52,895 nt of DNA from a virus (Duplodnaviria; Caudoviricetes). The stretch is taken from positions 1 through 52,895 of IMG/VR virus record IMGVR_UViG_3300032050_000187; one strand, written 5' to 3'. This document shows, piece after piece, positions 1-52,895 of the stretch. Both the position numbers and the translations under genes were made by a program. Below the pieces are notes generated by a model, which saw nothing but the letters and a program-made list of their open reading frames with translations, was not told the DNA's origin and made no database searches. Within the stretch, counting starts at the first letter, position 1, and every line of letters begins with the position of its first letter.

Positions 1-71
1 TTGATGAGGTTTACGCTGTCCATAGCGGCGCTGTAGTGCTGGGCGATTTGTTCTGCGGTGATTTCATTCAT
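1..71 (-). CDS. Small protein downstream of tail fibre (partial, runs off window)
   Basis: ATG at 71-69 overlaps the tail-fibre stop (ATGA); reads MNEITAEQIAQHYSAAMDSVNLI... Confidence 0.6.
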   Translation of the reverse strand, partial: MNEITAEQIAQHYSAAMDSVNLI

Positions 72-1459
72 GCTGATGCTCCGTTGAGTTGGGCTTTGAG
101 GCTGTCAACCTCTGCTTTGAGTGTCTGTATTGCTTTGAGCAACACCACAGTCAGGCGTTCATATTGGAAGCCTTCAACTTCACCATCTGCGCCATAGCTA
201 ACCAATTCTTTAATTCCAGCGGCATCGACTTCATCCGCAACAATACCAAAATGGTCTTTTGTTTGGTCATCGTGTTCAGACTTGGATTTGTATCGAACCC
301 CACGCAAAAGGTTGATGTCAACTTCTTCTATGTCACGAATGTCCTGTTTGTATTTCAAAGCAGATGTTGACCTTGCAATTGAACCGTTTGAAAGAACAAC
401 CATATTTGCCGCATTCGCACTTGTAACGCTATAAGCGGCTGGGCAAACAAGAGTAGGGCCATTATCAACATACAGCCTCGGATTCCCATCCCCATCAGAC
501 AGCACGATGTAGTTGCTTGCTGTGCGAATGTCTAAGCCGCCTTGGTTGCCGTTGTAGCCGCCAAGGATGGTGTTTTTAATGCCTGTAGTTACAGAATAGC
601 CAGCTTGAAAACCTACAAAACAGTTAAATGCGCCAATAGTGCCGCCAGTGTTGTGTGAATATCCAGCTTGAGTGCCAAGAAAGGTGTTATAGGACTGTGT
701 TGTTCCTGAATACCCCGCCTGATAACCTACAGCAGTGTTGTTTGAGGCTGTGGTGTTTGCTTGAAGGGCTCCTTGACCCATTGCGGTGTTGTTTGCGCCT
801 GTTGTGTTGTAATAAAGCGCACTCTCACCGAACGCAGAATTATTATTGGCGGTGCTATTTGTGTACAGTGCGCCATTGCCCACTGCTGTATTTTGTACCC
901 CACTTGTATTGCTGTACAAAGAAATTCTTCCAACAGCAGTGTTATTTGTGTTTCCACCCGCAGTGTGGCTATATAAAGCCTGATACCCCACAGCAGTGTT
1001 GTTGGAGGCTGTGGTGTTGCTCTCTAATGCAGAACGACCAATAGCTGTATTGCTACCACCAGTAGTATTTGAAAACATTGAAAACAAACCAAGCACGGAA
1101 TTTGAACTTCCTGTCGTATTTGCTTGTAAGCAATCAGCACCAACAGCGGTATTTTCAGTTCCTGTTGTATTTGCTTTTAATGCGGCCTTGCCAAAAGCAG
1201 TTTCTGAACTTCCTGTCGTATTAGCCGCCAAAGCACTTGCACCCACCGCAGTGTTGGTGGATACAGCACCTGCGCCACGGCCTACGGTAACCCCTTGAAC
1301 TGTGATGTCGCTTGTGGTGGTAAGGGTGGTGATCGTTCCGCCACCAACAGCCATGACCCCCGATGTGGAAGGCAAAGTCACAGTCACAGTACCAGCCACT
1401 GCTGGTGCGCTCAGAGTCACTGCCCCTGATGTATCTCCATTTACAACAATGCTTGCCAT
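68..1459 (-). CDS. Tail fibre/spike with 14-residue beta-repeats and C-terminal intramolecular chaperone (peptidase S74-like)
   Basis: Many NTAVGxxALxxNTT(G/A) repeats; C-terminal S-ALKYKQDI...FGIVADEV...YERLTVVLLKAIQTL coiled coil typical of S74 chaperones; SD AAGGA. Confidence 0.85.
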   Translation of the reverse strand: MASIVVNGDTSGAVTLSAPAVAGTVTVTLPSTSGVMAVGGGTITTLTTTSDITVQGVTVGRGAGAVSTNTAVGASALAANTTGSSETAFGKAALKANTTGTENTAVGADCLQANTTGSSNSVLGLFSMFSNTTGGSNTAIGRSALESNTTASNNTAVGYQALYSHTAGGNTNNTAVGRISLYSNTSGVQNTAVGNGALYTNSTANNNSAFGESALYYNTTGANNTAMGQGALQANTTASNNTAVGYQAGYSGTTQSYNTFLGTQAGYSHNTGGTIGAFNCFVGFQAGYSVTTGIKNTILGGYNGNQGGLDIRTASNYIVLSDGDGNPRLYVDNGPTLVCPAAYSVTSANAANMVVLSNGSIARSTSALKYKQDIRDIEEVDINLLRGVRYKSKSEHDDQTKDHFGIVADEVDAAGIKELVSYGADGEVEGFQYERLTVVLLKAIQTLKAEVDSLKAQLNGASA

Positions 1460-1468
1460 ATTAAATCC

Positions 1469-2281
1469 TTAAACAATTACCCAACGACTGCCTGAACTGA
1501 CCGTTACCGCTTGCCCACTTGCCACAGCTACAGGCCCAGCAGACATAGCTGAATATCCCACCGCAATGGTGTAACTTGCAGACACCGTTTGGCTGTTCAC
1601 CACAAGCCCATTCAATGCAACTGGGACTGAAGCCTGCAACTCGCCTGTGCTTGGCTTGTAGAGCAGCTTGGCGTTGCCTGTGTACAAAGTGGAAGCGTTG
1701 CCAGTCGTGACGCTAGAGAACACCGGGTATAAGTTGCTTGCAGTGCTTGTGTCGTTGGAGATCACTGCCCCGCCCAAGAGCGTCCAGTTTGTGCCGTCAT
1801 ACCCCTCATACTGGGACAACGTGCTGTTCCAACGAATCTTGCCCACTGCACCCGTAGGCCGCTCACCTGTCGTACCCGCTGAGATTTTTAACGCACCCGT
1901 GGAGTTGAACGATGAGTCCCCCGAAGCGGCCAGGATGTTTACATCAACCGTAGTACCCGCAGAGTCTATGTACACCGCCCGTTCGGCAGGCTGTGTGACA
2001 AACACATCTTTTGATCCCGCAGCAAAATTTACCAACGCATTTGAGTTGCTGGAATTTAAGACAGTTGTACGAGAGAGTAGGTTACCCGCTGTGGTGTACG
2101 TGCCAATCCCCACCTCATACTCACCTGTGACTACGTTGGCAATGGTGTAGTAAGTGCTGTTACTGTTGCCAATACCAGCAAGAAAAGTCTGAAAGCCCGT
2201 GTACGCGCCACCTAGCGTTACAGAGCCAGTGCCTGTAGTGGTGGTAGTTTCACGGACTCGATCCGCGAGGACGAGTGCCAT
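1469..2281 (-). CDS. Tail/virion structural protein
   Basis: 270 aa, Thr/Gly/Ser-rich, MALVLADRVRETTTTTGTG N-terminus, located in tail cluster. Confidence 0.65.
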   Translation of the reverse strand: MALVLADRVRETTTTTGTGSVTLGGAYTGFQTFLAGIGNSNSTYYTIANVVTGEYEVGIGTYTTAGNLLSRTTVLNSSNSNALVNFAAGSKDVFVTQPAERAVYIDSAGTTVDVNILAASGDSSFNSTGALKISAGTTGERPTGAVGKIRWNSTLSQYEGYDGTNWTLLGGAVISNDTSTASNLYPVFSSVTTGNASTLYTGNAKLLYKPSTGELQASVPVALNGLVVNSQTVSASYTIAVGYSAMSAGPVAVASGQAVTVSSGSRWVIV

Positions 2282-2284
2282 AGA

Positions 2285-2464
2285 TCATGCTCCTGTCAGT
2301 TGAGACTCTTCAAACCAGCGTTGTTGAGTTGCTCCATCGGTATCCGTCCACTCGATCAGATACGACACTACACCTTCTTCGCTCATACGCAGTGCAAGCA
2401 CCGGGCCTTGGGGGATGACTGCGACAGCCTTAACAACGTCGCCTTTTTTGAAAGTTGTTGCCAT
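2285..2464 (-). CDS. Small SH3-like protein (DUF2158/YodC-like)
   Basis: FKKGDVV...W...QRWFEESQL pattern; start MATTFK with SD AAGGA. Confidence 0.5.
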   Translation of the reverse strand: MATTFKKGDVVKAVAVIPQGPVLALRMSEEGVVSYLIEWTDTDGATQQRWFEESQLTGA

Positions 2465-2478
2465 GATTTTCCTTTTAA

Positions 2479-3057
2479 TCAAGCAGCCAATGACAACGTG
2501 TACGTGACACTCAATGTATCGCCAGACACAACGGCGCGATCCCCAGGGGCACTGAAGTCTGCGGCTGAGTACAACGTACCAGTTGTGCCGCTTTTGGTGT
2601 TGTTGCTGGTCAAGAACGCACCGCCAACAGTCGTCGTGCCGTTGATGCTGAATGTGGCAGGAGAAGCTGAATTGGTGGCCACTGAGGGGTTGGCAGTCGT
2701 GGGGGTTCCAAACGTGCAGGCAGGGCGAGTGGCTTGGCTGTAGGCCACAACTTCAGTCCAACCAGCATGGGAAGACATGGTGTCACCAGCCGCAGGAGTG
2801 TTTGACGCCCCTGCGCCATAAAGACCAATGTACCAAGCTGCGGTGTATGCGCTGCCCGTGAAGTACTTGGCGTTCATGTCTTGTAGACCGACGTTGACCA
2901 CCAGATTAGGGGCTTCGTCTTCCCACTTCAGATTGCCGTCTTTGTCGTGGCACTGAATCTTGTACACGCCTTTTGCGCTTGCGCTATCAGCGGCGAAGCC
3001 ACCAGCAATCAAGCTGCTTGAGGCAACATCTTTGGATTTAACTTTATCGTTGAACAT
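2479..3057 (-). CDS. Tail structural protein
   Basis: 192 aa, NLVVNVG...WYIGL...GDTLSVTYTLS pattern seen in phage tail proteins; SD AGGAG. Confidence 0.6.
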   Translation of the reverse strand: MFNDKVKSKDVASSSLIAGGFAADSASAKGVYKIQCHDKDGNLKWEDEAPNLVVNVGLQDMNAKYFTGSAYTAAWYIGLYGAGASNTPAAGDTMSSHAGWTEVVAYSQATRPACTFGTPTTANPSVATNSASPATFSINGTTTVGGAFLTSNNTKSGTTGTLYSAADFSAPGDRAVVSGDTLSVTYTLSLAA

Positions 3058-3066
3058 GATTGCTCC

Positions 3067-3489
3067 TTAAACAAGCCGAATGAGTGCCGATGTGCTGGTG
3101 TTTGCAGGCATCGTCACGGGAAAAGTGTTGGTGGATGTTTTGTTACTGCCAAAGTCCAAGACGCACACAGCGCCATTGGCCCCGGCCTTGTAAATCAAAG
3201 CGCCCCTGGCAGTGATAACCCCCGTCCAAGACGGGGATGAAAAATTGATGAACACAATGCTTCCAGAAGAAGCCAACTCCGTGCCGATGGTTGCAGTAAT
3301 GATTTGACCGCCAGCGACGTAGTTGCCCCCAGACGCCTCATCAGCCGCAGTGTACGCCGTGGTGTTCTGGTCAAGTGTGGCCGCGTTGGTGTACAGCGCC
3401 AAGTAAAACGTGTCTGACGCAAAATTGATCGTGCCGTTTGCCAGCCCGGAGCGAAGTGTGTTGCAACTGTAGTTGCCAGTGAACGCCAT
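3067..3489 (-). CDS. Virion structural protein
   Basis: DTFYLALYT...ARGALIY...VCVLDFG motif; coupled to upstream gene. Confidence 0.6.
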   Translation of the reverse strand: MAFTGNYSCNTLRSGLANGTINFASDTFYLALYTNAATLDQNTTAYTAADEASGGNYVAGGQIITATIGTELASSGSIVFINFSSPSWTGVITARGALIYKAGANGAVCVLDFGSNKTSTNTFPVTMPANTSTSALIRLV

Positions 3490-4202
3490 CAACGCACTCC
3501 GTTATTCTGCGGCAACGGCGCTTGCCGATACTGCCCGCTGCGGTATGCGTCGCTGCGCTCCAACCCGTCACCCAGACGCTGCGCCAGTGCAAGTGCTTCT
3601 TTGTACTTGGTTTCGTACATGGTGATGATGTCAACCTCACCCTTCATGAAGATGTACGCTTCCACCAAAGACCCGTACAACAGCACAGTATCAAAGTTGT
3701 CGCCCAGCCAAGTACGGCCATCAGCCGCAACAGTGATTGAGTCTGGGTAGAAGAAGTAGTGCAACTCCATGTTGTACACGGCATCAGGCGTGGGGCCAAG
3801 GATGAACGACAACTCGTCGCTGTTGCTGTATGACGGGCCAAAGAGCGCGTAGTACTTCGGGATGGCTGTGTCCGTTGGCTGTGGATACGCTTGACGGATG
3901 AAGTTCACATCCTTGTTCAACAGGTACTCGTATGAGCCGTCTGCGGCAATCACAGCCATTGAATACGAGGCCAAGAAGTCTGACGGGCACGCCAAGTACT
4001 TATTGCTTGTGGTTGTGAACCCGGTTACGTTTTTACGCAACGATGGGAACTGAACCGAGTTGTATATACGTTGTTCAGCCTGCGTGATGAAAATATTGAT
4101 CTGTGTCGTTGCAGACACAGTACCCCCACTCGCAAGGTACACATCGGGAAACTGGTTCTCGGTGTAGCTCTGAATTGTGTTGTACAACTCGGTGTAGTTC
4201 AT
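3489..4202 (-). CDS. Putative head-tail adaptor protein
   Basis: MNYTEL...FITQAEQRIY...PKYYA...GPTPD...LLYGSLVEAY pattern; position between head and tail genes. Confidence 0.6.
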   Translation of the reverse strand: MNYTELYNTIQSYTENQFPDVYLASGGTVSATTQINIFITQAEQRIYNSVQFPSLRKNVTGFTTTSNKYLACPSDFLASYSMAVIAADGSYEYLLNKDVNFIRQAYPQPTDTAIPKYYALFGPSYSNSDELSFILGPTPDAVYNMELHYFFYPDSITVAADGRTWLGDNFDTVLLYGSLVEAYIFMKGEVDIITMYETKYKEALALAQRLGDGLERSDAYRSGQYRQAPLPQNNGVR

Positions 4203-4399
4203 GCCATCGGACCTCTGGCCATCTTGCCTTTGGTCTGCGCTTTACCACCACGCACCACAATACCGGAGGTCTTCATGGGTGGGTAGTCTTGACTGCGTGT
4301 GTTGGCCACAGACACGTTTGCTTTGCGCATCGTCTCTTTGGCTGGCTCTTCGCCAACGATCACGTTGGCCACTTTGGTTGCTTGCTTGTAGGTCGCCAT
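4199..4399 (-). CDS. Small basic virion-associated protein
   Basis: 66 aa, Lys/Arg-rich C-terminus (RGGKAQTKGKMARGPMA); ATGA-coupled to next gene. Confidence 0.55.
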   Translation of the reverse strand: MATYKQATKVANVIVGEEPAKETMRKANVSVANTRSQDYPPMKTSGIVVRGGKAQTKGKMARGPMA

Positions 4400-4400
4400 A

Positions 4401-4592
4401 TCAGCCCCCACGACCAACGCTGCGCTGGTTCATGATTTTGGCTTTGTTGCGCCCGTATTTGAGCATGTCGCTGTTGGTCTTGCCGCCAGCTCTAAGCTTG
4501 GTCATTGGCTTGCCAGGGTGCAGCTTTTTCTCATGCTTATGCACCGCGCCTGCGATCATCTTCTTGTCTTGTGCCAAGTCTTTCTTGTCCAT
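4401..4592 (-). CDS. Small basic virion-associated protein
   Basis: 63 aa, Lys-rich; SD AGGAG. Confidence 0.6.
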   Translation of the reverse strand: MDKKDLAQDKKMIAGAVHKHEKKLHPGKPMTKLRAGGKTNSDMLKYGRNKAKIMNQRSVGRGG

Positions 4593-4601
4593 TTTGAACT
4601 C

Positions 4602-5030
4602 CTAAGTTACGCTTACCGTGACTGTACCCAATTGCACGTTCAAAACCAAGTTATTTGGTGTCAAAGCGGCATCAAAAAATTCTGAACCCCCAACAGGTGT
4701 CCAGCCCCACTGAAAAATCCTGCTGCCCCCGCTGAGAATCCCCTGGGCATCAGCCGCCGAACTGTTGGTCAGCACGATCTGCAAACCTGTTCGACCGGAC
4801 ACTTTGTAGCTGATGTCAGGCCTGGGGTCTCTAATCCCTTGCGGGTCATCCACCGGGTACATGCCCAGTTGCAACTGCGGCTGATCCGGGTCCCAACACT
4901 GGGGGCACACCTTGAGATCATATACCTTGGTCTTGACAACTTCTTTGCGCAGCGTGGTCAATTTGAAGCGAAACCCACAACGGTCGCACTCCGCAATTGA
5001 GTTCTTGCCAGACGCAAACCTGTTACCCAT
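4602..5030 (-). CDS. Zn-ribbon (CxxC...CxxC) protein of the structural module
   Basis: ECDRCG...VCPQCWD. Confidence 0.65.
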   Translation of the reverse strand: MGNRFASGKNSIAECDRCGFRFKLTTLRKEVVKTKVYDLKVCPQCWDPDQPQLQLGMYPVDDPQGIRDPRPDISYKVSGRTGLQIVLTNSSAADAQGILSGGSRIFQWGWTPVGGSEFFDAALTPNNLVLNVQLGTVTVSVT

Positions 5031-5968
5031 TACGTACCCCCAATGAACATCTGCCTGGGCACAAGCCGCAGGGACGCACGTTCTTGGTCTTCATCCGCAG
5101 CCGACATCCAGGCTTCGTCATACTGTTGTTTGAGCACCCCCAGACGGTCTATGCCGCCAGGGATTTTGAGCGCAATGTAGTACGACAAGCCAGCCACCAT
5201 GCAGGGATAAAAGCGGAACGGCACATCCATGACGTTCACGCCACCGCCAGCATCTTGCACCCGGCGCATGCGCCAGTAGACAAACTGGTAGGTCTGGGAG
5301 CCATCAGGTGTGGGCCACACAGTGACACGGGGGGTGTTGTTGATGCGGATGGGGTTGCCCGCCGTAGGTGTCTGTTGGGTCGTGCCGTTTTGTGCACGAA
5401 ACACGTTACTTAGGGTATTCCCTGATATATAGTTGTAAAACACCGTCTCTGTGCCGCCTGTAGCCACGATGTCCACGTACCCAATGGCCGGGAGCCCGAC
5501 AACTGAGTTCAACGTAATTGTTGCGGCAGTCAAGTCTTGGGACACAAACGTCGAAGCGGTGGTGGCCACCTGCCCGTCCAGGCGCTGATACCAGACCTGA
5601 ATGGGACGGGCTTGGTTGAGCTTGTTGGGGATGGTTGCGTAGGTGGACACGCTGATGCGCGTGATGGTCAAGTCCGCTTGATTGGACAGGATGTTGGCGT
5701 TGGTGCGGATCACATGGTCCAGCAAATCAACGGTATCCGTTGGAATAGCGTAGGTGTTCAGTCCTTGTGTCAGGGTAATCGTGCCCTGCTCAAACGTCCA
5801 CATGTTGACGCCACGGTTGGCCCAGTCAGCAAACAGCAAGTTAAGGGACCGACGCGCAGTTCGCAGGTCATACCCCGTGCGCATCTCTGAACCCGCACGC
5901 TCAAACGCCTCTTCGACCACTTCAGTGAGGTCGAGGTTAAAGCCTGATTGTCCAGAGGTGACTGCCAT
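5030..5968 (-). CDS. Putative head-completion/tail tubular protein
   Basis: EEAFERAG...ARRSLNLL...WPTPD...YDEAW pattern; adjacent to head genes. Confidence 0.6.
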   Translation of the reverse strand: MAVTSGQSGFNLDLTEVVEEAFERAGSEMRTGYDLRTARRSLNLLFADWANRGVNMWTFEQGTITLTQGLNTYAIPTDTVDLLDHVIRTNANILSNQADLTITRISVSTYATIPNKLNQARPIQVWYQRLDGQVATTASTFVSQDLTAATITLNSVVGLPAIGYVDIVATGGTETVFYNYISGNTLSNVFRAQNGTTQQTPTAGNPIRINNTPRVTVWPTPDGSQTYQFVYWRMRRVQDAGGGVNVMDVPFRFYPCMVAGLSYYIALKIPGGIDRLGVLKQQYDEAWMSAADEDQERASLRLVPRQMFIGGT

Positions 5969-6201
5969 TATCTAAACCCTGCTGTTTTCTTCGCAATACT
6001 TTTGGGCTGGGCCACAAACTGTTTACCTGCCGCCTTACCTTGCCGCTTGGCTTTGGTGGTAGCCGCGTACTCAGCAGGAGACAAGGACTTGATTGCCGCT
6101 TCTGGAAGATACCGCTCCCCCGTCTTTGACGAAGGCTTCCCCGACTTGGTGCGCCACTTCTGGTCACCCCAGTTTTTAAGGGAAGTTTGCGGTGCTTTCA
6201 A
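5968..6201 (-). CDS. Small basic protein (DUF5872-like)
   Basis: SLKNWGDQKWRTKSGK...ERYLP; Lys-rich. Confidence 0.55.
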   Translation of the reverse strand: MKAPQTSLKNWGDQKWRTKSGKPSSKTGERYLPEAAIKSLSPAEYAATTKAKRQGKAAGKQFVAQPKSIAKKTAGFR

Positions 6202-6473
6202 TCGCGGTAGCCCCCGCCCGCAGCCTTGTACTTCTTGGCAACAAGCTGTGCTTTACGTGCTGACCATTGCCCCGCGCCCGTGCCATGAGTTGCTGCGGCT
6301 TTTACCTGAGACACAATTCGCTTGCGCAAACCGGGCTTGGTGTAATTGCCAGCAGCATTGACTTTCCCGCCTTCTTTGTACTGCTTGAAGTCGGTATCGT
6401 CACGGCGTTCTTTTCGAACGCCCTTGGGCATTTTGGATGGGCTGATGTCGCCCATCCCGCGTGAGGCCATCAT
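6198..6473 (-). CDS. Small basic protein
   Basis: NYTKPGLRKRI...GQWSARKAQL...YKAAGGGY. Confidence 0.6.
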   Translation of the reverse strand: MMASRGMGDISPSKMPKGVRKERRDDTDFKQYKEGGKVNAAGNYTKPGLRKRIVSQVKAAATHGTGAGQWSARKAQLVAKKYKAAGGGYRD

Positions 6474-6474
6474 C

Positions 6475-6840
6475 TCAGCACTTGCCGCCAGACTTCATGC
6501 CCAGGGGCTTGGAGCCAGCCATCTTGACCATGGTGCCCTTGGTCTTGCCTTTGGTGGCAACGCCGTCACGGCTGGGTGCACCAGTCTTGACGCTGCCCAT
6601 TTTGGCGCTAGTGATACCACCAGAAGCCATCTTCTTCGTGCCCATTGCTTTTTTCTTAGCAATCATTTCCATGAAAGGGTTTGCTTTAGCCATATCACCA
6701 CCTCTTTTAAAAGACTTGCCTTTGTCGGCGTTTGAAAAATCTTTGCCCACAGACTGTGGGACCCCTACTTTCTTGGCGAACGATGGATTGTGGGCCACCG
6801 CAGCCATGAAATTGTGCTGTTTCTTACTTGTTGACGGCAT
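6475..6840 (-). CDS. Basic Lys/Gly/Met-rich virion protein
   Basis: MPSTSKKQHNFMAAVAHNP; three xxGG motifs. Confidence 0.6.
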   Translation of the reverse strand: MPSTSKKQHNFMAAVAHNPSFAKKVGVPQSVGKDFSNADKGKSFKRGGDMAKANPFMEMIAKKKAMGTKKMASGGITSAKMGSVKTGAPSRDGVATKGKTKGTMVKMAGSKPLGMKSGGKC

Positions 6841-7036
6841 CGTCATCTTTCTTGTTCCAGGGGAGCAACTCAGAAAACGCTTTACCCGTGACCATCTCTG
6901 TGATGCGCATGGAAGTCCACACGATGGTCAACACGCCACCGACCAGAGCAACAACAGGTGTCACGACCCCGAGGAAGCCCCCGAGGCCTACCACAACTGC
7001 CGCGCCGTCAACCATGTTTTTGGTGTCGTGGTTCAT
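6824..7036 (-). CDS. Small membrane protein, possible holin
   Basis: 70 aa, long hydrophobic segment(s), charged C-terminus. Confidence 0.45.
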   Translation of the reverse strand: MNHDTKNMVDGAAVVVGLGGFLGVVTPVVALVGGVLTIVWTSMRITEMVTGKAFSELLPWNKKDDDAVNK

Positions 7037-7037
7037 G

Positions 7038-7292
7038 TCAGCACTTCCATGCTCTCAATGATTTATTGATCCGACTGTTTGGGTCTTTGGCTGTCTTCTC
7101 GGATGTGAGCTTTTTCTTCATCCCAGTCATCCTTGCACAGAAAGAGTCGCGCCTGCTGCCGCCCTCTGGCTGCGGTGCTTTCAACCCCGGCTTGCCGGGG
7201 TTGGCCTTGTTGTAGGAAGCCCGACCCTTGGCGTTCAAGCCGCCCTTCTCGGATTTGCCTTCCTTGCGTTGCCATGCAGGTGACTTAGCCAT
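7038..7292 (-). CDS. Small basic protein (DUF6321-like)
   Basis: AWQRKEGK...GGLNAKGRASY...SFCARM...SRINKSLRAWKC. Confidence 0.6.
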   Translation of the reverse strand: MAKSPAWQRKEGKSEKGGLNAKGRASYNKANPGKPGLKAPQPEGGSRRDSFCARMTGMKKKLTSEKTAKDPNSRINKSLRAWKC

Positions 7293-7572
7293 AAACAATT
7301 GTCACGCCCGTGATGTTGGTCACATCAACGTAAACGCCCGTGGTAAACAAGATGCCTTCACCGGGGATAGGTAGAAGAAACGTGTTTGCTGTGCCTGCGG
7401 GGGTGTCCACATCAAGCAGCAAGTCGCCTGTGTTGTCTGTTCCGTTGTAGAACTTGACCGACCCTGCGCTTGCCCCTGCAAGCCCGTAGACGGTTTTTAC
7501 GCGAGTGCGGTACGCAACTGCTTGCCCGTCTGCCGTCAGCCGCGTTGATTTAACATCGGTTTGCATCGTCAT
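7285..7572 (-). CDS. Virion structural protein
   Basis: 95 aa beta-rich, IPGEGILF motif; SD AGGAG. Confidence 0.6.
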   Translation of the reverse strand: MTMQTDVKSTRLTADGQAVAYRTRVKTVYGLAGASAGSVKFYNGTDNTGDLLLDVDTPAGTANTFLLPIPGEGILFTTGVYVDVTNITGVTIVYG

Positions 7573-7586
7573 AATCAAACTCCTTT

Positions 7587-7609
7587 AAAACAGGGGCCGA
7601 AGCCCCGTT
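7587..7609 (-). terminator. Intrinsic terminator-like hairpin
   Basis: Minus strand GGGGC-UUCG-GCCCC followed by UGUUUU. Confidence 0.6.
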
Positions 7610-7616
7610 GGGTTGA

Positions 7617-7925
7617 TTAGCTCAGAGCAGCGCCAACAGCGGTAACCCAGGCAGAACCAGTAGAAATTACAAGGCAGTACTCGTTGTTGCCCGCGCCGTT
7701 GTCGCTAATCAAGCGAACTTGGCCAGCATTGGCAGCGGCTGCGGTAGGCAAAGCGGCGGTCAGGATAGCAGGCAGATCAACAAAAGAAGAGACCGTAACG
7801 CTGGCCACCGAGGTGGCAGTGCCAAAGGTTGCGTCAACAGTTACTGCGCCGGTGGTGGAATCAACAGAGATGGACTGAAAGCCATTCTGGGAACGAACTG
7901 GGCCGTTGAATGTGGTATTTGCCAT
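7617..7925 (-). CDS. Putative capsid decoration/fibre protein
   Basis: MANTTFNGPVRSQNGF N-terminus; first gene after the major capsid gene. Confidence 0.6.
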   Translation of the reverse strand: MANTTFNGPVRSQNGFQSISVDSTTGAVTVDATFGTATSVASVTVSSFVDLPAILTAALPTAAAANAGQVRLISDNGAGNNEYCLVISTGSAWVTAVGAALS

Positions 7926-7937
7926 GATTGTTTCCTT

Positions 7938-8008
7938 ACATGCAAGTGGGGCGTATCTGTCTGCATGTCGTCAGCCGGGACTGTCAGATACACCGGGAAG
8001 CCCGGAAT
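7938..8008 (-). ncRNA. Structured RNA resembling the Mu-gpT-DE motif
   Basis: 10-bp stem GGUGUAUCUG/CAGAUACGCC closing a loop with three GAC elements; ACAUGCA/UGCAUGU pseudoknot; directly downstream of a gpT-like capsid gene. Confidence 0.6.
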
Positions 8009-8028
8009 GGGTGCAATATACACCAAAA

Positions 8029-8055
8029 GAAAAAGGGGCACAAGGCCCCTTTTTC
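8029..8055 (-). terminator. Intrinsic terminator after major capsid gene, overlapping a TTGTGC-17-TATATT promoter-like element
   Basis: GAAAAAGGGGC-N5-GCCCCUUUUUC followed by UUUU. Confidence 0.8.
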
Positions 8056-8064
8056 ATAGACACA

Positions 8065-8994
8065 TTAAGCGCCTGCGGAACCCCACATGCCGAGGGGATC
8101 AGACCAGCCGAAGCTGTAACGCTCACGAGCCTTGTAACGGACGTTGCCGGTATCAAAGTCACCGTCCATCGAGTTAGCCAGGGGCATACGCTCGAAATGC
8201 TTCATACCGTTGGGAACGTCGGTAATCAAATACCAGCCATTCGAATCGGTCAAGAAGTGGTTGACGCAGTAGCCTTCAGGAATCGCACCCATCTGCTTCA
8301 ACGCGTTGATGTCGTTATCAGCAGTAGAGACACGCAGCTCAGTGTCAAGCAAACGCTTGGCAACGAACATCAGTGCTGGGGGGATGACCATCTTGCGGGG
8401 CTTGGCGGCAATCAACAGACCGCGCTCATCGGTCCATGCAGCGATTTGAATCACGGCATTTTCCAAGGAGGTCTCGTTCAAGTCCACGCCAGTGGTGGGG
8501 CTGTTGAAGTTAACAGCGCCATTAACCAAGGGGTGGCCAACACGAGTGCTGGAGCTGTTGTTACCGAACAAGGTCACGCCGTCACCACCCAAGTACGAAC
8601 CGTTGAAACCGTTGTTGATAACGGAGGCGGCTTTAACTTGCTTGGTGTAGGACATCGCACGGGCCAGGGCTTTGGTGTAACGAGCAGACAGTGAGTCATA
8701 CAAGTTATCTTCCACAGCTTCCTCGGTGATCGAGAAGCCCAGGGCGATGGTTTCGTGGTTGTAACGGGCGGTGAACGCTTCTTGTGCGTTGTCATACGCG
8801 ATGGCGGAGCCCTCGTTCTTGACAGGAGCAGCACCGAAACCAGCAAGCTTGGTCTCTTCTTCGAAGCTACGCTCTGATTTCTCAGTTTCGTAGATTTCTT
8901 TGTGCTCTTCGCCGTAGCGAGCGTATTCCAAACCGAACAAAGCGTTCAGACCAGGGAGCAACTCTTTAAGTAGTTGTGCGCGTGAAATTGCCAT
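8065..8994 (-). CDS. Major capsid protein (Mu gpT-like, HK97 fold)
   Basis: 309 aa; MAISRAQLLKELLPGLNALFG...GFSITEEAVEDNLY...RYKARERYSFGWSD; strong SD TAAGGAG; followed by terminator. Confidence 0.88.
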   Translation of the reverse strand: MAISRAQLLKELLPGLNALFGLEYARYGEEHKEIYETEKSERSFEEETKLAGFGAAPVKNEGSAIAYDNAQEAFTARYNHETIALGFSITEEAVEDNLYDSLSARYTKALARAMSYTKQVKAASVINNGFNGSYLGGDGVTLFGNNSSSTRVGHPLVNGAVNFNSPTTGVDLNETSLENAVIQIAAWTDERGLLIAAKPRKMVIPPALMFVAKRLLDTELRVSTADNDINALKQMGAIPEGYCVNHFLTDSNGWYLITDVPNGMKHFERMPLANSMDGDFDTGNVRYKARERYSFGWSDPLGMWGSAGA

Positions 8995-9007
8995 TTTGAG
9001 TTACTCC

Positions 9008-9634
9008 TTACAGACCAACTGCGTTGGTAAATGTGTGATAGCCGGGGTTGATCTTGACCAGGATGTCGGTGTAAGCGTCGCCCACAACCGAGAAACCTTG
9101 CATATTAACGAACCCAACAACACGGAATGCTGCGGTGGTGGTCACAGCCGAGGAACCTGCTACGACAGAAGCCGTAGAGTTACCAGTGGATGTGCTGCCA
9201 GTTGCCACAGCGCCAGTTGAGAAAAACACGTTTGCGCCCACGGCAGCTTGCGTGACAGAGCCAGCAGACTGAACTTGGAACACAACACCGGGATCATCCA
9301 CAACGTAAGCGTTAATCACGCCAGTGGTACCCGTGGGGTAGTACTGAGCGTAGATCACTTGGCCTTGTGCGTTGATGTAAGAACAGCCAACAAACACACC
9401 TACGATGCCCGTGTTAGCGGTACCGACAGGAAAGCCGTTGGTGGTCGCATCTGCGCCAGTTGCGGTGGCCACAGCCAGATAGCCAGACGCATTCACGTAC
9501 ACGGGCGAACCGTTGTAAATGTTTGCGGCAGTGCCTGCGGGGTCGATGAGATACGAACGGGTTGCACCTGCATATGGTGTGCCGCCCAGCTCATTCACGG
9601 GTTTTAGCCCGTAAGGGGATGCTACTGATGCCAT
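9008..9634 (-). CDS. Putative head decoration/cement protein
   Basis: 208 aa, PYGLKPV...GVFVGCSY...VDDPGVVFQVQ; immediately upstream of MCP. Confidence 0.6.
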   Translation of the reverse strand: MASVASPYGLKPVNELGGTPYAGATRSYLIDPAGTAANIYNGSPVYVNASGYLAVATATGADATTNGFPVGTANTGIVGVFVGCSYINAQGQVIYAQYYPTGTTGVINAYVVDDPGVVFQVQSAGSVTQAAVGANVFFSTGAVATGSTSTGNSTASVVAGSSAVTTTAAFRVVGFVNMQGFSVVGDAYTDILVKINPGYHTFTNAVGL

Positions 9635-9649
9635 TTAAGGACTCCTTGT

Positions 9650-10102
9650 TTACTTAGAACCTGAACCAAACCCCCTGCCGCCGCTGACTGTGGACTTGCG
9701 GTCCGCAAACAAAGGCATACGAGGATCATTGTTTCGCATGAAGTGGTTGTCCACCGATTCCATCTGGTTTTGTGCTTGTCGGTCGTAGTACTCGTCCCGA
9801 GCGCGTGCTCGTTCCGCCACCATCTTGCAAAGCATGAGTCCGCCAATTTCGACGTTCCCGGTCTTTGCATTACCTTCAATCATCAATTCTGGATGATCTT
9901 CTGCCTTGACAGGCTCCCAGCCGTCGCGCATCTTTCGAGACACGTTGGTGGGTTCAGCTTGCCCTAGTACGTGGGTGGCCACCCAGCGGTAAACATATCC
10001 TGGCTCCGGGGTCGGATCAGGCAGTGCCGAGGAAGGCGTATACACATAACGGGTTTGCTTGTCGCGTGACACGAGGTCACGGGGGGTACGGTTTTCAGCC
10101 AT
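9650..10102 (-). CDS. Conserved head-module protein
   Basis: PGYVYRWV...GWEPVKAEDHPE...GGLMLCKM. Confidence 0.65.
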   Translation of the reverse strand: MAENRTPRDLVSRDKQTRYVYTPSSALPDPTPEPGYVYRWVATHVLGQAEPTNVSRKMRDGWEPVKAEDHPELMIEGNAKTGNVEIGGLMLCKMVAERARARDEYYDRQAQNQMESVDNHFMRNNDPRMPLFADRKSTVSGGRGFGSGSK

Positions 10103-11054
10103 TTTGACTCTCCAATTTTGCTACTTGAGCAGCATACTGCTGCGGGGTTAATCCAAATTTCTTTGCCAGTGCGACCTGGGTCTGAGTGAGTTGGACTTTC
10201 TTGGCACCCGACGAACGGGTCGCGGGGGCTGCAACGGCAGCAGGTCGTCTTGGGGAATCACCCGACCTTGGCTTGTCTTCTGTATCACCGAAAACTTCGG
10301 GGAACTTGGACTTCACGCGAGCATCGATTTGCTCGAAATATTCATCAGTGCGGGGATCGACCCCGTTGTTGACTAGTTTTTGATGCAGCCCTAGTGCAAA
10401 GCTGGTGACTTCTTCGAACCCGTTGGAACCGAACCACTGGTTTTTTGCCTGCCAGCGCAGAGTTTTTTCGTCCGGTTGAGCCTGTTCAGGTTCGCTTTTC
10501 CGCGTTTGTACATCATATTCTTCGGTTTGTAAAGGGGGTGGGCGAAAACTTTTCGCTTGCTCCAACTTCCACTTGGCGTCAGTAAGTGCTTCCTGCGCTG
10601 CAATTATGGCGTCAGTGTCAAACGCTTCCTGGGCATCCTTGTACTGGCGGCGGGCTTTCTCCAGCTCGGCTTCCGCCGCTGTTTTGGCCATGGTGCCGTA
10701 CTGTTCTGACCCAGTTGAAACATACTGTTTTAACTGCTTGTTCTCGTTGATGAGCTGCTGTGCGAGACGCTCGAGTTCTTGCTTCTCGCGCATGGTGGCT
10801 TCTTTGGCCCGGCGCTCGTCGTGGCGTGCGTGGGTCAACTCCTTGATGCGCCCTTTGACTTTATCGGAGTAGTTCTCGATTTCGTCGTCCGTGGGGTCTT
10901 CCACCTCCCGGTCCAGGGGCTTGCGGCCTCTGTCTTGGATGGGGGTATCGTCAACGACTTCGACTTCTACGTCGCCGTCGTCCTCCACGGACACATTGAC
11001 CTGGGAGGTCTTTTCGTCATCCAGTTCGTCTGGGAACTTGTATTGTTCAGCCAT
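10095..11054 (-). CDS. Putative capsid scaffolding protein
   Basis: Acidic N-terminus, long coiled coil, C-terminal LTQTQVALAKKFGLTPQQYA; lies between portal and MCP. Confidence 0.7.
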   Translation of the reverse strand: MAEQYKFPDELDDEKTSQVNVSVEDDGDVEVEVVDDTPIQDRGRKPLDREVEDPTDDEIENYSDKVKGRIKELTHARHDERRAKEATMREKQELERLAQQLINENKQLKQYVSTGSEQYGTMAKTAAEAELEKARRQYKDAQEAFDTDAIIAAQEALTDAKWKLEQAKSFRPPPLQTEEYDVQTRKSEPEQAQPDEKTLRWQAKNQWFGSNGFEEVTSFALGLHQKLVNNGVDPRTDEYFEQIDARVKSKFPEVFGDTEDKPRSGDSPRRPAAVAAPATRSSGAKKVQLTQTQVALAKKFGLTPQQYAAQVAKLESQNG

Positions 11055-11064
11055 ATCTACTCCA

Positions 11065-11502
11065 TCAAGCGCGGGTTAACCCGCGAGGGTCTTGCACAAC
11101 AGCATCGACTTGATCGTCGTTAATCAAGCGAAACTCTTTACCGAAAATTTTGAAGCGCGTACCCGAGTAGGTACGTACCAGCACAAAGTCACCTGCCTTG
11201 CACCACGCGCCTGCGGGGAACTTGGTAGTGTCTTTGTATGCGTCAGGGCCGACCTTGAGCACAAACAGAACAGTTGTGGCGTGTTCTTCTTGGCGCATGA
11301 CGGAGGACGCTTTCACCAGATCAAGCTCAGTGCCATCAATCTTTTCAGATATGTCGGGCACCGCACACAGCAGCTTCCAGCCTGTTGGCTCTGGCAGCAT
11401 GGTTGCTTTCTCATCGTTGTTTGCGTCTTCTGCCGGGGCATCGACGGGTTGGATTGCTTCAGGCAGGGCAAATTGCCCCGGTTCAAGTGCGAGTTCACTC
11501 AT
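11065..11502 (-). CDS. groES: GroES/Cpn10-like co-chaperonin
   Basis: PTGWKLL...VLKVGPDAY...CKAGDFVLVRTYSGTRFKIFGKEFRLINDDQVDAVV matches the Cpn10 pattern. Confidence 0.8.
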   Translation of the reverse strand: MSELALEPGQFALPEAIQPVDAPAEDANNDEKATMLPEPTGWKLLCAVPDISEKIDGTELDLVKASSVMRQEEHATTVLFVLKVGPDAYKDTTKFPAGAWCKAGDFVLVRTYSGTRFKIFGKEFRLINDDQVDAVVQDPRGLTRA

Positions 11503-11689
11503 TGGCTTTTTCAACTTTCTCTGCAAGGTCGATGATGTAACGCTCTGCGATAGCCAGACCCTGAATGGTTCCGCAAAGTTTTTGGTACTCGTCAAAATTG
11601 CGACACGCACCACCAGCGCAGTCATCTGCGTAGTTGTTCATGTCGGTGCGTATTTGTTCGCGCAATACGCGTGCGAAATCTTGAATCAT
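11495..11689 (-). CDS. Small conserved protein between portal and GroES
   Basis: 64 aa, FDEYQKLCGTIQGL; overlapping start/stop with neighbours. Confidence 0.65.
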   Translation of the reverse strand: MIQDFARVLREQIRTDMNNYADDCAGGACRNFDEYQKLCGTIQGLAIAERYIIDLAEKVEKANE

Positions 11690-14178
11690 TCTTTAGGGTT
11701 TTCCTTTCGTGGTTGGTTTTCTCTGCGCTTAGCCAACTGTTCGTCAACCCGCAGCAGGGCATCTCCCAGTTTTTGCTGGTTGTTGAACTGTTGTTCTTTC
11801 TTGGACATTTCAAACTTGCCTGCGTTTTCTGCCGCTTTGAGTGCCTGATCTTCTTTGTCCATTCGGTACTTGCCCACCTTTGCCATGGCGTCGATTTTCA
11901 GTTTCTTCTCTTCGATGGCCAGCTTGCCAGTAACTTCCTTGTCCTTGATCTGCACTTCTTGTTGACGAATCTGCAACTCTTGCTGCTGCATCTTCAACAC
12001 TGGGTCTTGGGCTTGCTGCTGAGCCTGCTGCTGTGCGGCTTGCTGTTGGTTTTGCTGGAGCACTTGCTGTGCCGCCTGGGCCATCATCCCTGACAGCGCC
12101 ACCTCGATCTGCGGGGGCAGCTTCTCGTCTGCTGGGGGCAGTGGCATACCAAGCTGCTGCTCAATTTTTTGGCGGTACGCAAAGCCTACGTGCTCGGCAA
12201 CGTGCGCCATCATGGCTGCTTGAATCTGCGGTGCCTTGGGGTTTTGGCCGATCAACTGCATGACGATGGGGTCTTGCATGGCCATCATGTGCACCTTGAT
12301 GTGGGACTCGTGGTCTTGGTAGAAGAACGCTTTGAGCGGCTCCATCTTGAGCGCGGCCATGTTCTCAGACACGGGGTCTTTGGGCTTCTGGTCATCAGGC
12401 AGGGGCACGAGCTTGTCTGCGTCCTTGATACCCAGCACCTCCAGCATCTGGCGGTGCAACTGGGGCAAGTCGTAGATGTCCGGGGCCATCTGTGCCATCT
12501 GGATCACGGCTTGGTACTGCACAACCCGCTGGCTCATGGTGGCCGCGTTGGGGTCACTCACCGGGATGATGTCAACGTGGTTGTAGTCCTCTTGCTTGGC
12601 GCGTCGTGTGGACTTGTCTGGGTCGTAGTCGTACTCGGGGTCTGTGTAGTCCCGAATCAACCCGGCCAGCAGTTGTAGTTCTTGCTTGAAGCTGTAGTGC
12701 AACCGGGCCTGGACCGCCGACATCACCTTCAACTGACGCTCCAGCAGGGCCAGCGTGGTGCCCACGGGCGCTTGTGCGCTCATGTCCGAGACCTTCATGT
12801 CCGCCGTGGCGGCAAAGCGTCTGCCTTCCTCCACGATGGTGCCCAGCAACTGGTACAGAACGCCGCTTGGCTCTTTGTACGGCAGGGGCAGGATGTTGTC
12901 GCGCAGTGCCCCGGAGCCAATGTCTACGTCCCTGAACTCGCCGGGTTGAATCGGTGTGTCGTCACCCTTAATGCGAAGTCCACGAGATTTGAGACCTCCT
13001 GGGAGGTTCGACAGCGTTCCTGCATCGACAAGCTGACGCATGATGCTGGTGGCTGACTTGGCAAACCCGCCGATGAGGTGGAAGAGGCCAAAGCCGTAAG
13101 CCCCAAAGCCTGGGATGTATTGGTAGTGGACAAAGTGTTGTCGCTTGAGTCGGAGTTCATCGTCTTGCTTCCAGTTGCGGCGGATGGCCAACACATCGTT
13201 GGTCCCTTTTATAAGGGTAACTACGTATGGCAGCGCAATACCCGTCTCTTCTCCGTCACCGTCTTTGTCTTGGTAACCATCCAAGTCCAGGTCAACGTGG
13301 CACTCAAAAATAATGTAGCGCTCGTCGTTCAGGTCGCTGAACCCGGTCTCCTTGTCCTTGGCCTTCTGGATGTTGGTCTGCTCCCTGGATGGATCGGGCA
13401 ACTCAACGTCGCGGTAGAACCCAGCTTTCTGGAGCTTCACAATCTCATTCTTGGTCTTGCGCATCACATGGGTGACGCGGTAGCAGGTGTCCAAGTCCGT
13501 GGCCCCGTAGGGCAGGATGATGTCTTCTGCGGGAATGAACATCGACACCTGACGGCCCAGGCTTGGGTCGTAGTACACCTTTTTGAACGCGCTGCCAGTG
13601 GCTGGCAGGCTCCACAGCATGCGCTCATGTTCTGGTCTGAACTCACGCATCACCTCTGTCAGCTCGTAGTTCATGTCAAACTCAACGCGAACAGCGGCTT
13701 CTTGTTTCTGCGGGGTCTGCTTGCCCAGAATTTTGGTACGTACCGGGCCTTGCGCGGGGAAGGTCTCCGTGATCGTCTCAGACTGGAAGCGCACAACGGC
13801 TTCGGTAATCATCGGGTGGAACACGCCAGACGCGCCGTTCCACGGTTCTGTGCGCTCCTCGTACTGGAGGCCCAGCAGCTTTAACCCCTCTGTGTAGGCT
13901 TTCTCCCAGTCCTTGCGGGAGTTCTTGTCATTCTCAATGTCCCCTGACAAGTCCCCGGCCAGGGTCTCCAAGGCAGACTGGTCCATCTCCTCGGCCAAGT
14001 TCTCATTGAATGTGTCGTCTTCTTCGTCGCCTGGGCGGATGGACAACTCCAAGTCCCCGGCGTGGATATTGACTTCCTCGGGGTCGATGATCTCGATCTC
14101 CAGCGGCTCCTCTTGCTCTCCCAGTTCGTCGATGCCCTGGGGCTGTTGGTAAAGCGCTTTGTCGATATTGGTTGCCAT
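11686..14178 (-). CDS. Portal protein
   Basis: 830 aa directly after terL; GSAFKKVYYD, GFGLFHLIGG, Gln-rich coiled-coil C-terminus as in P22-like portals. Confidence 0.85.
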   Translation of the reverse strand: MATNIDKALYQQPQGIDELGEQEEPLEIEIIDPEEVNIHAGDLELSIRPGDEEDDTFNENLAEEMDQSALETLAGDLSGDIENDKNSRKDWEKAYTEGLKLLGLQYEERTEPWNGASGVFHPMITEAVVRFQSETITETFPAQGPVRTKILGKQTPQKQEAAVRVEFDMNYELTEVMREFRPEHERMLWSLPATGSAFKKVYYDPSLGRQVSMFIPAEDIILPYGATDLDTCYRVTHVMRKTKNEIVKLQKAGFYRDVELPDPSREQTNIQKAKDKETGFSDLNDERYIIFECHVDLDLDGYQDKDGDGEETGIALPYVVTLIKGTNDVLAIRRNWKQDDELRLKRQHFVHYQYIPGFGAYGFGLFHLIGGFAKSATSIMRQLVDAGTLSNLPGGLKSRGLRIKGDDTPIQPGEFRDVDIGSGALRDNILPLPYKEPSGVLYQLLGTIVEEGRRFAATADMKVSDMSAQAPVGTTLALLERQLKVMSAVQARLHYSFKQELQLLAGLIRDYTDPEYDYDPDKSTRRAKQEDYNHVDIIPVSDPNAATMSQRVVQYQAVIQMAQMAPDIYDLPQLHRQMLEVLGIKDADKLVPLPDDQKPKDPVSENMAALKMEPLKAFFYQDHESHIKVHMMAMQDPIVMQLIGQNPKAPQIQAAMMAHVAEHVGFAYRQKIEQQLGMPLPPADEKLPPQIEVALSGMMAQAAQQVLQQNQQQAAQQQAQQQAQDPVLKMQQQELQIRQQEVQIKDKEVTGKLAIEEKKLKIDAMAKVGKYRMDKEDQALKAAENAGKFEMSKKEQQFNNQQKLGDALLRVDEQLAKRRENQPRKENPKE

Positions 14179-14186
14179 GTCTGTCC

Positions 14187-15722
14187 TTAGTAATACGCCG
14201 CCTTGCGGCGGAAGTAGATGGGGTCGTCTTTCTCGTCGGTGTCCAAACTGATGAACCCGCCTTGGCGAAACCGCAGCAACGCTTGGGAGGTCGTGTCCAC
14301 GTAGTCGTCATTCTCACCGTTGGGGAAGGACGCCACCTCCTCGATGACCTCCCTGGCCCAGCGTGTGTCTGGTGCCCAGACTGTACCTGAACTAAACAAG
14401 TCTGCAACGGCGTTCAGACGCACAACTTTGTCATTGCCCCTGGAGGGATTGGTCTCTTGCACAGGTATGCCCATCCTGCGCAGCTCTTGTATCAACGGCG
14501 CTCCTGCGGCCTTCTTCTCCACGATAAACGCGTCTGGCTCCCACTCGTTGTAGTGCTTAAGCGCCGTGGCCTTCAGCTCGGGGAACTGCATCCTGTCTTT
14601 GAACGCATCCAGCAGTATGACCTGCGCGGCATCGTGCTCTTCCTCGTTGTAGAACACCCCCCAGGTTGTGCACGCCGAATAGTCCGCGCTGGTCTTGGCT
14701 TCAAACGCCGTGTCCCAGGACTGGATGATGTACTCACAGGCGGGTGGCTCTTCGCCCTCCCAGATGCGCCAATTTTTTCTGGAGATGATGGCCGCGTTGT
14801 CGCTGGTGGGCTGCTGCATGTACTGCGCGTTCCAATACTGGGGGTCGATCGACGCTTTGGCCGACTTCAACGCAGCCAGGGGCCACTGCTCTGGCCACAG
14901 GGACTTCTCGTCGTCCGTACCTTCGTTCAGTATGGCGGGTAGCTCCACGATCTCCCAGGGCGGCGCTTCGGGGTTTTTGGTCTGGTAGTCGATCAGCCGC
15001 CCGGTCAGGTCCAGTTTGCCCCAGCGGGTCATCACCACAATGATTCCGCCCCCTGGCATCAATCGCTGGAGTGGGCCAGTCTGGAACCAACTCCACGCCG
15101 TGTCAAACGCTAGACGACTGTTGGCTTTTACGTCTTGTTCCGAGTGAGGATCATCAATAACGAACAGATCGGCACCACGGCCAGCCAGAGCACCGCCGAC
15201 ACCAGCAGCGTAATACTGACCCCCAGCGCCAGTACCCCACTTTCCAGCAGCTTTTTGGTCATCGGCAACAACAGTTCGGGGGAAAAGCTCACGGTAGTCC
15301 TCGCTTGCGATCAAATTGCGGACCTTGCGGCCAAAGTCTTCTGACAAAGACGCGGTGTGCGTCCCCATGATGATCTTCTTATTAGGGTAATTACCTAGAA
15401 AGAAGGCTGGAAACAGATAAGAGCTGAATTCTGACTTGCCCATACGGGGGGCGATGTTGATGATGACCCGGTTTTTGCGCCCCTCGATCACATCGGTGAA
15501 GATTTTGGCCAGTTTCCTGTGGTGCGGACCCACTTTAAACCCTGGATAGACCCGTTTGGCAAAGGAAATCATATCCTGGCGGGCTGCGGCCACCCCGTAG
15601 CGCTTCTCACGCTCTTCGAGCATGTCAAAAAGCTCCATCTTCTCCTTGAGAGAAAGAGTCGGGAGCGCCTTTTGGATGGCGGCAACCTCAGTTGGAGAGA
15701 GCGTCAGGTCGTTGAGCTTCAT
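14187..15722 (-). CDS. terL: Terminase large subunit
   Basis: Walker A-like APRMGKS, Walker B LFVIDDPH, nuclease acidic motifs SWDTA and DDYVD. Confidence 0.93.
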   Translation of the reverse strand: MKLNDLTLSPTEVAAIQKALPTLSLKEKMELFDMLEEREKRYGVAAARQDMISFAKRVYPGFKVGPHHRKLAKIFTDVIEGRKNRVIINIAPRMGKSEFSSYLFPAFFLGNYPNKKIIMGTHTASLSEDFGRKVRNLIASEDYRELFPRTVVADDQKAAGKWGTGAGGQYYAAGVGGALAGRGADLFVIDDPHSEQDVKANSRLAFDTAWSWFQTGPLQRLMPGGGIIVVMTRWGKLDLTGRLIDYQTKNPEAPPWEIVELPAILNEGTDDEKSLWPEQWPLAALKSAKASIDPQYWNAQYMQQPTSDNAAIISRKNWRIWEGEEPPACEYIIQSWDTAFEAKTSADYSACTTWGVFYNEEEHDAAQVILLDAFKDRMQFPELKATALKHYNEWEPDAFIVEKKAAGAPLIQELRRMGIPVQETNPSRGNDKVVRLNAVADLFSSGTVWAPDTRWAREVIEEVASFPNGENDDYVDTTSQALLRFRQGGFISLDTDEKDDPIYFRRKAAYY

Positions 15723-16329
15723 CAGCCGCAGTTGTGGTGGATTCTTCTTGTGTGTGAGCGCTAACTTCTATGTCCTCGATTACGGATGCGTCGGTAACGC
15801 CCATGAACCTGTTGAGCTTGTCCTTGATCTTCTGGTCGATCTCGGTGTCAGACAGGTCAGCACGCTTGACCTCGATGCGTTCAGTGAACAGCCCGATCTC
15901 TGTGACCCGCCCGAGCATATCCAGCGCCTTGAGCCTGATCCGAGCGTCGGGGTGGTTTGTCTCCTCCAGTATCTTGGCCACAGCCATGCCGCGCAGCTCC
16001 TTGGCTTGCTCGACAAACTCCCAGTCGTAGGCCGAGAGCATGGTGACCAGATGGCGTACCGCCTCTGGCGTCTTGAGTTGGGTGAGTTGGTGTTTCGTTT
16101 CCGCAACAGGTTGTGCGGTGGCCAGCGCGGAGAACACTTTGCGTGCGGCGTTGGCCTGTGCTTGCTCGAGTACTTTCTGGTCGCTGTCAACCCCCATGCT
16201 CTCCAGCCACTCGGTGGTCTTGACCTGGGCGTTCAGGATTTCTTCAGGAGACGCCGCATCCAGCCCACGCACGGCTTTGCGTTCGTAGGAATCTACGGGG
16301 GGATGAAAATCTATTAAGTGATCCAGCAT
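15688..16329 (-). CDS. terS: Putative terminase small subunit
   Basis: 213 aa directly upstream of terL; RLKALDMLGR...LFTERIEV helix motif. Confidence 0.6.
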   Translation of the reverse strand: MLDHLIDFHPPVDSYERKAVRGLDAASPEEILNAQVKTTEWLESMGVDSDQKVLEQAQANAARKVFSALATAQPVAETKHQLTQLKTPEAVRHLVTMLSAYDWEFVEQAKELRGMAVAKILEETNHPDARIRLKALDMLGRVTEIGLFTERIEVKRADLSDTEIDQKIKDKLNRFMGVTDASVIEDIEVSAHTQEESTTTAADEAQRPDALSN

Positions 16330-16343
16330 ACGCGCATAAGCCC

Positions 16344-16372
16344 TTGAACCTGCGATGGGGCTAATGTACACT
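16344..16372 (+). promoter_or_regulatory. Sigma70-like promoter for candidate sRNA
   Basis: TTGAAC-17 nt-TACACT. Confidence 0.6.
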
Positions 16373-16392
16373 CAATCCCGGTAGATGTGCAA
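16363..16392 (-). promoter_or_regulatory. Sigma70-like promoter for the late operon (overlaps the opposite-strand promoter)
   Basis: TTGCAC-18 nt-TACATT about 35 nt upstream of the terS start. Confidence 0.55.
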
Positions 16393-16508
16393 GCAGTTGC
16401 CAGTTGGCCTACGGCCAATCAGCAAAAATGCTCATTTGCTTCTCCTCCGGGGGTTTGTGATTATCCCCCCTCTTCATCCCCTGACTGGCAACGGTCAGGG
16501 GACTTTTT
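16379..16508 (+). ncRNA. Candidate trans-acting small RNA with anti-RBS seed
   Basis: Promoter upstream, strand-specific terminator downstream, no credible ORF; seed 16431-16448 complementary to repeated early-gene initiation regions. Confidence 0.65.
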
Positions 16509-16514
16509 CGTTTT
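16477..16514 (+). terminator. Intrinsic terminator
   Basis: UCCCCUGACUG-GCAA-CGGUCAGGGGA (11 bp, one U-G pair, GNRA loop) followed by CUUUUUCGUUUU. Confidence 0.8.
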
Positions 16515-16765
16515 GGGGGGTGTTGGCTGGTAGTTCCCCTTTTCCACTTGCGTGTGCCTACACGGCTCCTCATTTAAACCAAGCCTCTCTATTGGTCACC
16601 AACACGGCTGGGGACTGACAAGCCAGTTTCCGTTCCGGCAATCTCTCGATTTGTCTCAATCCCCATGCGTGATGGCTCCGGGTCGCCTTCCCCCAGATAC
16701 TTGGTCCCGAGTCCCACGGGCTTGGCCTACTCCACTACGAATAGTTACAGACCTCCGACCAGCGC

Positions 16766-16793
16766 AGTATACCACCTGTCAATCGTTGGACAA
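16766..16793 (-). promoter_or_regulatory. Leftward promoter with overlapping TGTC-N8-GACA operator
   Basis: TTGTCC-16-TATACT with extended -10 TGn; TGTCCAACGATTGACA at 16777-16792. Confidence 0.55.
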
Positions 16794-16992
16794 GTGTTTT
16801 GTGGAATTTTTTAAAAAATTTATGGGGGTAGTGAAAAGGATTACAGGAAATTGGGATTATGGCTGGGGAACAGTGTTCATACATGGGCGGGGCTGTGCTG
16901 CCTATAAGGGTTGGTGGGGGTAGGGTGGGGTCTAAAGGTTTCAGTTATTGGGCCGCTTCGCCCTGCTCTGAGAGCTATCGTTCTACCCCTCG

Positions 16993-17001
16993 TGGTAAAA
17001 T
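16993..17001 (+). promoter_or_regulatory. Extended -10 promoter for first early gene
   Basis: TGGTAAAAT about 77 nt upstream of ATG 17078. Confidence 0.45.
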
Positions 17002-17077
17002 AGAGGCATCGGTTGGGGGAACTCAACCGCTGTGTAGCCCCGCCACTCTGCGGGGCATCCTCATTGGAGTATTCACC

Positions 17078-17512
17078 ATGAAACAATCATTCAACGCTCT
17101 CTCACTTCGCACTGCACTCGGCATCACCGATGCCCAGTATCAAGCCGTGAAACCCACGCTCACACTCGCAGACAGTATGTCTGTGACCCTTGCGGCCAAG
17201 CTCATTGAGCTGGGCATTGCGGACAAGACCACGGCTCGGCCATTCGTGGTGTTCTACATCGCCGAGGTTCGCAAGGGTGCGATGGCCTTGATCTACGAGG
17301 GACAGCGTGGCGTGACCTTTGGCAACGGCAACAAGTACGAGCGACAAGTCACTCGGATTCTGAGCAAAATCTTTGACGATGTGCAAGCCGAGCGCAAGCC
17401 CATCAAGGCCAGTGGCAAGGCCGACAAGGTGTCCAAGCTGTTCGAGCAGTGGCAAGCCCTGTCTGCCGCTGAGAAGCGCCGCTTCACTACCCTTCAACTC
17501 AAAGCTGACTGA
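17078..17512 (+). CDS. Early hypothetical protein (144 aa)
   Basis: SD GGAG before ATG 17078; first rightward gene. Confidence 0.7.
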   Translation: MKQSFNALSLRTALGITDAQYQAVKPTLTLADSMSVTLAAKLIELGIADKTTARPFVVFYIAEVRKGAMALIYEGQRGVTFGNGNKYERQVTRILSKIFDDVQAERKPIKASGKADKVSKLFEQWQALSAAEKRRFTTLQLKAD

Positions 17513-17620
17513 CAGACAGTTTGTCTGCGAGTTTTTCCCAGCGGCTTGCCCGAGAGGGTGTGCCGCTGTTTCTTTTCCTGTCAAACCATGCAAACTTTGC
17601 ATAACCCTAGGAGTTTCACC

Positions 17621-17770
17621 ATGACCAAGCACGACTGGATCATCGAACAGATGCGTCCCAAAACCCCCTTCGATTTCTACTGGGATTTGTTCTTTGGGGA
17701 CTGCGACCTCGATGACCTGCCCCCTCTGAGCGAAACCACCGCCATTGCCCAGGCGTTCGCCGACCTTTAA
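17621..17770 (+). CDS. Early hypothetical protein (49 aa, acidic)
   Basis: SD AGGAG before ATG 17621. Confidence 0.6.
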   Translation: MTKHDWIIEQMRPKTPFDFYWDLFFGDCDLDDLPPLSETTAIAQAFADL

Positions 17771-17799
17771 CCCAACCCATTCAACTCAGGAGATTCACC

Positions 17800-18024
17800 A
17801 TGCGTTCAACCCACTTCCCCCTGCTCAAAGATCGTGGCACCCTCACCCTGCCCACTGGTCGCTGGCTCATTCAAGACTACTTCCCCCAATATCCCAAGCG
17901 GGACTTCCGCATCACCACTGTGCAGAACCGAGACACCCTGCGCTCTATGTCCTTTGCGTCAGACGCCGCCTTCGAGTCCTGGCTTGAGGTCAACTGCCAA
18001 CCAGTGCAACTTCCCCTGCTGTGA
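17800..18024 (+). CDS. Early hypothetical protein (74 aa)
   Basis: SD AGGAG. Confidence 0.65.
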   Translation: MRSTHFPLLKDRGTLTLPTGRWLIQDYFPQYPKRDFRITTVQNRDTLRSMSFASDAAFESWLEVNCQPVQLPLL

Positions 18025-18028
18025 GAGC

Positions 18029-18055
18029 AACTTGCAGACGCAATGTCTGCAAGTT
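18029..18055. repeat. Palindrome AACTTGCAGAC-N5-GTCTGCAAGTT (family of four)
   Basis: 11-bp perfect arms; related copies at 17168-17184, 17513-17527 and 19190-19218. Confidence 0.85.
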
Positions 18056-18090
18056 TCTGTTAAATAGCAAAAAGTAATACTAAAAAGTTC

Positions 18091-18384
18091 GTATCACCTA
18101 TTTAACAACTTGGACACGAGCACAGACACCTCCAAACCCGCATGGATACTAGCGTCCGCCTTCCCGGTGGCTATATATCTATATTTTTATTTATATTTAT
18201 ATATAGGGGAGTGGGTATGTATGGGTTTGCCCCCGCTTCCAGCCTTTGTCTTTTGTTTTTGCGGGCTTTGCTTTTTGCGAATACCAAAAACAACAGATAC
18301 CTTGCCACCAAATGGGCTAAACCCTTGATGGCATTGGCTTTTTCGCTGTCTTTGCTCGTGTCCATTTTGTTTAATAGGTGATAC
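18091..18384. repeat. Long inverted repeats around AT-rich core; candidate replication origin
   Basis: 18091-18122 vs 18353-18384 match 29/32 as inverted repeat; nearly pure AT tract at 18171-18206. Confidence 0.7.
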
Positions 18385-18398
18385 TTCCGGATAGCACC

Positions 18399-18427
18399 TT
18401 ACAAAAACATGATAAATAGCGTATACT
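18399..18427 (+). promoter_or_regulatory. Sigma70-like promoter
   Basis: TTACAA-17-TATACT upstream of 18462. Confidence 0.55.
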
Positions 18428-18461
18428 TCAAGCCCCACTCACACACGAAAGGCCCACAGCC

Positions 18462-19190
18462 ATGTTTGAAAACAAAAACACCCGCCTTGTGCGACTACCC
18501 CCGCGCCTGTTGTTGGCCGAAGCCAACCGCCTGACCAAAGGGGTGCCGTACCTGCAAGGCACGCTATTTAACGCAGTAATGCAGAAGAAGAAACTGGCCC
18601 GCAGTCAACGCAACAAGAAGGCAGCACACGCCCGCTTGTGGAAACCCATCATCAACACCGCTAAATACGAGCGCCGAAATGTGCGCGTGATGCACGATTA
18701 CCAAGCCCGCTTGCCCGAACCGACCCCTCGCCTTGAAGCATTGGGTTTGTATCTGGTGGTACTGGATAAGGTAATCGAGCAACTCGAAGCGCACATTACC
18801 TTGGGGGAATACACGCCAGCGCAGTATGCAAAGGAACACAACCTGCCCAATGTGGGGGTGCACTGGTCTGACTGGGTGAAGGAATCCCACAAGCGCAACC
18901 TGACCGCAGTCTTTGCCGCACTCCCCCGAACAGGGCGCAAGAACAAGCACCCCTTTGCCCGCACAGTACCCAAGCCCATCTTCGAGAAGCAACACGCCCA
19001 ACTTGTCAAACGCACAACCAGCGACCTGGACAACGAGCGCAAGCGCTTGGCCGATGACCCGAACGACGGTAACTCATTCAAAAGAATAAAACAGATGATG
19101 CGGGTGCTGGCCGTGCTCAAAGATATGAAAGAACCCCAAGCCCTGCCCAACACATGGCATGGGCTGGCCCACCAGAAGGATGAGGAATAA
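18462..19190 (+). CDS. Basic hypothetical protein (242 aa)
   Basis: Long ORF with promoter and SD AAGG. Confidence 0.7.
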   Translation: MFENKNTRLVRLPPRLLLAEANRLTKGVPYLQGTLFNAVMQKKKLARSQRNKKAAHARLWKPIINTAKYERRNVRVMHDYQARLPEPTPRLEALGLYLVVLDKVIEQLEAHITLGEYTPAQYAKEHNLPNVGVHWSDWVKESHKRNLTAVFAALPRTGRKNKHPFARTVPKPIFEKQHAQLVKRTTSDLDNERKRLADDPNDGNSFKRIKQMMRVLAVLKDMKEPQALPNTWHGLAHQKDEE

Positions 19191-19218
19191 AACTTGCAGA
19201 CACGGTGTCTGCAAGTTT
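19190..19218. repeat. Palindrome AAACTTGCAGACA-CGG-TGTCTGCAAGTTT
   Basis: 13-bp perfect arms starting at the stop codon of the upstream gene. Confidence 0.85.
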
Positions 19219-19265
19219 CCGGTCTGCCGCCTGCCGACTCAGGCGGTACTTTAAGGAGAAGTGAG

Positions 19266-19502
19266 ATGAAGAACTATTGGTATTTGCGTATCGGCACCGA
19301 CACACTTGAGGAAGCCCAGCGCTTTTCTAAAAAGAGCGATGCGATTAACGCATACAAATGTGTGGCCAAAGAGTTGGCGTTTTATGGGCAGGCCATTGAC
19401 GCTTCGATTCACATTGCGCCCACTCGTGCCGAGGTCGTGGAGTATCCCGACTATGTGCTGTCGTTGAACGAAAACGGCAGAGTTGTAACTGAGCAAGCAT
19501 AA
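19266..19502 (+). CDS. Early hypothetical protein
   Basis: SD TAAGGAG, 78 aa. Confidence 0.7.
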   Translation: MKNYWYLRIGTDTLEEAQRFSKKSDAINAYKCVAKELAFYGQAIDASIHIAPTRAEVVEYPDYVLSLNENGRVVTEQA

Positions 19503-19513
19503 GGAGAAGAGAA

Positions 19514-19786
19514 ATGAAGATGCACAACATTTATTTTGTGGAAGTTACCGACACCTACGGAGGCGAAGCCAACTACTCGTGGGTCAAGCGGTTCAAAGTA
19601 CACGCCAACACCGAGCGAGGGGCCATGCGCAAGGTAGCCCGCCACATGGGGTATGGCGGCGGGACATCCCGAGACTGGGACACGGGCGACATAGCACGCT
19701 GGGTGTGGAAGCACGCCTGTGTCTGTGCGTTCGTGCAAGGGTACGAAGACCAAGCCGAGCACTTCATGTATGTCGAGTCAATTTAA
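19514..19786 (+). CDS. Early hypothetical protein (TDTYGGEANYSWV type)
   Basis: SD TAAGGAG; motif common in phage early regions. Confidence 0.7.
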   Translation: MKMHNIYFVEVTDTYGGEANYSWVKRFKVHANTERGAMRKVARHMGYGGGTSRDWDTGDIARWVWKHACVCAFVQGYEDQAEHFMYVESI

Positions 19787-19803
19787 ACCAAAGGAGAAAG
19801 CAA

Positions 19804-19947
19804 ATGAACGAAGTCAAAGCAACAACTGCCCAAGTGGTGTGGGAAATCCTCAACGCCGCACTGTATGACCTGACCAAAGGCAACCCAGCCGATGGCATCG
19901 CCGCCATTGAGGAAGCGATTCAACTGTTGGAAGGAGAAAGCAAATGA
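19804..19947 (+). CDS. Early hypothetical protein ending EGESK
   Basis: Flanked by AAGGAGAAAGCAAATGA repeats. Confidence 0.65.
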   Translation: MNEVKATTAQVVWEILNAALYDLTKGNPADGIAAIEEAIQLLEGESK

Positions 19948-20129
19948 ACCAAGGCACAAACGCCCCAACCAAACCCCAGTTCGAGGGGCAGATAGTCAAG
20001 TTCAAGTCACCCCATGCAGATGTGGTGCTGTACGACATAGCCAAGCGCAACGCCAAGTATGGCCACCTTGAGTGGTGGGCGCTGAACGACCCAACGAGTG
20101 AGCAGATAACCAAAGGAGAGCAAGCATGA
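19944..20129 (+). CDS. Early hypothetical protein
   Basis: ATGA-coupled, strong SD. Confidence 0.65.
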   Translation: MNQGTNAPTKPQFEGQIVKFKSPHADVVLYDIAKRNAKYGHLEWWALNDPTSEQITKGEQA

Positions 20130-20260
20130 CTGCAATGGAACTGTACGAACTGCTGAACAAAGCAGAGATTGATTACGAAATCATTGAGATATTCGAGGGT
20201 GCGCGGTTCATCCGCATCGAGGTAGAGGAAGAAGACACAACCGAAGGAGAAAGCAAATGA
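20126..20260 (+). CDS. Acidic 44-aa early protein ending EGESK (not in ORF track)
   Basis: MTAMELYELLNKAEIDYEIIEIFEGARFIRIEVEEEDTTEGESK; ATGA overlap at both ends. Confidence 0.65.
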   Translation: MTAMELYELLNKAEIDYEIIEIFEGARFIRIEVEEEDTTEGESK

Positions 20261-20532
20261 GTGCAATAGACCTGGACTACGCCATGCTGCACAAGGCAGC
20301 GCAACAGATGGAGAAGGAAGGCGGCAGCTTCGCCAAGCACATAGCACAAGCGTTCTATGTGGCAGACAGCACCAACATGGAGACGCTAGTGCGTGCGTTC
20401 GACAGCCTGTTCAGTGAGTACTACCGCAAGTACCGCAGAGCACAAATCATAAGCATCAGGGAAGACTACGAGAACGCATGCGACCGCCCGTACACAAGAG
20501 GAATGTTTACAAACGAAGGAGAAAGCAAATGA
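20257..20532 (+). CDS. Early hypothetical protein ending EGESK
   Basis: GGSFAKHIAQAFYVADSTN motif; coupled. Confidence 0.7.
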   Translation: MSAIDLDYAMLHKAAQQMEKEGGSFAKHIAQAFYVADSTNMETLVRAFDSLFSEYYRKYRRAQIISIREDYENACDRPYTRGMFTNEGESK

Positions 20533-20756
20533 GAGAACCACAACAACACTTCTACGCATCCAGCGTATCGCAGTGGGCAACGACCAACGACAAGCGCGAC
20601 CTGCGCCAGTTGTTGAGACTCATGGACAAGGACGGGTATCCCTACAACCTGTTCCTCGTGCCGCTGGATCACACCGCCAGCTACGACATCAAGATGTACC
20701 AACCCCAAGTCGAGGGCACACAGTGGCTTGGCTTTTTTGAACCAAAGGAGAAGTGA
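20529..20756 (+). CDS. Early hypothetical protein
   Basis: ATGA-coupled; YDIKMYQPQV motif. Confidence 0.65.
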   Translation: MREPQQHFYASSVSQWATTNDKRDLRQLLRLMDKDGYPYNLFLVPLDHTASYDIKMYQPQVEGTQWLGFFEPKEK

Positions 20757-20757
20757 G

Positions 20758-21018
20758 ATGAAACATCAATGGAACACAGGCAGACAGTACGACGAGCACG
20801 GCCAACGCATGGTGGCCGAGGTACACAAGGAAACCCTAACGAACGACCCGCGCATTTACTTCAGCGACCTGTCACGCCACATCAATGGCTATGTACCGCT
20901 GGGTATGTGGGCACAGACAGGGGACAAGTACGCCATCGAGACGCTGGTCATGACCAACTATGACTTTGGCAACTACTCACCGAGCAACATAACTCTTGAA
21001 TGGAAGGAAACGAAATGA
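20758..21018 (+). CDS. Early hypothetical protein
   Basis: SD AAGGAG; WNTGRQY...GQRM motif. Confidence 0.65.
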   Translation: MKHQWNTGRQYDEHGQRMVAEVHKETLTNDPRIYFSDLSRHINGYVPLGMWAQTGDKYAIETLVMTNYDFGNYSPSNITLEWKETK

Positions 21019-21326
21019 AGATCAAGACAAGTGAATTAACAGGAGCCGCCCTTGATTGGGCGGTGGCAAAGTGTGAAGGCAACGAAATATCTATTCCTAA
21101 AGGATACCTTTGGATTCCAACAGAATGCTATGCAACCTATTGGCAACAAGGTGGCCCCATCATTGAGCGTGAGGGGATTGCCCTCTATCTGTACGGCGGC
21201 TCCGAATGGAATGCCCATGTTGGCGGTCGTGAGTCGGTCGGCCCCACACCATTAATCGCCGCTATGCGGTGCTATGTGGCGGCTAAGTGGAACCATGAGG
21301 TAGAGATACCAGAGGAGTTGAAATGA
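21015..21326 (+). CDS. DUF2591/NinX-like phage protein
   Basis: SELTGAALDWAVAKCEG...WQQGGPIIEREGI...GPTPLIAAMRCYVA. Confidence 0.75.
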   Translation: MKIKTSELTGAALDWAVAKCEGNEISIPKGYLWIPTECYATYWQQGGPIIEREGIALYLYGGSEWNAHVGGRESVGPTPLIAAMRCYVAAKWNHEVEIPEELK

Positions 21327-21526
21327 ACGGACTTGACGCATACCACGATGCCCTGCTCGACAGGCATCTAGACCGACTCGACACAGAGGACACACGCTCT
21401 GCACTGGCTGACGCTGAACGCGAACGACTGCTCGACTTGGTTATCCAAGCGCAGGTTGCACTGTCGAGGGACGACAAGGAGATTGCCATGTGCATCTTGA
21501 ATGAAATCGAAAAGGAACTGGAATAA
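21323..21526 (+). CDS. Acidic hypothetical protein
   Basis: 67 aa, SD AGGAG, ATGA-coupled. Confidence 0.6.
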   Translation: MNGLDAYHDALLDRHLDRLDTEDTRSALADAERERLLDLVIQAQVALSRDDKEIAMCILNEIEKELE

Positions 21527-21595
21527 ACACGAGTATGGGTTAGCGGTGTGCCCTCTCACACCGCGCTTTCAATTAGTAAAAACTGGAGAAGCAAA

Positions 21596-22930
21596 ATGAA
21601 ATTATTGTTTAGCACATTCATGATGGCCGCTGATGTTGTGTACTGCCACCGCGCATGGTTCAGGCGTGAGACCCGCAAGTACAAACTGCACCCTGTTGTT
21701 GAGGCCGCGCTCGATGTGTGCCGCCCTGATGACTGGCATCAGTTGTTGCTTGAGTGGCCGCACATATCCGAGGGTGACCCATCCCGCTTGGCATACACAC
21801 GAGACGAGCGTGCAGGCGAGGCCGACAGACAGACTGTCACGACCATCGGCAAGTATCTGTTCAGGCACTTCAGCGATATGCCCGACCACAAGATGCGTGA
21901 CTTGGCCGCGCTGTATGGCTCCAATGGCGAGTGCAGGTTCGTGCACACCATGGCTGAGATGCTGCACCACTTGAAGCGTGGGCCGTCATCTTGTATGACT
22001 GGCGACAGGGACTACCACTGTGTCGATGGCGTGTTGCGCCATGCCTATGAGGTGTATGACCCGAGCCTTGGCTGGCACATGGCCGTGCGCTTGGAGTTCG
22101 GCAAGACTGTGGGTCGTGCGCTGTGCTGTGGCAAGACCTATGTGCGCTCTTACAAGTACAACCCGAATGGAGGTGGCTCACCCACTGACGAGACGCTTGA
22201 AGCGTGGCTTGAGCAGCAGGGGTACGACAAGGAGTGCACATGGGGTGGCTTGAAGATCATGCACTACGAGACACGATGCGGCGACACACTGGCACCCTTC
22301 ATTGACGGCGAGGACAAGTACGCTACCAAGAAGGGCGACTACTTGGTCATCACGGATGACAGCGATGCCGAGTATCAGTGCGACAACACAGGCGGCACAG
22401 CCAGTGAGAACCGAGGCACACCATGCGAGGACTGCGGCGACCGCGTGGACGATGGCGATGGGTACTGGGTCGGCCCACACGAGGAGACGATGGTGTGCCA
22501 GAGTTGTTGCAACCACCACTACACATATGCGTACAGCAGGCGCAGGCATCAGGCGTACATCGGCAATGACTTTGTGGTGTATGTCGAGTCGCAAGACCAG
22601 CACTATGACGAGGACTATCTCGACGACAACGACATCGTGTTGCTTGAGAACGGCGACTACGAGCACACCGACAACGCTGTGGAGATTGACGGCGAGTGGT
22701 TCCACATCGAGGACGAGAACATTGTCTGTGACCACAACGGCGACTACCAACTGCTCAACAACTGCGTGAAGTTGGAGGACGGCGAGTACGCCCTGGCCGA
22801 GGAGGCGTGGCTGTGCGCCGGGTCTGCCGACTGGTACCTGAGCGATGATGTTGACCCTGTGGTTGTGGATGGCGAGACCTATCATCCCGACTATGCACCC
22901 GAGCAAGAAACCGAAGAAGAAGGAGAATGA
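21596..22930 (+). CDS. Cys-rich, highly acidic hypothetical protein coupled to M28 peptidase
   Basis: 444 aa; SSCM...GRAL...YVRSY...APFID core, CEDC and CQSC pairs, Asp/Glu-rich repeat tail. Confidence 0.75.
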   Translation: MKLLFSTFMMAADVVYCHRAWFRRETRKYKLHPVVEAALDVCRPDDWHQLLLEWPHISEGDPSRLAYTRDERAGEADRQTVTTIGKYLFRHFSDMPDHKMRDLAALYGSNGECRFVHTMAEMLHHLKRGPSSCMTGDRDYHCVDGVLRHAYEVYDPSLGWHMAVRLEFGKTVGRALCCGKTYVRSYKYNPNGGGSPTDETLEAWLEQQGYDKECTWGGLKIMHYETRCGDTLAPFIDGEDKYATKKGDYLVITDDSDAEYQCDNTGGTASENRGTPCEDCGDRVDDGDGYWVGPHEETMVCQSCCNHHYTYAYSRRRHQAYIGNDFVVYVESQDQHYDEDYLDDNDIVLLENGDYEHTDNAVEIDGEWFHIEDENIVCDHNGDYQLLNNCVKLEDGEYALAEEAWLCAGSADWYLSDDVDPVVVDGETYHPDYAPEQETEEEGE

Positions 22931-24024
22931 GTATGAACAAGAAATCAATTCTGTATAAGACCCTGGCCCGTGCGTTGTCGCTCAAGCGTCCGCATGGTGG
23001 CGCGACTGTGGCGGGCTTCACGCAGTGGCTGGTCTCTCGCCTGCCTGACTTGGCCGAGGTGTTCACCGATGCTGCTGGCAATGTGCACATTGATATGCGT
23101 AGTAGTGACGACCACCGCACGCTGTTCGTGGCCCATGTGGACACTGTGCACAAGGACGAGGGAGCCAACAAGTTCCGCAAGACACAGTACAAGTGGTACG
23201 CGGATGGCTCTCAGCTTGGCGCGGATGATGGTGCGGGTTGTGCGATGCTCATGCACCTGATGCACAGCGGTGTGCCTGGGTATTACATCTTCACGCAAGG
23301 CGAGGAGCGTGGGGGTATCGGTGCCAAGCACATATCCAAAACATACGCAAACCTACTCAGTCAGTTCCAGCGTGCCATTGCGTTCGACCGCAGGGGCGTG
23401 GATAGCGTCATCACGCACCAAGGCTGGGGTCGCTGCTGTTCGGATGTGTTCGGCCTTGCCCTGGCTGATGCGCTCAATGTCGATGAGCGCTTGATGTACA
23501 TGCCTGACGACACCGGGGTGTATACCGACACTGCCGAGTTCACCGACATCATCCCCGAGTGCACCAACATCAGCGTGGGCTATGACTTCGAGCACAGCGA
23601 CCGCGAGGAGCTTGATGTGTTTCACTTCAACCTGTTGGCCCAGCGTTGCGCGTTGATCGACTGGGACGGCCTGCCCTCTGAGCGTGACCCCACTGTGCCT
23701 GACCTCAAGGACATCCACGACACAGGCTGGAGCAAGGGCTGGTGGACCCAGTACGACAAGGAGATGGACAAGTACGACTACGCTGACATGGTGGCTGACA
23801 GCTTCAGTGAGGCCATCGAGGAGGCGCGTGCTGGGTACCCTGAGTACCTGCTTGACCTGATCGCCGAGGCGGCGTACCCCGAGGATGTTGACTTGGCCTT
23901 GCGGTTCCTCGACAAGCGGCGTGTGACCAAGGACTTGGTGGACGAGATAGACCGCATGGCCAAAGCATACGACCCCGACACGGCCTTGCTCAATGCGTTC
24001 GATGCCCTGTACGCAGAGGCTTGA
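22927..24024 (+). CDS. Zn-dependent peptidase, M28/M20-like family
   Basis: AHVDTVH, LGADDGAG, QGEERG, AFDRR, NISVGY..EH ligand set. Confidence 0.85.
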   Translation: MSMNKKSILYKTLARALSLKRPHGGATVAGFTQWLVSRLPDLAEVFTDAAGNVHIDMRSSDDHRTLFVAHVDTVHKDEGANKFRKTQYKWYADGSQLGADDGAGCAMLMHLMHSGVPGYYIFTQGEERGGIGAKHISKTYANLLSQFQRAIAFDRRGVDSVITHQGWGRCCSDVFGLALADALNVDERLMYMPDDTGVYTDTAEFTDIIPECTNISVGYDFEHSDREELDVFHFNLLAQRCALIDWDGLPSERDPTVPDLKDIHDTGWSKGWWTQYDKEMDKYDYADMVADSFSEAIEEARAGYPEYLLDLIAEAAYPEDVDLALRFLDKRRVTKDLVDEIDRMAKAYDPDTALLNAFDALYAEA

Positions 24025-24075
24025 CGGGTGTCATCCCCCCTCCCCGGGGGGACTACTATAAACAAAGGAACATTC

Positions 24076-24219
24076 ATGTTTGAAGAACTTTATTGCGTGT
24101 ACTGCTTGACCCCCAAGGGGGACAGCTTCTCTTGTTGCCAAGAGAACCATTTCGTGCCGTTCGATGATCTTTATCCCGAAGATCAGGCGGCTTTACTAGA
24201 GGAGATGAAAGATGAATGA
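24076..24219 (+). CDS. Small Cys-rich protein
   Basis: YCVYC...SCCQENHF; SD AAGGA. Confidence 0.6.
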   Translation: MFEELYCVYCLTPKGDSFSCCQENHFVPFDDLYPEDQAALLEEMKDE

Positions 24220-24514
24220 CAAGACCTACAACGGCTGGACGAACTACGCCACATGGCGTGTGAACCTGGAGATATTCGATGACGCGGACAAAGCCGAACT
24301 GTTCGATCTATCCTTGCCTGTTGAACAACTGCGCCATGTGCTGCAAGATTATGTGGAGGGGCACATCTACGAGGCAGGCGGGGGCGAAGGCAATATTGCT
24401 GTGGACTACGCGTTGGCATTTCTGTCGGATGTGAACTGGTACGAGATCGCCAAGCACATGATTGACGATGCAAAGGCAAAGGCCGAAGCACCCACTAACT
24501 TGTCCAACACTTGA
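24212..24514 (+). CDS. Conserved phage early protein (YNGWTNYATW type)
   Basis: YNGWTNYATWRVNLEI...VNWYEIAKH. Confidence 0.75.
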   Translation: MNDKTYNGWTNYATWRVNLEIFDDADKAELFDLSLPVEQLRHVLQDYVEGHIYEAGGGEGNIAVDYALAFLSDVNWYEIAKHMIDDAKAKAEAPTNLSNT

Positions 24515-24539
24515 CAGAAGTTTAATTGCGAGGTACATT
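24501..24539 (+). promoter_or_regulatory. Sigma70 promoter with TGTC-N8-GACA operator over the -35
   Basis: TTGACA(24511)-17-TACATT(24534); TGTCCAACACTTGACA at 24501-24516. Confidence 0.75.
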
Positions 24540-24561
24540 TTCAAAAAACGGAGAAGCACAA

Positions 24562-24780
24562 ATGCACTACCACACACCGCCCTACGACACGGGCAAAGTA
24601 AAGATCGGTCTGCTGTACAACGGCAGGCCCAGCACCATGACGCGAGACGAAGAGCTTATCCAGGCTGCACTGCTTGGCATACGCCCTGATTGGTGCTACT
24701 TCATCGAGAGCGCATTGATCTATGTCGCTGTCGTATTCACCCTTTTATCCGCCATCTTTTTTCTGTTAGCCAAGGACTAA
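24562..24780 (+). CDS. Small membrane protein
   Basis: PYDTGKVKIG N-terminus, C-terminal hydrophobic helix. Confidence 0.65.
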   Translation: MHYHTPPYDTGKVKIGLLYNGRPSTMTRDEELIQAALLGIRPDWCYFIESALIYVAVVFTLLSAIFFLLAKD

Positions 24781-24782
24781 AA

Positions 24783-25436
24783 ATGCCCGACTTACAAACC
24801 GCACTCACCACTGCAATCAAGCACCAAGTTTTAACAACAACCATCAACGAATGGGACAAAGAGGAGCAGCAGACCATGCAAGCACAAACACAACCACAGA
24901 TACAACCCATGCAAACACAAACTCAGATCAACGGCAACAGCAAACTCACCCTCACGGGCAACCTATCCAAAGACATCTTCGTCTACATCAGAGACAACCC
25001 TGGCTGCTTACGCGCCGATGTACGAAAGGTGTTTATGGCGGCGGGTTTTAAGGAGGCTTCAATAGGCTCTCTTGTTTCGCAGATGGTGCGCAACAAAATG
25101 GTGAGCATCAACGAGGTAGGCAACCTCGAAGCAAAACGCGTTTACTACAAGCCCCTGATTAGCGGGGCCAAGAGAAAAGAGATGAACAAAAAGCTGGGCA
25201 TAGCACGCGACAAGCCCGCATCAAAGCCCGCAAAGCCCAAGGCGCAAGGCATAGCCGCGCTGGCTCCCGAGCCTACCCAGAGTGCAGACAAAGGCCAGGA
25301 AGCGCTGGATAAGGTGCTGGCCAAGCCTGTGCGTGAAGCGCGTGCTGTCTACGATGCGATGTGCATACTGCGTGACCTGGATGTGGGCGAGGCGCGGTAT
25401 GTGTACGCCGAGTTGCACAAACTGTTCGGAGGTTGA
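24783..25436 (+). CDS. Hypothetical protein, possible winged-helix DNA-binding domain
   Basis: IFVYIRDNPG...SIGSLVSQMVRNKMV pattern, basic linker. Confidence 0.6.
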   Translation: MPDLQTALTTAIKHQVLTTTINEWDKEEQQTMQAQTQPQIQPMQTQTQINGNSKLTLTGNLSKDIFVYIRDNPGCLRADVRKVFMAAGFKEASIGSLVSQMVRNKMVSINEVGNLEAKRVYYKPLISGAKRKEMNKKLGIARDKPASKPAKPKAQGIAALAPEPTQSADKGQEALDKVLAKPVREARAVYDAMCILRDLDVGEARYVYAELHKLFGG

Positions 25437-25559
25437 ATGGAAACAGTACTGACCACGATTATTTTGGGCGGCATAGGGTTCATTGTCTGCGGCCTTGTGC
25501 TGGTAGCACTGATGCGCTTGTGGTTCTGGATGGATGAAAACGAGAGGGGGGATAGATGA
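25437..25559 (+). CDS. 40-aa single-pass membrane protein (not in ORF track)
   Basis: METVLTTIILGGIGFIVCGLVLVALMRLWFWMDENERGDR; SD GGAGG. Confidence 0.6.
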   Translation: METVLTTIILGGIGFIVCGLVLVALMRLWFWMDENERGDR

Positions 25560-25717
25560 TTTGGAAAGTGCCGTATATAACACCATTTTTCCGCGCACTG
25601 TTTAACGGCACAACAAAGGCGCAAGAAATCAACATAGACCGAGGCGCACCAGATGAATACTGGGCGTGTGTTGGAGTAGACAAAACAAAACTGCCTTGGC
25701 TGAAGGAGAAAGCATGA
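25556..25717 (+). CDS. 53-aa hypothetical protein (not in ORF track)
   Basis: ATGA overlap at both ends. Confidence 0.55.
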   Translation: MIWKVPYITPFFRALFNGTTKAQEINIDRGAPDEYWACVGVDKTKLPWLKEKA

Positions 25718-25911
25718 TTTGGAAAAAGTTTTGCTATTGGTTGTATGTCAAGTCAGGTCTACGCAAACGAGATGAGGACAACTGGTGGAAAGGCGCTTGC
25801 CATGCACACAGCGTTCACGCGCTACATGCAAGGATTCAGTGGACTATGAAGATGCGCCCTGAGTGGACATGGGAACAGGCAAGAGAACGTGTAACAAATC
25901 CAAAGTGGTAG
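25714..25911 (+). CDS. Trp-rich hypothetical protein
   Basis: SD AAGGAG, coupled. Confidence 0.55.
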   Translation: MIWKKFCYWLYVKSGLRKRDEDNWWKGACHAHSVHALHARIQWTMKMRPEWTWEQARERVTNPKW

Positions 25912-25919
25912 GAGAGAAC

Positions 25920-26177
25920 ATGAAAGACCCGGAAGACGAAGCATTTGAGCAGTTGGCCTTGAAGCAGGGCCAATGGGAACACACCAGCGGCAACCGCAAA
26001 CGCCAGATCATGCGCCAGATTGAGCAGGATTTTGCCGACATTGATGATGCAAACAACCGCAAGCGCAATCACACTTTGGAAGAGGTGGCTGTGGAGTTGG
26101 AGACAAAGTTCACTTTGCCATTTGGCCGTGACACGATGCAGAGTTTTACAGCATTTATAAGGAGTATGAAGCGATGA
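25920..26177 (+). CDS. Hypothetical protein
   Basis: SD AGGAG; RNHTLEEVA...FGRDTMQSF..FIRSMK. Confidence 0.65.
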   Translation: MKDPEDEAFEQLALKQGQWEHTSGNRKRQIMRQIEQDFADIDDANNRKRNHTLEEVAVELETKFTLPFGRDTMQSFTAFIRSMKR

Positions 26178-26440
26178 CTGAGACACAACTGAAAGTTACT
26201 GAAAAGACAAGCGCGGGGCTTTGTGATGCCTTGTTCTATGAATTCGATTTACTCCGAAATGGTTTGAGCGATGCTCACAGGGCATCGGCAGTGGCTAAGT
26301 TGGCCGTTCAAATTATTAACACCAAGAAGCTGGAGATTGAAGCCGCCGCCTTCCACAAAGCTGGCCTACGCTTTGTCCCTCTTGCTTTGACGGCCAACGG
26401 CATTCCTATTGGGAAAGAAAATGCTGAAACAGGCGCTTGA
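26174..26440 (+). CDS. Hypothetical protein
   Basis: SD TAAGGAG, 88 aa. Confidence 0.6.
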   Translation: MTETQLKVTEKTSAGLCDALFYEFDLLRNGLSDAHRASAVAKLAVQIINTKKLEIEAAAFHKAGLRFVPLALTANGIPIGKENAETGA

Positions 26441-26873
26441 TTTCATGCAACAAACTGAGCGGCCCCATGTACACGGCGAAGTCCGATTAAAGATACTTTC
26501 TTTGGTAAAAGAGATTGAGGCTGTGTACAAGCAACACGCACGAAAACCAACAGGCAAGTTCTGCGACATTTGCGGCAAAGGCGACATCAGTGACATTCAT
26601 AAAGTCAAAGACGTCATCAAAGGGTATGAACACCGAGAGCACACGTCACCTTGGCTTTGCTACGGGCATGCAAGTGGGTGGAGCATTTCATACATGCGCT
26701 TTGAGGAGGCCAGAAAGATGCGTTTACTTGGTTTAAACAAAACCACTTTTGAAGACAAATTGGAATCAAGAAGAACAGTGTTCAGTGAACCCGTACTACT
26801 GGACGAAGAAGTTGATCTGCATTTTGCGCAATACCTTGCAAAACAGTTACATAAAAGGAGTATGAAGAAATGA
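26421..26873 (+). CDS. Hypothetical protein with CxxC
   Basis: FCDICG...LCYGH; more AT-rich than flanks. Confidence 0.6.
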   Translation: MLKQALDFMQQTERPHVHGEVRLKILSLVKEIEAVYKQHARKPTGKFCDICGKGDISDIHKVKDVIKGYEHREHTSPWLCYGHASGWSISYMRFEEARKMRLLGLNKTTFEDKLESRRTVFSEPVLLDEEVDLHFAQYLAKQLHKRSMKK

Positions 26874-27064
26874 ACAACGAACAAGCATTCCCCAACCCAC
26901 ACCGCACCGACATGACAGGCATGACCCTGCGCGTTTATTTTGCGGCCAAGGCTATGCAAGGACTGTTGTCAGACCCTGGCTGGCGGCATGACATGGACTT
27001 TGAAGAAACGGCCCACGCCGCATACAAACAAGCAGACGCAATGCTGAAAGCGAGGGAAGCATGA
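26870..27064 (+). CDS. Widespread small phage protein (GMTLRxYFAAKAMQ type)
   Basis: AFP...GMTLRVYFAAKAMQG...AYKQADAML. Confidence 0.75.
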   Translation: MNNEQAFPNPHRTDMTGMTLRVYFAAKAMQGLLSDPGWRHDMDFEETAHAAYKQADAMLKAREA

Positions 27065-27327
27065 AATACAGAAAGAAGCCCGTGGTCATTGAGGCCACCC
27101 AATGGTTCAAGATGGGTGATCATCCATTGGTTCACAAGCCCACATCCTCTGTGAATTTGGAATGGGAAAGGAGGCAGGGGCTTCCAAAAGGGTCGATTGG
27201 CGAAATCCGCATTCTTGAAGGCTGGATGTTGGTAACTCCCGGTGACTACATCATCACTGGCGTGAAGGGCGAACACTACCCTTGCAAGCCCGACATTTTT
27301 GAGATGACTTATGAGGTGGCTGAATGA
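27061..27327 (+). CDS. Widespread small phage protein (YRKKPVVIEA type); possible nucleotide-signal sponge
   Basis: KYRKKPVVIEA.QW...PGDYIITGVKGEHYPCKPDIFEMTYE. Confidence 0.7.
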   Translation: MKYRKKPVVIEATQWFKMGDHPLVHKPTSSVNLEWERRQGLPKGSIGEIRILEGWMLVTPGDYIITGVKGEHYPCKPDIFEMTYEVAE

Positions 27328-27527
27328 CACCGCCCGTGAAAAACTATGTTCCTCTTGTGCCAGACCACAGACTGGTGGAAGTCATTCGAGGGTATATATC
27401 AGAACGCTCGGACGAAACAACCCGGCCCGATCTCAACAATGAACACCGCTTATTGGAATTGGCAAGGCTGATTACCGATGAGTGCCAAGCAAGAATCCCA
27501 TTGTGGGAATTGGAGAAAAAAGCATGA
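27324..27527 (+). CDS. Hypothetical protein
   Basis: ATGA-coupled, SD GAGGTG. Confidence 0.55.
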   Translation: MTPPVKNYVPLVPDHRLVEVIRGYISERSDETTRPDLNNEHRLLELARLITDECQARIPLWELEKKA

Positions 27528-27736
27528 CACCAACACCAAAACTGCGCTTTATTGAGCGCGTAGTGCCCGCACCTGAACACGGCGAAAACATTGGAAAAAC
27601 TGTTCGCATCCTCCAGCAATGGTGGGAGGACAAAAACATAGTGCTGGCAGTACACATAACCGACAAAGACGGAAACACTTTGCCATCACCCAATCGTGGC
27701 GAATGGCGTGATGTACCACTGGAGACAGAAGCATGA
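27524..27736 (+). CDS. Hypothetical protein
   Basis: MTPTPKLRFIER...RILQQWW...GEWRDVP. Confidence 0.65.
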   Translation: MTPTPKLRFIERVVPAPEHGENIGKTVRILQQWWEDKNIVLAVHITDKDGNTLPSPNRGEWRDVPLETEA

Positions 27737-27903
27737 ACGAATTTAAGTCTGGCTTTGGCCTAGCGCCAATCAAGAAGGAAGGCAGCATTGCTGACCCCGA
27801 TGAATTTACCTGGGAGTGTGACTGCGAAGCCTGTGCGCTCAAGTACCAGAAGTGGAAAGAACGGTTTGACATTCAACAGAAAGAACTGCGAGGTGAGAAA
27901 TGA
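27733..27903 (+). CDS. 56-aa protein with capsid-like N-terminal segment and CxCxxC (not in ORF track)
   Basis: MNEFKSGFGLAPIKKEGSIADPDEFTWECDCEACALKYQKWKERFDIQQKELRGEK; SD GGAG; ATGA overlap at both ends. Confidence 0.7.
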   Translation: MNEFKSGFGLAPIKKEGSIADPDEFTWECDCEACALKYQKWKERFDIQQKELRGEK

Positions 27904-28271
27904 AAATAGAAAAAGAATGGACAACGAAAGCGGGGTTCAAAGCCGAGGTGATTGCCACCGACATGGGGCATCGCTGTGGGTATGTGTCCGTGCCAAAGGA
28001 TCACCCATGGCATGGCAAGACCTACAACGATGTTGACCTTGATGTGCATGGCGGGTTGACCTACGCTGGCATGGAGGATGGCGATTGGTGGTTTGGGTAT
28101 GACTGCGCCCATCTTGGGGATGCCCGTGACCCCGAATTGATGAGCGACGAATACAAAAATGTTTTGCTGGGGAGGAAGCTGAACTTTGATGGCGACACCG
28201 TGAAGACGCTGGACTTCTGTGTAAACGAATGCGAATCAATGGCATGGCAATTGAAGGAGGTGAACACATGA
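27900..28271 (+). CDS. Conserved phage protein (CGYV...VHGGLTY...GYDCAH type)
   Basis: Cys/His motif set suggests metal binding. Confidence 0.75.
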   Translation: MKIEKEWTTKAGFKAEVIATDMGHRCGYVSVPKDHPWHGKTYNDVDLDVHGGLTYAGMEDGDWWFGYDCAHLGDARDPELMSDEYKNVLLGRKLNFDGDTVKTLDFCVNECESMAWQLKEVNT

Positions 28272-28462
28272 CCGCAAAAGAAGAACTTACCAAGCTGCTC
28301 ATGGAAAGCTATGACCAAGGGGTTAAAGACGGGCTTCAAACAATCCTGCAACTCATCAAGGAACTGCGCCCTGCGATCAATCCGCTGGATGGCATGGGCA
28401 AAGGCAAGACCACGCATGAGTGGTTCGACATTTTGGTCAAAGACATTGAGGAGAAGATATGA
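28268..28462 (+). CDS. Hypothetical protein
   Basis: SD AAGGAGGTG, coupled. Confidence 0.6.
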   Translation: MTAKEELTKLLMESYDQGVKDGLQTILQLIKELRPAINPLDGMGKGKTTHEWFDILVKDIEEKI

Positions 28463-28722
28463 AAACCTGCGAAACCTGCTCACATTGGGAGCGATGGAAT
28501 AAAGATGAATATGAATTTAAGGTGGGTATGGGCGAGTGCATGATGGTTGTGCTGTGGTGGGATGCGTCTGAATGGGACGGGGACAAAAACGGCTACAACC
28601 GAATCATTTCACCAAAATACAAAGACCAAAAAGCATTCACGCAAGATGGCAGTGATTATTCTGCCGCGCTGTACACACGAAAAGATTTTGGGTGTGTTGA
28701 ACACAAGGAGAAGAACACATGA
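28459..28722 (+). CDS. Cys-containing hypothetical protein
   Basis: CETCSHW...GEC...DFGCVEH. Confidence 0.65.
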   Translation: MKTCETCSHWERWNKDEYEFKVGMGECMMVVLWWDASEWDGDKNGYNRIISPKYKDQKAFTQDGSDYSAALYTRKDFGCVEHKEKNT

Positions 28723-28937
28723 AAGGTGGAGCAAGACCGGGCAGTGGGCGCAAGCCCACATTGATTGACGAGCGTAGAGCGTTGAGCCTACACAAGCAGG
28801 GCGTATCCATGCGGGAGATTGCCGAGCGGTTTGGTGTTAGCCTACAGGTCATCAAATACTTTTTTAGAAAGCGCAGGAAACAAAATGGCAATGACCCCCG
28901 AAGCACTTGTAAAAAAGAAAGTCAAGCAGTTGCTTGA
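28719..28937 (+). CDS. HTH DNA-binding protein with GGARPGSGRKP arm
   Basis: GVSMREIAERFGVSLQVIKYF helix-turn-helix. Confidence 0.7.
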   Translation: MKGGARPGSGRKPTLIDERRALSLHKQGVSMREIAERFGVSLQVIKYFFRKRRKQNGNDPRSTCKKESQAVA

Positions 28938-29184
28938 CGCCAACGCGGTGTACCACTTCTCGCCTGTGCAAAACGGCATGGGCAGGGCTGGCATACCAGA
29001 CATCATCTGCTGTTACTTTGGCACGTTCATCGCCATCGAGTGCAAGGCGGGCAAGGGCAAGACCACCGCGCTGCAAGACATGGAGTTGGCCAAGATACAG
29101 CAGGCCGGGGGGACGGCACTGGTTATCAACGAGGAGAACATTGAATTGGTAAAACAAACTTTAAAGGAACTGCTATGCGAATAA
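28885..29184 (+). CDS. VRR-NUC / Holliday-junction resolvase-like nuclease
   Basis: PE...GIPDII...FIAIECKAG...TALQ PD-(D/E)XK pattern. Confidence 0.85.
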   Translation: MAMTPEALVKKKVKQLLDANAVYHFSPVQNGMGRAGIPDIICCYFGTFIAIECKAGKGKTTALQDMELAKIQQAGGTALVINEENIELVKQTLKELLCE

Positions 29185-29450
29185 CACAAGAGGACATAGA
29201 ACGCCGAGTGGCATCCATGACCGATGCCCAGAGAGACCACTTCAAAACGCTGGTGTACGCACTGCTCCAGTGCTACGCCGAGGACAAGCACGCTGCTGTC
29301 ATTGTGCTGGGCGACTTGAGCGATGAGAGCGCCAGCGTGGTCACAGTCAACTGCAACGAGATGGATGCCGCCACGCTGCTGCTGGCAGCGGACAACTTCT
29401 TTAACTACATCAACATGCGTGAAGCACCACCCAAAGAGGCCATGAATTGA
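29175..29450 (+). CDS. Hypothetical protein
   Basis: 91 aa, SD AAGGA, overlaps polymerase start. Confidence 0.6.
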   Translation: MRITQEDIERRVASMTDAQRDHFKTLVYALLQCYAEDKHAAVIVLGDLSDESASVVTVNCNEMDAATLLLAADNFFNYINMREAPPKEAMN

Positions 29451-31423
29451 GTAAACCATTTGAACGCGCCATCGTGCTGGACTTTGAAACTGCCTGGGGG
29501 CGCGGCGTGAAGCTGGGCTTTTCTTGCCAGACCATGGAGGAGTACATACGCGACCCCCGCTTCAAGGCGTGGGGAGTGTCTTGGAAAGAGCTTGGCGGCG
29601 AAGCACCCGCAGTATGGGTTAGACGCAGGGACTTGCCCGAGTTCTTCAAGTCAATCGACTGGAGCACCACCGCGGTCATGGCACAAAACGCAGGGTTCGA
29701 TGTGTCGATCATGGAGTGGCACTACAACGCACACCCAGCGTTCATCATGGACACGCTGTCTATGGGCCGGGCACTGCGCGGTGTGGAGGTGGGCAACAGC
29801 TTGGCCAAGCTGGCCAAAGACCTGGGCCTGCCGCCCAAGGGGGACGGGCTGTCGCCATCAGAGAACATACTGGACGAATTGCCTGCGAATGTGGAGGTCA
29901 CGCTGGCTGAGTACTGCTGCCATGACACATGGCTGTGTGAACAAATTTTCTTTGGGCTTGGTGGCTGGGACTACCCCACAAAAGAACTCAAACTCATTGA
30001 CATGACGCTCAAGATGTACACACGCCCAGTGTTGCAGCTTGACCAGCAGATGTTGATACAAGCATTAACAGAGGAAGGAAACATACGTGAAGCGCTCCTA
30101 CAACGTCTTAACATCGATGAGTCTGAGCTGGCGTCAAACCCTAAGTTTGCGCAGATTCTTACAGGCCTTGGCGTTACACCCCCGACAAAAATCAGTAAGA
30201 CCACAGGCAAACAAACGCTTGCCCTGGCAAAAAACGATGCACTCTTCCAAGCCCTCCTCAATGGTTCGAATGAGGATGTTGCGCTCCTTTGCGAAGCGCG
30301 GCTCAAGGTCAAGTCAACAACCGAACGGACAAGGGCACAGCGGTTCTTGGACATCAGCCAGCGTGGTGCGCTCCCGGTTCCGCTTTCGTACTACGGTGCT
30401 CAGACTGGGCGATGGACGGCAGCTAAGGGGTCAGCCATCAACATGCAAAACCTCAAGCGCGGTTCGTTCTTACGTAAAGCGATTATGGCTCCCGATGGCT
30501 ACCAACTCGTTGTCGGCGACCTCTCGCAGATTGAGCCGCGAGTACTCGCGTGGCTGGCTGACTACGACGATATGCTCGACATCTTCCGGGCTGGAGGTGA
30601 CCCTTACGCGGCATTCGGAAGTCAGATGTTCAACATACCCGGCCTTACTAAAGAGTCTCATCCTGACCTGCGGCAATCTGCGAAGAGCGCGTTACTGGGC
30701 TGCGGCTATGGGCTGGGCTGGTCATCGTTCGCGTCACAGCTTCTTACGGGGTTCCTTGGGGCTCCCCCAGTTCGCTACTCGAAAGAGTTTGCTAAAGCAC
30801 TGGGCGTGGACGGAGAATATGCACAACGCTTCCTAGACTGGGATGAGAACGTCAAGAAGCTGGAGGAAATCCCCCACACCTGCACCACGCAAGAGTTGCT
30901 GGTGCACTGCCTTGCGGCCAAGAAGATCATCGACATCTACCGCGCCACTGCGGCCCCTGTCGTGGACTTATGGGGGATGTTTGGCCAGCTTATTGAGAGC
31001 AGCCTGTACAACGGCAAGGAGTACACGCACAAGTGCCTGACCTTCAAGAAGGGGGAGATCGTCTTGCCAAGCGGCATGAGCTTGTTGTATCCTGACTTGA
31101 AGCCCATCAAGGATGACAAGGGCCGGGTGCAGTGGGTTTACGGCCCCGACCAGACCAAGCTATATGCTGGTAAGATAACGAACAACGTCACGCAGGGCGT
31201 AGCAAGATGCGTGATGACAGACGGGATGCTTCGCGTAGCAAAACAGTATCCAGTCAAAGGGACAGTGCATGACGAGCTGATTGCCGTTGTGCCTGACGAT
31301 GAAGTAGCCACCGCTAAGACATGGGTCTTGGCGCAGATGACTATGGAGCCGAAGTATTTGCCGGGGATACCCCTGGCCGCTGACGGTGGTGCGCACCGTC
31401 GTTATGGGTTAGCAAAAAATTAA
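29447..31423 (+). CDS. polA: Family A DNA polymerase with 3'-5' exonuclease
   Basis: Exo motifs LDFET, QNAGFD, YCCHD; pol motifs A DLSQIEPR, B RQSAKSALLGCGYG, C VHDE; TTG start. Confidence 0.93.
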   Translation: MSKPFERAIVLDFETAWGRGVKLGFSCQTMEEYIRDPRFKAWGVSWKELGGEAPAVWVRRRDLPEFFKSIDWSTTAVMAQNAGFDVSIMEWHYNAHPAFIMDTLSMGRALRGVEVGNSLAKLAKDLGLPPKGDGLSPSENILDELPANVEVTLAEYCCHDTWLCEQIFFGLGGWDYPTKELKLIDMTLKMYTRPVLQLDQQMLIQALTEEGNIREALLQRLNIDESELASNPKFAQILTGLGVTPPTKISKTTGKQTLALAKNDALFQALLNGSNEDVALLCEARLKVKSTTERTRAQRFLDISQRGALPVPLSYYGAQTGRWTAAKGSAINMQNLKRGSFLRKAIMAPDGYQLVVGDLSQIEPRVLAWLADYDDMLDIFRAGGDPYAAFGSQMFNIPGLTKESHPDLRQSAKSALLGCGYGLGWSSFASQLLTGFLGAPPVRYSKEFAKALGVDGEYAQRFLDWDENVKKLEEIPHTCTTQELLVHCLAAKKIIDIYRATAAPVVDLWGMFGQLIESSLYNGKEYTHKCLTFKKGEIVLPSGMSLLYPDLKPIKDDKGRVQWVYGPDQTKLYAGKITNNVTQGVARCVMTDGMLRVAKQYPVKGTVHDELIAVVPDDEVATAKTWVLAQMTMEPKYLPGIPLAADGGAHRRYGLAKN

Positions 31424-31433
31424 GGAGTAAGCA

Positions 31434-31751
31434 ATGACAGTTAGACACAGACCACTGCCACACAAGCTGCGTGTGGGCAACAAGACATACTCGGTTGAGG
31501 TTGTCGAAGCGATGATCGAGAAGAACCTGATGGGGCGCACGTATTACCCCGACAGAAACATCAAGATCGGACTCAAGAGCAACCGCACCGGGCGTGTGTA
31601 CAAGCCCGCTGAAATCCACGACACCTTCTGGCACGAGGTGGTGCACGCCATACTGCACGACATGGACGAGGACCGCTTGAACAGAGACGAGCGCTTTGTT
31701 ACCCGGTTCGCCAACCGCTTGGCCAAAGCAATCGAGACTGCGAGATTTTGA
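31434..31751 (+). CDS. Small HExxH zincin-like metallopeptidase
   Basis: DTFWHEVVHAILH...DERFV. Confidence 0.7.
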   Translation: MTVRHRPLPHKLRVGNKTYSVEVVEAMIEKNLMGRTYYPDRNIKIGLKSNRTGRVYKPAEIHDTFWHEVVHAILHDMDEDRLNRDERFVTRFANRLAKAIETARF

Positions 31752-32416
31752 TGAATCAAGTCACATGGAGCCATAGCGCTCTCAAGGACTTCGAGGGGTG
31801 CGCACGCAGGCACTACGAAGTCAAGGTGCTTAATAACTACCCGTTCCAAGAAACGGAGGCCACGCGCTACGGCACAAGCTTTCACACAGCAGCCGAGGTC
31901 TACATTCGGGACGGCACACCGCTGCCCCCTGAGTTTGAGTACGCCACGGCTGTGTTAGATGCGCTCCTGGCCAAGCCGGGGAGGAAGCTGTGCGAGTACG
32001 AGATGGGCATCACCCCGGACTTGCAGCCGTGTGACTTCAACGAACCCAAGCGCTGGGTCAGGGGTATCGCTGACTTGCTCATCATTGACGACGACAACCT
32101 GACCGCCTCGGTGCTGGACTACAAGACGGGCAACAACAAGTACCCAGACCGTGACCAGCTAAAGCTGATGTCCCTCATGGTGTTCAAGCACTTCCCCCAT
32201 ATCCGCAAGGTGCGTTCAGCGCTGCTGTTCGTGGTCAAGAACGATATGGTCAAGCACACCATGACCGTGGACGAAGCCGATGCTGAGTGGTGGCGCTATC
32301 GTGAGCGTGTGGCCAAGCTGGAAGCCTGCTATGCCACAGGCGTTTGGAACCCCACCCGCACCCCGCTGTGCGGCTGGTGCCCTGTGAGATCATGTGAGTT
32401 CAATCCTAAACACTGA
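31751..32416 (+). CDS. Cas4-like PD-(D/E)XK exonuclease
   Basis: WSHS..KDFEGC, RGIADL, DYKTG, C-terminal CGWCPVRSC. Confidence 0.85.
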   Translation: MNQVTWSHSALKDFEGCARRHYEVKVLNNYPFQETEATRYGTSFHTAAEVYIRDGTPLPPEFEYATAVLDALLAKPGRKLCEYEMGITPDLQPCDFNEPKRWVRGIADLLIIDDDNLTASVLDYKTGNNKYPDRDQLKLMSLMVFKHFPHIRKVRSALLFVVKNDMVKHTMTVDEADAEWWRYRERVAKLEACYATGVWNPTRTPLCGWCPVRSCEFNPKH

Positions 32417-32425
32417 AAGGAATGT

Positions 32426-32725
32426 ATGTCAACCATAGAACCTAACGCCCCGGCTTTTGGCTGCGCCACCTTGTGCCACGTATGCCGCAAACCTGTAGAT
32501 ATGTCCGATTTTGCTGTCGAACACGACGGCCATGTAGGGGTGCGCAACCAATCATTTACCGTTGAAGGTTACGGGAATATCATCATGCACGCAGAGTGTG
32601 CGACCGTGTTGGCGATGCGGTTAATTCACGATGTAATGAAACAAAAAGAGCGCACCGCTCAAACCCCGCTGCGTGTTGTAGAAGCACTTGGCAAACTCAG
32701 AAAGGCAAATCATGGCAACTCGTAA
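32426..32725 (+). CDS. Hypothetical protein with CxxC and HxxC
   Basis: CHVCRKP...MHAECA; SD AAGGA. Confidence 0.6.
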   Translation: MSTIEPNAPAFGCATLCHVCRKPVDMSDFAVEHDGHVGVRNQSFTVEGYGNIIMHAECATVLAMRLIHDVMKQKERTAQTPLRVVEALGKLRKANHGNS

Positions 32726-32945
32726 CTACGCAAAAGAATACGCAAACTATCAGGGCAAGCCCGAACAGATTGCAAAGACAGGCGAACGCGTGAAGGCGCG
32801 GCGCATGATGGTTAAAGCTGGCAAGGCCAGCAAGGGGGACGGCAAAGACGTAGACCACGTTAAGCCCATCCGCAGCGGGGGGACAACTACTATAAACAAT
32901 CTTCGTATGCGCAATCGCAGTTCAAACCGAGGAGACAACAAATGA
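32712..32945 (+). CDS. Small HNH-type nuclease
   Basis: KDVDHVKP..GG....NLR.....NR. Confidence 0.75.
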   Translation: MATRNYAKEYANYQGKPEQIAKTGERVKARRMMVKAGKASKGDGKDVDHVKPIRSGGTTTINNLRMRNRSSNRGDNK

Positions 32946-33052
32946 CCTTTGATGATTGGTGGAAGACCCTCACGGTCTCAGAGCAAAAGCTCATAGGCTA
33001 CAACGTAGCCCGCTTTGTTTGGGAACAAGCGCTGGCGTTAGGAAAAAAATAA
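32942..33052 (+). CDS. 36-aa protein (not in ORF track)
   Basis: MTFDDWWKTL...; SD GAGGAG, ATGA-coupled. Confidence 0.55.
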   Translation: MTFDDWWKTLTVSEQKLIGYNVARFVWEQALALGKK

Positions 33053-33064
33053 ACCGAGAAGCAA

Positions 33065-34624
33065 ATGGAAATCATAGACAACAAAGCACTGCTGTTCACT
33101 ACCCGCAACCCCAACAAATACTGCATCATCCCAAAGCACAAAGTCATGCCCCGCACAGATGGCGGCTTTGATGTTGCAGTCTACTGGGGGTTGGACGAGG
33201 CGCGTGTGTTGAAGAACCTTGGTGTCAAAGACGTACCCTCGCCCATTGTGAGGAAGTACCCCTGGCCTGGGCGCTACAAACCCATGGCCCACCAAGTCGA
33301 GACCGCTGCCTTCCTGACACTCAACCGCCGTGCATTTGTGTTCTCGGAACCCGGCACAGGCAAGACGCTATCGGCACTGTGGGCAGCGGACTACTTGATG
33401 CAGCGCGGTGAAGTGCGCCGTGTGTTGATACTGTGCCCCCTGTCGATCATGCAGTCAGCGTGGGTGGGAGACATCAGCAACAGCATCATCCACCGCTCGG
33501 CCATAGTTGCGCACCACCCTCAAGCTAGCCGCCGCATTGAGATGCTTCAGCAGAACTACGAGATCGTCATCACTAACTACGAAGGGCTAAACCTGATAGC
33601 CGATGAGATCAACGCCAACGGCAAGTTCGATCTGGTCATTGTCGATGAGGCCAACGCATACAAGACGGCCACCACACGGCGCTGGAAGGCGCTGGCATCC
33701 ATCATCAAGCCCAACACCTTTCTGTGGATGATGACAGGCACGCCTGCATCGCAGTCGCCTGTCGATGCCTATGGTCTGGCCAAGCTGGTCAACCCGGACG
33801 GTGTGCCCAAGTTCTTCACAGCATGGCGCGACAAGGTGATGAACAAAGTGACCATGTTTAAGTGGGCACCCAAGGCAGATGCTAAGGACACCGTGCATGA
33901 GGCGCTACAGCCCGCCATTCGCTTCACCAAAGAGCAGTGCTTGGACTTGCCCCCTGTCGTGACAACCACACGCGAAGTGCCGCTGACCCCACAGCAGGCC
34001 AAGTACTACAACATGCTCAAAGAGCGCATGGTGGTGCAAGCCGCAGGAGAAACGATCAGCGCGGTCAATGCTGCCGCTGGTGTGTCCAAGCTCTTGCAGA
34101 TCAGTTGCGGTGCGGCGTACACCGATGACAAGGAAGTGGTTGAGTTCGATGCTGCGCCCCGCCTGGGCGTGCTGGAAGAAATTCTGGAGGAGACCAGCCG
34201 CAAGGTGCTGATCTTCGCGCTGTTTCGCTCAAGCATTGACGGCATCCATACGCACCTGCTCAAGAAGGGCATCGCCGCTGAGTGCATCCATGGTGGCGTG
34301 ACGGCCAGCAAACGCGCTGACATCATCCGCCGCTTCCAAGATACGCCCGACCCCCGTGTGCTGGTCATGCAGCCCCAGGCTACAGCGCATGGCATTACCC
34401 TGACCGCTGCCGACACTGTGGTGTTCTACGGCCCGCTGATGAGCGTGGAGCAATACATCCAGTGCATAGCCCGTGCAGACCGCAAGGGGCAGAACTCAGA
34501 CAAGGTGACCGTCATCCACATCGAGGGTAGCCCCATCGAGAAGAAGATGTTCAAAGCCCTTGGCGGCAAAGTGAGCGACAACTCACTGCTGACCGACATG
34601 TTCACCCACGAAATTAAATCTTGA
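33065..34624 (+). CDS. SNF2-like SF2 helicase
   Basis: EPGTGKT, VDEAN, MTGTP, QCIARADRKGQ. Confidence 0.9.
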   Translation: MEIIDNKALLFTTRNPNKYCIIPKHKVMPRTDGGFDVAVYWGLDEARVLKNLGVKDVPSPIVRKYPWPGRYKPMAHQVETAAFLTLNRRAFVFSEPGTGKTLSALWAADYLMQRGEVRRVLILCPLSIMQSAWVGDISNSIIHRSAIVAHHPQASRRIEMLQQNYEIVITNYEGLNLIADEINANGKFDLVIVDEANAYKTATTRRWKALASIIKPNTFLWMMTGTPASQSPVDAYGLAKLVNPDGVPKFFTAWRDKVMNKVTMFKWAPKADAKDTVHEALQPAIRFTKEQCLDLPPVVTTTREVPLTPQQAKYYNMLKERMVVQAAGETISAVNAAAGVSKLLQISCGAAYTDDKEVVEFDAAPRLGVLEEILEETSRKVLIFALFRSSIDGIHTHLLKKGIAAECIHGGVTASKRADIIRRFQDTPDPRVLVMQPQATAHGITLTAADTVVFYGPLMSVEQYIQCIARADRKGQNSDKVTVIHIEGSPIEKKMFKALGGKVSDNSLLTDMFTHEIKS

Positions 34625-34630
34625 AAGGAG

Positions 34631-34673
34631 TTGCAAAGCCAAAAAATATGTGTAACATGTCCAACCTTAGACA
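34631..34673 (+). promoter_or_regulatory. Promoter with TGTC-N8-GACA operator over the start site
   Basis: TTGCAA-16-TAACAT; TGTCCAACCTTAGACA at 34658-34673. Confidence 0.6.
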
Positions 34674-34692
34674 AAACAAAAAGGAGAAGTAG

Positions 34693-35097
34693 ATGAGTGA
34701 TGAAGCAGTACCCCTCGACAAATTGGCGAAGGTCTACCGCAAGATTCGTGACCGCATCGCTGTGCTGACACAGGAGTACGACACCCAAGTCGAACAACTG
34801 AAGGCGCAGCAAGATGAGGTCAAGAACGCAATGAAAGAGCACCTCAAGGCGCTCGGCGCAAGCTCAGTCAACACGCCGCAAGGCACAGTGATTATGGGCA
34901 CCAAGACACGGTATTCGACAGACGACTGGGATTCGTTCAAGGAGTTTGTCAAGACCGAAGACGCTCTCGACTTGTTCGAGCGGCGCATCCATCAAGGCAA
35001 CATGAAACTGTTCCTTGAAGACAACCCCGGCAAGCTCCCGCCTGGACTCAACTCCATGCAAGAGTACGACATTTCCGTTCGCAAGCCTTCCAAGTAA
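34693..35097 (+). CDS. Conserved replication-module protein (coiled coil, loosely Gam-like)
   Basis: N-terminal coiled coil; DWDSFKEFV...LFERRI...LPPGL. Confidence 0.65.
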   Translation: MSDEAVPLDKLAKVYRKIRDRIAVLTQEYDTQVEQLKAQQDEVKNAMKEHLKALGASSVNTPQGTVIMGTKTRYSTDDWDSFKEFVKTEDALDLFERRIHQGNMKLFLEDNPGKLPPGLNSMQEYDISVRKPSK

Positions 35098-35112
35098 CCC
35101 CAGGAGAAACCT

Positions 35113-36078
35113 ATGAGCAACGTAGCTCTTTTTAACCCTTCCCAAGTCCCCGCCTTTGCACGCAAAGGTGAGTTGTCCGATGTCGCCAAAGCCCTTGCAG
35201 GCGGCGGTGCTGGCCAGTCAGGTGAGCGCATCTCCATCAAAGGCGGTGTGTTTCGTTTGTTGTCAGGCGGTAAAGAAATCGCTGCCATTGAGGAGCGCTA
35301 CCTCGATGTGGTGATCGTCAAAGCCGCGCCCAAAGTCGCACGTACCTTCTACATGAAGAAGTATGACGGCGAGACCGCAGCGTCCCCCGACTGTTGGAGC
35401 AATGACGGCGAGACCCCAGACGCCAAGTCCAAGAACCCCCAGGCCGACACCTGCAACGGCTGCACCCAAAACATCGCGGGTTCAGGCACAGGCAACAGCC
35501 GCGCCTGCCGCTACCAACAGCGTCTGGCTGTGGTGCTGGCCAGCGACATCGAGGGTTCAGTCAAGCAGTTGGCCCTGCCTGCCACCTCCTTGTTCGGCAA
35601 GGAAGTCGGCGAAGACCGCCCATTGCAGGCGTATGCCCGCTGGTTGGTGGCCCAGGGTGTTGACCCCAGCACCGTTGTGACCCGCATGAAGTTCGACACC
35701 AAGGCCGAAGCGCCCAAGTTGTTCTTCAAAGCCATGCGCTGGCTGACCGATGAGGAGTACGCCGAGGCCACCAAGCAAGGCGAGACCGAAGATGCCAAGC
35801 GTGCAGTGGTGATGAACGTGGCTGCTCAAGACAGCGTGCCTCCTGCCAACCCCCTGGGCGGCACACCGCCCAAAGCGGCCAAGGCCGCGCCTGCTCCCGT
35901 TGCTGAAGAAGAGGACGAAGCACCTGCTCCCGCCCCCAAGGCCAGCAAGAAGCCCAAGACCGAGCCTGTGGCTGACGCGGACGAGGAGCCGACCGTGAAG
36001 AAAGAAGAGAAGAAGCCCAGCGCTGTGCCCGGTAAGAAAGACTTGGCATCTGTTGTGGCCGATTGGGACGACGAGTGA
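35113..36078 (+). CDS. Putative single-stranded DNA-binding/annealing protein
   Basis: PDCWS.DG...CNGC..N..GS...RAC core, Pro/Ala/Lys linker, acidic-aromatic tail DWDDE. Confidence 0.6.
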   Translation: MSNVALFNPSQVPAFARKGELSDVAKALAGGGAGQSGERISIKGGVFRLLSGGKEIAAIEERYLDVVIVKAAPKVARTFYMKKYDGETAASPDCWSNDGETPDAKSKNPQADTCNGCTQNIAGSGTGNSRACRYQQRLAVVLASDIEGSVKQLALPATSLFGKEVGEDRPLQAYARWLVAQGVDPSTVVTRMKFDTKAEAPKLFFKAMRWLTDEEYAEATKQGETEDAKRAVVMNVAAQDSVPPANPLGGTPPKAAKAAPAPVAEEEDEAPAPAPKASKKPKTEPVADADEEPTVKKEEKKPSAVPGKKDLASVVADWDDE

Positions 36079-36085
36079 GGCCAAC

Positions 36086-36313
36086 ATGAAAGACAACAAA
36101 GAAGAAACCTTCATGCAGACGGTGTATGTGCTTAACGGCATCACCTATGTGCCGCACTACCGCAACCCCTCGGTCTTTGTCGGCCCAGGCTACCCGCGCT
36201 TCACACGCCAGCGTTACTCAGACACCGAACTGCGCAACGCAGGTGCGCAGCAAGGGGGCTTCCCGTTGTGGAAGCGCAGTAACTATGGCGTTGTGACAGA
36301 CCAGCAACCTTGA
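36086..36313 (+). CDS. Hypothetical protein
   Basis: YVPHY...FVGPG motif; SD GAGG. Confidence 0.6.
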   Translation: MKDNKEETFMQTVYVLNGITYVPHYRNPSVFVGPGYPRFTRQRYSDTELRNAGAQQGGFPLWKRSNYGVVTDQQP

Positions 36314-36317
36314 ACCA

Positions 36318-36337
36318 GCGGGGGCTTCGGCCCCTGC
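36318..36337 (+). terminator. cUUCGg hairpin, weak terminator or stabiliser
   Basis: GCGGGGGC-UUCG-GCCCCUGC with only a short U tract. Confidence 0.45.
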
Positions 36338-36352
36338 ATTTAGGAGAATCAA

Positions 36353-36571
36353 ATGCATAGCGAACAGAAATTTTGGATTTGTATGTGGGGCATGGTGGTG
36401 ACGTTTTTGATAACGGTGATGGTGTGCCTCACCCTGTCAGGGTTTGACCGCCGCGACAAGTGGGACAAGGCAGTGAGCAACGGCGCTGACCCGATGGTGG
36501 CTACCTGTGCTTTGTACAGCGCGGACACGAGCACCGCCATCTGCACAATCTTGGCGCAGAACCGCAAGTGA
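36353..36571 (+). CDS. Small membrane protein
   Basis: N-terminal hydrophobic helix; GADPMVATCA. Confidence 0.65.
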   Translation: MHSEQKFWICMWGMVVTFLITVMVCLTLSGFDRRDKWDKAVSNGADPMVATCALYSADTSTAICTILAQNRK

Positions 36572-36572
36572 C

Positions 36573-36851
36573 ATGGCCTACTCAGAAAAAACAATCAACG
36601 CGATCATGCGTGCGCCCAAGACGCTGGGGAACCAGCTAGGTCGATGGGCCGCGCACCACAACTTCTCGGTCGTGCGCATCTCCAAAGCTTTGGGTGTGTC
36701 CCGCCAGACTGTCTACAACTGGTTTGAAGGTGGCGACATCTTCCCCGCCTATGAGTTTCGGGTCGAGACCATGTTGAAATTCCTACAAACCGCCCACTCA
36801 GCCGATGACGCCTGGAGAAAAATATGCGCACACTACAACCTCGAACCCTGA
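36573..36851 (+). CDS. Cro/XRE-like HTH regulator
   Basis: SVVRISKALGVSRQTVYNWFEG. Confidence 0.8.
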   Translation: MAYSEKTINAIMRAPKTLGNQLGRWAAHHNFSVVRISKALGVSRQTVYNWFEGGDIFPAYEFRVETMLKFLQTAHSADDAWRKICAHYNLEP

Positions 36852-37009
36852 CTAACAGCGAACTCATTCGCATTGCGGCAGACGAACTGGACTCACACGA
36901 CAACATGCCCCGCGAATGGCAGCTTGAATTGCTACGCCGCTTCACAGCGCTGGCCCCCAGCGACGAGTACCCGCCCAAAGACCCACAGCAAATCGACCTG
37001 TTTAAATAA
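36824..37009 (+). CDS. Hypothetical protein with C-terminal QIDLF
   Basis: SD GGAG; QxDLF resembles a beta-clamp-binding motif. Confidence 0.55.
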   Translation: MRTLQPRTLTNSELIRIAADELDSHDNMPREWQLELLRRFTALAPSDEYPPKDPQQIDLFK

Positions 37010-37023
37010 GCCGAAGGACATCC

Positions 37024-39918
37024 ATGACCCCGCTTGAATTTCTAGCGGTCGTTTTGCCGTCCCCGGAATACGGGTACTACTGTGCGGCAGAGCTATCAAC
37101 AAAACAAAAGGAGCACATCTATGTCACAGCGCTTGAGGAGTTTTACCCCACCGTAGATCGTTGGGTCGATGAGGAGAAGAACGTCTTCTTCGCCCTGGCC
37201 ACGTTTGAGAACAACACCAGCCGCAAGGCTGAGAACGCCGCCTTCGTTAAGTCCTTGTTCATCGACATGGACGGCTACGCATCCAAGCGGCAAGCGGCCC
37301 TGGCACTGCACGCCTTTCTGGTGGAGACCGGGCTTGAGGAACTGGGCATGCCCTGGGTGGTGGCATCTGGCGGTGGTCTGCACTGCTACTGGCCCTTCAC
37401 CAAGGCGCTGCCCAAGGATGAGTGGAAGCTGATCGCTGAGAGCTTCAAGCGGCTGTGCAAGCAGTGCAAACTCAACATCGACATGACCGTCACAGCGGAC
37501 GCTGCCAGGGTGCTGCGCATCCCAGGCACACGCAACTTCAAAGAGAAGTACCCAGCCCCTCGGGAAGTCAAGCTGATGACCGAAGGCGCTGTGTTCGACC
37601 CTGAGATTCTGTCCGACTTGATAGTCAGCAAACTGGCCATTCAGCCTGTGCAGCCCGCCAAGCTGGACTTGCCGGGGAAGCGCCCCGATGCCGCCCCAGT
37701 ACCGACAGCGACCACGGCCAAGATGTTTGAGAACAGCGTGACCAAGTTCAAGAACATTCTGGTCAAGACCAAGGCAGGCAACGGCTGCGCCCAGCTCAAG
37801 CACTTTGTGGAGAACGCCGAGGAAGACGGCATGGAGCCGCTGTGGCGTGGGTGGCTGAGCATTGCCCAGAAGTGTGAGGACGGCGGCAAGGCATCGGCGT
37901 GGCTGTCAAGCCTGCACCCCTACCCCCAAGAGCGCATGGAGCAAAAGCTGCGTGAGATCAAGGGGCCGTACCCATGCGTCAAGTTCGACAGCGAGAACCC
38001 AGGGGTCTGTGACGGGTGTCAGTTCTTTTCCAAAATCACCAACCCACTTGCGCTTGGGCGCGAAACAAAGCTTGAGACCCAGGCCAAAGAGATCGAAGTG
38101 GTCATGCCTGCCGAAGCCAGCGGCATTGCGGCTGAAGTAAAAAAAGTCCTGCGCCCCACGCCGCCACGGGGCTACTCATACGGGACCAAGGGCGGCGTAT
38201 ACATTGACAAGGAGATCGAAGACGCTGAAGGCAACAAGGTAAAGAAGCCTGTACTCATCCTGCCATACGACTTGTTCGTGGTGGACATCCTCAACAACGG
38301 CGGTGAACACATTGTTCACATGCTTGCACTCAGGCCAGACGGGCCTGCAACCATCACCATGGCACAAAAGGCTGTGGTGAGCAAAGACGAAACTGTCAAA
38401 GCCCTAGCCACCCAGAACATCATTGCGGCGTTCGGTTCGGGCAATGACGCAAACCTATTTTCATATGTGAGAGCCGCCGTGGAAGAATCCAGCACAGGAA
38501 AAGCAGCAGTCAAAGTCCCCGCCAACTACGGCTGGCAAGACGACAACACCATCGTGTACGCAGGCAAGATTTACTCCACGGGCACGCCCATCTCGGTGCC
38601 CATGCCAGGGCTTGAGAACATCGTGGCCAATACCAAGCCGACCGGGACGATTGAAGCGTGGCGCAATTTTGTGAACCTGCTCATCCAAAAGGAGATGTAC
38701 GACCACTTGGCCATCATGCTTGCGGGTATTGGAGCGCCACTCATGCGCTTCACGGGCATGTACGGAATGACCTACCACTGCGGCTCTACTGAGTCAGGTA
38801 CGGGTAAGACGCTGGCGCTGGAAGCAGCCGCCTCAGTCTGGGGCCACCCCACCCACTACCGCACAGGTAAGAGCACATCGCCTGTGGCCATGCAGCAGCG
38901 CCTGGGTCTGCTCAACAGCTTCGCCCTGATAACGGACGAGATCACCGCCAAGAACCGCAAAGACTTCGAGTGGTTCCCTGAGTTCTTGCTGGACATGACC
39001 GAGGGCCGGGGCAAGGAGCGTATGGAGTCTGGCTCCAACAAGGAGCGCTTGAACCTGTCCACCTGGATGACCAACGCCATCATGTCGTCCAACACCCACG
39101 CCGTGGACATGCTGACCGGGGCACGCAAGCACGCATCCGAAGGTGAGCTGCGCCGCCTGTTGGAGTTCATCATGGACCAGCCCCTGACCTGGGAGCCGCA
39201 CGAGATTGAGATCGTCAAGTCCTTGCAGCACAACTACGGCGTGGCTGGGCACATCATCGTGGACTACATGGCCAAGAACGTGGACTTCCTGGCCAAACTC
39301 GTGCCCGACACTGTGCGCACCGCATACAAGGAGTTCAGCGCCACCAATGACGAGCGCTTCTGGATGGCTGGCATCGGCACCATCATCGCTGCCGGGGTCA
39401 TGATTAACAGCAAGCACGCGGGTGTGATCGACATTCCCATGATAAAAATCATTGAGCGCTTGCACAAGGTGATCGACACCATGCGCGGCAACGTCAAGGG
39501 CAACGCCCGCACCGCAGAGGATGTGCTCAACGCCTATACCCGCGACAACTATGGCAAGTTCATCATCGTCAAGCAAATTGAGCGTGGTCGTATCCTGGCA
39601 GAACTGGGCAACGGCAAGGAGGTGGACGAGTCCATCACGCGCTCAAGCGTCATGGGCCGGGTCGAGCACGGCTTCACGCCGGGGTACATCGACTACTACA
39701 TTGAGGAGAGTATGCTCAAGGCTTGCTGCGCCAGCATGAGCTACGGCTACGCCGACTTCAAGCGCAAGCTGGGGATGGAGTGTGCAGTCACTCCCATGCC
39801 GAAGAAGGACTTGACTGCAAAAACCCGTGGGCCTCAGATGCGCGTATCAGTGCTCAAGATCAGCAGACCCATAACCGATCTGGAAGATGACGATCCACTA
39901 TCCGTGGCAGCAGCTTGA
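37024..39918 (+). CDS. Primase-helicase (RepB-like AEP primase + Cys cluster + DUF927 helicase)
   Basis: FIDMD, SGGGLHCYW, RVLRIPGTRN; C...CDGC; Walker A SGTGKT, ITDE, GRGKER. Confidence 0.85.
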   Translation: MTPLEFLAVVLPSPEYGYYCAAELSTKQKEHIYVTALEEFYPTVDRWVDEEKNVFFALATFENNTSRKAENAAFVKSLFIDMDGYASKRQAALALHAFLVETGLEELGMPWVVASGGGLHCYWPFTKALPKDEWKLIAESFKRLCKQCKLNIDMTVTADAARVLRIPGTRNFKEKYPAPREVKLMTEGAVFDPEILSDLIVSKLAIQPVQPAKLDLPGKRPDAAPVPTATTAKMFENSVTKFKNILVKTKAGNGCAQLKHFVENAEEDGMEPLWRGWLSIAQKCEDGGKASAWLSSLHPYPQERMEQKLREIKGPYPCVKFDSENPGVCDGCQFFSKITNPLALGRETKLETQAKEIEVVMPAEASGIAAEVKKVLRPTPPRGYSYGTKGGVYIDKEIEDAEGNKVKKPVLILPYDLFVVDILNNGGEHIVHMLALRPDGPATITMAQKAVVSKDETVKALATQNIIAAFGSGNDANLFSYVRAAVEESSTGKAAVKVPANYGWQDDNTIVYAGKIYSTGTPISVPMPGLENIVANTKPTGTIEAWRNFVNLLIQKEMYDHLAIMLAGIGAPLMRFTGMYGMTYHCGSTESGTGKTLALEAAASVWGHPTHYRTGKSTSPVAMQQRLGLLNSFALITDEITAKNRKDFEWFPEFLLDMTEGRGKERMESGSNKERLNLSTWMTNAIMSSNTHAVDMLTGARKHASEGELRRLLEFIMDQPLTWEPHEIEIVKSLQHNYGVAGHIIVDYMAKNVDFLAKLVPDTVRTAYKEFSATNDERFWMAGIGTIIAAGVMINSKHAGVIDIPMIKIIERLHKVIDTMRGNVKGNARTAEDVLNAYTRDNYGKFIIVKQIERGRILAELGNGKEVDESITRSSVMGRVEHGFTPGYIDYYIEESMLKACCASMSYGYADFKRKLGMECAVTPMPKKDLTAKTRGPQMRVSVLKISRPITDLEDDDPLSVAAA

Positions 39919-40093
39919 GAGGGGGCAGGGGTTCTTTGTCCCCTGCCTCGATGTGGAACGCACCCGCGAGGAAGGGCTGCGCGAAGCGGTTAAGTGCAGA
40001 TTGAAGGATGCCCGCGCTGTGGTTGGCATCCACCGGGGTTTGATCGGCGTTGTGTTCAGCCGAGGTAACCTCGGGCACTCTCCGCCAGCTTGA
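39887..40093 (+). CDS. Small hypothetical protein
   Basis: YPWQQLERGQGFFVP motif; last rightward gene. Confidence 0.55.
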   Translation: MTIHYPWQQLERGQGFFVPCLDVERTREEGLREAVKCRLKDARAVVGIHRGLIGVVFSRGNLGHSPPA

Positions 40094-43000
40094 TGCGCAG
40101 TTGCTGCAACTTGTCCAGCTCTTCGCGCTTCTTGTCTGGTGTCAGGTTAGACGCTTTGATGGCGTTCATGGCCTTCGTGATGGTGCTCAACTGCTCTTGG
40201 ATGTTGCCCGCCACAGCCCCAGCAGCAATCTCTTTGGAGTTCTTTTGCAAGAACTCTCGGGCCTCAGACATGCGCCCGTCCTTGACCATATCCTTGAACG
40301 TCTTGTCGATCTGCTGAACTTCCTGCATGCGGTCGTATGTGGCACTCACAATACCAGCGGCATCGTTGGGCTGGAACATGGAGCCGATCACAGGCGTATC
40401 GGACAACCGCTTGGTAGCCTGCTCTGGCGTGCCCTTGGGCGGTGAGGGCATGGCAAAGTTTAAGGACTGCGCCAACGCAAGGCCCATTGTCCCGGTGTAA
40501 CCGCGAACCAAGTTTTCAATCTTGAGCGGGGATGTGCCTGTCAGCATACCAATTTGCTTGGCTACTTCAGAAGTGTTGTCGCGGAAGCGGTACTCAGGCA
40601 ACATCTGTTGCTCGGCCCTGGACTCGAGTGGGCGCTCGGTAAAGAACGAGTAGTTGGCCACGTTCTCAATGATGGGCTTGGCCAAGGCAGGCATCAGCAA
40701 GGATGTGCCGCCAGGGATGGTCTGTATGGCGATGCTCTTGAACGCTTTATACGCTTCTTCTGCGCCGCGCTCATTGGCCATGCTGTTGACCAGCGCCTCT
40801 GGGATGCCCTTAAAGATGTAACCAATCTCAAACGGCACCGGGATGCGCAATGGCTCATCCAAGCCTGGGATGCGCACAAAGAAGTTGCCGTACTTTTGCT
40901 CGGGCGTGGCGTTTTTGTACGCTTCATCGTCTTGCATCAGCATGGCGTAGGCTATCGCCGTGCCAGACAAAAGCGCTCCTCGGCGCAGCAACTTGCCCTG
41001 GATGTCCAGGCGCTCGTTCAATGGCATCTTGCCTGTCAAAGCGCGGTAGAGCACATCCAAACTCTGCACCTGTGCGTTGAAGAATGGGATGGCCGTGGAC
41101 AAGAACCGTGCCGATGGTGACAGCCCCTTGCGGTTGAAGTTCATGGATTCCAACGACATGAGCGTGGCTTCCATCTCCGACAAGCCCTGGTTGATGTAGG
41201 AGTTGTACTGGGCGCGGCGGGTTGCCGCGTCTGCCTCCATTGCAATACCTTCGGCACGGGCCACCAGTTGGCTCAAGCCCAGCTTGCCGTCTTGGAAATC
41301 TTTGAGGATGCGGGTCAGGTCTTCGTTGGTGCCCGTGAACACTTGCCCACCCGTGATACCCCTGGCTTCCAGCTTCTCTTTGGTGGCCGAACCGCCCAAC
41401 TGACGGATAGCGCCCATGATTGGGGTGAAGTTTGCGCCAGACAGTATGGGCGCAGCCACTGAGTCGCGGAACAACTGCCTGACTGGGTACAACGGACTGA
41501 GCATGACACCCTTGCGCACCATCGTGGCTGCGTAGCCCATGGCCCGGACAATTGCAGAGTTGTTGACGGGGATACCCGCCATGCCCTTGACCAGCAAATC
41601 CGCTGGGATACCTGTCTTGTCGGTCTCCACCAGCACGTACTTGTCTTCGCCCTTGAGTTTGAAGCTGACCACATCAGGGCCAGAAGTCGGGCTGATGAAG
41701 CGCCCCAAGCCCATGTCCACCAGATCAATCATGGTGTTTTTGGTAGCTTGGTTGCGCAGCGCAGCGTCCAGCAGCACCGATGTGTTCTGCACAGAACTGG
41801 TCAGGAAGTCGTAGATTTTCTGGTCGCCGCCAATCAACTGCTGCAACTGGGGCTGGTCTTTCAGGTTGCCCACCTTGAACGTGCCCTCGCCGCCAATCAC
41901 CAGTTCAGCGTTGCCGTTGCGCTCTCGGTAGTACGGGATGTAGTCGTTGGTTGCGGCCAGACGCTTGGCTTCCTCTGGGGAGAGAGCGCCTGTGTCTTCC
42001 ATGAACTTCATCAAGGAGCGGTTGTACTCGTTGTACTGCTTACGCGCCTTTTCAAACACGGCCTTGACTTCCGGATTGCTGTCGATCTGGCTTGCCGCAC
42101 GCTGGATTTGCTCTTTGGAGATGCCGTAGTTGAGCTTGTCGTAGCCCACGTTGGGGTTCTCTGCGCGTTTGTTGGCCAGATACAGCGTGAACAAGCGGTT
42201 GGCTGCTTCGGCATTCATGCCAGGAGCGCCCTTGAGGGTCTCGACAACGCCTGCCAGATTCGGTCCTTCCACGCTTTCAATGAGCTTTTCAATCTGCCCA
42301 TCAGCCCGCTTGTGGTCAACCAACTGGGGCACACCACGGGCCACCGACTGCTGCACAAACGACATCTTCTGGTCGGCCATGCGCAGGTAGTACATCATGC
42401 GCGTACCCTTGAATGGGTCGGCCATCTCACGGGCAATCTTCTCCAGCGGAGCCAAACGGTCAAGCCATTGTGTGCGCCCAGCCAACCCCAGGTTGGACTG
42501 TATCTGCTGCCCGATGCTCTTAGGTTTGGCAATCAGTTGGTCGGTTGTGGCCAACGCGTCTTCAAAGCCGGGAGCCTTGGCGGTGCGGTACGTGGCTTCG
42601 CCTGTGGCAGCTTCGCCGCCTAATGCTCCCACACCTTCTTGCACATACTTCCGAGCGTTGGCCACGATCTGGCGTACCTCGTTGTCAGTAACGCCTTTGA
42701 CACCAAATGTGTTGCTGAACCACTGCTTGATGGTTTCAAACAAACGACGCAACGCACTGCGACTGTCTGCGGTAGGTTCGGCACCTGTCTCGGCCATGTC
42801 GGCCAGCACTTCCTCAACGGCCACTTCGCGGGACAAATTCTTGTTGGCCCCCATCTTGGCATCAGCTTCACGGCGCACCGTGACGTTGCCGTCGTACAAA
42901 GAGTTCATGGTCTTGGCGTATGTACCGCCAAGCATCTCGCGCAGGCCGAAGTGGCCAGCCACTTCGTGCGCAATCGTCAAACCAACGTCATTGCCTGTGT

Positions 43001-46000
43001 GCAAGTTGGATGCCACTAAATACACGGTCTTGGTGTTGGGGTCGTACACGCCGGGGATGCGCCCAGTAACGCCGTCCTTGGCGGCTTGGTCTTGAATTCG
43101 CTGTGGCAGCTCCGACTCGTTCTCAACAACACTGACTTCAGGCGTAATGGCCCAGTCACTTAAGATGCGGTCAACCAAGCGCTTGACTTGTTGCGACTGC
43201 ATGCCGGGGCCAGCCTGGATGGAAGTGCGGAACACGCCCTTGCGTTCTGCTTTAAGTTCCAAGTTTTCTTCAGCTTCTTTGGCCTTGGTGTATGTCAGCG
43301 TAGCGGCTTTGGCTGCGCCTGTCACCTTGGATTGCCGTTGCCGCAAAGCACTGAGCGTGCCTTTGAGCGTGGCTTCTTTGGCTTCCAAGTCTTTCATCAA
43401 CGGCGTGAGTTTGCCCTTGACCTTGGCTTTGCCTGTACTGCGCAGGAACTGCATGCGCCGTTGAACGTCTGCCAAATCTGTGTTGACCTTCATCAAACGG
43501 TTGGTCACCGCAACGCCAACTTCTTCCAACGACACCTGTGGGCGTGGCTGTGTAACGCGAGACCCCAAAACTTCTTTTACCAGCGACGCTTGCTTAACAG
43601 GCTTGAGCTTGGGGGCTTTCTCGCCTTTGGCTTTGCGCCGCCTTGCGGCCACCACGGCTTCTGCCGCAGCGCGTCTGTCTTCGGTGTCTCTGCGTGCTTC
43701 TTCATCTTCCCGCGTCCGCAATTCAGTCTTGACCAACGGCGCGTTCTGGAACACGTTTTCCAGTTTGCTTTCTTGATCGGCAATCTTTTGCCGCAGCTCT
43801 GCCTTGGTGTCTTCGTTTGTGGCCTTGTCCAGTTGATCGTTCAAGCTGCCAATAGCGCGGCGAATCTTGGACATCTCCTGGCGCATCTGCGTGGTGTCTT
43901 TCTCCAACCGCACGCCTTCCAGCCCCAGTCCCTCACGCCCACGCTGCGCAGCTTGGCGCAACCGGGTTTCTTCTGCCGTGGCTTCTTGTTCGGCTCTGCG
44001 CTTTTCAGCTTCTGCCCCGGCCTTCTCAACACGTTCAGCCTCACGCTTTTCTTGCGTAACCTTATCCAGCTCAGCTTTGGCTTCGTCCGCTTCTACCTGG
44101 GCCTTCTCAAACTCTTTAAGTGCGGGCTGAGCAATATCGGTGTACGCTTTAATCTCTGCGCCAATCTGTGCCGCCAAATCTTCCAGCGGAGTAACAACGG
44201 CTTCTAGGTCAGCTAGTTTTTTACGCAGTGCAGGTTCTTGCGCCAACAGGTTGTTGATCTTCAACAACGTGCGCATGTCTGACGGCTCTTGCAAAACTGC
44301 CGCTTTTACGTCATCAATTTCCCGCAACGCTTGCTGCAAAGGAACAATGTGTTCGTTGCGTGCATCTTGGGCTTCTTGACGAACCGCTTCCAGATCGGAG
44401 CGCATCTCGTCTTTCCAACCCAACGCCAGAGCGCCTGTTTCCCGCGCCTTCTTGACCTGCTTGTCGTGCTTGGTTTTGGCGGCGTTGTATCGGTTTGTGA
44501 TGGTTGGCAGCGCTTTACCAACGGACTGCAATGCGGCCAAGTTGTCTGCGCGTTGTTTTTGAATGGCATCGCGCATGCCCTGAACGTCTTTGGAGTCCAG
44601 CAGCTTTTGAAAATTCGACGGCGTGGCACGCGCCACTTGTGCCCCGGCTTCGGGGAACATCTCAAGCTGTGGCTGGGCTTCTGTGTTCTTTGTGCGGGTC
44701 TTGCCTTCTAAGTCAGTGAAGGTTAACTTCTCACCCCTGGCAACCGCAGCGGTCTCTTCTTTTGACAACGGCGCTGCCGCGCTGCGTCCCGACACTTCCT
44801 GCGCCTTGAGCATCTCGCCCAGGTCACGCACAGCAAACGGGTTGGGCAGGTTGCCTTCGGCCACCATGGTGGCTTGCTCCCGTGCCAAGGAGATGAACTC
44901 GGGGTCGTTGGTGGTCTCCAACGCATCCCGCAACCGGGTCAACAAATCAACGGTGGCAGCGTCTGCTTTGGTTGGAGTGCCTGTTGCAAGAAAGCCAGGG
45001 TTGGTGTTGCCCGACACTTTGGCAGCTGCTAATATTTTGGCCAAGTCCGCCAGAGTGTTTGCTTCTTGTTTCTCTAAAACAGGTGCCGCACGGGTGCGCG
45101 TCTCGGCACTGCGCAACACCATCTCAATCACATTCAACGCACGTTGCTTCTCAGTCTTGGCTTCGCGTGGTTCTCCGCGCAGCGTCAGCTCATCAGGCGC
45201 AGCAATCCGTGGCCCCGCACCGCTGGGCTTCTTGGTCTTGCCTTCAAGATCGACTTGGCCCTGCTCTAACATCCGCGTAGCGGCATTTTGCAAGTTCTGG
45301 TAGACGGCATCCCGTGTTTGACCTTGCAGCACTTTGACGGCTTGGGCTGGCGCACCAAATGTGCCGTAGCGGCTTTCCAACTCATTGAGCGCTTCCAAAG
45401 AACGGGCACGGGCTTCGGCCTTTTCCCAGTCGGCCATCTCAGGCAAACCAAACGCTTTGCGTCGCGCTTCAATCTCGGCGGCATGCGCAACTACAAAGGC
45501 TTCTTTGGCTGCGCTGATCTGTGCTTCACGTTTGGCAGGCAAAACCAGTTTGCCAGTGCGTGCCGTATCCAGTGTCTTAATCAGCCCAAGCAACTGTATG
45601 CGCTGGGTGTCAGCATGCTGATCGGCAGCGGCTTCTTGTGCCCGCTCTTCAGGCAGCATGCCTTCTTGTAATTCACGCGTAAGTTTTCCACGACCTTCCA
45701 CAGCCCCTTGCTCTTTGGCTGTGCGCATCTCCGTGAGCAACGCTTCTTGCGTTTTACGGTCCCTTGTGATGCGTGCAATCTGAAATTGCGTCTGCAAGTC
45801 TTTAAGGTTCTGGGATGGCGATGCGCCAACACCTTCAACAACCCGCCCAGGGGTAATGCGCCCATTGGTCAACGGCAGCGTCTGAATTAACTGGTCAACC
45901 AGGGGCATTTCTTCTGGTTTCTCGGGCGTCTCAATGATTTCCTGCTGCTTCGACGGGAACCGCTCAGACAGCAGCTTTCCAGTATCACTGGCATAACCAC

Positions 46001-47675
46001 CTTCGGGCAACACCACACGACCCGGCTCCTGGCCCAAACGCTGGATGCCCAGACGCTCAGGGGCCACACGACGCGCAATTTCTGCGTCTTGTGCAATGCG
46101 CTCTTCTTCGGCTCGTTGGGCTTCCAACGCTGCTTGCTCTTCATCCTCAACCGTTTCTAAGCGAACTTCTTTGGCTGCGGTGGTGGCTGCGGCCCCTGCT
46201 TGTTTGCTTTGCTTGAGGCTGGCGTTGACCTTAAGCTTGAGCTTGTTGTACAGCGCGTCGGTTTTTGTGTCGCTCAAACCGGGGATGGGCGGGCGCTCTT
46301 CAACCAGCTTGCTGGCCTGCGCCGTATCGCGCATCAAGTACCCTAGCACATCCTCTGTGGTGAACCCATACGGGCGGTTCTGCGCGGCTTGAATCTGCGA
46401 CACAGCGTACTGCTGCAACGGTGACAGAGGCTTTTCCGTCTCGGTCGGACCTTCGCCCAGGCGGTTGATGAAGAACTCTTCAGCGCTTGGCTGGGGTCTT
46501 TCTGCGGGGATTTTGGCCCCTTGCTGGTCAAGGAAGAACTCCTCGGGAGTCATTGCCTTGACGCGCTCGTACTCTGCCTGTGCCTTGGCACGCTCCTCGG
46601 CTTGCGCTTCGTACTGCTTCAAAAACGCCGCCTGCTCCTTGGCCAGCCGTGCGGCTTGGTCCTTGGCTGCTTTGGCTTGCTTTGCAGCTTCTCGCTTGGT
46701 TGGCTCTGCAACCGCTTCCTCTTCTTCAGGCGCTACTCCTGGCACACGCAAGGTGGGTTCGGGAATGGCCTCGGCTTCGCCAAGGGCGGGAGGAACAAAG
46801 GCTTCGGGGGTTTGTGCAGTTGGCTGCGCCGCTACTGCGCCAGCAGCGGCTGGGCCTTTGGCACGGCGACCAATGGCCATGTCAAGCAGACCTTGAACCA
46901 ACGCGCCAGTAGCACCGCCGTATGCAGCGGACTCGCCCACCTGCTCAATGATTGCTTGCTCTGGTTTGTAGATGCCTTTGGCAATCAAGTTCTGGGCAAC
47001 TTGTGATGCGGCTTCTTGTGCAGCTTCCTCGCCACCTGCCGTCAGTGCTCGTTTAACCGCAGCAACAGCACCTGCTTGTACGGGAGCCGCCAAACGTCCA
47101 AGAATCCTGGCCGGGGCAAACATCTCTGTTAAACCCACCGCACTGCCAAGACCAGTAGCTAAAGACCGTTGATCTGCGCTTGCTTCGCCTTGTTCAGCCC
47201 TTACTCTGGCCTCACCCGCGCCAGCACCGACACCCAGCCCGGCCATGCCCACACGCCCTGCAACACCCAACGGCCCCATGGCCAAAAATGGCGCAACAGA
47301 ACCAACCGATTCGCCGAGCTTTCGCCCGACAGTCTCTTCGTACCCAGGAGCGGCAGCAAACGGTTCGCGTGCCGAAGCCGCCAAACTGCTGATTGTTTTG
47401 CGTGCAGAACGTTCTTGCTCGTCGGGCAGCAGCGCGGACAGACCCGTGCCAGCCGACTCTGCCAAACCAATAGCGCCAGGGACAAGACCCTTGGCAAACT
47501 CTTTGATCTGGCCCCCAACGGTTGGGGTTTCTTTGGGTTTTTCTTTTTTGGTGTCGTCTAGCGTATCGCCTTCGGCGATCATGCCCCTAGCAATTTGAGC
47601 CAAGCGTTTTGCTGCTTCGGTGTCTCCAGCAGCATCGGCATTGCGGAGTGCTTGAAAAACTTGGCTCAGTTCCAT
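40056..47675 (-). CDS. Giant internal virion/ejection polyvalent protein with zincin-like and LPD38 domains
   Basis: 2539 aa; Gly/Ala-rich N-terminus, long coiled coils, GVYD...AHEVAGHFGL...EEVLA, C-terminal RIPVPFEIG..FK.IPE...ANYSFFT.RP. Confidence 0.8.
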   Translation of the reverse strand: MELSQVFQALRNADAAGDTEAAKRLAQIARGMIAEGDTLDDTKKEKPKETPTVGGQIKEFAKGLVPGAIGLAESAGTGLSALLPDEQERSARKTISSLAASAREPFAAAPGYEETVGRKLGESVGSVAPFLAMGPLGVAGRVGMAGLGVGAGAGEARVRAEQGEASADQRSLATGLGSAVGLTEMFAPARILGRLAAPVQAGAVAAVKRALTAGGEEAAQEAASQVAQNLIAKGIYKPEQAIIEQVGESAAYGGATGALVQGLLDMAIGRRAKGPAAAGAVAAQPTAQTPEAFVPPALGEAEAIPEPTLRVPGVAPEEEEAVAEPTKREAAKQAKAAKDQAARLAKEQAAFLKQYEAQAEERAKAQAEYERVKAMTPEEFFLDQQGAKIPAERPQPSAEEFFINRLGEGPTETEKPLSPLQQYAVSQIQAAQNRPYGFTTEDVLGYLMRDTAQASKLVEERPPIPGLSDTKTDALYNKLKLKVNASLKQSKQAGAAATTAAKEVRLETVEDEEQAALEAQRAEEERIAQDAEIARRVAPERLGIQRLGQEPGRVVLPEGGYASDTGKLLSERFPSKQQEIIETPEKPEEMPLVDQLIQTLPLTNGRITPGRVVEGVGASPSQNLKDLQTQFQIARITRDRKTQEALLTEMRTAKEQGAVEGRGKLTRELQEGMLPEERAQEAAADQHADTQRIQLLGLIKTLDTARTGKLVLPAKREAQISAAKEAFVVAHAAEIEARRKAFGLPEMADWEKAEARARSLEALNELESRYGTFGAPAQAVKVLQGQTRDAVYQNLQNAATRMLEQGQVDLEGKTKKPSGAGPRIAAPDELTLRGEPREAKTEKQRALNVIEMVLRSAETRTRAAPVLEKQEANTLADLAKILAAAKVSGNTNPGFLATGTPTKADAATVDLLTRLRDALETTNDPEFISLAREQATMVAEGNLPNPFAVRDLGEMLKAQEVSGRSAAAPLSKEETAAVARGEKLTFTDLEGKTRTKNTEAQPQLEMFPEAGAQVARATPSNFQKLLDSKDVQGMRDAIQKQRADNLAALQSVGKALPTITNRYNAAKTKHDKQVKKARETGALALGWKDEMRSDLEAVRQEAQDARNEHIVPLQQALREIDDVKAAVLQEPSDMRTLLKINNLLAQEPALRKKLADLEAVVTPLEDLAAQIGAEIKAYTDIAQPALKEFEKAQVEADEAKAELDKVTQEKREAERVEKAGAEAEKRRAEQEATAEETRLRQAAQRGREGLGLEGVRLEKDTTQMRQEMSKIRRAIGSLNDQLDKATNEDTKAELRQKIADQESKLENVFQNAPLVKTELRTREDEEARRDTEDRRAAAEAVVAARRRKAKGEKAPKLKPVKQASLVKEVLGSRVTQPRPQVSLEEVGVAVTNRLMKVNTDLADVQRRMQFLRSTGKAKVKGKLTPLMKDLEAKEATLKGTLSALRQRQSKVTGAAKAATLTYTKAKEAEENLELKAERKGVFRTSIQAGPGMQSQQVKRLVDRILSDWAITPEVSVVENESELPQRIQDQAAKDGVTGRIPGVYDPNTKTVYLVASNLHTGNDVGLTIAHEVAGHFGLREMLGGTYAKTMNSLYDGNVTVRREADAKMGANKNLSREVAVEEVLADMAETGAEPTADSRSALRRLFETIKQWFSNTFGVKGVTDNEVRQIVANARKYVQEGVGALGGEAATGEATYRTAKAPGFEDALATTDQLIAKPKSIGQQIQSNLGLAGRTQWLDRLAPLEKIAREMADPFKGTRMMYYLRMADQKMSFVQQSVARGVPQLVDHKRADGQIEKLIESVEGPNLAGVVETLKGAPGMNAEAANRLFTLYLANKRAENPNVGYDKLNYGISKEQIQRAASQIDSNPEVKAVFEKARKQYNEYNRSLMKFMEDTGALSPEEAKRLAATNDYIPYYRERNGNAELVIGGEGTFKVGNLKDQPQLQQLIGGDQKIYDFLTSSVQNTSVLLDAALRNQATKNTMIDLVDMGLGRFISPTSGPDVVSFKLKGEDKYVLVETDKTGIPADLLVKGMAGIPVNNSAIVRAMGYAATMVRKGVMLSPLYPVRQLFRDSVAAPILSGANFTPIMGAIRQLGGSATKEKLEARGITGGQVFTGTNEDLTRILKDFQDGKLGLSQLVARAEGIAMEADAATRRAQYNSYINQGLSEMEATLMSLESMNFNRKGLSPSARFLSTAIPFFNAQVQSLDVLYRALTGKMPLNERLDIQGKLLRRGALLSGTAIAYAMLMQDDEAYKNATPEQKYGNFFVRIPGLDEPLRIPVPFEIGYIFKGIPEALVNSMANERGAEEAYKAFKSIAIQTIPGGTSLLMPALAKPIIENVANYSFFTERPLESRAEQQMLPEYRFRDNTSEVAKQIGMLTGTSPLKIENLVRGYTGTMGLALAQSLNFAMPSPPKGTPEQATKRLSDTPVIGSMFQPNDAAGIVSATYDRMQEVQQIDKTFKDMVKDGRMSEAREFLQKNSKEIAAGAVAGNIQEQLSTITKAMNAIKASNLTPDKKREELDKLQQLRIKLAESARGYLG

Positions 47676-47687
47676 TTTTGCTAATTT

Positions 47688-49880
47688 TTAGTTTTTGGCG
47701 TACTTATCAACAAGGGCCATGTCAGCGGGAGAGTACTTGTTACCCGCCCCTCCAAGGATTGTAGGCGAAATCCCATACTGTGCAAACTTCTCCATGCGCA
47801 AGCGGTTGTACAGCTTGGCACGCTCTTCTGGATTGGTCATCAAGAACACGTTGTCTTTTGCCATGGCCGTAAACGCATCGTGCGCAGACTTCTCTGCGGC
47901 CCCGATCAGGTCTTTGTCTTTGGCCCCGCGCTCGATAGCTTCTGTCCCGGCAGCGTAGTACTTGCTCATGGCATCGCGGTATGCGGCTTCGGCCTCATTC
48001 TTACGCCCAGCTTGCACCATCTGCAATCCTTTGAGACCGCCTTCGCCAATGTTGGTGAGCGCGTTGGGCGACTGCCCGCTCAGTATGCCCAGACCAATCA
48101 TCAGGAAGTCTTCGCCCGACATACCTTTGCGTTCGCTCTTGGGCGTGGCTTCCTTGCCAATTTCTTTGACCTCCTTGGGAGACGGCGGTTCCGCAGGCAT
48201 CTGCCCGGTGTTTTCACCAAACTCTCTAAAAGAAACGGGCGTTGCGCCTGTAATAACGTTGGGGCCGTCATCCATGTTGCCAAGCGCCGTTGAACCAGCG
48301 GCAAGTGTGGCCAACCCTGTTTTAGCAGCCTGACCTTGACTGGCAGCAGCGCCCACTTGGGCAGCGTGTTCGGCTTCTCTTGCAATGGATGCGGCTTGGA
48401 TTTTCTCTGCCGCGCTGGCAGGCCCGGCTTGTTGCGCAAATCGTTCTGCTGCTTGCACAGGTTGTACGGCTGCTGCGCCATCGCCCACTGCCCCTTGCGC
48501 TTTTCTCAGTTTCTCCAGGTTCGATGCTTGGGCCATCTTCTCCAGGCGGGAAGCGTCTTCCGCCACGGGAACCATCCGAGCGCCGGGTGCTACCAAGTCC
48601 GTGATGCCTTGGCCTGCGGGAGTGACAGGGGTAGTTGGCCCTGGCAGTTTGGCTTGCGGCCCGGTGAGCAGTCTCTGCTCTTGTCCGCCAGTACGCGCAG
48701 CCGCAGCCATCTCTGCCTTGGCCGCAGCGATTTGTGCCTCAGTCATGTTCTTGCCGGGAGCAATTTTGCCGTACAGCTTCTCGCCCAGATTGGCTAAGCC
48801 GCCAAGAACACCAGGGCCAGTTTTGGGCACCATGCTGGCAGGGGCCAGCGGTGTCGGAGCCATGAGCGTGGTGTATGCCTGACGCCCAACATCTTGTGGC
48901 AACCCCACAGACGTAGCCCCGCGCTGGAAACTTTCAGAAGACAAGAACCCGCCCTCTGGTGCTTTGGGTGGTGCTTTAGCCGTTTGGCCAGGAATGAGGC
49001 TGGCTAAACCCTCGTCAGTTTTGCGGGGGAGTTCCGCCGCCGCCGCAGAGGGGAACACAGAAGTTGCCAAGTCCGCCAAACGGGACTGCCACCCGGATTT
49101 ATACGGCGCAAATTTCTCTGGGTCTTTTTTAATCAATGCGGCGTAGTGTTGCTCTCGCGCTGCCAGAATTTTTGAAGGTTCTCCGCCAGACTGTTCTACC
49201 AGTCTATTTGCAGGAGTAACGCCCATATTGACAGCAGTATCAAACGCAACCGTAGCAAGCGCGGGGTTCTTTTTGGCCAGTTCGTCACCACCAATTTTGT
49301 CCCAGTACCGTTCTCGGTAAATGCGTTTGGCGTCTTTTTCTGTCAGCTTGGCAATATCAAGGTCAGGATTTGCGTCTTTGTTAATGCCAAATTTAGACGG
49401 CCCTTTGCCTGCGTCATTGGCAACATACCCGCCCTCGTACCGCATAACACGGCGAAACGCCTCATCAAACGGATCAGACCCAGTAAAGACGCCGCCTGCA
49501 TACCCAGGAACTTCCCCGCCTTCTTCAAACGCAACAATGCCACCCCCGGCCATACCTTGCATATTAGGCGCTGGGAGTTGGCCAATACCACTGTCTTCTG
49601 GAAGCTGTTGGGGCGGCATACCTTGTGGCATACCTTGTGGCATACCTTGTGGGGGCATGGCAGGCGCGCCCATCTGTGCCACTTCTTGGTCAACCACTTT
49701 GGGTTGCGGTTGCGGTTGCTGTTGCATCTGCGCAGCTTGGCGCATCTGTTTGCGGCGGTTGGACTCGGACAGCGCCAGTGACAGCGTGTAAGGGTCGGTC
49801 TTGTGCATGGCTGCAAACTGTTGCAGCGCTTGATCGGGCATCCGGGCCAGTTGCGCGGTGATTTGGTTGACGTTAATCAT
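47688..49880 (-). CDS. Internal virion protein with GH108 lysozyme domain
   Basis: EGGYVAND...KFGI...IYRERYW...FDTAVNMG embedded in Ala/Gln-rich sequence. Confidence 0.8.
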   Translation of the reverse strand: MINVNQITAQLARMPDQALQQFAAMHKTDPYTLSLALSESNRRKQMRQAAQMQQQPQPQPKVVDQEVAQMGAPAMPPQGMPQGMPQGMPPQQLPEDSGIGQLPAPNMQGMAGGGIVAFEEGGEVPGYAGGVFTGSDPFDEAFRRVMRYEGGYVANDAGKGPSKFGINKDANPDLDIAKLTEKDAKRIYRERYWDKIGGDELAKKNPALATVAFDTAVNMGVTPANRLVEQSGGEPSKILAAREQHYAALIKKDPEKFAPYKSGWQSRLADLATSVFPSAAAAELPRKTDEGLASLIPGQTAKAPPKAPEGGFLSSESFQRGATSVGLPQDVGRQAYTTLMAPTPLAPASMVPKTGPGVLGGLANLGEKLYGKIAPGKNMTEAQIAAAKAEMAAAARTGGQEQRLLTGPQAKLPGPTTPVTPAGQGITDLVAPGARMVPVAEDASRLEKMAQASNLEKLRKAQGAVGDGAAAVQPVQAAERFAQQAGPASAAEKIQAASIAREAEHAAQVGAAASQGQAAKTGLATLAAGSTALGNMDDGPNVITGATPVSFREFGENTGQMPAEPPSPKEVKEIGKEATPKSERKGMSGEDFLMIGLGILSGQSPNALTNIGEGGLKGLQMVQAGRKNEAEAAYRDAMSKYYAAGTEAIERGAKDKDLIGAAEKSAHDAFTAMAKDNVFLMTNPEERAKLYNRLRMEKFAQYGISPTILGGAGNKYSPADMALVDKYAKN
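49615..49650. repeat. 3 x 12-bp coding tandem repeat (PQGM)
   Basis: GGCATACCTTGT x3. Confidence 0.9.
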
Positions 49881-49889
49881 GGATGTTCC

Positions 49890-51236
49890 TTACGCCATTT
49901 TGGAGAGTGCCAGCTCGGCCAGACCTGCTGGGCGCTGCTCGGCTTTAACTTTGCCGCCCTTTTTCATACCCGCCATTCTGCTCAAGCCGTAGCCTGCCAT
50001 GCCCAGACCTGCCAGTTGCGACACATTGCTGGGAGCAGCTTGGTACATATTGGTGCTGGTGGACTGCATCGGCAAGCCGCGCAGCATGTTGCTCATAAAG
50101 GCCAACTGCTGCTGGGGGTACTGCTGCGCCATGGCGTAGTTCTGAATCTGCTGGTTCAGGATGCCTTGCTGCTGCGCTTGTTGCTGAGCGCCCATTTGGT
50201 TTTGCAAGTTGATGTTGCCAAGCTGTTGACCATACTGCGTCTGGCCCAACTGGCCCAACTGACCAGCGGCTTGCAGCCCGGTCTGCATCCCTTGCATCCC
50301 GTAGCCTGCACCGTACTGCTTGGACTGCTCCGCAGCTTGTTGCGCCGCCAAATTTGCTTGTTGATTGGCCAGTTGCGCTTGCATGTTTTGGCCCGCGCCA
50401 AGCTGCTGAATGCCCAGTTGTGCGTTGAGGTTTTGACTGCCAACTTGCAGCCCCGCCCCCTGATTGGCCATCTGTGCTTGCAGGTTGGCTTGCTGTTGTT
50501 GATTGAACTGTTGCTGCGCGTTCTGGAACGCCGCGTTCTGCCCCTGCGCTTGGATGTCCCCCTTCTGGGTAGCCAAGTTACGCGCGGCTTCTGCTTCCAT
50601 CAACCCCGCACGGGAGCCGCCAAATGCGCCAGAGCGCACGGCCTGACCAGCACGCTGGGTGCCTGCAATATCGGCTTGGCGCTGGGCTTCGCGTTGCTGA
50701 ATGTCCACCACATTTTGCATGTAGGGGTTCATGTACTGGCTGACGTTTGAGCCCGTGTAATCCTGCGTGCCAACTTGCTGTGCTGGCCCCATCTGGTACT
50801 GTTGCAACTGAGGCGCGGTTGCTTGCTGGGCGTTGAATTGCGTGGGGTCGTACTGGGACCCCATGGCGCGTTGGCCTGCCAAGCCTGCCAGCCCGGATGC
50901 CGTGTCCAACTGAGGCGAAGTGCCCATATTGGCCGCGCCCTTGAATGACTGCTCCTGCATGGGGCTAAACCCTGCAACGTACTTGGACGGGTCTTCGCTA
51001 AAAGGCGTGTAGCCCTTTATGCTGGTGGCAAACTTCTGCCCCGTAGCCGGGTCAGTCTCGTAGTTGTACAACTGCTGCTGGGTTGTGCCCAACATCGTTT
51101 CTACATACGGACGCGCATATTCAGGAATATTGGTGTTGGCAACAGTGGTTTGCGTAGGAGCTTGTTGCCCGCCCCCTCCGCCCACATACAGGCGTGGCCC
51201 CATGAAAAAGTCAAGTATGTCGGTAAATTTGAACAT
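49890..51236 (-). CDS. Gln-rich DNA ejection/pilot-like virion protein
   Basis: QYMNPY...GAFGGSR...Gln/Ala/Gly-rich helices. Confidence 0.7.
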   Translation of the reverse strand: MFKFTDILDFFMGPRLYVGGGGGQQAPTQTTVANTNIPEYARPYVETMLGTTQQQLYNYETDPATGQKFATSIKGYTPFSEDPSKYVAGFSPMQEQSFKGAANMGTSPQLDTASGLAGLAGQRAMGSQYDPTQFNAQQATAPQLQQYQMGPAQQVGTQDYTGSNVSQYMNPYMQNVVDIQQREAQRQADIAGTQRAGQAVRSGAFGGSRAGLMEAEAARNLATQKGDIQAQGQNAAFQNAQQQFNQQQQANLQAQMANQGAGLQVGSQNLNAQLGIQQLGAGQNMQAQLANQQANLAAQQAAEQSKQYGAGYGMQGMQTGLQAAGQLGQLGQTQYGQQLGNINLQNQMGAQQQAQQQGILNQQIQNYAMAQQYPQQQLAFMSNMLRGLPMQSTSTNMYQAAPSNVSQLAGLGMAGYGLSRMAGMKKGGKVKAEQRPAGLAELALSKMA

Positions 51237-51246
51237 CACAATGCCC

Positions 51247-51660
51247 TCATATTTTTGTTTCAACCACGGTATAGCGCCGTGTAAATCCCTGGCTCTCCAA
51301 GAGACGCACCATGGCTGGACGCCCTCCTGCTTGAATCTTGGTAGCGCCCATGCCGCGCAACACCGCTTTTAACTGGTCCAGTACTGGCTCGTTGACAATC
51401 CCGGCACCCCCGGCGCTGGTCACAAACGCCACCCGATCATTGGGGTAGTTTTGAAAAGCAATTGTCATCGCCCCGTTAACTTGATTGTCTTCGTCAGTAG
51501 CCACTAACAAAGTCCAGTGTCCCAACGTGACGTACATTTTGATCTGCTCAAGCGAGTAGTCGTCTTCGCCAAACTTTTCTGTTGCAGCAATGAATTTCTC
51601 CACCAGCGGCCAAGTCTGGGCAGCGTACTGTTGCGGAACATGCTGGACAGTGAGCGTCAT
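51247..51660 (-). CDS. Putative GNAT-fold protein
   Basis: 137 aa alpha/beta; GATKIQAGGRP...LESQGF; located among ejection genes. Confidence 0.5.
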   Translation of the reverse strand: MTLTVQHVPQQYAAQTWPLVEKFIAATEKFGEDDYSLEQIKMYVTLGHWTLLVATDEDNQVNGAMTIAFQNYPNDRVAFVTSAGGAGIVNEPVLDQLKAVLRGMGATKIQAGGRPAMVRLLESQGFTRRYTVVETKI

Positions 51661-52652
51661 GCTGGCATGTACTTGGTCGGGTTGATCTGCTTGGCTTGAG
51701 CCTTTTTGCCTGTCCTGGCGGCGCGAACCCGGTCCATCATCTTGTACAACTGCTTGGCCCCAGCGTCCGATGAGCCGTTACCCAAGCCCGACACCACATC
51801 GGCAGAAACCACAAACTCGTCGTTGGCCAACCGGGCGGGTTGCTTGCCTGCAATGGTGGCAGGGATGCTGTCACTCATGCCGTCTCCTGGGCCTTTGAGC
51901 ATGCGCCCACCACCTGCGTAGTCCGCGTAATCACCAAGGTCAGCCAAACCGCCGCCAGCCATGTTGCGGTAGTCTTTGTACACCGGGGTGTAGGGGGTAG
52001 GCGGCTTGACCTCAAGTGGCTGGTAGCGGTTGGGGTCGTACTTAAGTTGATTTAGCGGGCCGTCATACGGGGTTTGGCCGGGAGGAGCGCCCTTGCGATC
52101 TGCGTACATAGCAGCGGCGGCAAGCGGGATGCCATATTTGGCTACGGTAGGGAGTTTTCCGTATGCGGTAGTGGCTTGGTCAAACAGACTTGGAAGGCCG
52201 GGAGTAGGAGTGGGTGCGGCAGTACTCGCGCCTGCATTAGCAACAAGATCAGGACCGCCCATAGGAACCGCGCCGGGAGCCGCCCCCGGCACAGGAACAG
52301 GAGTTGCCGTTGTAACAGGAACCGCCGCACCTTCTCCGCCAGACATTGCATCTAACCCAATCGCTGAGTCGTACCCGCCAGTAGGGGTGGGGGTGGCAAA
52401 TGCGGAAGCACCAGCAGCGCCAAGTGAAGCGCCAGCGTAACCTTGAAGACCGTAATTTATGCCTTCGCTAATGCTGCCTTTGTCAATTGCCCGGCCAGCC
52501 CCAAGAATTGCTCCCATTTCAACAGGCGACAAAGGCACGCCAAAATAAGTAGCAGTCGCAGAAGCGATCAACGGCGCATTCTGTGAAAGACTCAAATCTT
52601 TATCAAGTTGGGCAAGCTCTTTGCCGGGGTCGAATCCGCCGCCACCGCTCAT
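51657..52652 (-). CDS. Internal virion protein
   Basis: C-terminal GPGDGMSDSIPA...ARLANDEFVVSADVV; SD AGGAG. Confidence 0.7.
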   Translation of the reverse strand: MSGGGGFDPGKELAQLDKDLSLSQNAPLIASATATYFGVPLSPVEMGAILGAGRAIDKGSISEGINYGLQGYAGASLGAAGASAFATPTPTGGYDSAIGLDAMSGGEGAAVPVTTATPVPVPGAAPGAVPMGGPDLVANAGASTAAPTPTPGLPSLFDQATTAYGKLPTVAKYGIPLAAAAMYADRKGAPPGQTPYDGPLNQLKYDPNRYQPLEVKPPTPYTPVYKDYRNMAGGGLADLGDYADYAGGGRMLKGPGDGMSDSIPATIAGKQPARLANDEFVVSADVVSGLGNGSSDAGAKQLYKMMDRVRAARTGKKAQAKQINPTKYMPA

Positions 52653-52677
52653 AGCGTACTCCTGGTTAATTGTTCAA

Positions 52678-52706
52678 ATGGTATCATGTTGAGAGCGCCG
52701 AGACAA
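52678..52706 (-). promoter_or_regulatory. Promoter for ejection-protein genes
   Basis: TTGTCT-17-TACCAT with extended -10 TGn. Confidence 0.5.
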
Positions 52707-52895
52707 ATGAAAGCGTTGCTACGACGGACTGGGTTGACGGCTTGGTTGGAGTTCCAGATGCAGCGAGGTGCTGGATACTTACAGCGGTATTAGTTACAGA
52801 CCAGTAAATCTCAACGTAGTCGCTTGCCTGCATCTCGACAAAATAATTCCAGCCAACAATTGAATGCCCGTCTGTTCCAGCGTGCCTGTTTGGAA
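52684..52895 (-). CDS. Virion protein C-terminus (partial)
   Basis: ...PNRHAGTDGHSIVGWNYFVEMQASDYVEIYWS...SVVATLSFVSALST*. Confidence 0.65.
   Translation of the reverse strand, partial: PNRHAGTDGHSIVGWNYFVEMQASDYVEIYWSVTNTAVSIQHLAASGTPTKPSTQSVVATLSFVSALST

Follow-up and report, generated by a model that had tools for sequence, protein, structure and literature searches.

Organization of the locus

The window, i.e., the whole 52,895-nt stretch of phage DNA under analysis, carries at the terS position the gene that opens the late operon on the − strand. Back to back with this operon lies a + strand unit bounded by promoter-like hexamers and an intrinsic terminator. The features of the locus are as follows:

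16380–16514, + strand: predicted small RNA (sRNA) of about 135 nt, its 5′ end placed by the −10 hexamer and its 3′ end by the U tract
16344–16372, + strand: promoter-like hexamers of the sRNA, TTGAAC (16344–16349), 17 nt, TACACT (16367–16372)
16380–16440, + strand: P1, the 5′ stem-loop domain, with an outer helix of 16380–16387 with 16433–16440 that is rich in G-U pairs
16436–16445, + strand: nearly invariant core of the pairing segment, UUGCUUCUCC, each position kept in 48–53 of 53 unique copies
16441–16448, + strand: exposed single-stranded UCUCCUCC, the anti-Shine–Dalgarno (anti-SD) stretch between P1 and P2, unpaired in 51–53 of 53 folds
16449–16470, + strand: P2 hairpin (GGGGG ... CCCCC) of the predicted fold
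16477–16514, + strand: P3, intrinsic terminator (GCAA loop, a single U-G pair, U tract)
16363–16392, − strand: promoter-like hexamers of the terS-ward late operon, TTGCAC (16392–16387), 18 nt, TACATT (16368–16363)
15688–16329, − strand: terS-position gene (213 aa), first gene of the late operon and marker for collecting relatives
16409–16435, − strand: eight-codon frame behind a perfect SD and ATG, opposite the sRNA, not conserved

An earlier, sequence-only reading of this DNA had proposed a phage sRNA at this place, and those of its sequence statements that were checked were all correct in position. A scan of both strands recovered the terminator it had described, with GCAA loop, U-G pair and U tract, on the + strand only (16477–16514). 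The P3 stem spans 16477–16502 with 11 pairs and is followed by CTTTTTCGTTTT. On the opposite strand, an A run precedes the hairpin and no U tract follows it. The open reading frames agreed with the earlier view that no credible gene lies between promoter and terminator; the + strand frames 16385–16618 and 16387–16533 both continue through the terminator.

The segment 16380–16514 folded with a minimum free energy of −57.6 kcal/mol (z = −5.68). The seed CTCATTTGCTTCTCCTCC was read directly at 16431–16448, where it had been placed before, but its 5′ half is sequestered: CAUUUGCU (16433–16440) is paired within P1 in the predicted fold, and UCUCCUCC alone is free. Opening UCUCCUCC was calculated to cost 0.06 kcal/mol, and opening the anti-AUG half of the pairing segment, buried in P1, about 6–9 kcal/mol (6.1–8.8). 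The 257-nt insert at 16519–16777 gave a fold z-score of −1.84 and no RNA family match.

Each of the two putative promoters matches only 4 + 4 of the 12 hexamer consensus positions, and for this reason both are missing from the list of the consensus scan. The hexamers that had been read as the sRNA promoter are present and conserved, although weak (8/12): among 51 unique relatives, 46 have a TTGnnn hexamer 17–18 nt upstream of TAYACT. The block CTGCTTGCAC ... GTGTACAYT is likewise kept upstream of terS across relatives. Support for both putative promoters comes from this conservation, not from consensus strength. The overlap claimed with the opposite-facing late-operon promoter was verified by the − strand hexamers at 16363–16392, and the two −10 hexamers share 2 bp inside the palindrome-like AATGTACACT. 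The terS-position gene had no family match; its conserved start reads ATG CTG GAT CAC. A tRNA search of the window detected none.

Conservation and fold among relatives

Relatives were collected by the terS-position gene, and those loci that extend 200 nt or more upstream of terS were counted. The sRNA element was present in 75 of 75 such loci and in four of four more distant genomes. Per-sequence folding assigned the order P1, exposed UCUCCU, P2 and terminator to 50 of the 53 unique copies. The + strand fold was the stabler one in 52 of 52 copies, with a mean gain of 9.5 kcal/mol; G-U pairs made up 269 of 1635 pairs in the + strand folds vs. 69 of 1449 in the − strand folds. The UUGCUUCUCCU segment is 85–100% conserved, while P2 and P3 vary freely in sequence: the 53 copies hold 34 distinct P2 sequences, all folding as a hairpin, and 37 distinct P3 sequences. 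P1 has a fixed 3′ strand, CAUUGCU, which forms pairs in 46 or more of the 53 copies, while its partners vary (A/G, U/C). RNAalifold recovered seven outer pairs of P1. These structure statistics are those of individual folds, with column-wise covariation of P2 and P3 outside their reach; MAFFT aligned P1 and P3 in part and P2 never, and no covariance model was built.

The putative transcription unit has a clear terminator, weak but conserved promoter hexamers and no conserved ORF. Together with the presence in 75 of 75 loci, the predicted structure and the strand specificity of the terminator, these features support the discrete + strand RNA unit proposed earlier. The segment looks like a genuine noncoding RNA gene and, by conservation and predicted fold, it represents a new predicted sRNA family.

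In IMG/VR, we found 281 relatives by terS and more than 570 by the helicase. A search for DNA similarity between the window and sequenced phages found none. By terL, the nearest cultured phages are 023Pt_psg01, DSL-LC04, HTVC027P and HTVC023P, at 47–53% identity. The GGAGAAGCA word was absent around terL in the three of these four that were examined, so the element is possibly limited to the uncultured clade. Sequencing runs yielded Logan contigs of 90–95% relatives, from four runs of which two are probably DNA, and these carry no strand or end information. One contig of 160 nt (X2) spans 16359–16518, and its right end falls on a strain-variable insertion boundary and is hence uninformative.

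Complementarity to the helicase start

The features concerned lie 16.7 kb from the sRNA gene:

33065–34624, + strand: SNF2-type helicase gene, 519 aa, proposed primary target
33056–33068, + strand: helicase translation start GAGAAGCAAATGG, with the ATG at 33065 and 13 contiguous pairs with sRNA 16432–16444

The gene matched SNF2-rel_dom (8.5e-26) and Helicase_C (1.7e-16) in Pfam, and phrog_62 (DNA helicase) in PHROG. In all 13 genomes holding both genes (eight lineages), the helicase start is complementary to the pairing stretch of the genome's own sRNA, and across the eight lineages matched indels and substitutions occur on both sides. Of 79 related helicase loci, nearly all begin with (G)GAGAAGCA(A)ATG or a slight variation of it. 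The lineage-specific seed and helicase partners match each other as CAUUUGCUUCUC/GAGAAGCAAAUG, GCAUUGCUUCUC/GAGAAGCAAUGC, GCAUUGCUCUC/GAGAGCAAUGC, AGAUGCUUCUCC/GGAGAAGCAUCU and UGCUUUCUCC/GGAGAAAGCA, and the partners CUGUUGCUUCUC/GAGAAGCAAUGG pair via two G-U pairs.

The longest contiguous match between own seed and own helicase start comprised 10–13 pairs in 12 of the 13 genomes. Own combinations averaged 11.2 pairs and −20.8 kcal/mol, vs. 7.9 pairs and −15.0 kcal/mol for cross combinations. Among the 40,320 permutations of the eight lineages, the true assignment was the single best, and the own partner ranked first in seven of eight rows and seven of eight columns of the lineage matrix. The helicase start ranked 1–5 among all called starts in seven of nine genomes; in the window, it was only 14th of 87. 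The exception was G004, where the longest match of seven pairs belongs to a 5 + 7 arrangement that contains a mismatch and three G-U pairs; at −15.1 kcal/mol, this helicase start ranked 25th of 101. Evidence from G-U pairs inside the helicase duplexes is thin (seven wobble pairs in four lineages). Classification of the flanks at the duplex ends gave 10 G-U vs. 13 A/C juxtapositions, which are uninformative, most flanks being unrelated.

The comparison thus shows a conserved, accessible seed with matching changes at a distant site, as expected of a trans-acting base-pairing sRNA. The co-variation of seed and start that had been suggested as a check proved very strong for the helicase, one of the sites named in the sequence-only reading. 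Judged by this co-variation, the helicase start is very probably the conserved, co-evolving target of the sRNA.

Pairing with other early starts

Three further start regions were annotated:

19792–20532, + strand: four small early ORF starts with the exact AGGAGAAAGCAAATGA cassette, candidate secondary targets with a one-base bulge each
21585–21598, + strand: start of a 444-aa early gene, GGAGAAGCAAAATG, duplex −19.9 kcal/mol
34682–34697, + strand: start of the 134-aa gene after the helicase, with a weak DUF7307 match below the Pfam cut-off

The matches listed earlier (the cassettes, 21585, the helicase, 34682, 36342, 19254 and 20746) are all present, and a direct scan located those at 21585, 33055–33067, 34683 and 36343. 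AGGAGAAAGCAAATGA occurs exactly at 19792, 19932, 20245 and 20517, with 0.04 copies expected by chance, and AGGAGAAGTGAGATGA at 19254 and 20746, with 0 expected. With up to two mismatches, six matches were obtained against 1.46 expected, a number reached by one of 100 shuffles. The cassette starts gave duplex energies of −21.0 to −23.7 kcal/mol; pairing with this cassette always needs a bulge, and the cassette is absent from G005 despite an identical seed. The best-pairing start of the window is 34682–34697 (−25.1 kcal/mol). The ortholog group of this 134-aa gene showed an own-seed delta of −2.21 in nine genomes, and that of the 444-aa gene −2.09 in six.

With early and late assigned by strand alone, and with starts from a crude caller that mis-called several (helicase, terL and terS), early starts paired better than late ones in the window (Mann–Whitney p = 0.0036). 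The listed early sites spanned −15.5 to −25.1 kcal/mol vs. −6.8 to −11.7 kcal/mol for six late starts. The expected contrast held for the window but is not general, as the P values in six genomes were 0.0036, 0.98, 0.18, 0.0049, 0.076 and 0.061. One control used shuffled seeds that kept CUCC. The real seed beat 97–100% of 200 shuffles on early starts in six of six genomes, but it also beat 69–100% on late starts; this control therefore mainly detects what looks like an RBS complement. In another control, where the anti-GGAGAA and anti-AUG parts were kept and only UUGC was replaced, the real word ranked 17, 58, 12, 13, 25 and 65 of 256. Most of the regulon-wide pairing is therefore generic SD plus AUG, and spacer specificity is modest.

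Co-variation between seed and starts is weak for the early class, yet significant. In each of 10 lineages, the own seed was the better partner for the own early starts (p = 8e-5), and the effect persisted after removal of the helicase and two other groups (p = 0.002); outside the helicase it is small, with a mean of 0.3–0.6 kcal/mol. For late starts no such effect was obtained (p = 0.34–0.71). The good own-seed score of the terS ortholog group was discarded as an artefact, some called starts having fallen inside the sRNA antisense region, and the terL "start" at 15638 is internal rather than true. For the regulon of a dozen or more early genes proposed earlier, the own-seed effect of the early class speaks in favor and the largely generic pairing against; a wider early regulon is plausible.

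Known RNA families and related systems

Rfam 15 gave no match at the gathering score over the 52,895 bases on both strands. The sub-threshold matches were all on the + strand and included ar15/AbcR, NmsRb, Betaproteobacteria toxic sRNA and anti-hemB, along with the unrelated PyrG leader, Spot 42, NsiR1 and asR3. NmsRb, Betaproteobacteria toxic sRNA and anti-hemB are CU-rich anti-SD sRNAs. RF02345 (ar15, AbcR) scored 21.0 bits (E = 0.016) in a 151-nt search and 20.8 bits in 601 nt, against a gathering score of 40, and a search of 10 relatives at E up to 10 did not recover it. RF02278 (Betaproteobacteria toxic sRNA) and RF02837 (anti-hemB) reached 16.8 and 14.2 bits in the window (gathering scores 50 and 49.5), and 24.7, 20.6 and 19.3 bits, still under gathering, in L056 and L044. 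The scores of NmsRb (RF02877), RF02278 and RF02837 were 14–25 bits against thresholds of 49.5–52. Membership in ar15, NmsRb, Betaproteobacteria toxic sRNA and anti-hemB was rejected, the scores being far under the thresholds.

The likeness to AbcR (alpha-r15 of the Rhizobiales) is one of design: about 100–130 nt, stem-loops, an unpaired CU-rich anti-SD motif and then a terminator. The window RNA can be aligned end to end with the ar15 model, its elements following one another in the same order. According to the cited part of PMC7143759, AbcR pairs with ribosome-binding sites and represses translation. In contrast to AbcR, the window RNA is phage-encoded, its pairing segment reaches the AUG and is half buried in P1, and its best-supported target is the phage's own helicase.

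Small phage RNAs that block phage mRNA start regions are known, namely P22 sar, P1/P7 c4 and lambda OOP (PMC12197685). As described in the portion of that article drawn on here, sar and OOP are encoded in cis, opposite their targets, whereas the window RNA lies 16.7 kb from its proposed target, a replication gene; c4, unlike the window RNA, derives by processing from the same operon and has its role in the immunity of temperate phages. No lysogeny genes were seen in the annotated parts of the window phage. No phage antisense RNA family was found at the gathering score in the whole window, nor at E up to 10 in 16300–16900.

PreS of lambda acts on host dnaN (excerpt of bioRxiv 10.1101/2024.10.31.621285), and VpdS of VP882 affects the levels of phage and host mRNAs (PMC12197685, in part). 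Both resemble the window RNA as phage-encoded, trans-acting, base-pairing RNAs tied to replication; they belong to temperate phages and, in these accounts, act mainly on the host, whereas the window RNA would act on its own phage's replication module. The window showed no sequence or model similarity to PreS or VpdS. The examples in the cited portion of PMC12197685 include no co-evolving target within the replication module of the phage itself, and the literature searched contained no earlier description for this phage group.

The logic of the early-to-late switch suggested by the sequence-only reading is that of T4. There, RegA is a translational repressor and RegB a nuclease that cuts GGAG in early Shine–Dalgarno sites; the initiation regions of early mRNAs are recognized and shut off, and late mRNAs escape (PMC3014915, in the passages used). 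RegA and RegB are proteins, whereas recognition here would be by RNA pairing, with strong comparative support for the helicase target only.

Proposed mechanism and alternatives

In the explanation we favor, 16380–16514 on the + strand would be a trans-acting base-pairing sRNA of about 135 nt. It would be transcribed from the weak sigma-70-like promoter back to back with the late (terS) promoter, with a common −10 region, and would stop at its own intrinsic terminator. The exposed anti-SD stretch (UCUCCU) would serve as a toehold, from which pairing may extend into the 3′ strand of P1 (UUGC, CAU). The duplex would cover the SD region, spacer and AUG of the SNF2-type helicase mRNA (33056–33068) and most probably block ribosome binding there. 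In the window phage, a set of small early ORFs whose starts resemble GGAGAA(A)GCAAAUG probably provides secondary targets. We infer that the unit is transcribed and that its effect is repression, not activation, and likewise its ends, timing and regulon size. Taken as a whole, a trans-acting sRNA with the helicase start as its co-evolving target is probably the right account, with considerable room for doubt.

A more ambitious version is conceivable, and we put it forward tentatively, as somewhat doubtful. Here, the RNA from the two-way promoter would switch off the helicase together with early and replication genes whose starts co-evolve with the seed, and the G-U-rich P1 would gate pairing to true targets. 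The RNA would then parallel T4 RegA/RegB, and its co-evolving regulon would be the first described for an sRNA of a virulent phage.

Few phage-encoded sRNAs are understood. Those known are cis-antisense or come from temperate phages and prophages, and serve mostly host genes or lysogeny control (PMC12197685, in the part cited). The present element is a conserved predicted RNA gene in a large, abundant group of uncultured aquatic podophages, and its proposed target, specific and open to testing, belongs to the replication module of the phage itself; the natural seed and target variants are ready-made compensatory mutants. If the explanation is true, RNA-based control of replication and early genes joins the timing means of lytic phages, viral metagenome annotation gains a new RNA family, and a clean natural system for sRNA–target co-evolution becomes available.

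Among the alternatives, action in cis on the late operon survives best, though we regard it as unlikely. The sRNA promoter would then compete with the overlapping terS promoter by transcriptional interference, and/or the RNA would act as antisense to − strand read-through into terS from upstream tRNA genes or the promoter at 16793–16766, and the helicase match would be secondary. The 2-bp overlap of the −10 hexamers means that the two promoters could not be occupied simultaneously, and a − strand promoter-like site, TTGTCC-16-TATACT, lies upstream of the unit at 16793–16766. Moreover, in several relatives the tRNA genes encoded on the terS strand stop immediately ahead of the hairpin, and this hairpin has no U tract on that strand, so a read-through RNA fully complementary to the sRNA is likely. 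Cis-antisense RNAs, however, are complementary by construction and would not require conservation, but UUGCUUCUCCU hardly varies, in contrast to the drifting P2 and P3. Interference alone requires neither P1 nor P2, and the matching changes at the helicase start 16.7 kb away would be left unexplained. A check for cis-antisense overlap with a functional gene turned up one start-bearing feature opposite the sRNA, the non-conserved eight-codon frame.

It is less probable still that host mRNAs are the main targets of a generic anti-SD RNA for host take-over, with the phage matches as by-products of a strong-RBS consensus. The exposed part is indeed a generic anti-SD sequence, SD plus AUG explains most of the pairing to phage starts, and the phage sRNAs PreS and VpdS act on host mRNAs (PMC12197685, in part). 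Against this stand the lineage-specific changes outside the anti-SD core, which are mirrored in the phage helicase start, and the own-versus-other specificity in the phage early starts.

We give little credence to the idea that a phage protein recognizes the conserved word in DNA, with one copy upstream of terS and one at the helicase start, both changing with the specificity of the protein. Two inverted 10–13 bp copies that change together would look identical at the DNA level, and one copy does sit beside the promoter pair. The distance from the word to the terS −35 nevertheless ranges from about 2 to 40 nt among relatives, and the second copy covers the SD, spacer and ATG of a gene, the region in which sRNA targets are located. 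The word also belongs to a strand-specific RNA fold in which the P1 partner strand changes along with it. Furthermore, the differences between the copies are G-U-compatible in G007, G016 and G004, and in L128–131 as well if the seed there is of the window type.

Weakest, and hardly credible, is the reading of the − strand word GGAGGAGAAGCAAATG as the RBS of the eight-codon leader frame (16435–16409) with incidental + strand features: the SD, spacer and ATG are perfect, and a − strand RNA lacking the G-U pairs of the + strand would leave GGAGGAGAAGCAAATG unstructured, but the peptide varies in length and sequence between relatives and differs in every clade, the ATG is missing in L079/L080, L040 and L038 (GTG in L054), the conserved terS promoter lies downstream of the frame, and the terminator, G-U pairs and GNRA loops are specific to the + strand.

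A conserved RNA element between the late and early gene blocks

The window, an IMG/VR virus record, spans 52,895 bases and has an estimated completeness of 83%. Early and late genes were assigned by strand only (+ and -, respectively), and the layout is as follows:

~16,330 down to the left end, - strand: structural and packaging genes (terL, portal, major head)
14187..15722, - strand: terL
~17,000 to 39,900, + strand: replication genes (DNA polymerase, helicase, primase-helicase)

The small RNA (sRNA) unit is located in the gap separating the late block from the early block, and no credible ORF fills it in the window. All sequence features listed in the sequence-only reading were found in the window where it had placed them. 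Folded as RNA, + strand 16379-16514 yielded -57.6 kcal/mol (z = -5.68). In the predicted fold, a long 5' stem (P1) is followed by eight unpaired bases, UCUCCUCC, then by a GGGGG/CCCCC hairpin (P2) and the terminator (P3). The 18-nt seed proposed in that reading (16431-16448) was present but not wholly free, as its 5' half CAUUUGCU forms the 3' strand of P1 in this fold. Elsewhere in the window, a 2539-aa ORF occupies 40056-47675 (-), with PHROG matches in its C-terminal third only (phrog_9854 and phrog_18222, both of unknown function).

Relatives were gathered with the protein at the position of terS, the first late-operon gene, which gave 80 loci of 281 in IMG/VR at 59-97% identity. The core word of the seed and the T run occurred in all 75 loci having at least 200 nt upstream. 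These represent 52 unique sequences, or 53 copies with the window added. Per-sequence folds contained exactly three domains in 50 of the 53 copies; P2 was found in 34 different sequences and P3 in 37, every one a hairpin. The + fold was more stable than the - fold in 52/52 copies, by a mean margin of 9.5 kcal/mol, and G-U pairs made up 269 of 1635 pairs in the + folds versus 69 of 1449 in the - folds. Many terminator loops on the + strand were of the GNRA type, and the U tract was found on this strand only.

With the copies anchored on the core, each position of UUGCUUCUCCU was retained in 45-53 of the 53 copies. CAUUGCU was paired into P1 in at least 46 copies, while UCUCCU was unpaired in 51-53. 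The P1 partners were variable (at the G: G-U in 44, G-C in 8, A-U in 1) and the 3' strand was constant; the latter is thus constrained by more than P1 pairing. Four more distant genomes (terS 51-55% identical) showed the same architecture with altered words, the 5' strand of P1 being altered together with the seed. The RNA element is both conserved and specific to one strand.

A TTG-type -35 hexamer, 17-18 nt from TAYACT, was retained in 46 of 51 copies. A second hexamer pair faces terS, and a palindromic -10 region is common to both. Both pairs are weak (8/12 consensus matches), and a consensus promoter scan of the window listed neither.

In - strand orientation, the core has the form of a perfect SD, spacer, and ATG. 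We rejected it as the start of a short frame on three grounds: the frame, 8 codons long in the window, varies in both length and sequence at other loci; its ATG is replaced by ACG in L079/L080 and GTG in L054, and is absent in L040 and L038 (all related loci); and it is located upstream of the conserved terS promoter.

Comparison with known RNAs

Rfam contained no family for the element. Its sub-threshold matches on the correct strand included four small RNAs with an anti-SD seed, chiefly ar15/AbcR, as well as unrelated families, e.g., the PyrG leader and Spot 42. The ar15/AbcR model aligned end to end with the window RNA at 21 bits (threshold 40).

In design, the window RNA resembles the AbcR-type CU-rich sRNAs (PMC7143759, in part), but it falls below their model thresholds. 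In logic, the proposed RNA resembles T4 RegA and RegB (PMC3014915, in part). Among the phage RNAs of PMC12197685 (sections 2 and 7) and in part of the lambda PreS preprint (bioRxiv 10.1101/2024.10.31.621285), we found no RNA of a virulent-type phage that is encoded in trans and co-evolves with a target in that phage's replication module. The literature searched yielded no prior description for this phage group.

Pairing with start regions

Gene starts were taken from our own simple gene caller, and a 19-nt seed was used for the pairing energies. The expected advantage of early over late starts was seen in the window (mean -12.3 versus -9.4 kcal/mol, p = 0.0036), but it was not general, with p = 0.98, 0.18, 0.0049, 0.076, and 0.061 in five relatives. 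Against 200 shuffles keeping CUCC, the real seed exceeded 97-100% for early starts in 6/6 genomes, but also exceeded most for late starts. When only the middle word UUGC was varied and the anti-GGAGAA and anti-AUG segments were held constant, the real word ranked 17, 58, 12, 13, 25, and 65 of 256 in six genomes. These modest ranks imply that much of the pairing signal reflects the seed being the complement of a good RBS.

By hand count in the window and five related genomes (G001-G005), AA follows GGAG at 54 of 111 starts on the + strand versus 17 of 75 on the - strand. The GGAGAA form matched by the seed is indeed preferred by early genes. Late genes in the same count favor TAAGGAG(T)/AAGGA forms. 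The exact cassette AGGAGAAAGCAAATGA has 4 copies in the window and 6 in G002, and it is absent from G005, though the seed there is identical to that of the window; its pairing with the seed always requires a bulge. Successive small early ORFs of the window share identical 16-nt RBS cassettes, AGGAGAAAGCAAATGA in four cases and AGGAGAAGTGAGATGA in two (19254, 19792, 19932, 20245, 20517, 20746), often preceded by an AACC-like word.

Co-variation of the seed with early starts

The sequence-only reading had asked whether seed and early starts co-vary. Using 15 related records, some complete and some partial, we scored each seed against the starts of each phage, removing row and column means. For SD-bearing early starts, own pairing was better in 13/14 genomes (p = 0.00035), and the same matrix showed no own-seed preference at late starts (p = 0.40 and 0.75). 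With one genome per lineage, early starts favored their own seed in 10/10 cases (p = 0.00014), also after removal of the three best ortholog groups (10/10, p = 0.002). Removing starts near the sRNA locus gave p = 8e-5 for early SD starts, and 0.39 and 0.71 for late starts. For early starts this gain is small, averaging 0.3-0.6 kcal/mol.

No ortholog group preferred its own seed more strongly than the SNF2-related helicase. Several of its starts had been mis-called and were corrected to a 519-520-aa protein starting MEII/MHIL in all genomes. Seed and helicase start region are complementary, and both change together across lineages.

Matching words of seed and helicase start in the window and related genomes
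Window and G011: CAUUUGCUUCUC / GAGAAGCAAAUG
G002 and G005: as in the window and G011, plus upstream CAUCA matching the CUGAUG flank of the seed
G003: GCAUUGCUUCUC / GAGAAGCAAUGC
G006 and G014: GCAUUGCUCUC / GAGAGCAAUGC
G007: CUGUUGCUUCUC / GAGAAGCAAUGG, two G-U pairs
G017 (also G016, one G-U): AGAUGCUUCUCC / GGAGAAGCAUCU
G018 and G019: UGCUUUCUCC / GGAGAAAGCA

Across 13 genomes, the longest run averaged 11.2 pairs for own versus 7.9 for cross combinations, and 0 of 50,000 permutations reached the observed own value. For eight lineages, the true assignment outscored every other of the 40,320 permutations; energies were -20.8 (own) versus -15.0 kcal/mol (cross), and the own partner was best in 7/8 rows and 7/8 columns. 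G004 departs from this pattern (5+7 pairs, -15.1 kcal/mol). Ranked among all called starts, the helicase stood at 1, 1, 1, 2, 2, 4, and 5 in seven genomes; in the window it came 14th of 87, and in G004 25th of 101. Nearly all starts at 79 helicase loci on other contigs read (G)GAGAAGCA(A)ATG or near variants; the GCGA variant in loci L128-131 would form a G-U pair if the seed there is window-type.

In G007, the record behind L040, the helicase ortholog is split in frame after residue ~196 by an intein-like insert of ~840 nt (oriented coordinates 19014-19858), whose translation begins CFVAGT and ends near VYNLEV...NYFVG.

Proposed mechanism and alternatives

The best-supported interpretation is a new sRNA family with the helicase start as its best-supported target, expression and regulation being predicted from sequence. 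The earlier interpretation is partly supported and made more specific; the wider early regulon it proposed is only plausible, about a dozen early starts in the window being predicted to pair as well as the helicase start or better. The UCUCCU of a stable small RNA would serve as the toehold for Shine-Dalgarno sequences of the GGAGA type. From there, at true targets, of which the helicase is the conserved one, the duplex would grow by displacing the weak, G-U-rich P1, with a computed opening cost of 6-9 kcal/mol and a duplex energy of -19 to -25 kcal/mol. Covering SD, spacer, and AUG, it would block ribosome binding. Since the sRNA and late promoters share their -10 region, the two may be controlled together. 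Such joint control would be consistent with replication and early genes being shut off late. When the RNA acts, whether it represses or activates, and with which chaperone are all inferences.

A role in cis is also possible, by competition between the promoters or by antisense pairing with late transcripts that read through; it is compatible with trans pairing by the small RNA but explains neither the invariant word nor the helicase co-variation. Host mRNAs as the main targets are a further alternative of low probability. A DNA word bound by one protein at both sites is improbable: its distance to the promoter varies, it sits over the RBS and ATG, and the fold is strand-specific.

Region beyond the terminator

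A 257-nt stretch (16519-16777) separates the sRNA terminator from the early promoter region and is missing in some close relatives (L002, L067-type); a contig of sequencing run X1 joins 16519 directly to 16777. In the window, this stretch contained no tRNA and no Rfam match, and its fold z-score was only -1.84. Other relatives carry tRNA genes on the terS strand at its position. Several relatives have terS-strand tRNA genes immediately upstream of the sRNA terminator (L017 357-428 and 459-540, L040 2782-2854), and transcripts of these genes would cross the sRNA gene in antisense orientation. One 160-nt contig of run X2, a run labelled RNA-Seq but probably DNA, spans 16359-16518, almost exactly the sRNA unit, with coverage double that of its neighbors; its right end coincides with the variable insertion boundary, so it supports no conclusion.

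A conserved palindrome, TGTCAA-N4-TTGACA / TGTCTAAC-N-TAGACA, adjoins an AT-rich TTTTATAAAA block (window 16760-16830), and together they look like an early promoter with an operator. The same palindrome type occurs ~20-60 nt past the sRNA terminator in L010, L013, L024, L051, and G002-G005. The promoter scan lists TTGTCC-16-TATACT on the - strand at 16793..16766.

Follow-up and report, generated by a model that had tools for sequence, protein, structure and literature searches.

A conserved phage mini-protein carries a module resembling the E-loop tip of gpT-like capsid proteins and may be a mimic of free capsid protein

Results

A mini-protein gene in the replication block

The window, that is the whole stretch of DNA that was analysed, corresponds to one virus record, 52,895 bases long and with an estimated completeness of 83%. 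On its plus strand lies a small gene for a 56-residue protein, hereafter the mini-protein (P0001), and the gene of the major capsid protein belongs to the structural block on the opposite strand. The features to which the following analyses refer are:

27721..27724, plus strand: GGAG, Shine-Dalgarno-like, 8 nt 5' of the mini-protein ATG, read from the sequence
27733..27903, plus strand: mini-protein gene (P0001), 56 aa, encoding MNEFKSGFGLAPIKKEGSIADPDEFTWECDCEACALKYQKWKERFDIQQKELRGEK
27748..27801, plus strand: codons 6-23, module resembling a capsid E-loop tip, SGFGLAPIKKEGSIADPD (from BLASTP, hhalign and family conservation)
27817..27834, plus strand: codons 29-34, CDCEAC, with three conserved Cys (C31 in 60/60 family sequences, C29 and C34 in at least 90% of the 60)
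27826..27891, plus strand: codons 32-53, predicted amphipathic, charged helix (AlphaFold2 model m857b2fca65e8, mean pLDDT 84)
28819-29184, plus strand: VRR-NUC-like ORF (PHROG 'endonuclease'), in the same block as the mini-protein gene
29447-31423, plus strand: DNA polymerase ORF, 658 aa, in the same block as the mini-protein gene
8065..8994, minus strand: gene of the gpT-like major capsid protein, which has 309 aa and an HK97 fold (from Pfam, tblastn and Foldseek)
8791..8844, minus strand: capsid residues 51-68, AGFGAAPVKNEGSAIAYD, assigned to the E-loop tip (within the stretch 43-76 that has pLDDT<50 in the model)

An earlier, sequence-only reading had proposed this gene on the basis of a Shine-Dalgarno sequence and of ATGA overlaps at both ends, and direct reading of the sequence confirmed both: the ATG of the mini-protein gene shares ATGA with the TGA of the ORF at 27482-27736, and its TGA shares ATGA with the start of the ORF at 27900-28271. 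The gene is part of the plus-strand replication/early block and lies upstream of the DNA polymerase gene. Because of this location in the replication block, and from gene position only, we infer that the mini-protein is expressed early.

A family of small proteins that retains the module

A collection of 5.8 billion proteins contained 10 near relatives of the mini-protein that are 78-93% identical to it, and 59 homologues at E<=1e-3, including 20 at E<=1e-10, were recovered when 1.84 billion cluster representatives were searched by phmmer without a word index. Nearly all of these homologues are 38-118 aa long. The alignment of 60 sequences has the consensus FGxAPIKxEGxIADPDxxTWECxCxKCxxxYxxWK, and within the module F8 is conserved in 51, G9 in 50, A11 in 46, K14 in 48, E16 in 58, G17 in 57, P22 in 59 and D23 in 57 of the 60 sequences. 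When IMG/VR was scanned with a DNA pattern for DPDxxTWEC, which excludes the motif itself, all of the 30 stretches that were found belonged to the mini-protein family, and a segment of the FGxAPxKxEG type was present at constant spacing in all 30. The earlier reading had left it to such searches whether homologues keep the segment or whether it decays neutrally. It is kept in stand-alone small genes, with 59 representatives, and the gene is under purifying selection, with a dN/dS of ~0.14 (0.145; 71 close pairs from 28 distinct gene sequences); by the Nei-Gojobori method, the motif codons of the 71 pairs have a value of 0.135 and all other codons one of 0.137. The ORF at 27733-27903 on the plus strand is a real, conserved mini-protein gene.

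Neither Pfam (0 families at E<=1) nor PHROGs recognized P0001, and the same two resources gave nothing usable for fused or longer family members and for the ORF of the upstream domain described below. PDB sequence searches returned 0 matches for the 25-residue stretch around the motif, and only Get3 (E 0.18) for the family profile. With the predicted structure of the mini-protein, Foldseek had 0 matches in the PDB at E<=10, VIA-align reached a best Z of 3.9 among 48,161 chains with none >5, and the ESM Atlas offered only unnamed clusters with scores <=0.80. In 50,697 phage records, tblastn with P0001 gave four matches at E 3-9, which we did not accept; among these, H1 falls within a protein of 270 aa, and the frame of H3 is unconvincing.

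The segment at the tip of the capsid E-loop

The capsid protein of the window matches PF25209 (Phage_capsid_4) at 2.4e-11 (44.9 bits, cutoff 27) and PF10124 (Mu-like_gpT) at 4.3e-5, and it is 70% identical to the annotated major capsid protein of Planktothrix phage Pag-Yong1 and 61% identical to the capsid protein of pelagiphage HTVC023P. A PDB sequence search with this protein had 0 matches; its AlphaFold2 model, built on 54 sequences (mean pLDDT 75), retrieved by Foldseek the capsids of GTA, phiXacJX1, D3 and HK97 with E values of 3e-8 to 1e-7. In the model, a helix (5-20) is followed by a strand (36-39), a stretch with pLDDT<50 (43-76), a further strand (81-90) and a long helix (98-127).

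In the HK97 fold, the N-arm is followed by the E-loop and then by the spine helix. Residues 51-68, flanked by the N-arm helix (5-20) on one side and by the spine helix (98-127) on the other, are therefore the exposed tip of the E-loop; this is an assignment by topology, and the model has low confidence at the tip. The placement of the segment in the HK97-fold E-loop, for which the sequence-only reading had asked for a capsid model, is hereby supported, and its coordinates hold as well: capsid residues 51-66, AGFGAAPVKNEGSAIA, are encoded by nt 8797-8844 on the minus strand, and the plus strand encodes something else at these positions. Of the capsid positions, G52, F53, A56, K59, E61 and G62 do not vary among 54 homologues with 55-85% identity, at least 90% of which also have D68.

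The likeness of single sequences and of families

The 11 identities in 16 columns, including one gap, that the earlier reading had counted between the mini-protein and the capsid protein of the same phage are correct, and an ungapped comparison of mini-protein residues 6-23 with capsid residues 51-68 has 10/18 identities. By BLASTP, the two proteins match with 26.2 bits (16/42; E 3e-5 for the single pair), and in an all-against-all comparison of the 81 ORFs of the window this is the best non-self pair, with the next pairs at 25.8, 23.9 and 23.5 bits. When the 80 other ORFs are scored with the profile of the mini-protein family, the capsid protein comes out on top (E 0.0098), and this profile score was reached in 2 of 100 shuffled proteomes. 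Taken as a single pair of the window, the match is borderline. At the nucleotide level, the module and the capsid segment agree at 28/54 positions, with 5/18 agreements at third codon positions and 3/10 at the third positions of codons for identical residues. We therefore rejected the idea that the module is a recent DNA copy of the capsid segment, because third codon positions agree at only 5/18 and there is no identity at the DNA level. The earlier description of the module as a copy of a capsid segment thus has to be divided: a genuine, conserved capsid-type module is present, and a recent copy it is not.

The comparison of families gave a different picture. An hhalign comparison of the mini-protein family with 12 capsid proteins, which had been taken from tblastn matches without regard to the motif, aligned 23 ungapped columns with a P value of 6.7e-4 and a probability of 27%. 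The conserved positions F, A, K, E, G and D of the mini-proteins are the very positions that are invariant or at least 90% conserved in the 54 capsid homologues, and they have the same spacing. A scan of IMG/VR with a DNA pattern for G-F-G-[L/F]-A-P-I-K found at least 118 stretches, of which 116 matches were classified; among the matches listed, 100 are capsid E-loop tips (95 in full-length frames and 5 in frames cut by a locus end), 10 belong to the mini-protein family and 6 are other sequences. These capsid proteins are, among the matches listed, 32-47% (median 39%) identical to that of the window, and in the 95 full-length ones the 8-mer is followed by xEG in 41 and by xQG in 45. There is thus, among the matches listed, a large capsid clade with the exact 8-mer plus xEG of the mini-protein, and the module G-F-G-x-A-P-[I/V]-K-x-[E/Q]-G ... 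D is what the mini-protein has in common with gpT-like HK97-fold major capsid proteins (PF25209/PF10124). In 4 of 15 genomes of the GFGLAPIK clade, the mini-protein profile matches the capsid E-loop tip with per-genome E values of 0.005-0.025. Among 12,338 six-frame fragments, the same profile scores the capsid protein of the window at E 1.6, and P0001 was missed at E<1 by an HMMER search with the capsid profile.

The likeness could be due to chance, as both sequences are short and loop-like and are rich in G, A, P, K and E, which are common loop residues, and this explanation draws on the marginal lead of the pair within the window (26.2 versus 25.8 bits), on the hhalign probability of 27%, and on HMMER E values near 1 or above in a database of 0.9 million residues. 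It would have to account, however, for the coincidence of the conserved positions of both families, for the 110 of 116 exact 8-mer matches among those listed that are either capsid tips or members of the mini-protein family, and for the match being to the capsid proteins of the very phages that carry the mini-gene. A chance resemblance is for these reasons disfavoured, and we regard it as very improbable. At the level of families, the E-loop-tip module is common to mini-proteins and capsid proteins to an extent clearly above chance.

The likeness ends with the module. The family tail and capsid residues 69-135 are not alike (hhalign P 0.37), and nothing beyond the module of ~14-18 residues could be aligned; the possibility that P0001 consists of a tip plus a spine helix was rejected, with P values of 0.2 for its tail against that of the fragment family described below and of 0.37 against capsid 69-135. 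In comparison to a gpT-like HK97-fold capsid protein, the mini-protein has neither N-arm nor P-domain nor A-domain; it has 56 residues and a single helix, 32-53. That only the module is common would fit either the descent from a captured capsid fragment or a strong convergence.

The scaffold of the module

The sequence-only reading had described a CDCEAC motif and a charged helix behind the module; the motif is present, and AlphaFold2 predicts the helix at residues 32-53. The three Cys are conserved to the same degree as the motif of the module, with His in place of C29 in several family members (WEH...), and they form a possible metal site. Three conserved positions are potential ligands and no fourth was identified; the resemblance to the CXXC helix start of Get3 is weak and non-significant (E 0.18). 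The small scaffold that carries the module, made of three Cys and a helix, has no relation to the capsid protein. AlphaFold2 models the module as a confident coil, with pLDDT values of ~90 for residues 11-30 beside the helix, and no hairpin is called. As a confident coil without a hairpin, it may be a packed structural element and not a displayed loop.

These properties lead to the strongest alternative to the mimicry that is discussed below, namely that a captured or convergently evolved, self-folding turn has been exapted and is now packed on the Cys3/helix scaffold. The mini-protein would then serve a function outside capsid biology; it could, for instance, be a small protein that binds metal and regulates or inhibits a replication or transcription factor of the host or of the phage. 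The confident prediction of residues 11-30 beside helix 32-53, as compared with pLDDT values <50 for the same residues in the capsid monomer model, agrees with this view, as do the equal conservation of the Cys positions and of the motif, the location of the gene among replication genes (the VRR-NUC-like ORF and the DNA polymerase gene), and the fusion of some family members to an uncharacterised domain, DDDIQDYKKPW..LTDEE, which elsewhere is a separate upstream ORF. Nor does the motif track that of the capsid protein of the same phage, as detailed in the next section. The exaptation nevertheless leaves unexplained why exactly the capsid-invariant residues are fixed over 60 divergent representatives, and why small ORFs from other exposed capsid pieces occur repeatedly in related phages. 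We consider it a serious possibility, if below even odds.

Distribution of the mini-gene and variation of the motif

In two sets of records that are >=90% complete and carry the mini-gene, the capsid type of the window was also present in every case (4/4 and 4/4, thus 8/8). Over the whole second set, a full-length capsid match was found in 6/13 records, and the other 7 are 26-89% complete. One of the records (G007, 89% complete) has the mini-gene and no capsid match; as its structural block runs to the contig end, this absence is uninformative. The mini-gene was absent from 11/11 isolated or annotated phages with related capsids, in a search whose positive control on the own genome gave 1.7e-29, and likewise from 15/15 records of the GFGLAPIK capsid clade. 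A match of the mini-protein profile in record G041 was spurious, as it lies in a frame opposite a 142-aa ORF.

In 10 related genomes, the mini-protein motif occurs as GFGLAPIK[K/R/M]EG, GFGPVPLKREG and KFGDAPIK[M/R]EG, and the capsid motif of the same genomes as GF[G/S/N]AAPVKNEG and GFGSAPVKTEG, without any co-variation of the two. With GFGLAPIKxEG, the mini-protein is closer to the tip of the other, very abundant capsid clade than to the GF[G/S/N]AAPVKNEG of its own capsid protein.

This divergence raises the question of whether the module could dock on the surface of capsid subunits that receives the E-loop tip of a neighbour, and thereby interfere with assembly, either by keeping the own capsid protein from assembling too early or by poisoning capsid assembly or maturation in co-infecting members of the GFGLAPIK clade. 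The second variant would fit with a motif that is the tip 8-mer of the other abundant clade, unlike the own capsid motif, and with the failure to find the mini-gene in any of the 15 records of that clade, although the difference from the own capsid motif may be plain drift. Excerpts of the published account of Ccm (PMC8569155), which the satellite SaPIbov5 encodes as a homologue of its helper's capsid protein and which redirects the assembly of capsids, provide a precedent, in that a capsid-derived product acts on capsid biology outside the normal capsid gene; as described there, however, Ccm is a full-length HK97-fold protein of a satellite, whereas the mini-protein carries a module of ~15-18 residues and is encoded in the early block of the phage itself. 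A capsid-fragment gene that adjoins the terminase gene in one inspected locus (L022) is also in line with a role in assembly. Yet tight binding by such a short loop is unlikely, and the product of an early mini-gene would have to equal the amount of the most abundant late protein. A complex prediction for the capsid protein and the mini-protein (alignments A5, A2), which was run without controls, had a score of 0.01 versus a mark of 0.32 and counts neither for nor against binding. We regard an interference with assembly as improbable.

Other small ORFs made of capsid pieces

A capsid-profile search of the records that hold the mini-gene revealed two further small ORFs, both in the early block. 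P0191 (80 aa), which in L061 is located between the genes for VRR-NUC and DNA polymerase, starts with MMPMTRADILKALLPGLNKLFGAEYAK and matches the capsid N-arm at E 1.9e-7, with 65% over 26 residues. P0192 (105 aa) is encoded in L057, two genes downstream from the mini-gene; its start is Tat-like, its C-terminal part reads ...LTRQQLLDELLPELNKLFGLEYSK, and it matches the N-arm at E 3.7e-6, with 61% over 28 residues. A recent DNA copy is unsupported for these ORFs, as the best of 70 capsid 5' ends has ~60% nucleotide identity. In IMG/VR, the search for relatives of P0191 returned only P0191 itself. The window ORF at 28229-28462 also resembles the capsid N-arm, with 23.1-23.5 bits and E values of 0.12-0.67, which is not significant. 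Apart from the capsid protein, none of the proteins of >=150 aa in the window has such partial copies, when copies truncated by a locus end are disregarded.

A third case, P0195, was found through the 8-mer itself. It is a 111-aa ORF (L022:9893-10225) directly upstream of the terminase gene (L022/L023), in which a Tat-like leader is followed by GGFGLAPIKAEGASVAYDY and then by RYASALAKSLMQTKEQV. The family of P0195 (A6) comprises 29 proteins of ~84-131 aa, and hhalign shows its homology to capsid residues 40-132 (97.4%, E 1.2e-11, 78 columns); its profile matches the capsid protein of the window in HMMER at 8.6e-7. GFGLAP[I/L]KxEGAS[I/V]AYD or a near variant is present in 9/29 members, and 7/11 records with an A6 gene also have a full-length capsid gene (E 1e-103 to 1e-126).

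The likeness of P0001 and P0195 (BLASTP 35 bits, E 3e-9, 17/50 ungapped) is confined to the module, and it has to be read with the fact that P0195 was found through the 8-mer. The mini-protein family matches the motif-bearing A6 subset in hhalign with 82% and E 1e-5, and gives no match with the whole of A6, which carries no information, since that alignment treats the motif columns as insert states. The two families differ in all other parts: A6 proteins have a Tat-signal-like N-terminus, MKRRxFIxGAVAAAVSAALP (Pfam TAT_signal, below threshold), which is absent from P0001 and the 60 representatives, and a spine-helix-like RYAxALARSMxQTKExV (capsid 103-130), which P0001 lacks; and P0001 has neither the conserved SGEGARRSVG tail of A6 nor the terminase neighbour seen in L022.

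Discussion

In the T4 system of Gol peptide and Lit protease, a short internal stretch of the major capsid protein is recognised in a defence reaction. There, Gol acts inside the capsid protein itself, whereas the module described here resides in a separate mini-gene. The retention of this module in a capsid-like form leads us to infer that it may engage a partner, as it does in the capsid protein. Our preferred reading, to which we assign a probability of roughly 45%, is that the mini-protein is a competitive mimic of free capsid protein, most likely toward a scarce host sensor. It would display the epitope of the E-loop tip and so compete with newly made, unassembled capsid protein for a partner that binds the loop, and the likeliest partner would be a host factor of low abundance that senses free capsid protein. 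A decoy that is made before the capsid gene is expressed could fill such a sensor without activating it. The docking surface for the E-loop on capsid subunits would be the second candidate partner.

Precedents for the sensing of capsid protein come from CapRelSJ46, which, according to excerpts of the published accounts, senses the capsid protein Gp57 of SECphi27 by direct binding (PMC9712102) and is also triggered by the small protein Gp54 of Bas11 (PMC11578894). An immunity protein can thus bind free capsid protein, and one and the same sensor can also be engaged by a small protein of a phage. The disparate Gp57 and Gp54 both activate CapRelSJ46, however, and those excerpts report no inhibitory capsid-like decoy (PMC9712102, PMC11578894). 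The window phage itself has not been linked to any CapRel-type system. In full-text searches of the main articles of the literature, no account of phage mini-proteins assembled from pieces of capsid proteins turned up, and Ccm of SaPIbov5 and the CapRel triggers came nearest.

That bacterial immunity can be triggered directly by capsid proteins raises the question of how phages protect such an unavoidable, highly expressed signal. The mini-protein with its E-loop-tip module, together with the sister families, offers a specific hypothesis, accessible to experiments with cloned genes, and capsid-fragment ORFs outside the capsid gene are a sequence signature that can be mined across viromes. Should the function turn out to be unrelated to capsids, the family would still clearly exemplify how a fragment of a structural protein can be exapted to give a new family of small proteins, here in aquatic phages of very high abundance. 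The sequence comparisons suggest that phages reuse pieces of their capsid proteins as molecular mimics.

A broader generalization is more speculative, and we think it rather doubtful as it stands: phages with gpT-like capsids, namely the HTVC023P-type group and its relatives, may carry an undescribed class of accessory mini-proteins made of exposed capsid pieces that act as 'capsid-epitope' mimics. Such a class would tentatively include the E-loop tip (the 56-aa family), the N-arm (P0191 and P0192) and the E-loop plus spine helix behind a Tat-like leader (A6). Its members might blind the host's sensing of free capsid protein or sabotage the capsids of competing phages, and the mini-protein of the window would then be the most widespread and most streamlined of them. 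Several of the records with an A6 gene hold further small ORFs, which match the capsid profile at 1-26, 47-72, 134-176 or 274-297.

Small proteins carrying pieces of the capsid protein

Pieces of the window's HK97-fold major capsid protein are also found in a family of small proteins (n = 29, alignment A6), to which capsid residues 40-132 are homologous (hhalign, 97.4%). Their Tat-like leader is followed in 9 of the 29 by the E-loop-tip module, an optional element whose sequence is shared by the capsid protein and the 56-aa mini-protein P0001; a spine-helix-like RYAxALARSMMQTKE segment and a tail of conserved sequence, SGEGARRSVGVEGSPDRI, complete the architecture. An example is encoded directly upstream of a terminase large-subunit gene:

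L022:9893-10225 (+), P0195, A6 family member

One member carries the source name "phage portal protein BeeE", a naming that is probably wrong.

Copies of the capsid N-arm were found in two other small ORFs, and a weak N-arm-like stretch in a third:

L061:6777-7016 (-), P0191, 80-aa ORF on a related phage contig
L057:11506-11820 (-), P0192, ORF of 105 aa, located two genes beyond the downstream end of the mini-gene, which encodes the mini-protein
Window 28229-28462 (+), ORF of 77 aa, likewise two genes beyond the downstream end of the mini-gene

P0191 is encoded between a VRR-NUC-like gene and a DNA polymerase gene, and its first 27 residues represent an N-arm copy (26 aligned residues, 65% identical, E 1.9e-7); the rest of the ORF is unrelated, and an exact-word scan of IMG/VR found no relatives. 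In P0192, the copy is C-terminal (61% over 28 residues, E 3.7e-6) in a protein with a Tat-signal-like start, NRRGFFGAMLAAAMAPAIV, and a weak match to PHROG 8778 (5e-4). The window ORF has a weak N-arm-like stretch (LQLIKELRPAINPLDG versus QLLKELLPGLNALFG; 23.1-23.5 bits, E 0.12-0.67) that is not significant alone.

Further small ORFs of 90-206 aa, at L164, L167, L170, L171 and L176 (virus records G019 and G021-G024), are matched by distinct parts of the capsid profile, at positions 1-26, 47-72, 134-176 and 274-297, and in some of them the order is permuted, with the tip ahead of the N-arm. These records also contain a full-length capsid gene wherever their length suffices.

Fusions and the Cys/helix part of the mini-protein

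Some family members are fusions of the mini-protein with a DDDIQDYKKPWVxLTDEE... domain; in other phages this domain has an ORF of its own, which directly precedes the mini-gene (loci and proteins concerned: L053 (150-aa frame), P0031, P0050; L064:6487-6738, L045, L055, L057). The fusion links the mini-protein to another uncharacterised protein, for which no match was found in Pfam or PHROG. The family profile of P0001 residues 28-53 weakly resembles the start of the Zn-binding CXXC helix of Get3 ATPases, and the layout is similar, with Cys residues at the helix N-terminus in both, but the match is not significant (E 0.18).

Capsid homologues in MAGs and other window genes

Capsid homologues with 54-83% identity are present on contigs (L075-L154) that were assigned to MAGs from numerous unrelated phyla, including Methylopumilus, Nanopelagicales, Chloroflexota and archaea. 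These appear to be phage contigs swept into the bins, and the host therefore cannot be read from MAG membership. The capsid frame of L124 contains an in-frame stop.

Matches were also obtained for two other window genes:

Window 27900-28271 (+), 123-aa ORF, downstream neighbour of the mini-gene
Window 40056-47675 (-), minus-strand block, ORF of very large size (2539 aa)

The former matches PHROG 2164 (8.7e-28); its match to a MazG-like pyrophosphatase PHROG is weaker (9.7e-10). The counterpart of the latter in virus record G007 has 3358 aa, with 28% identity over 684 residues.
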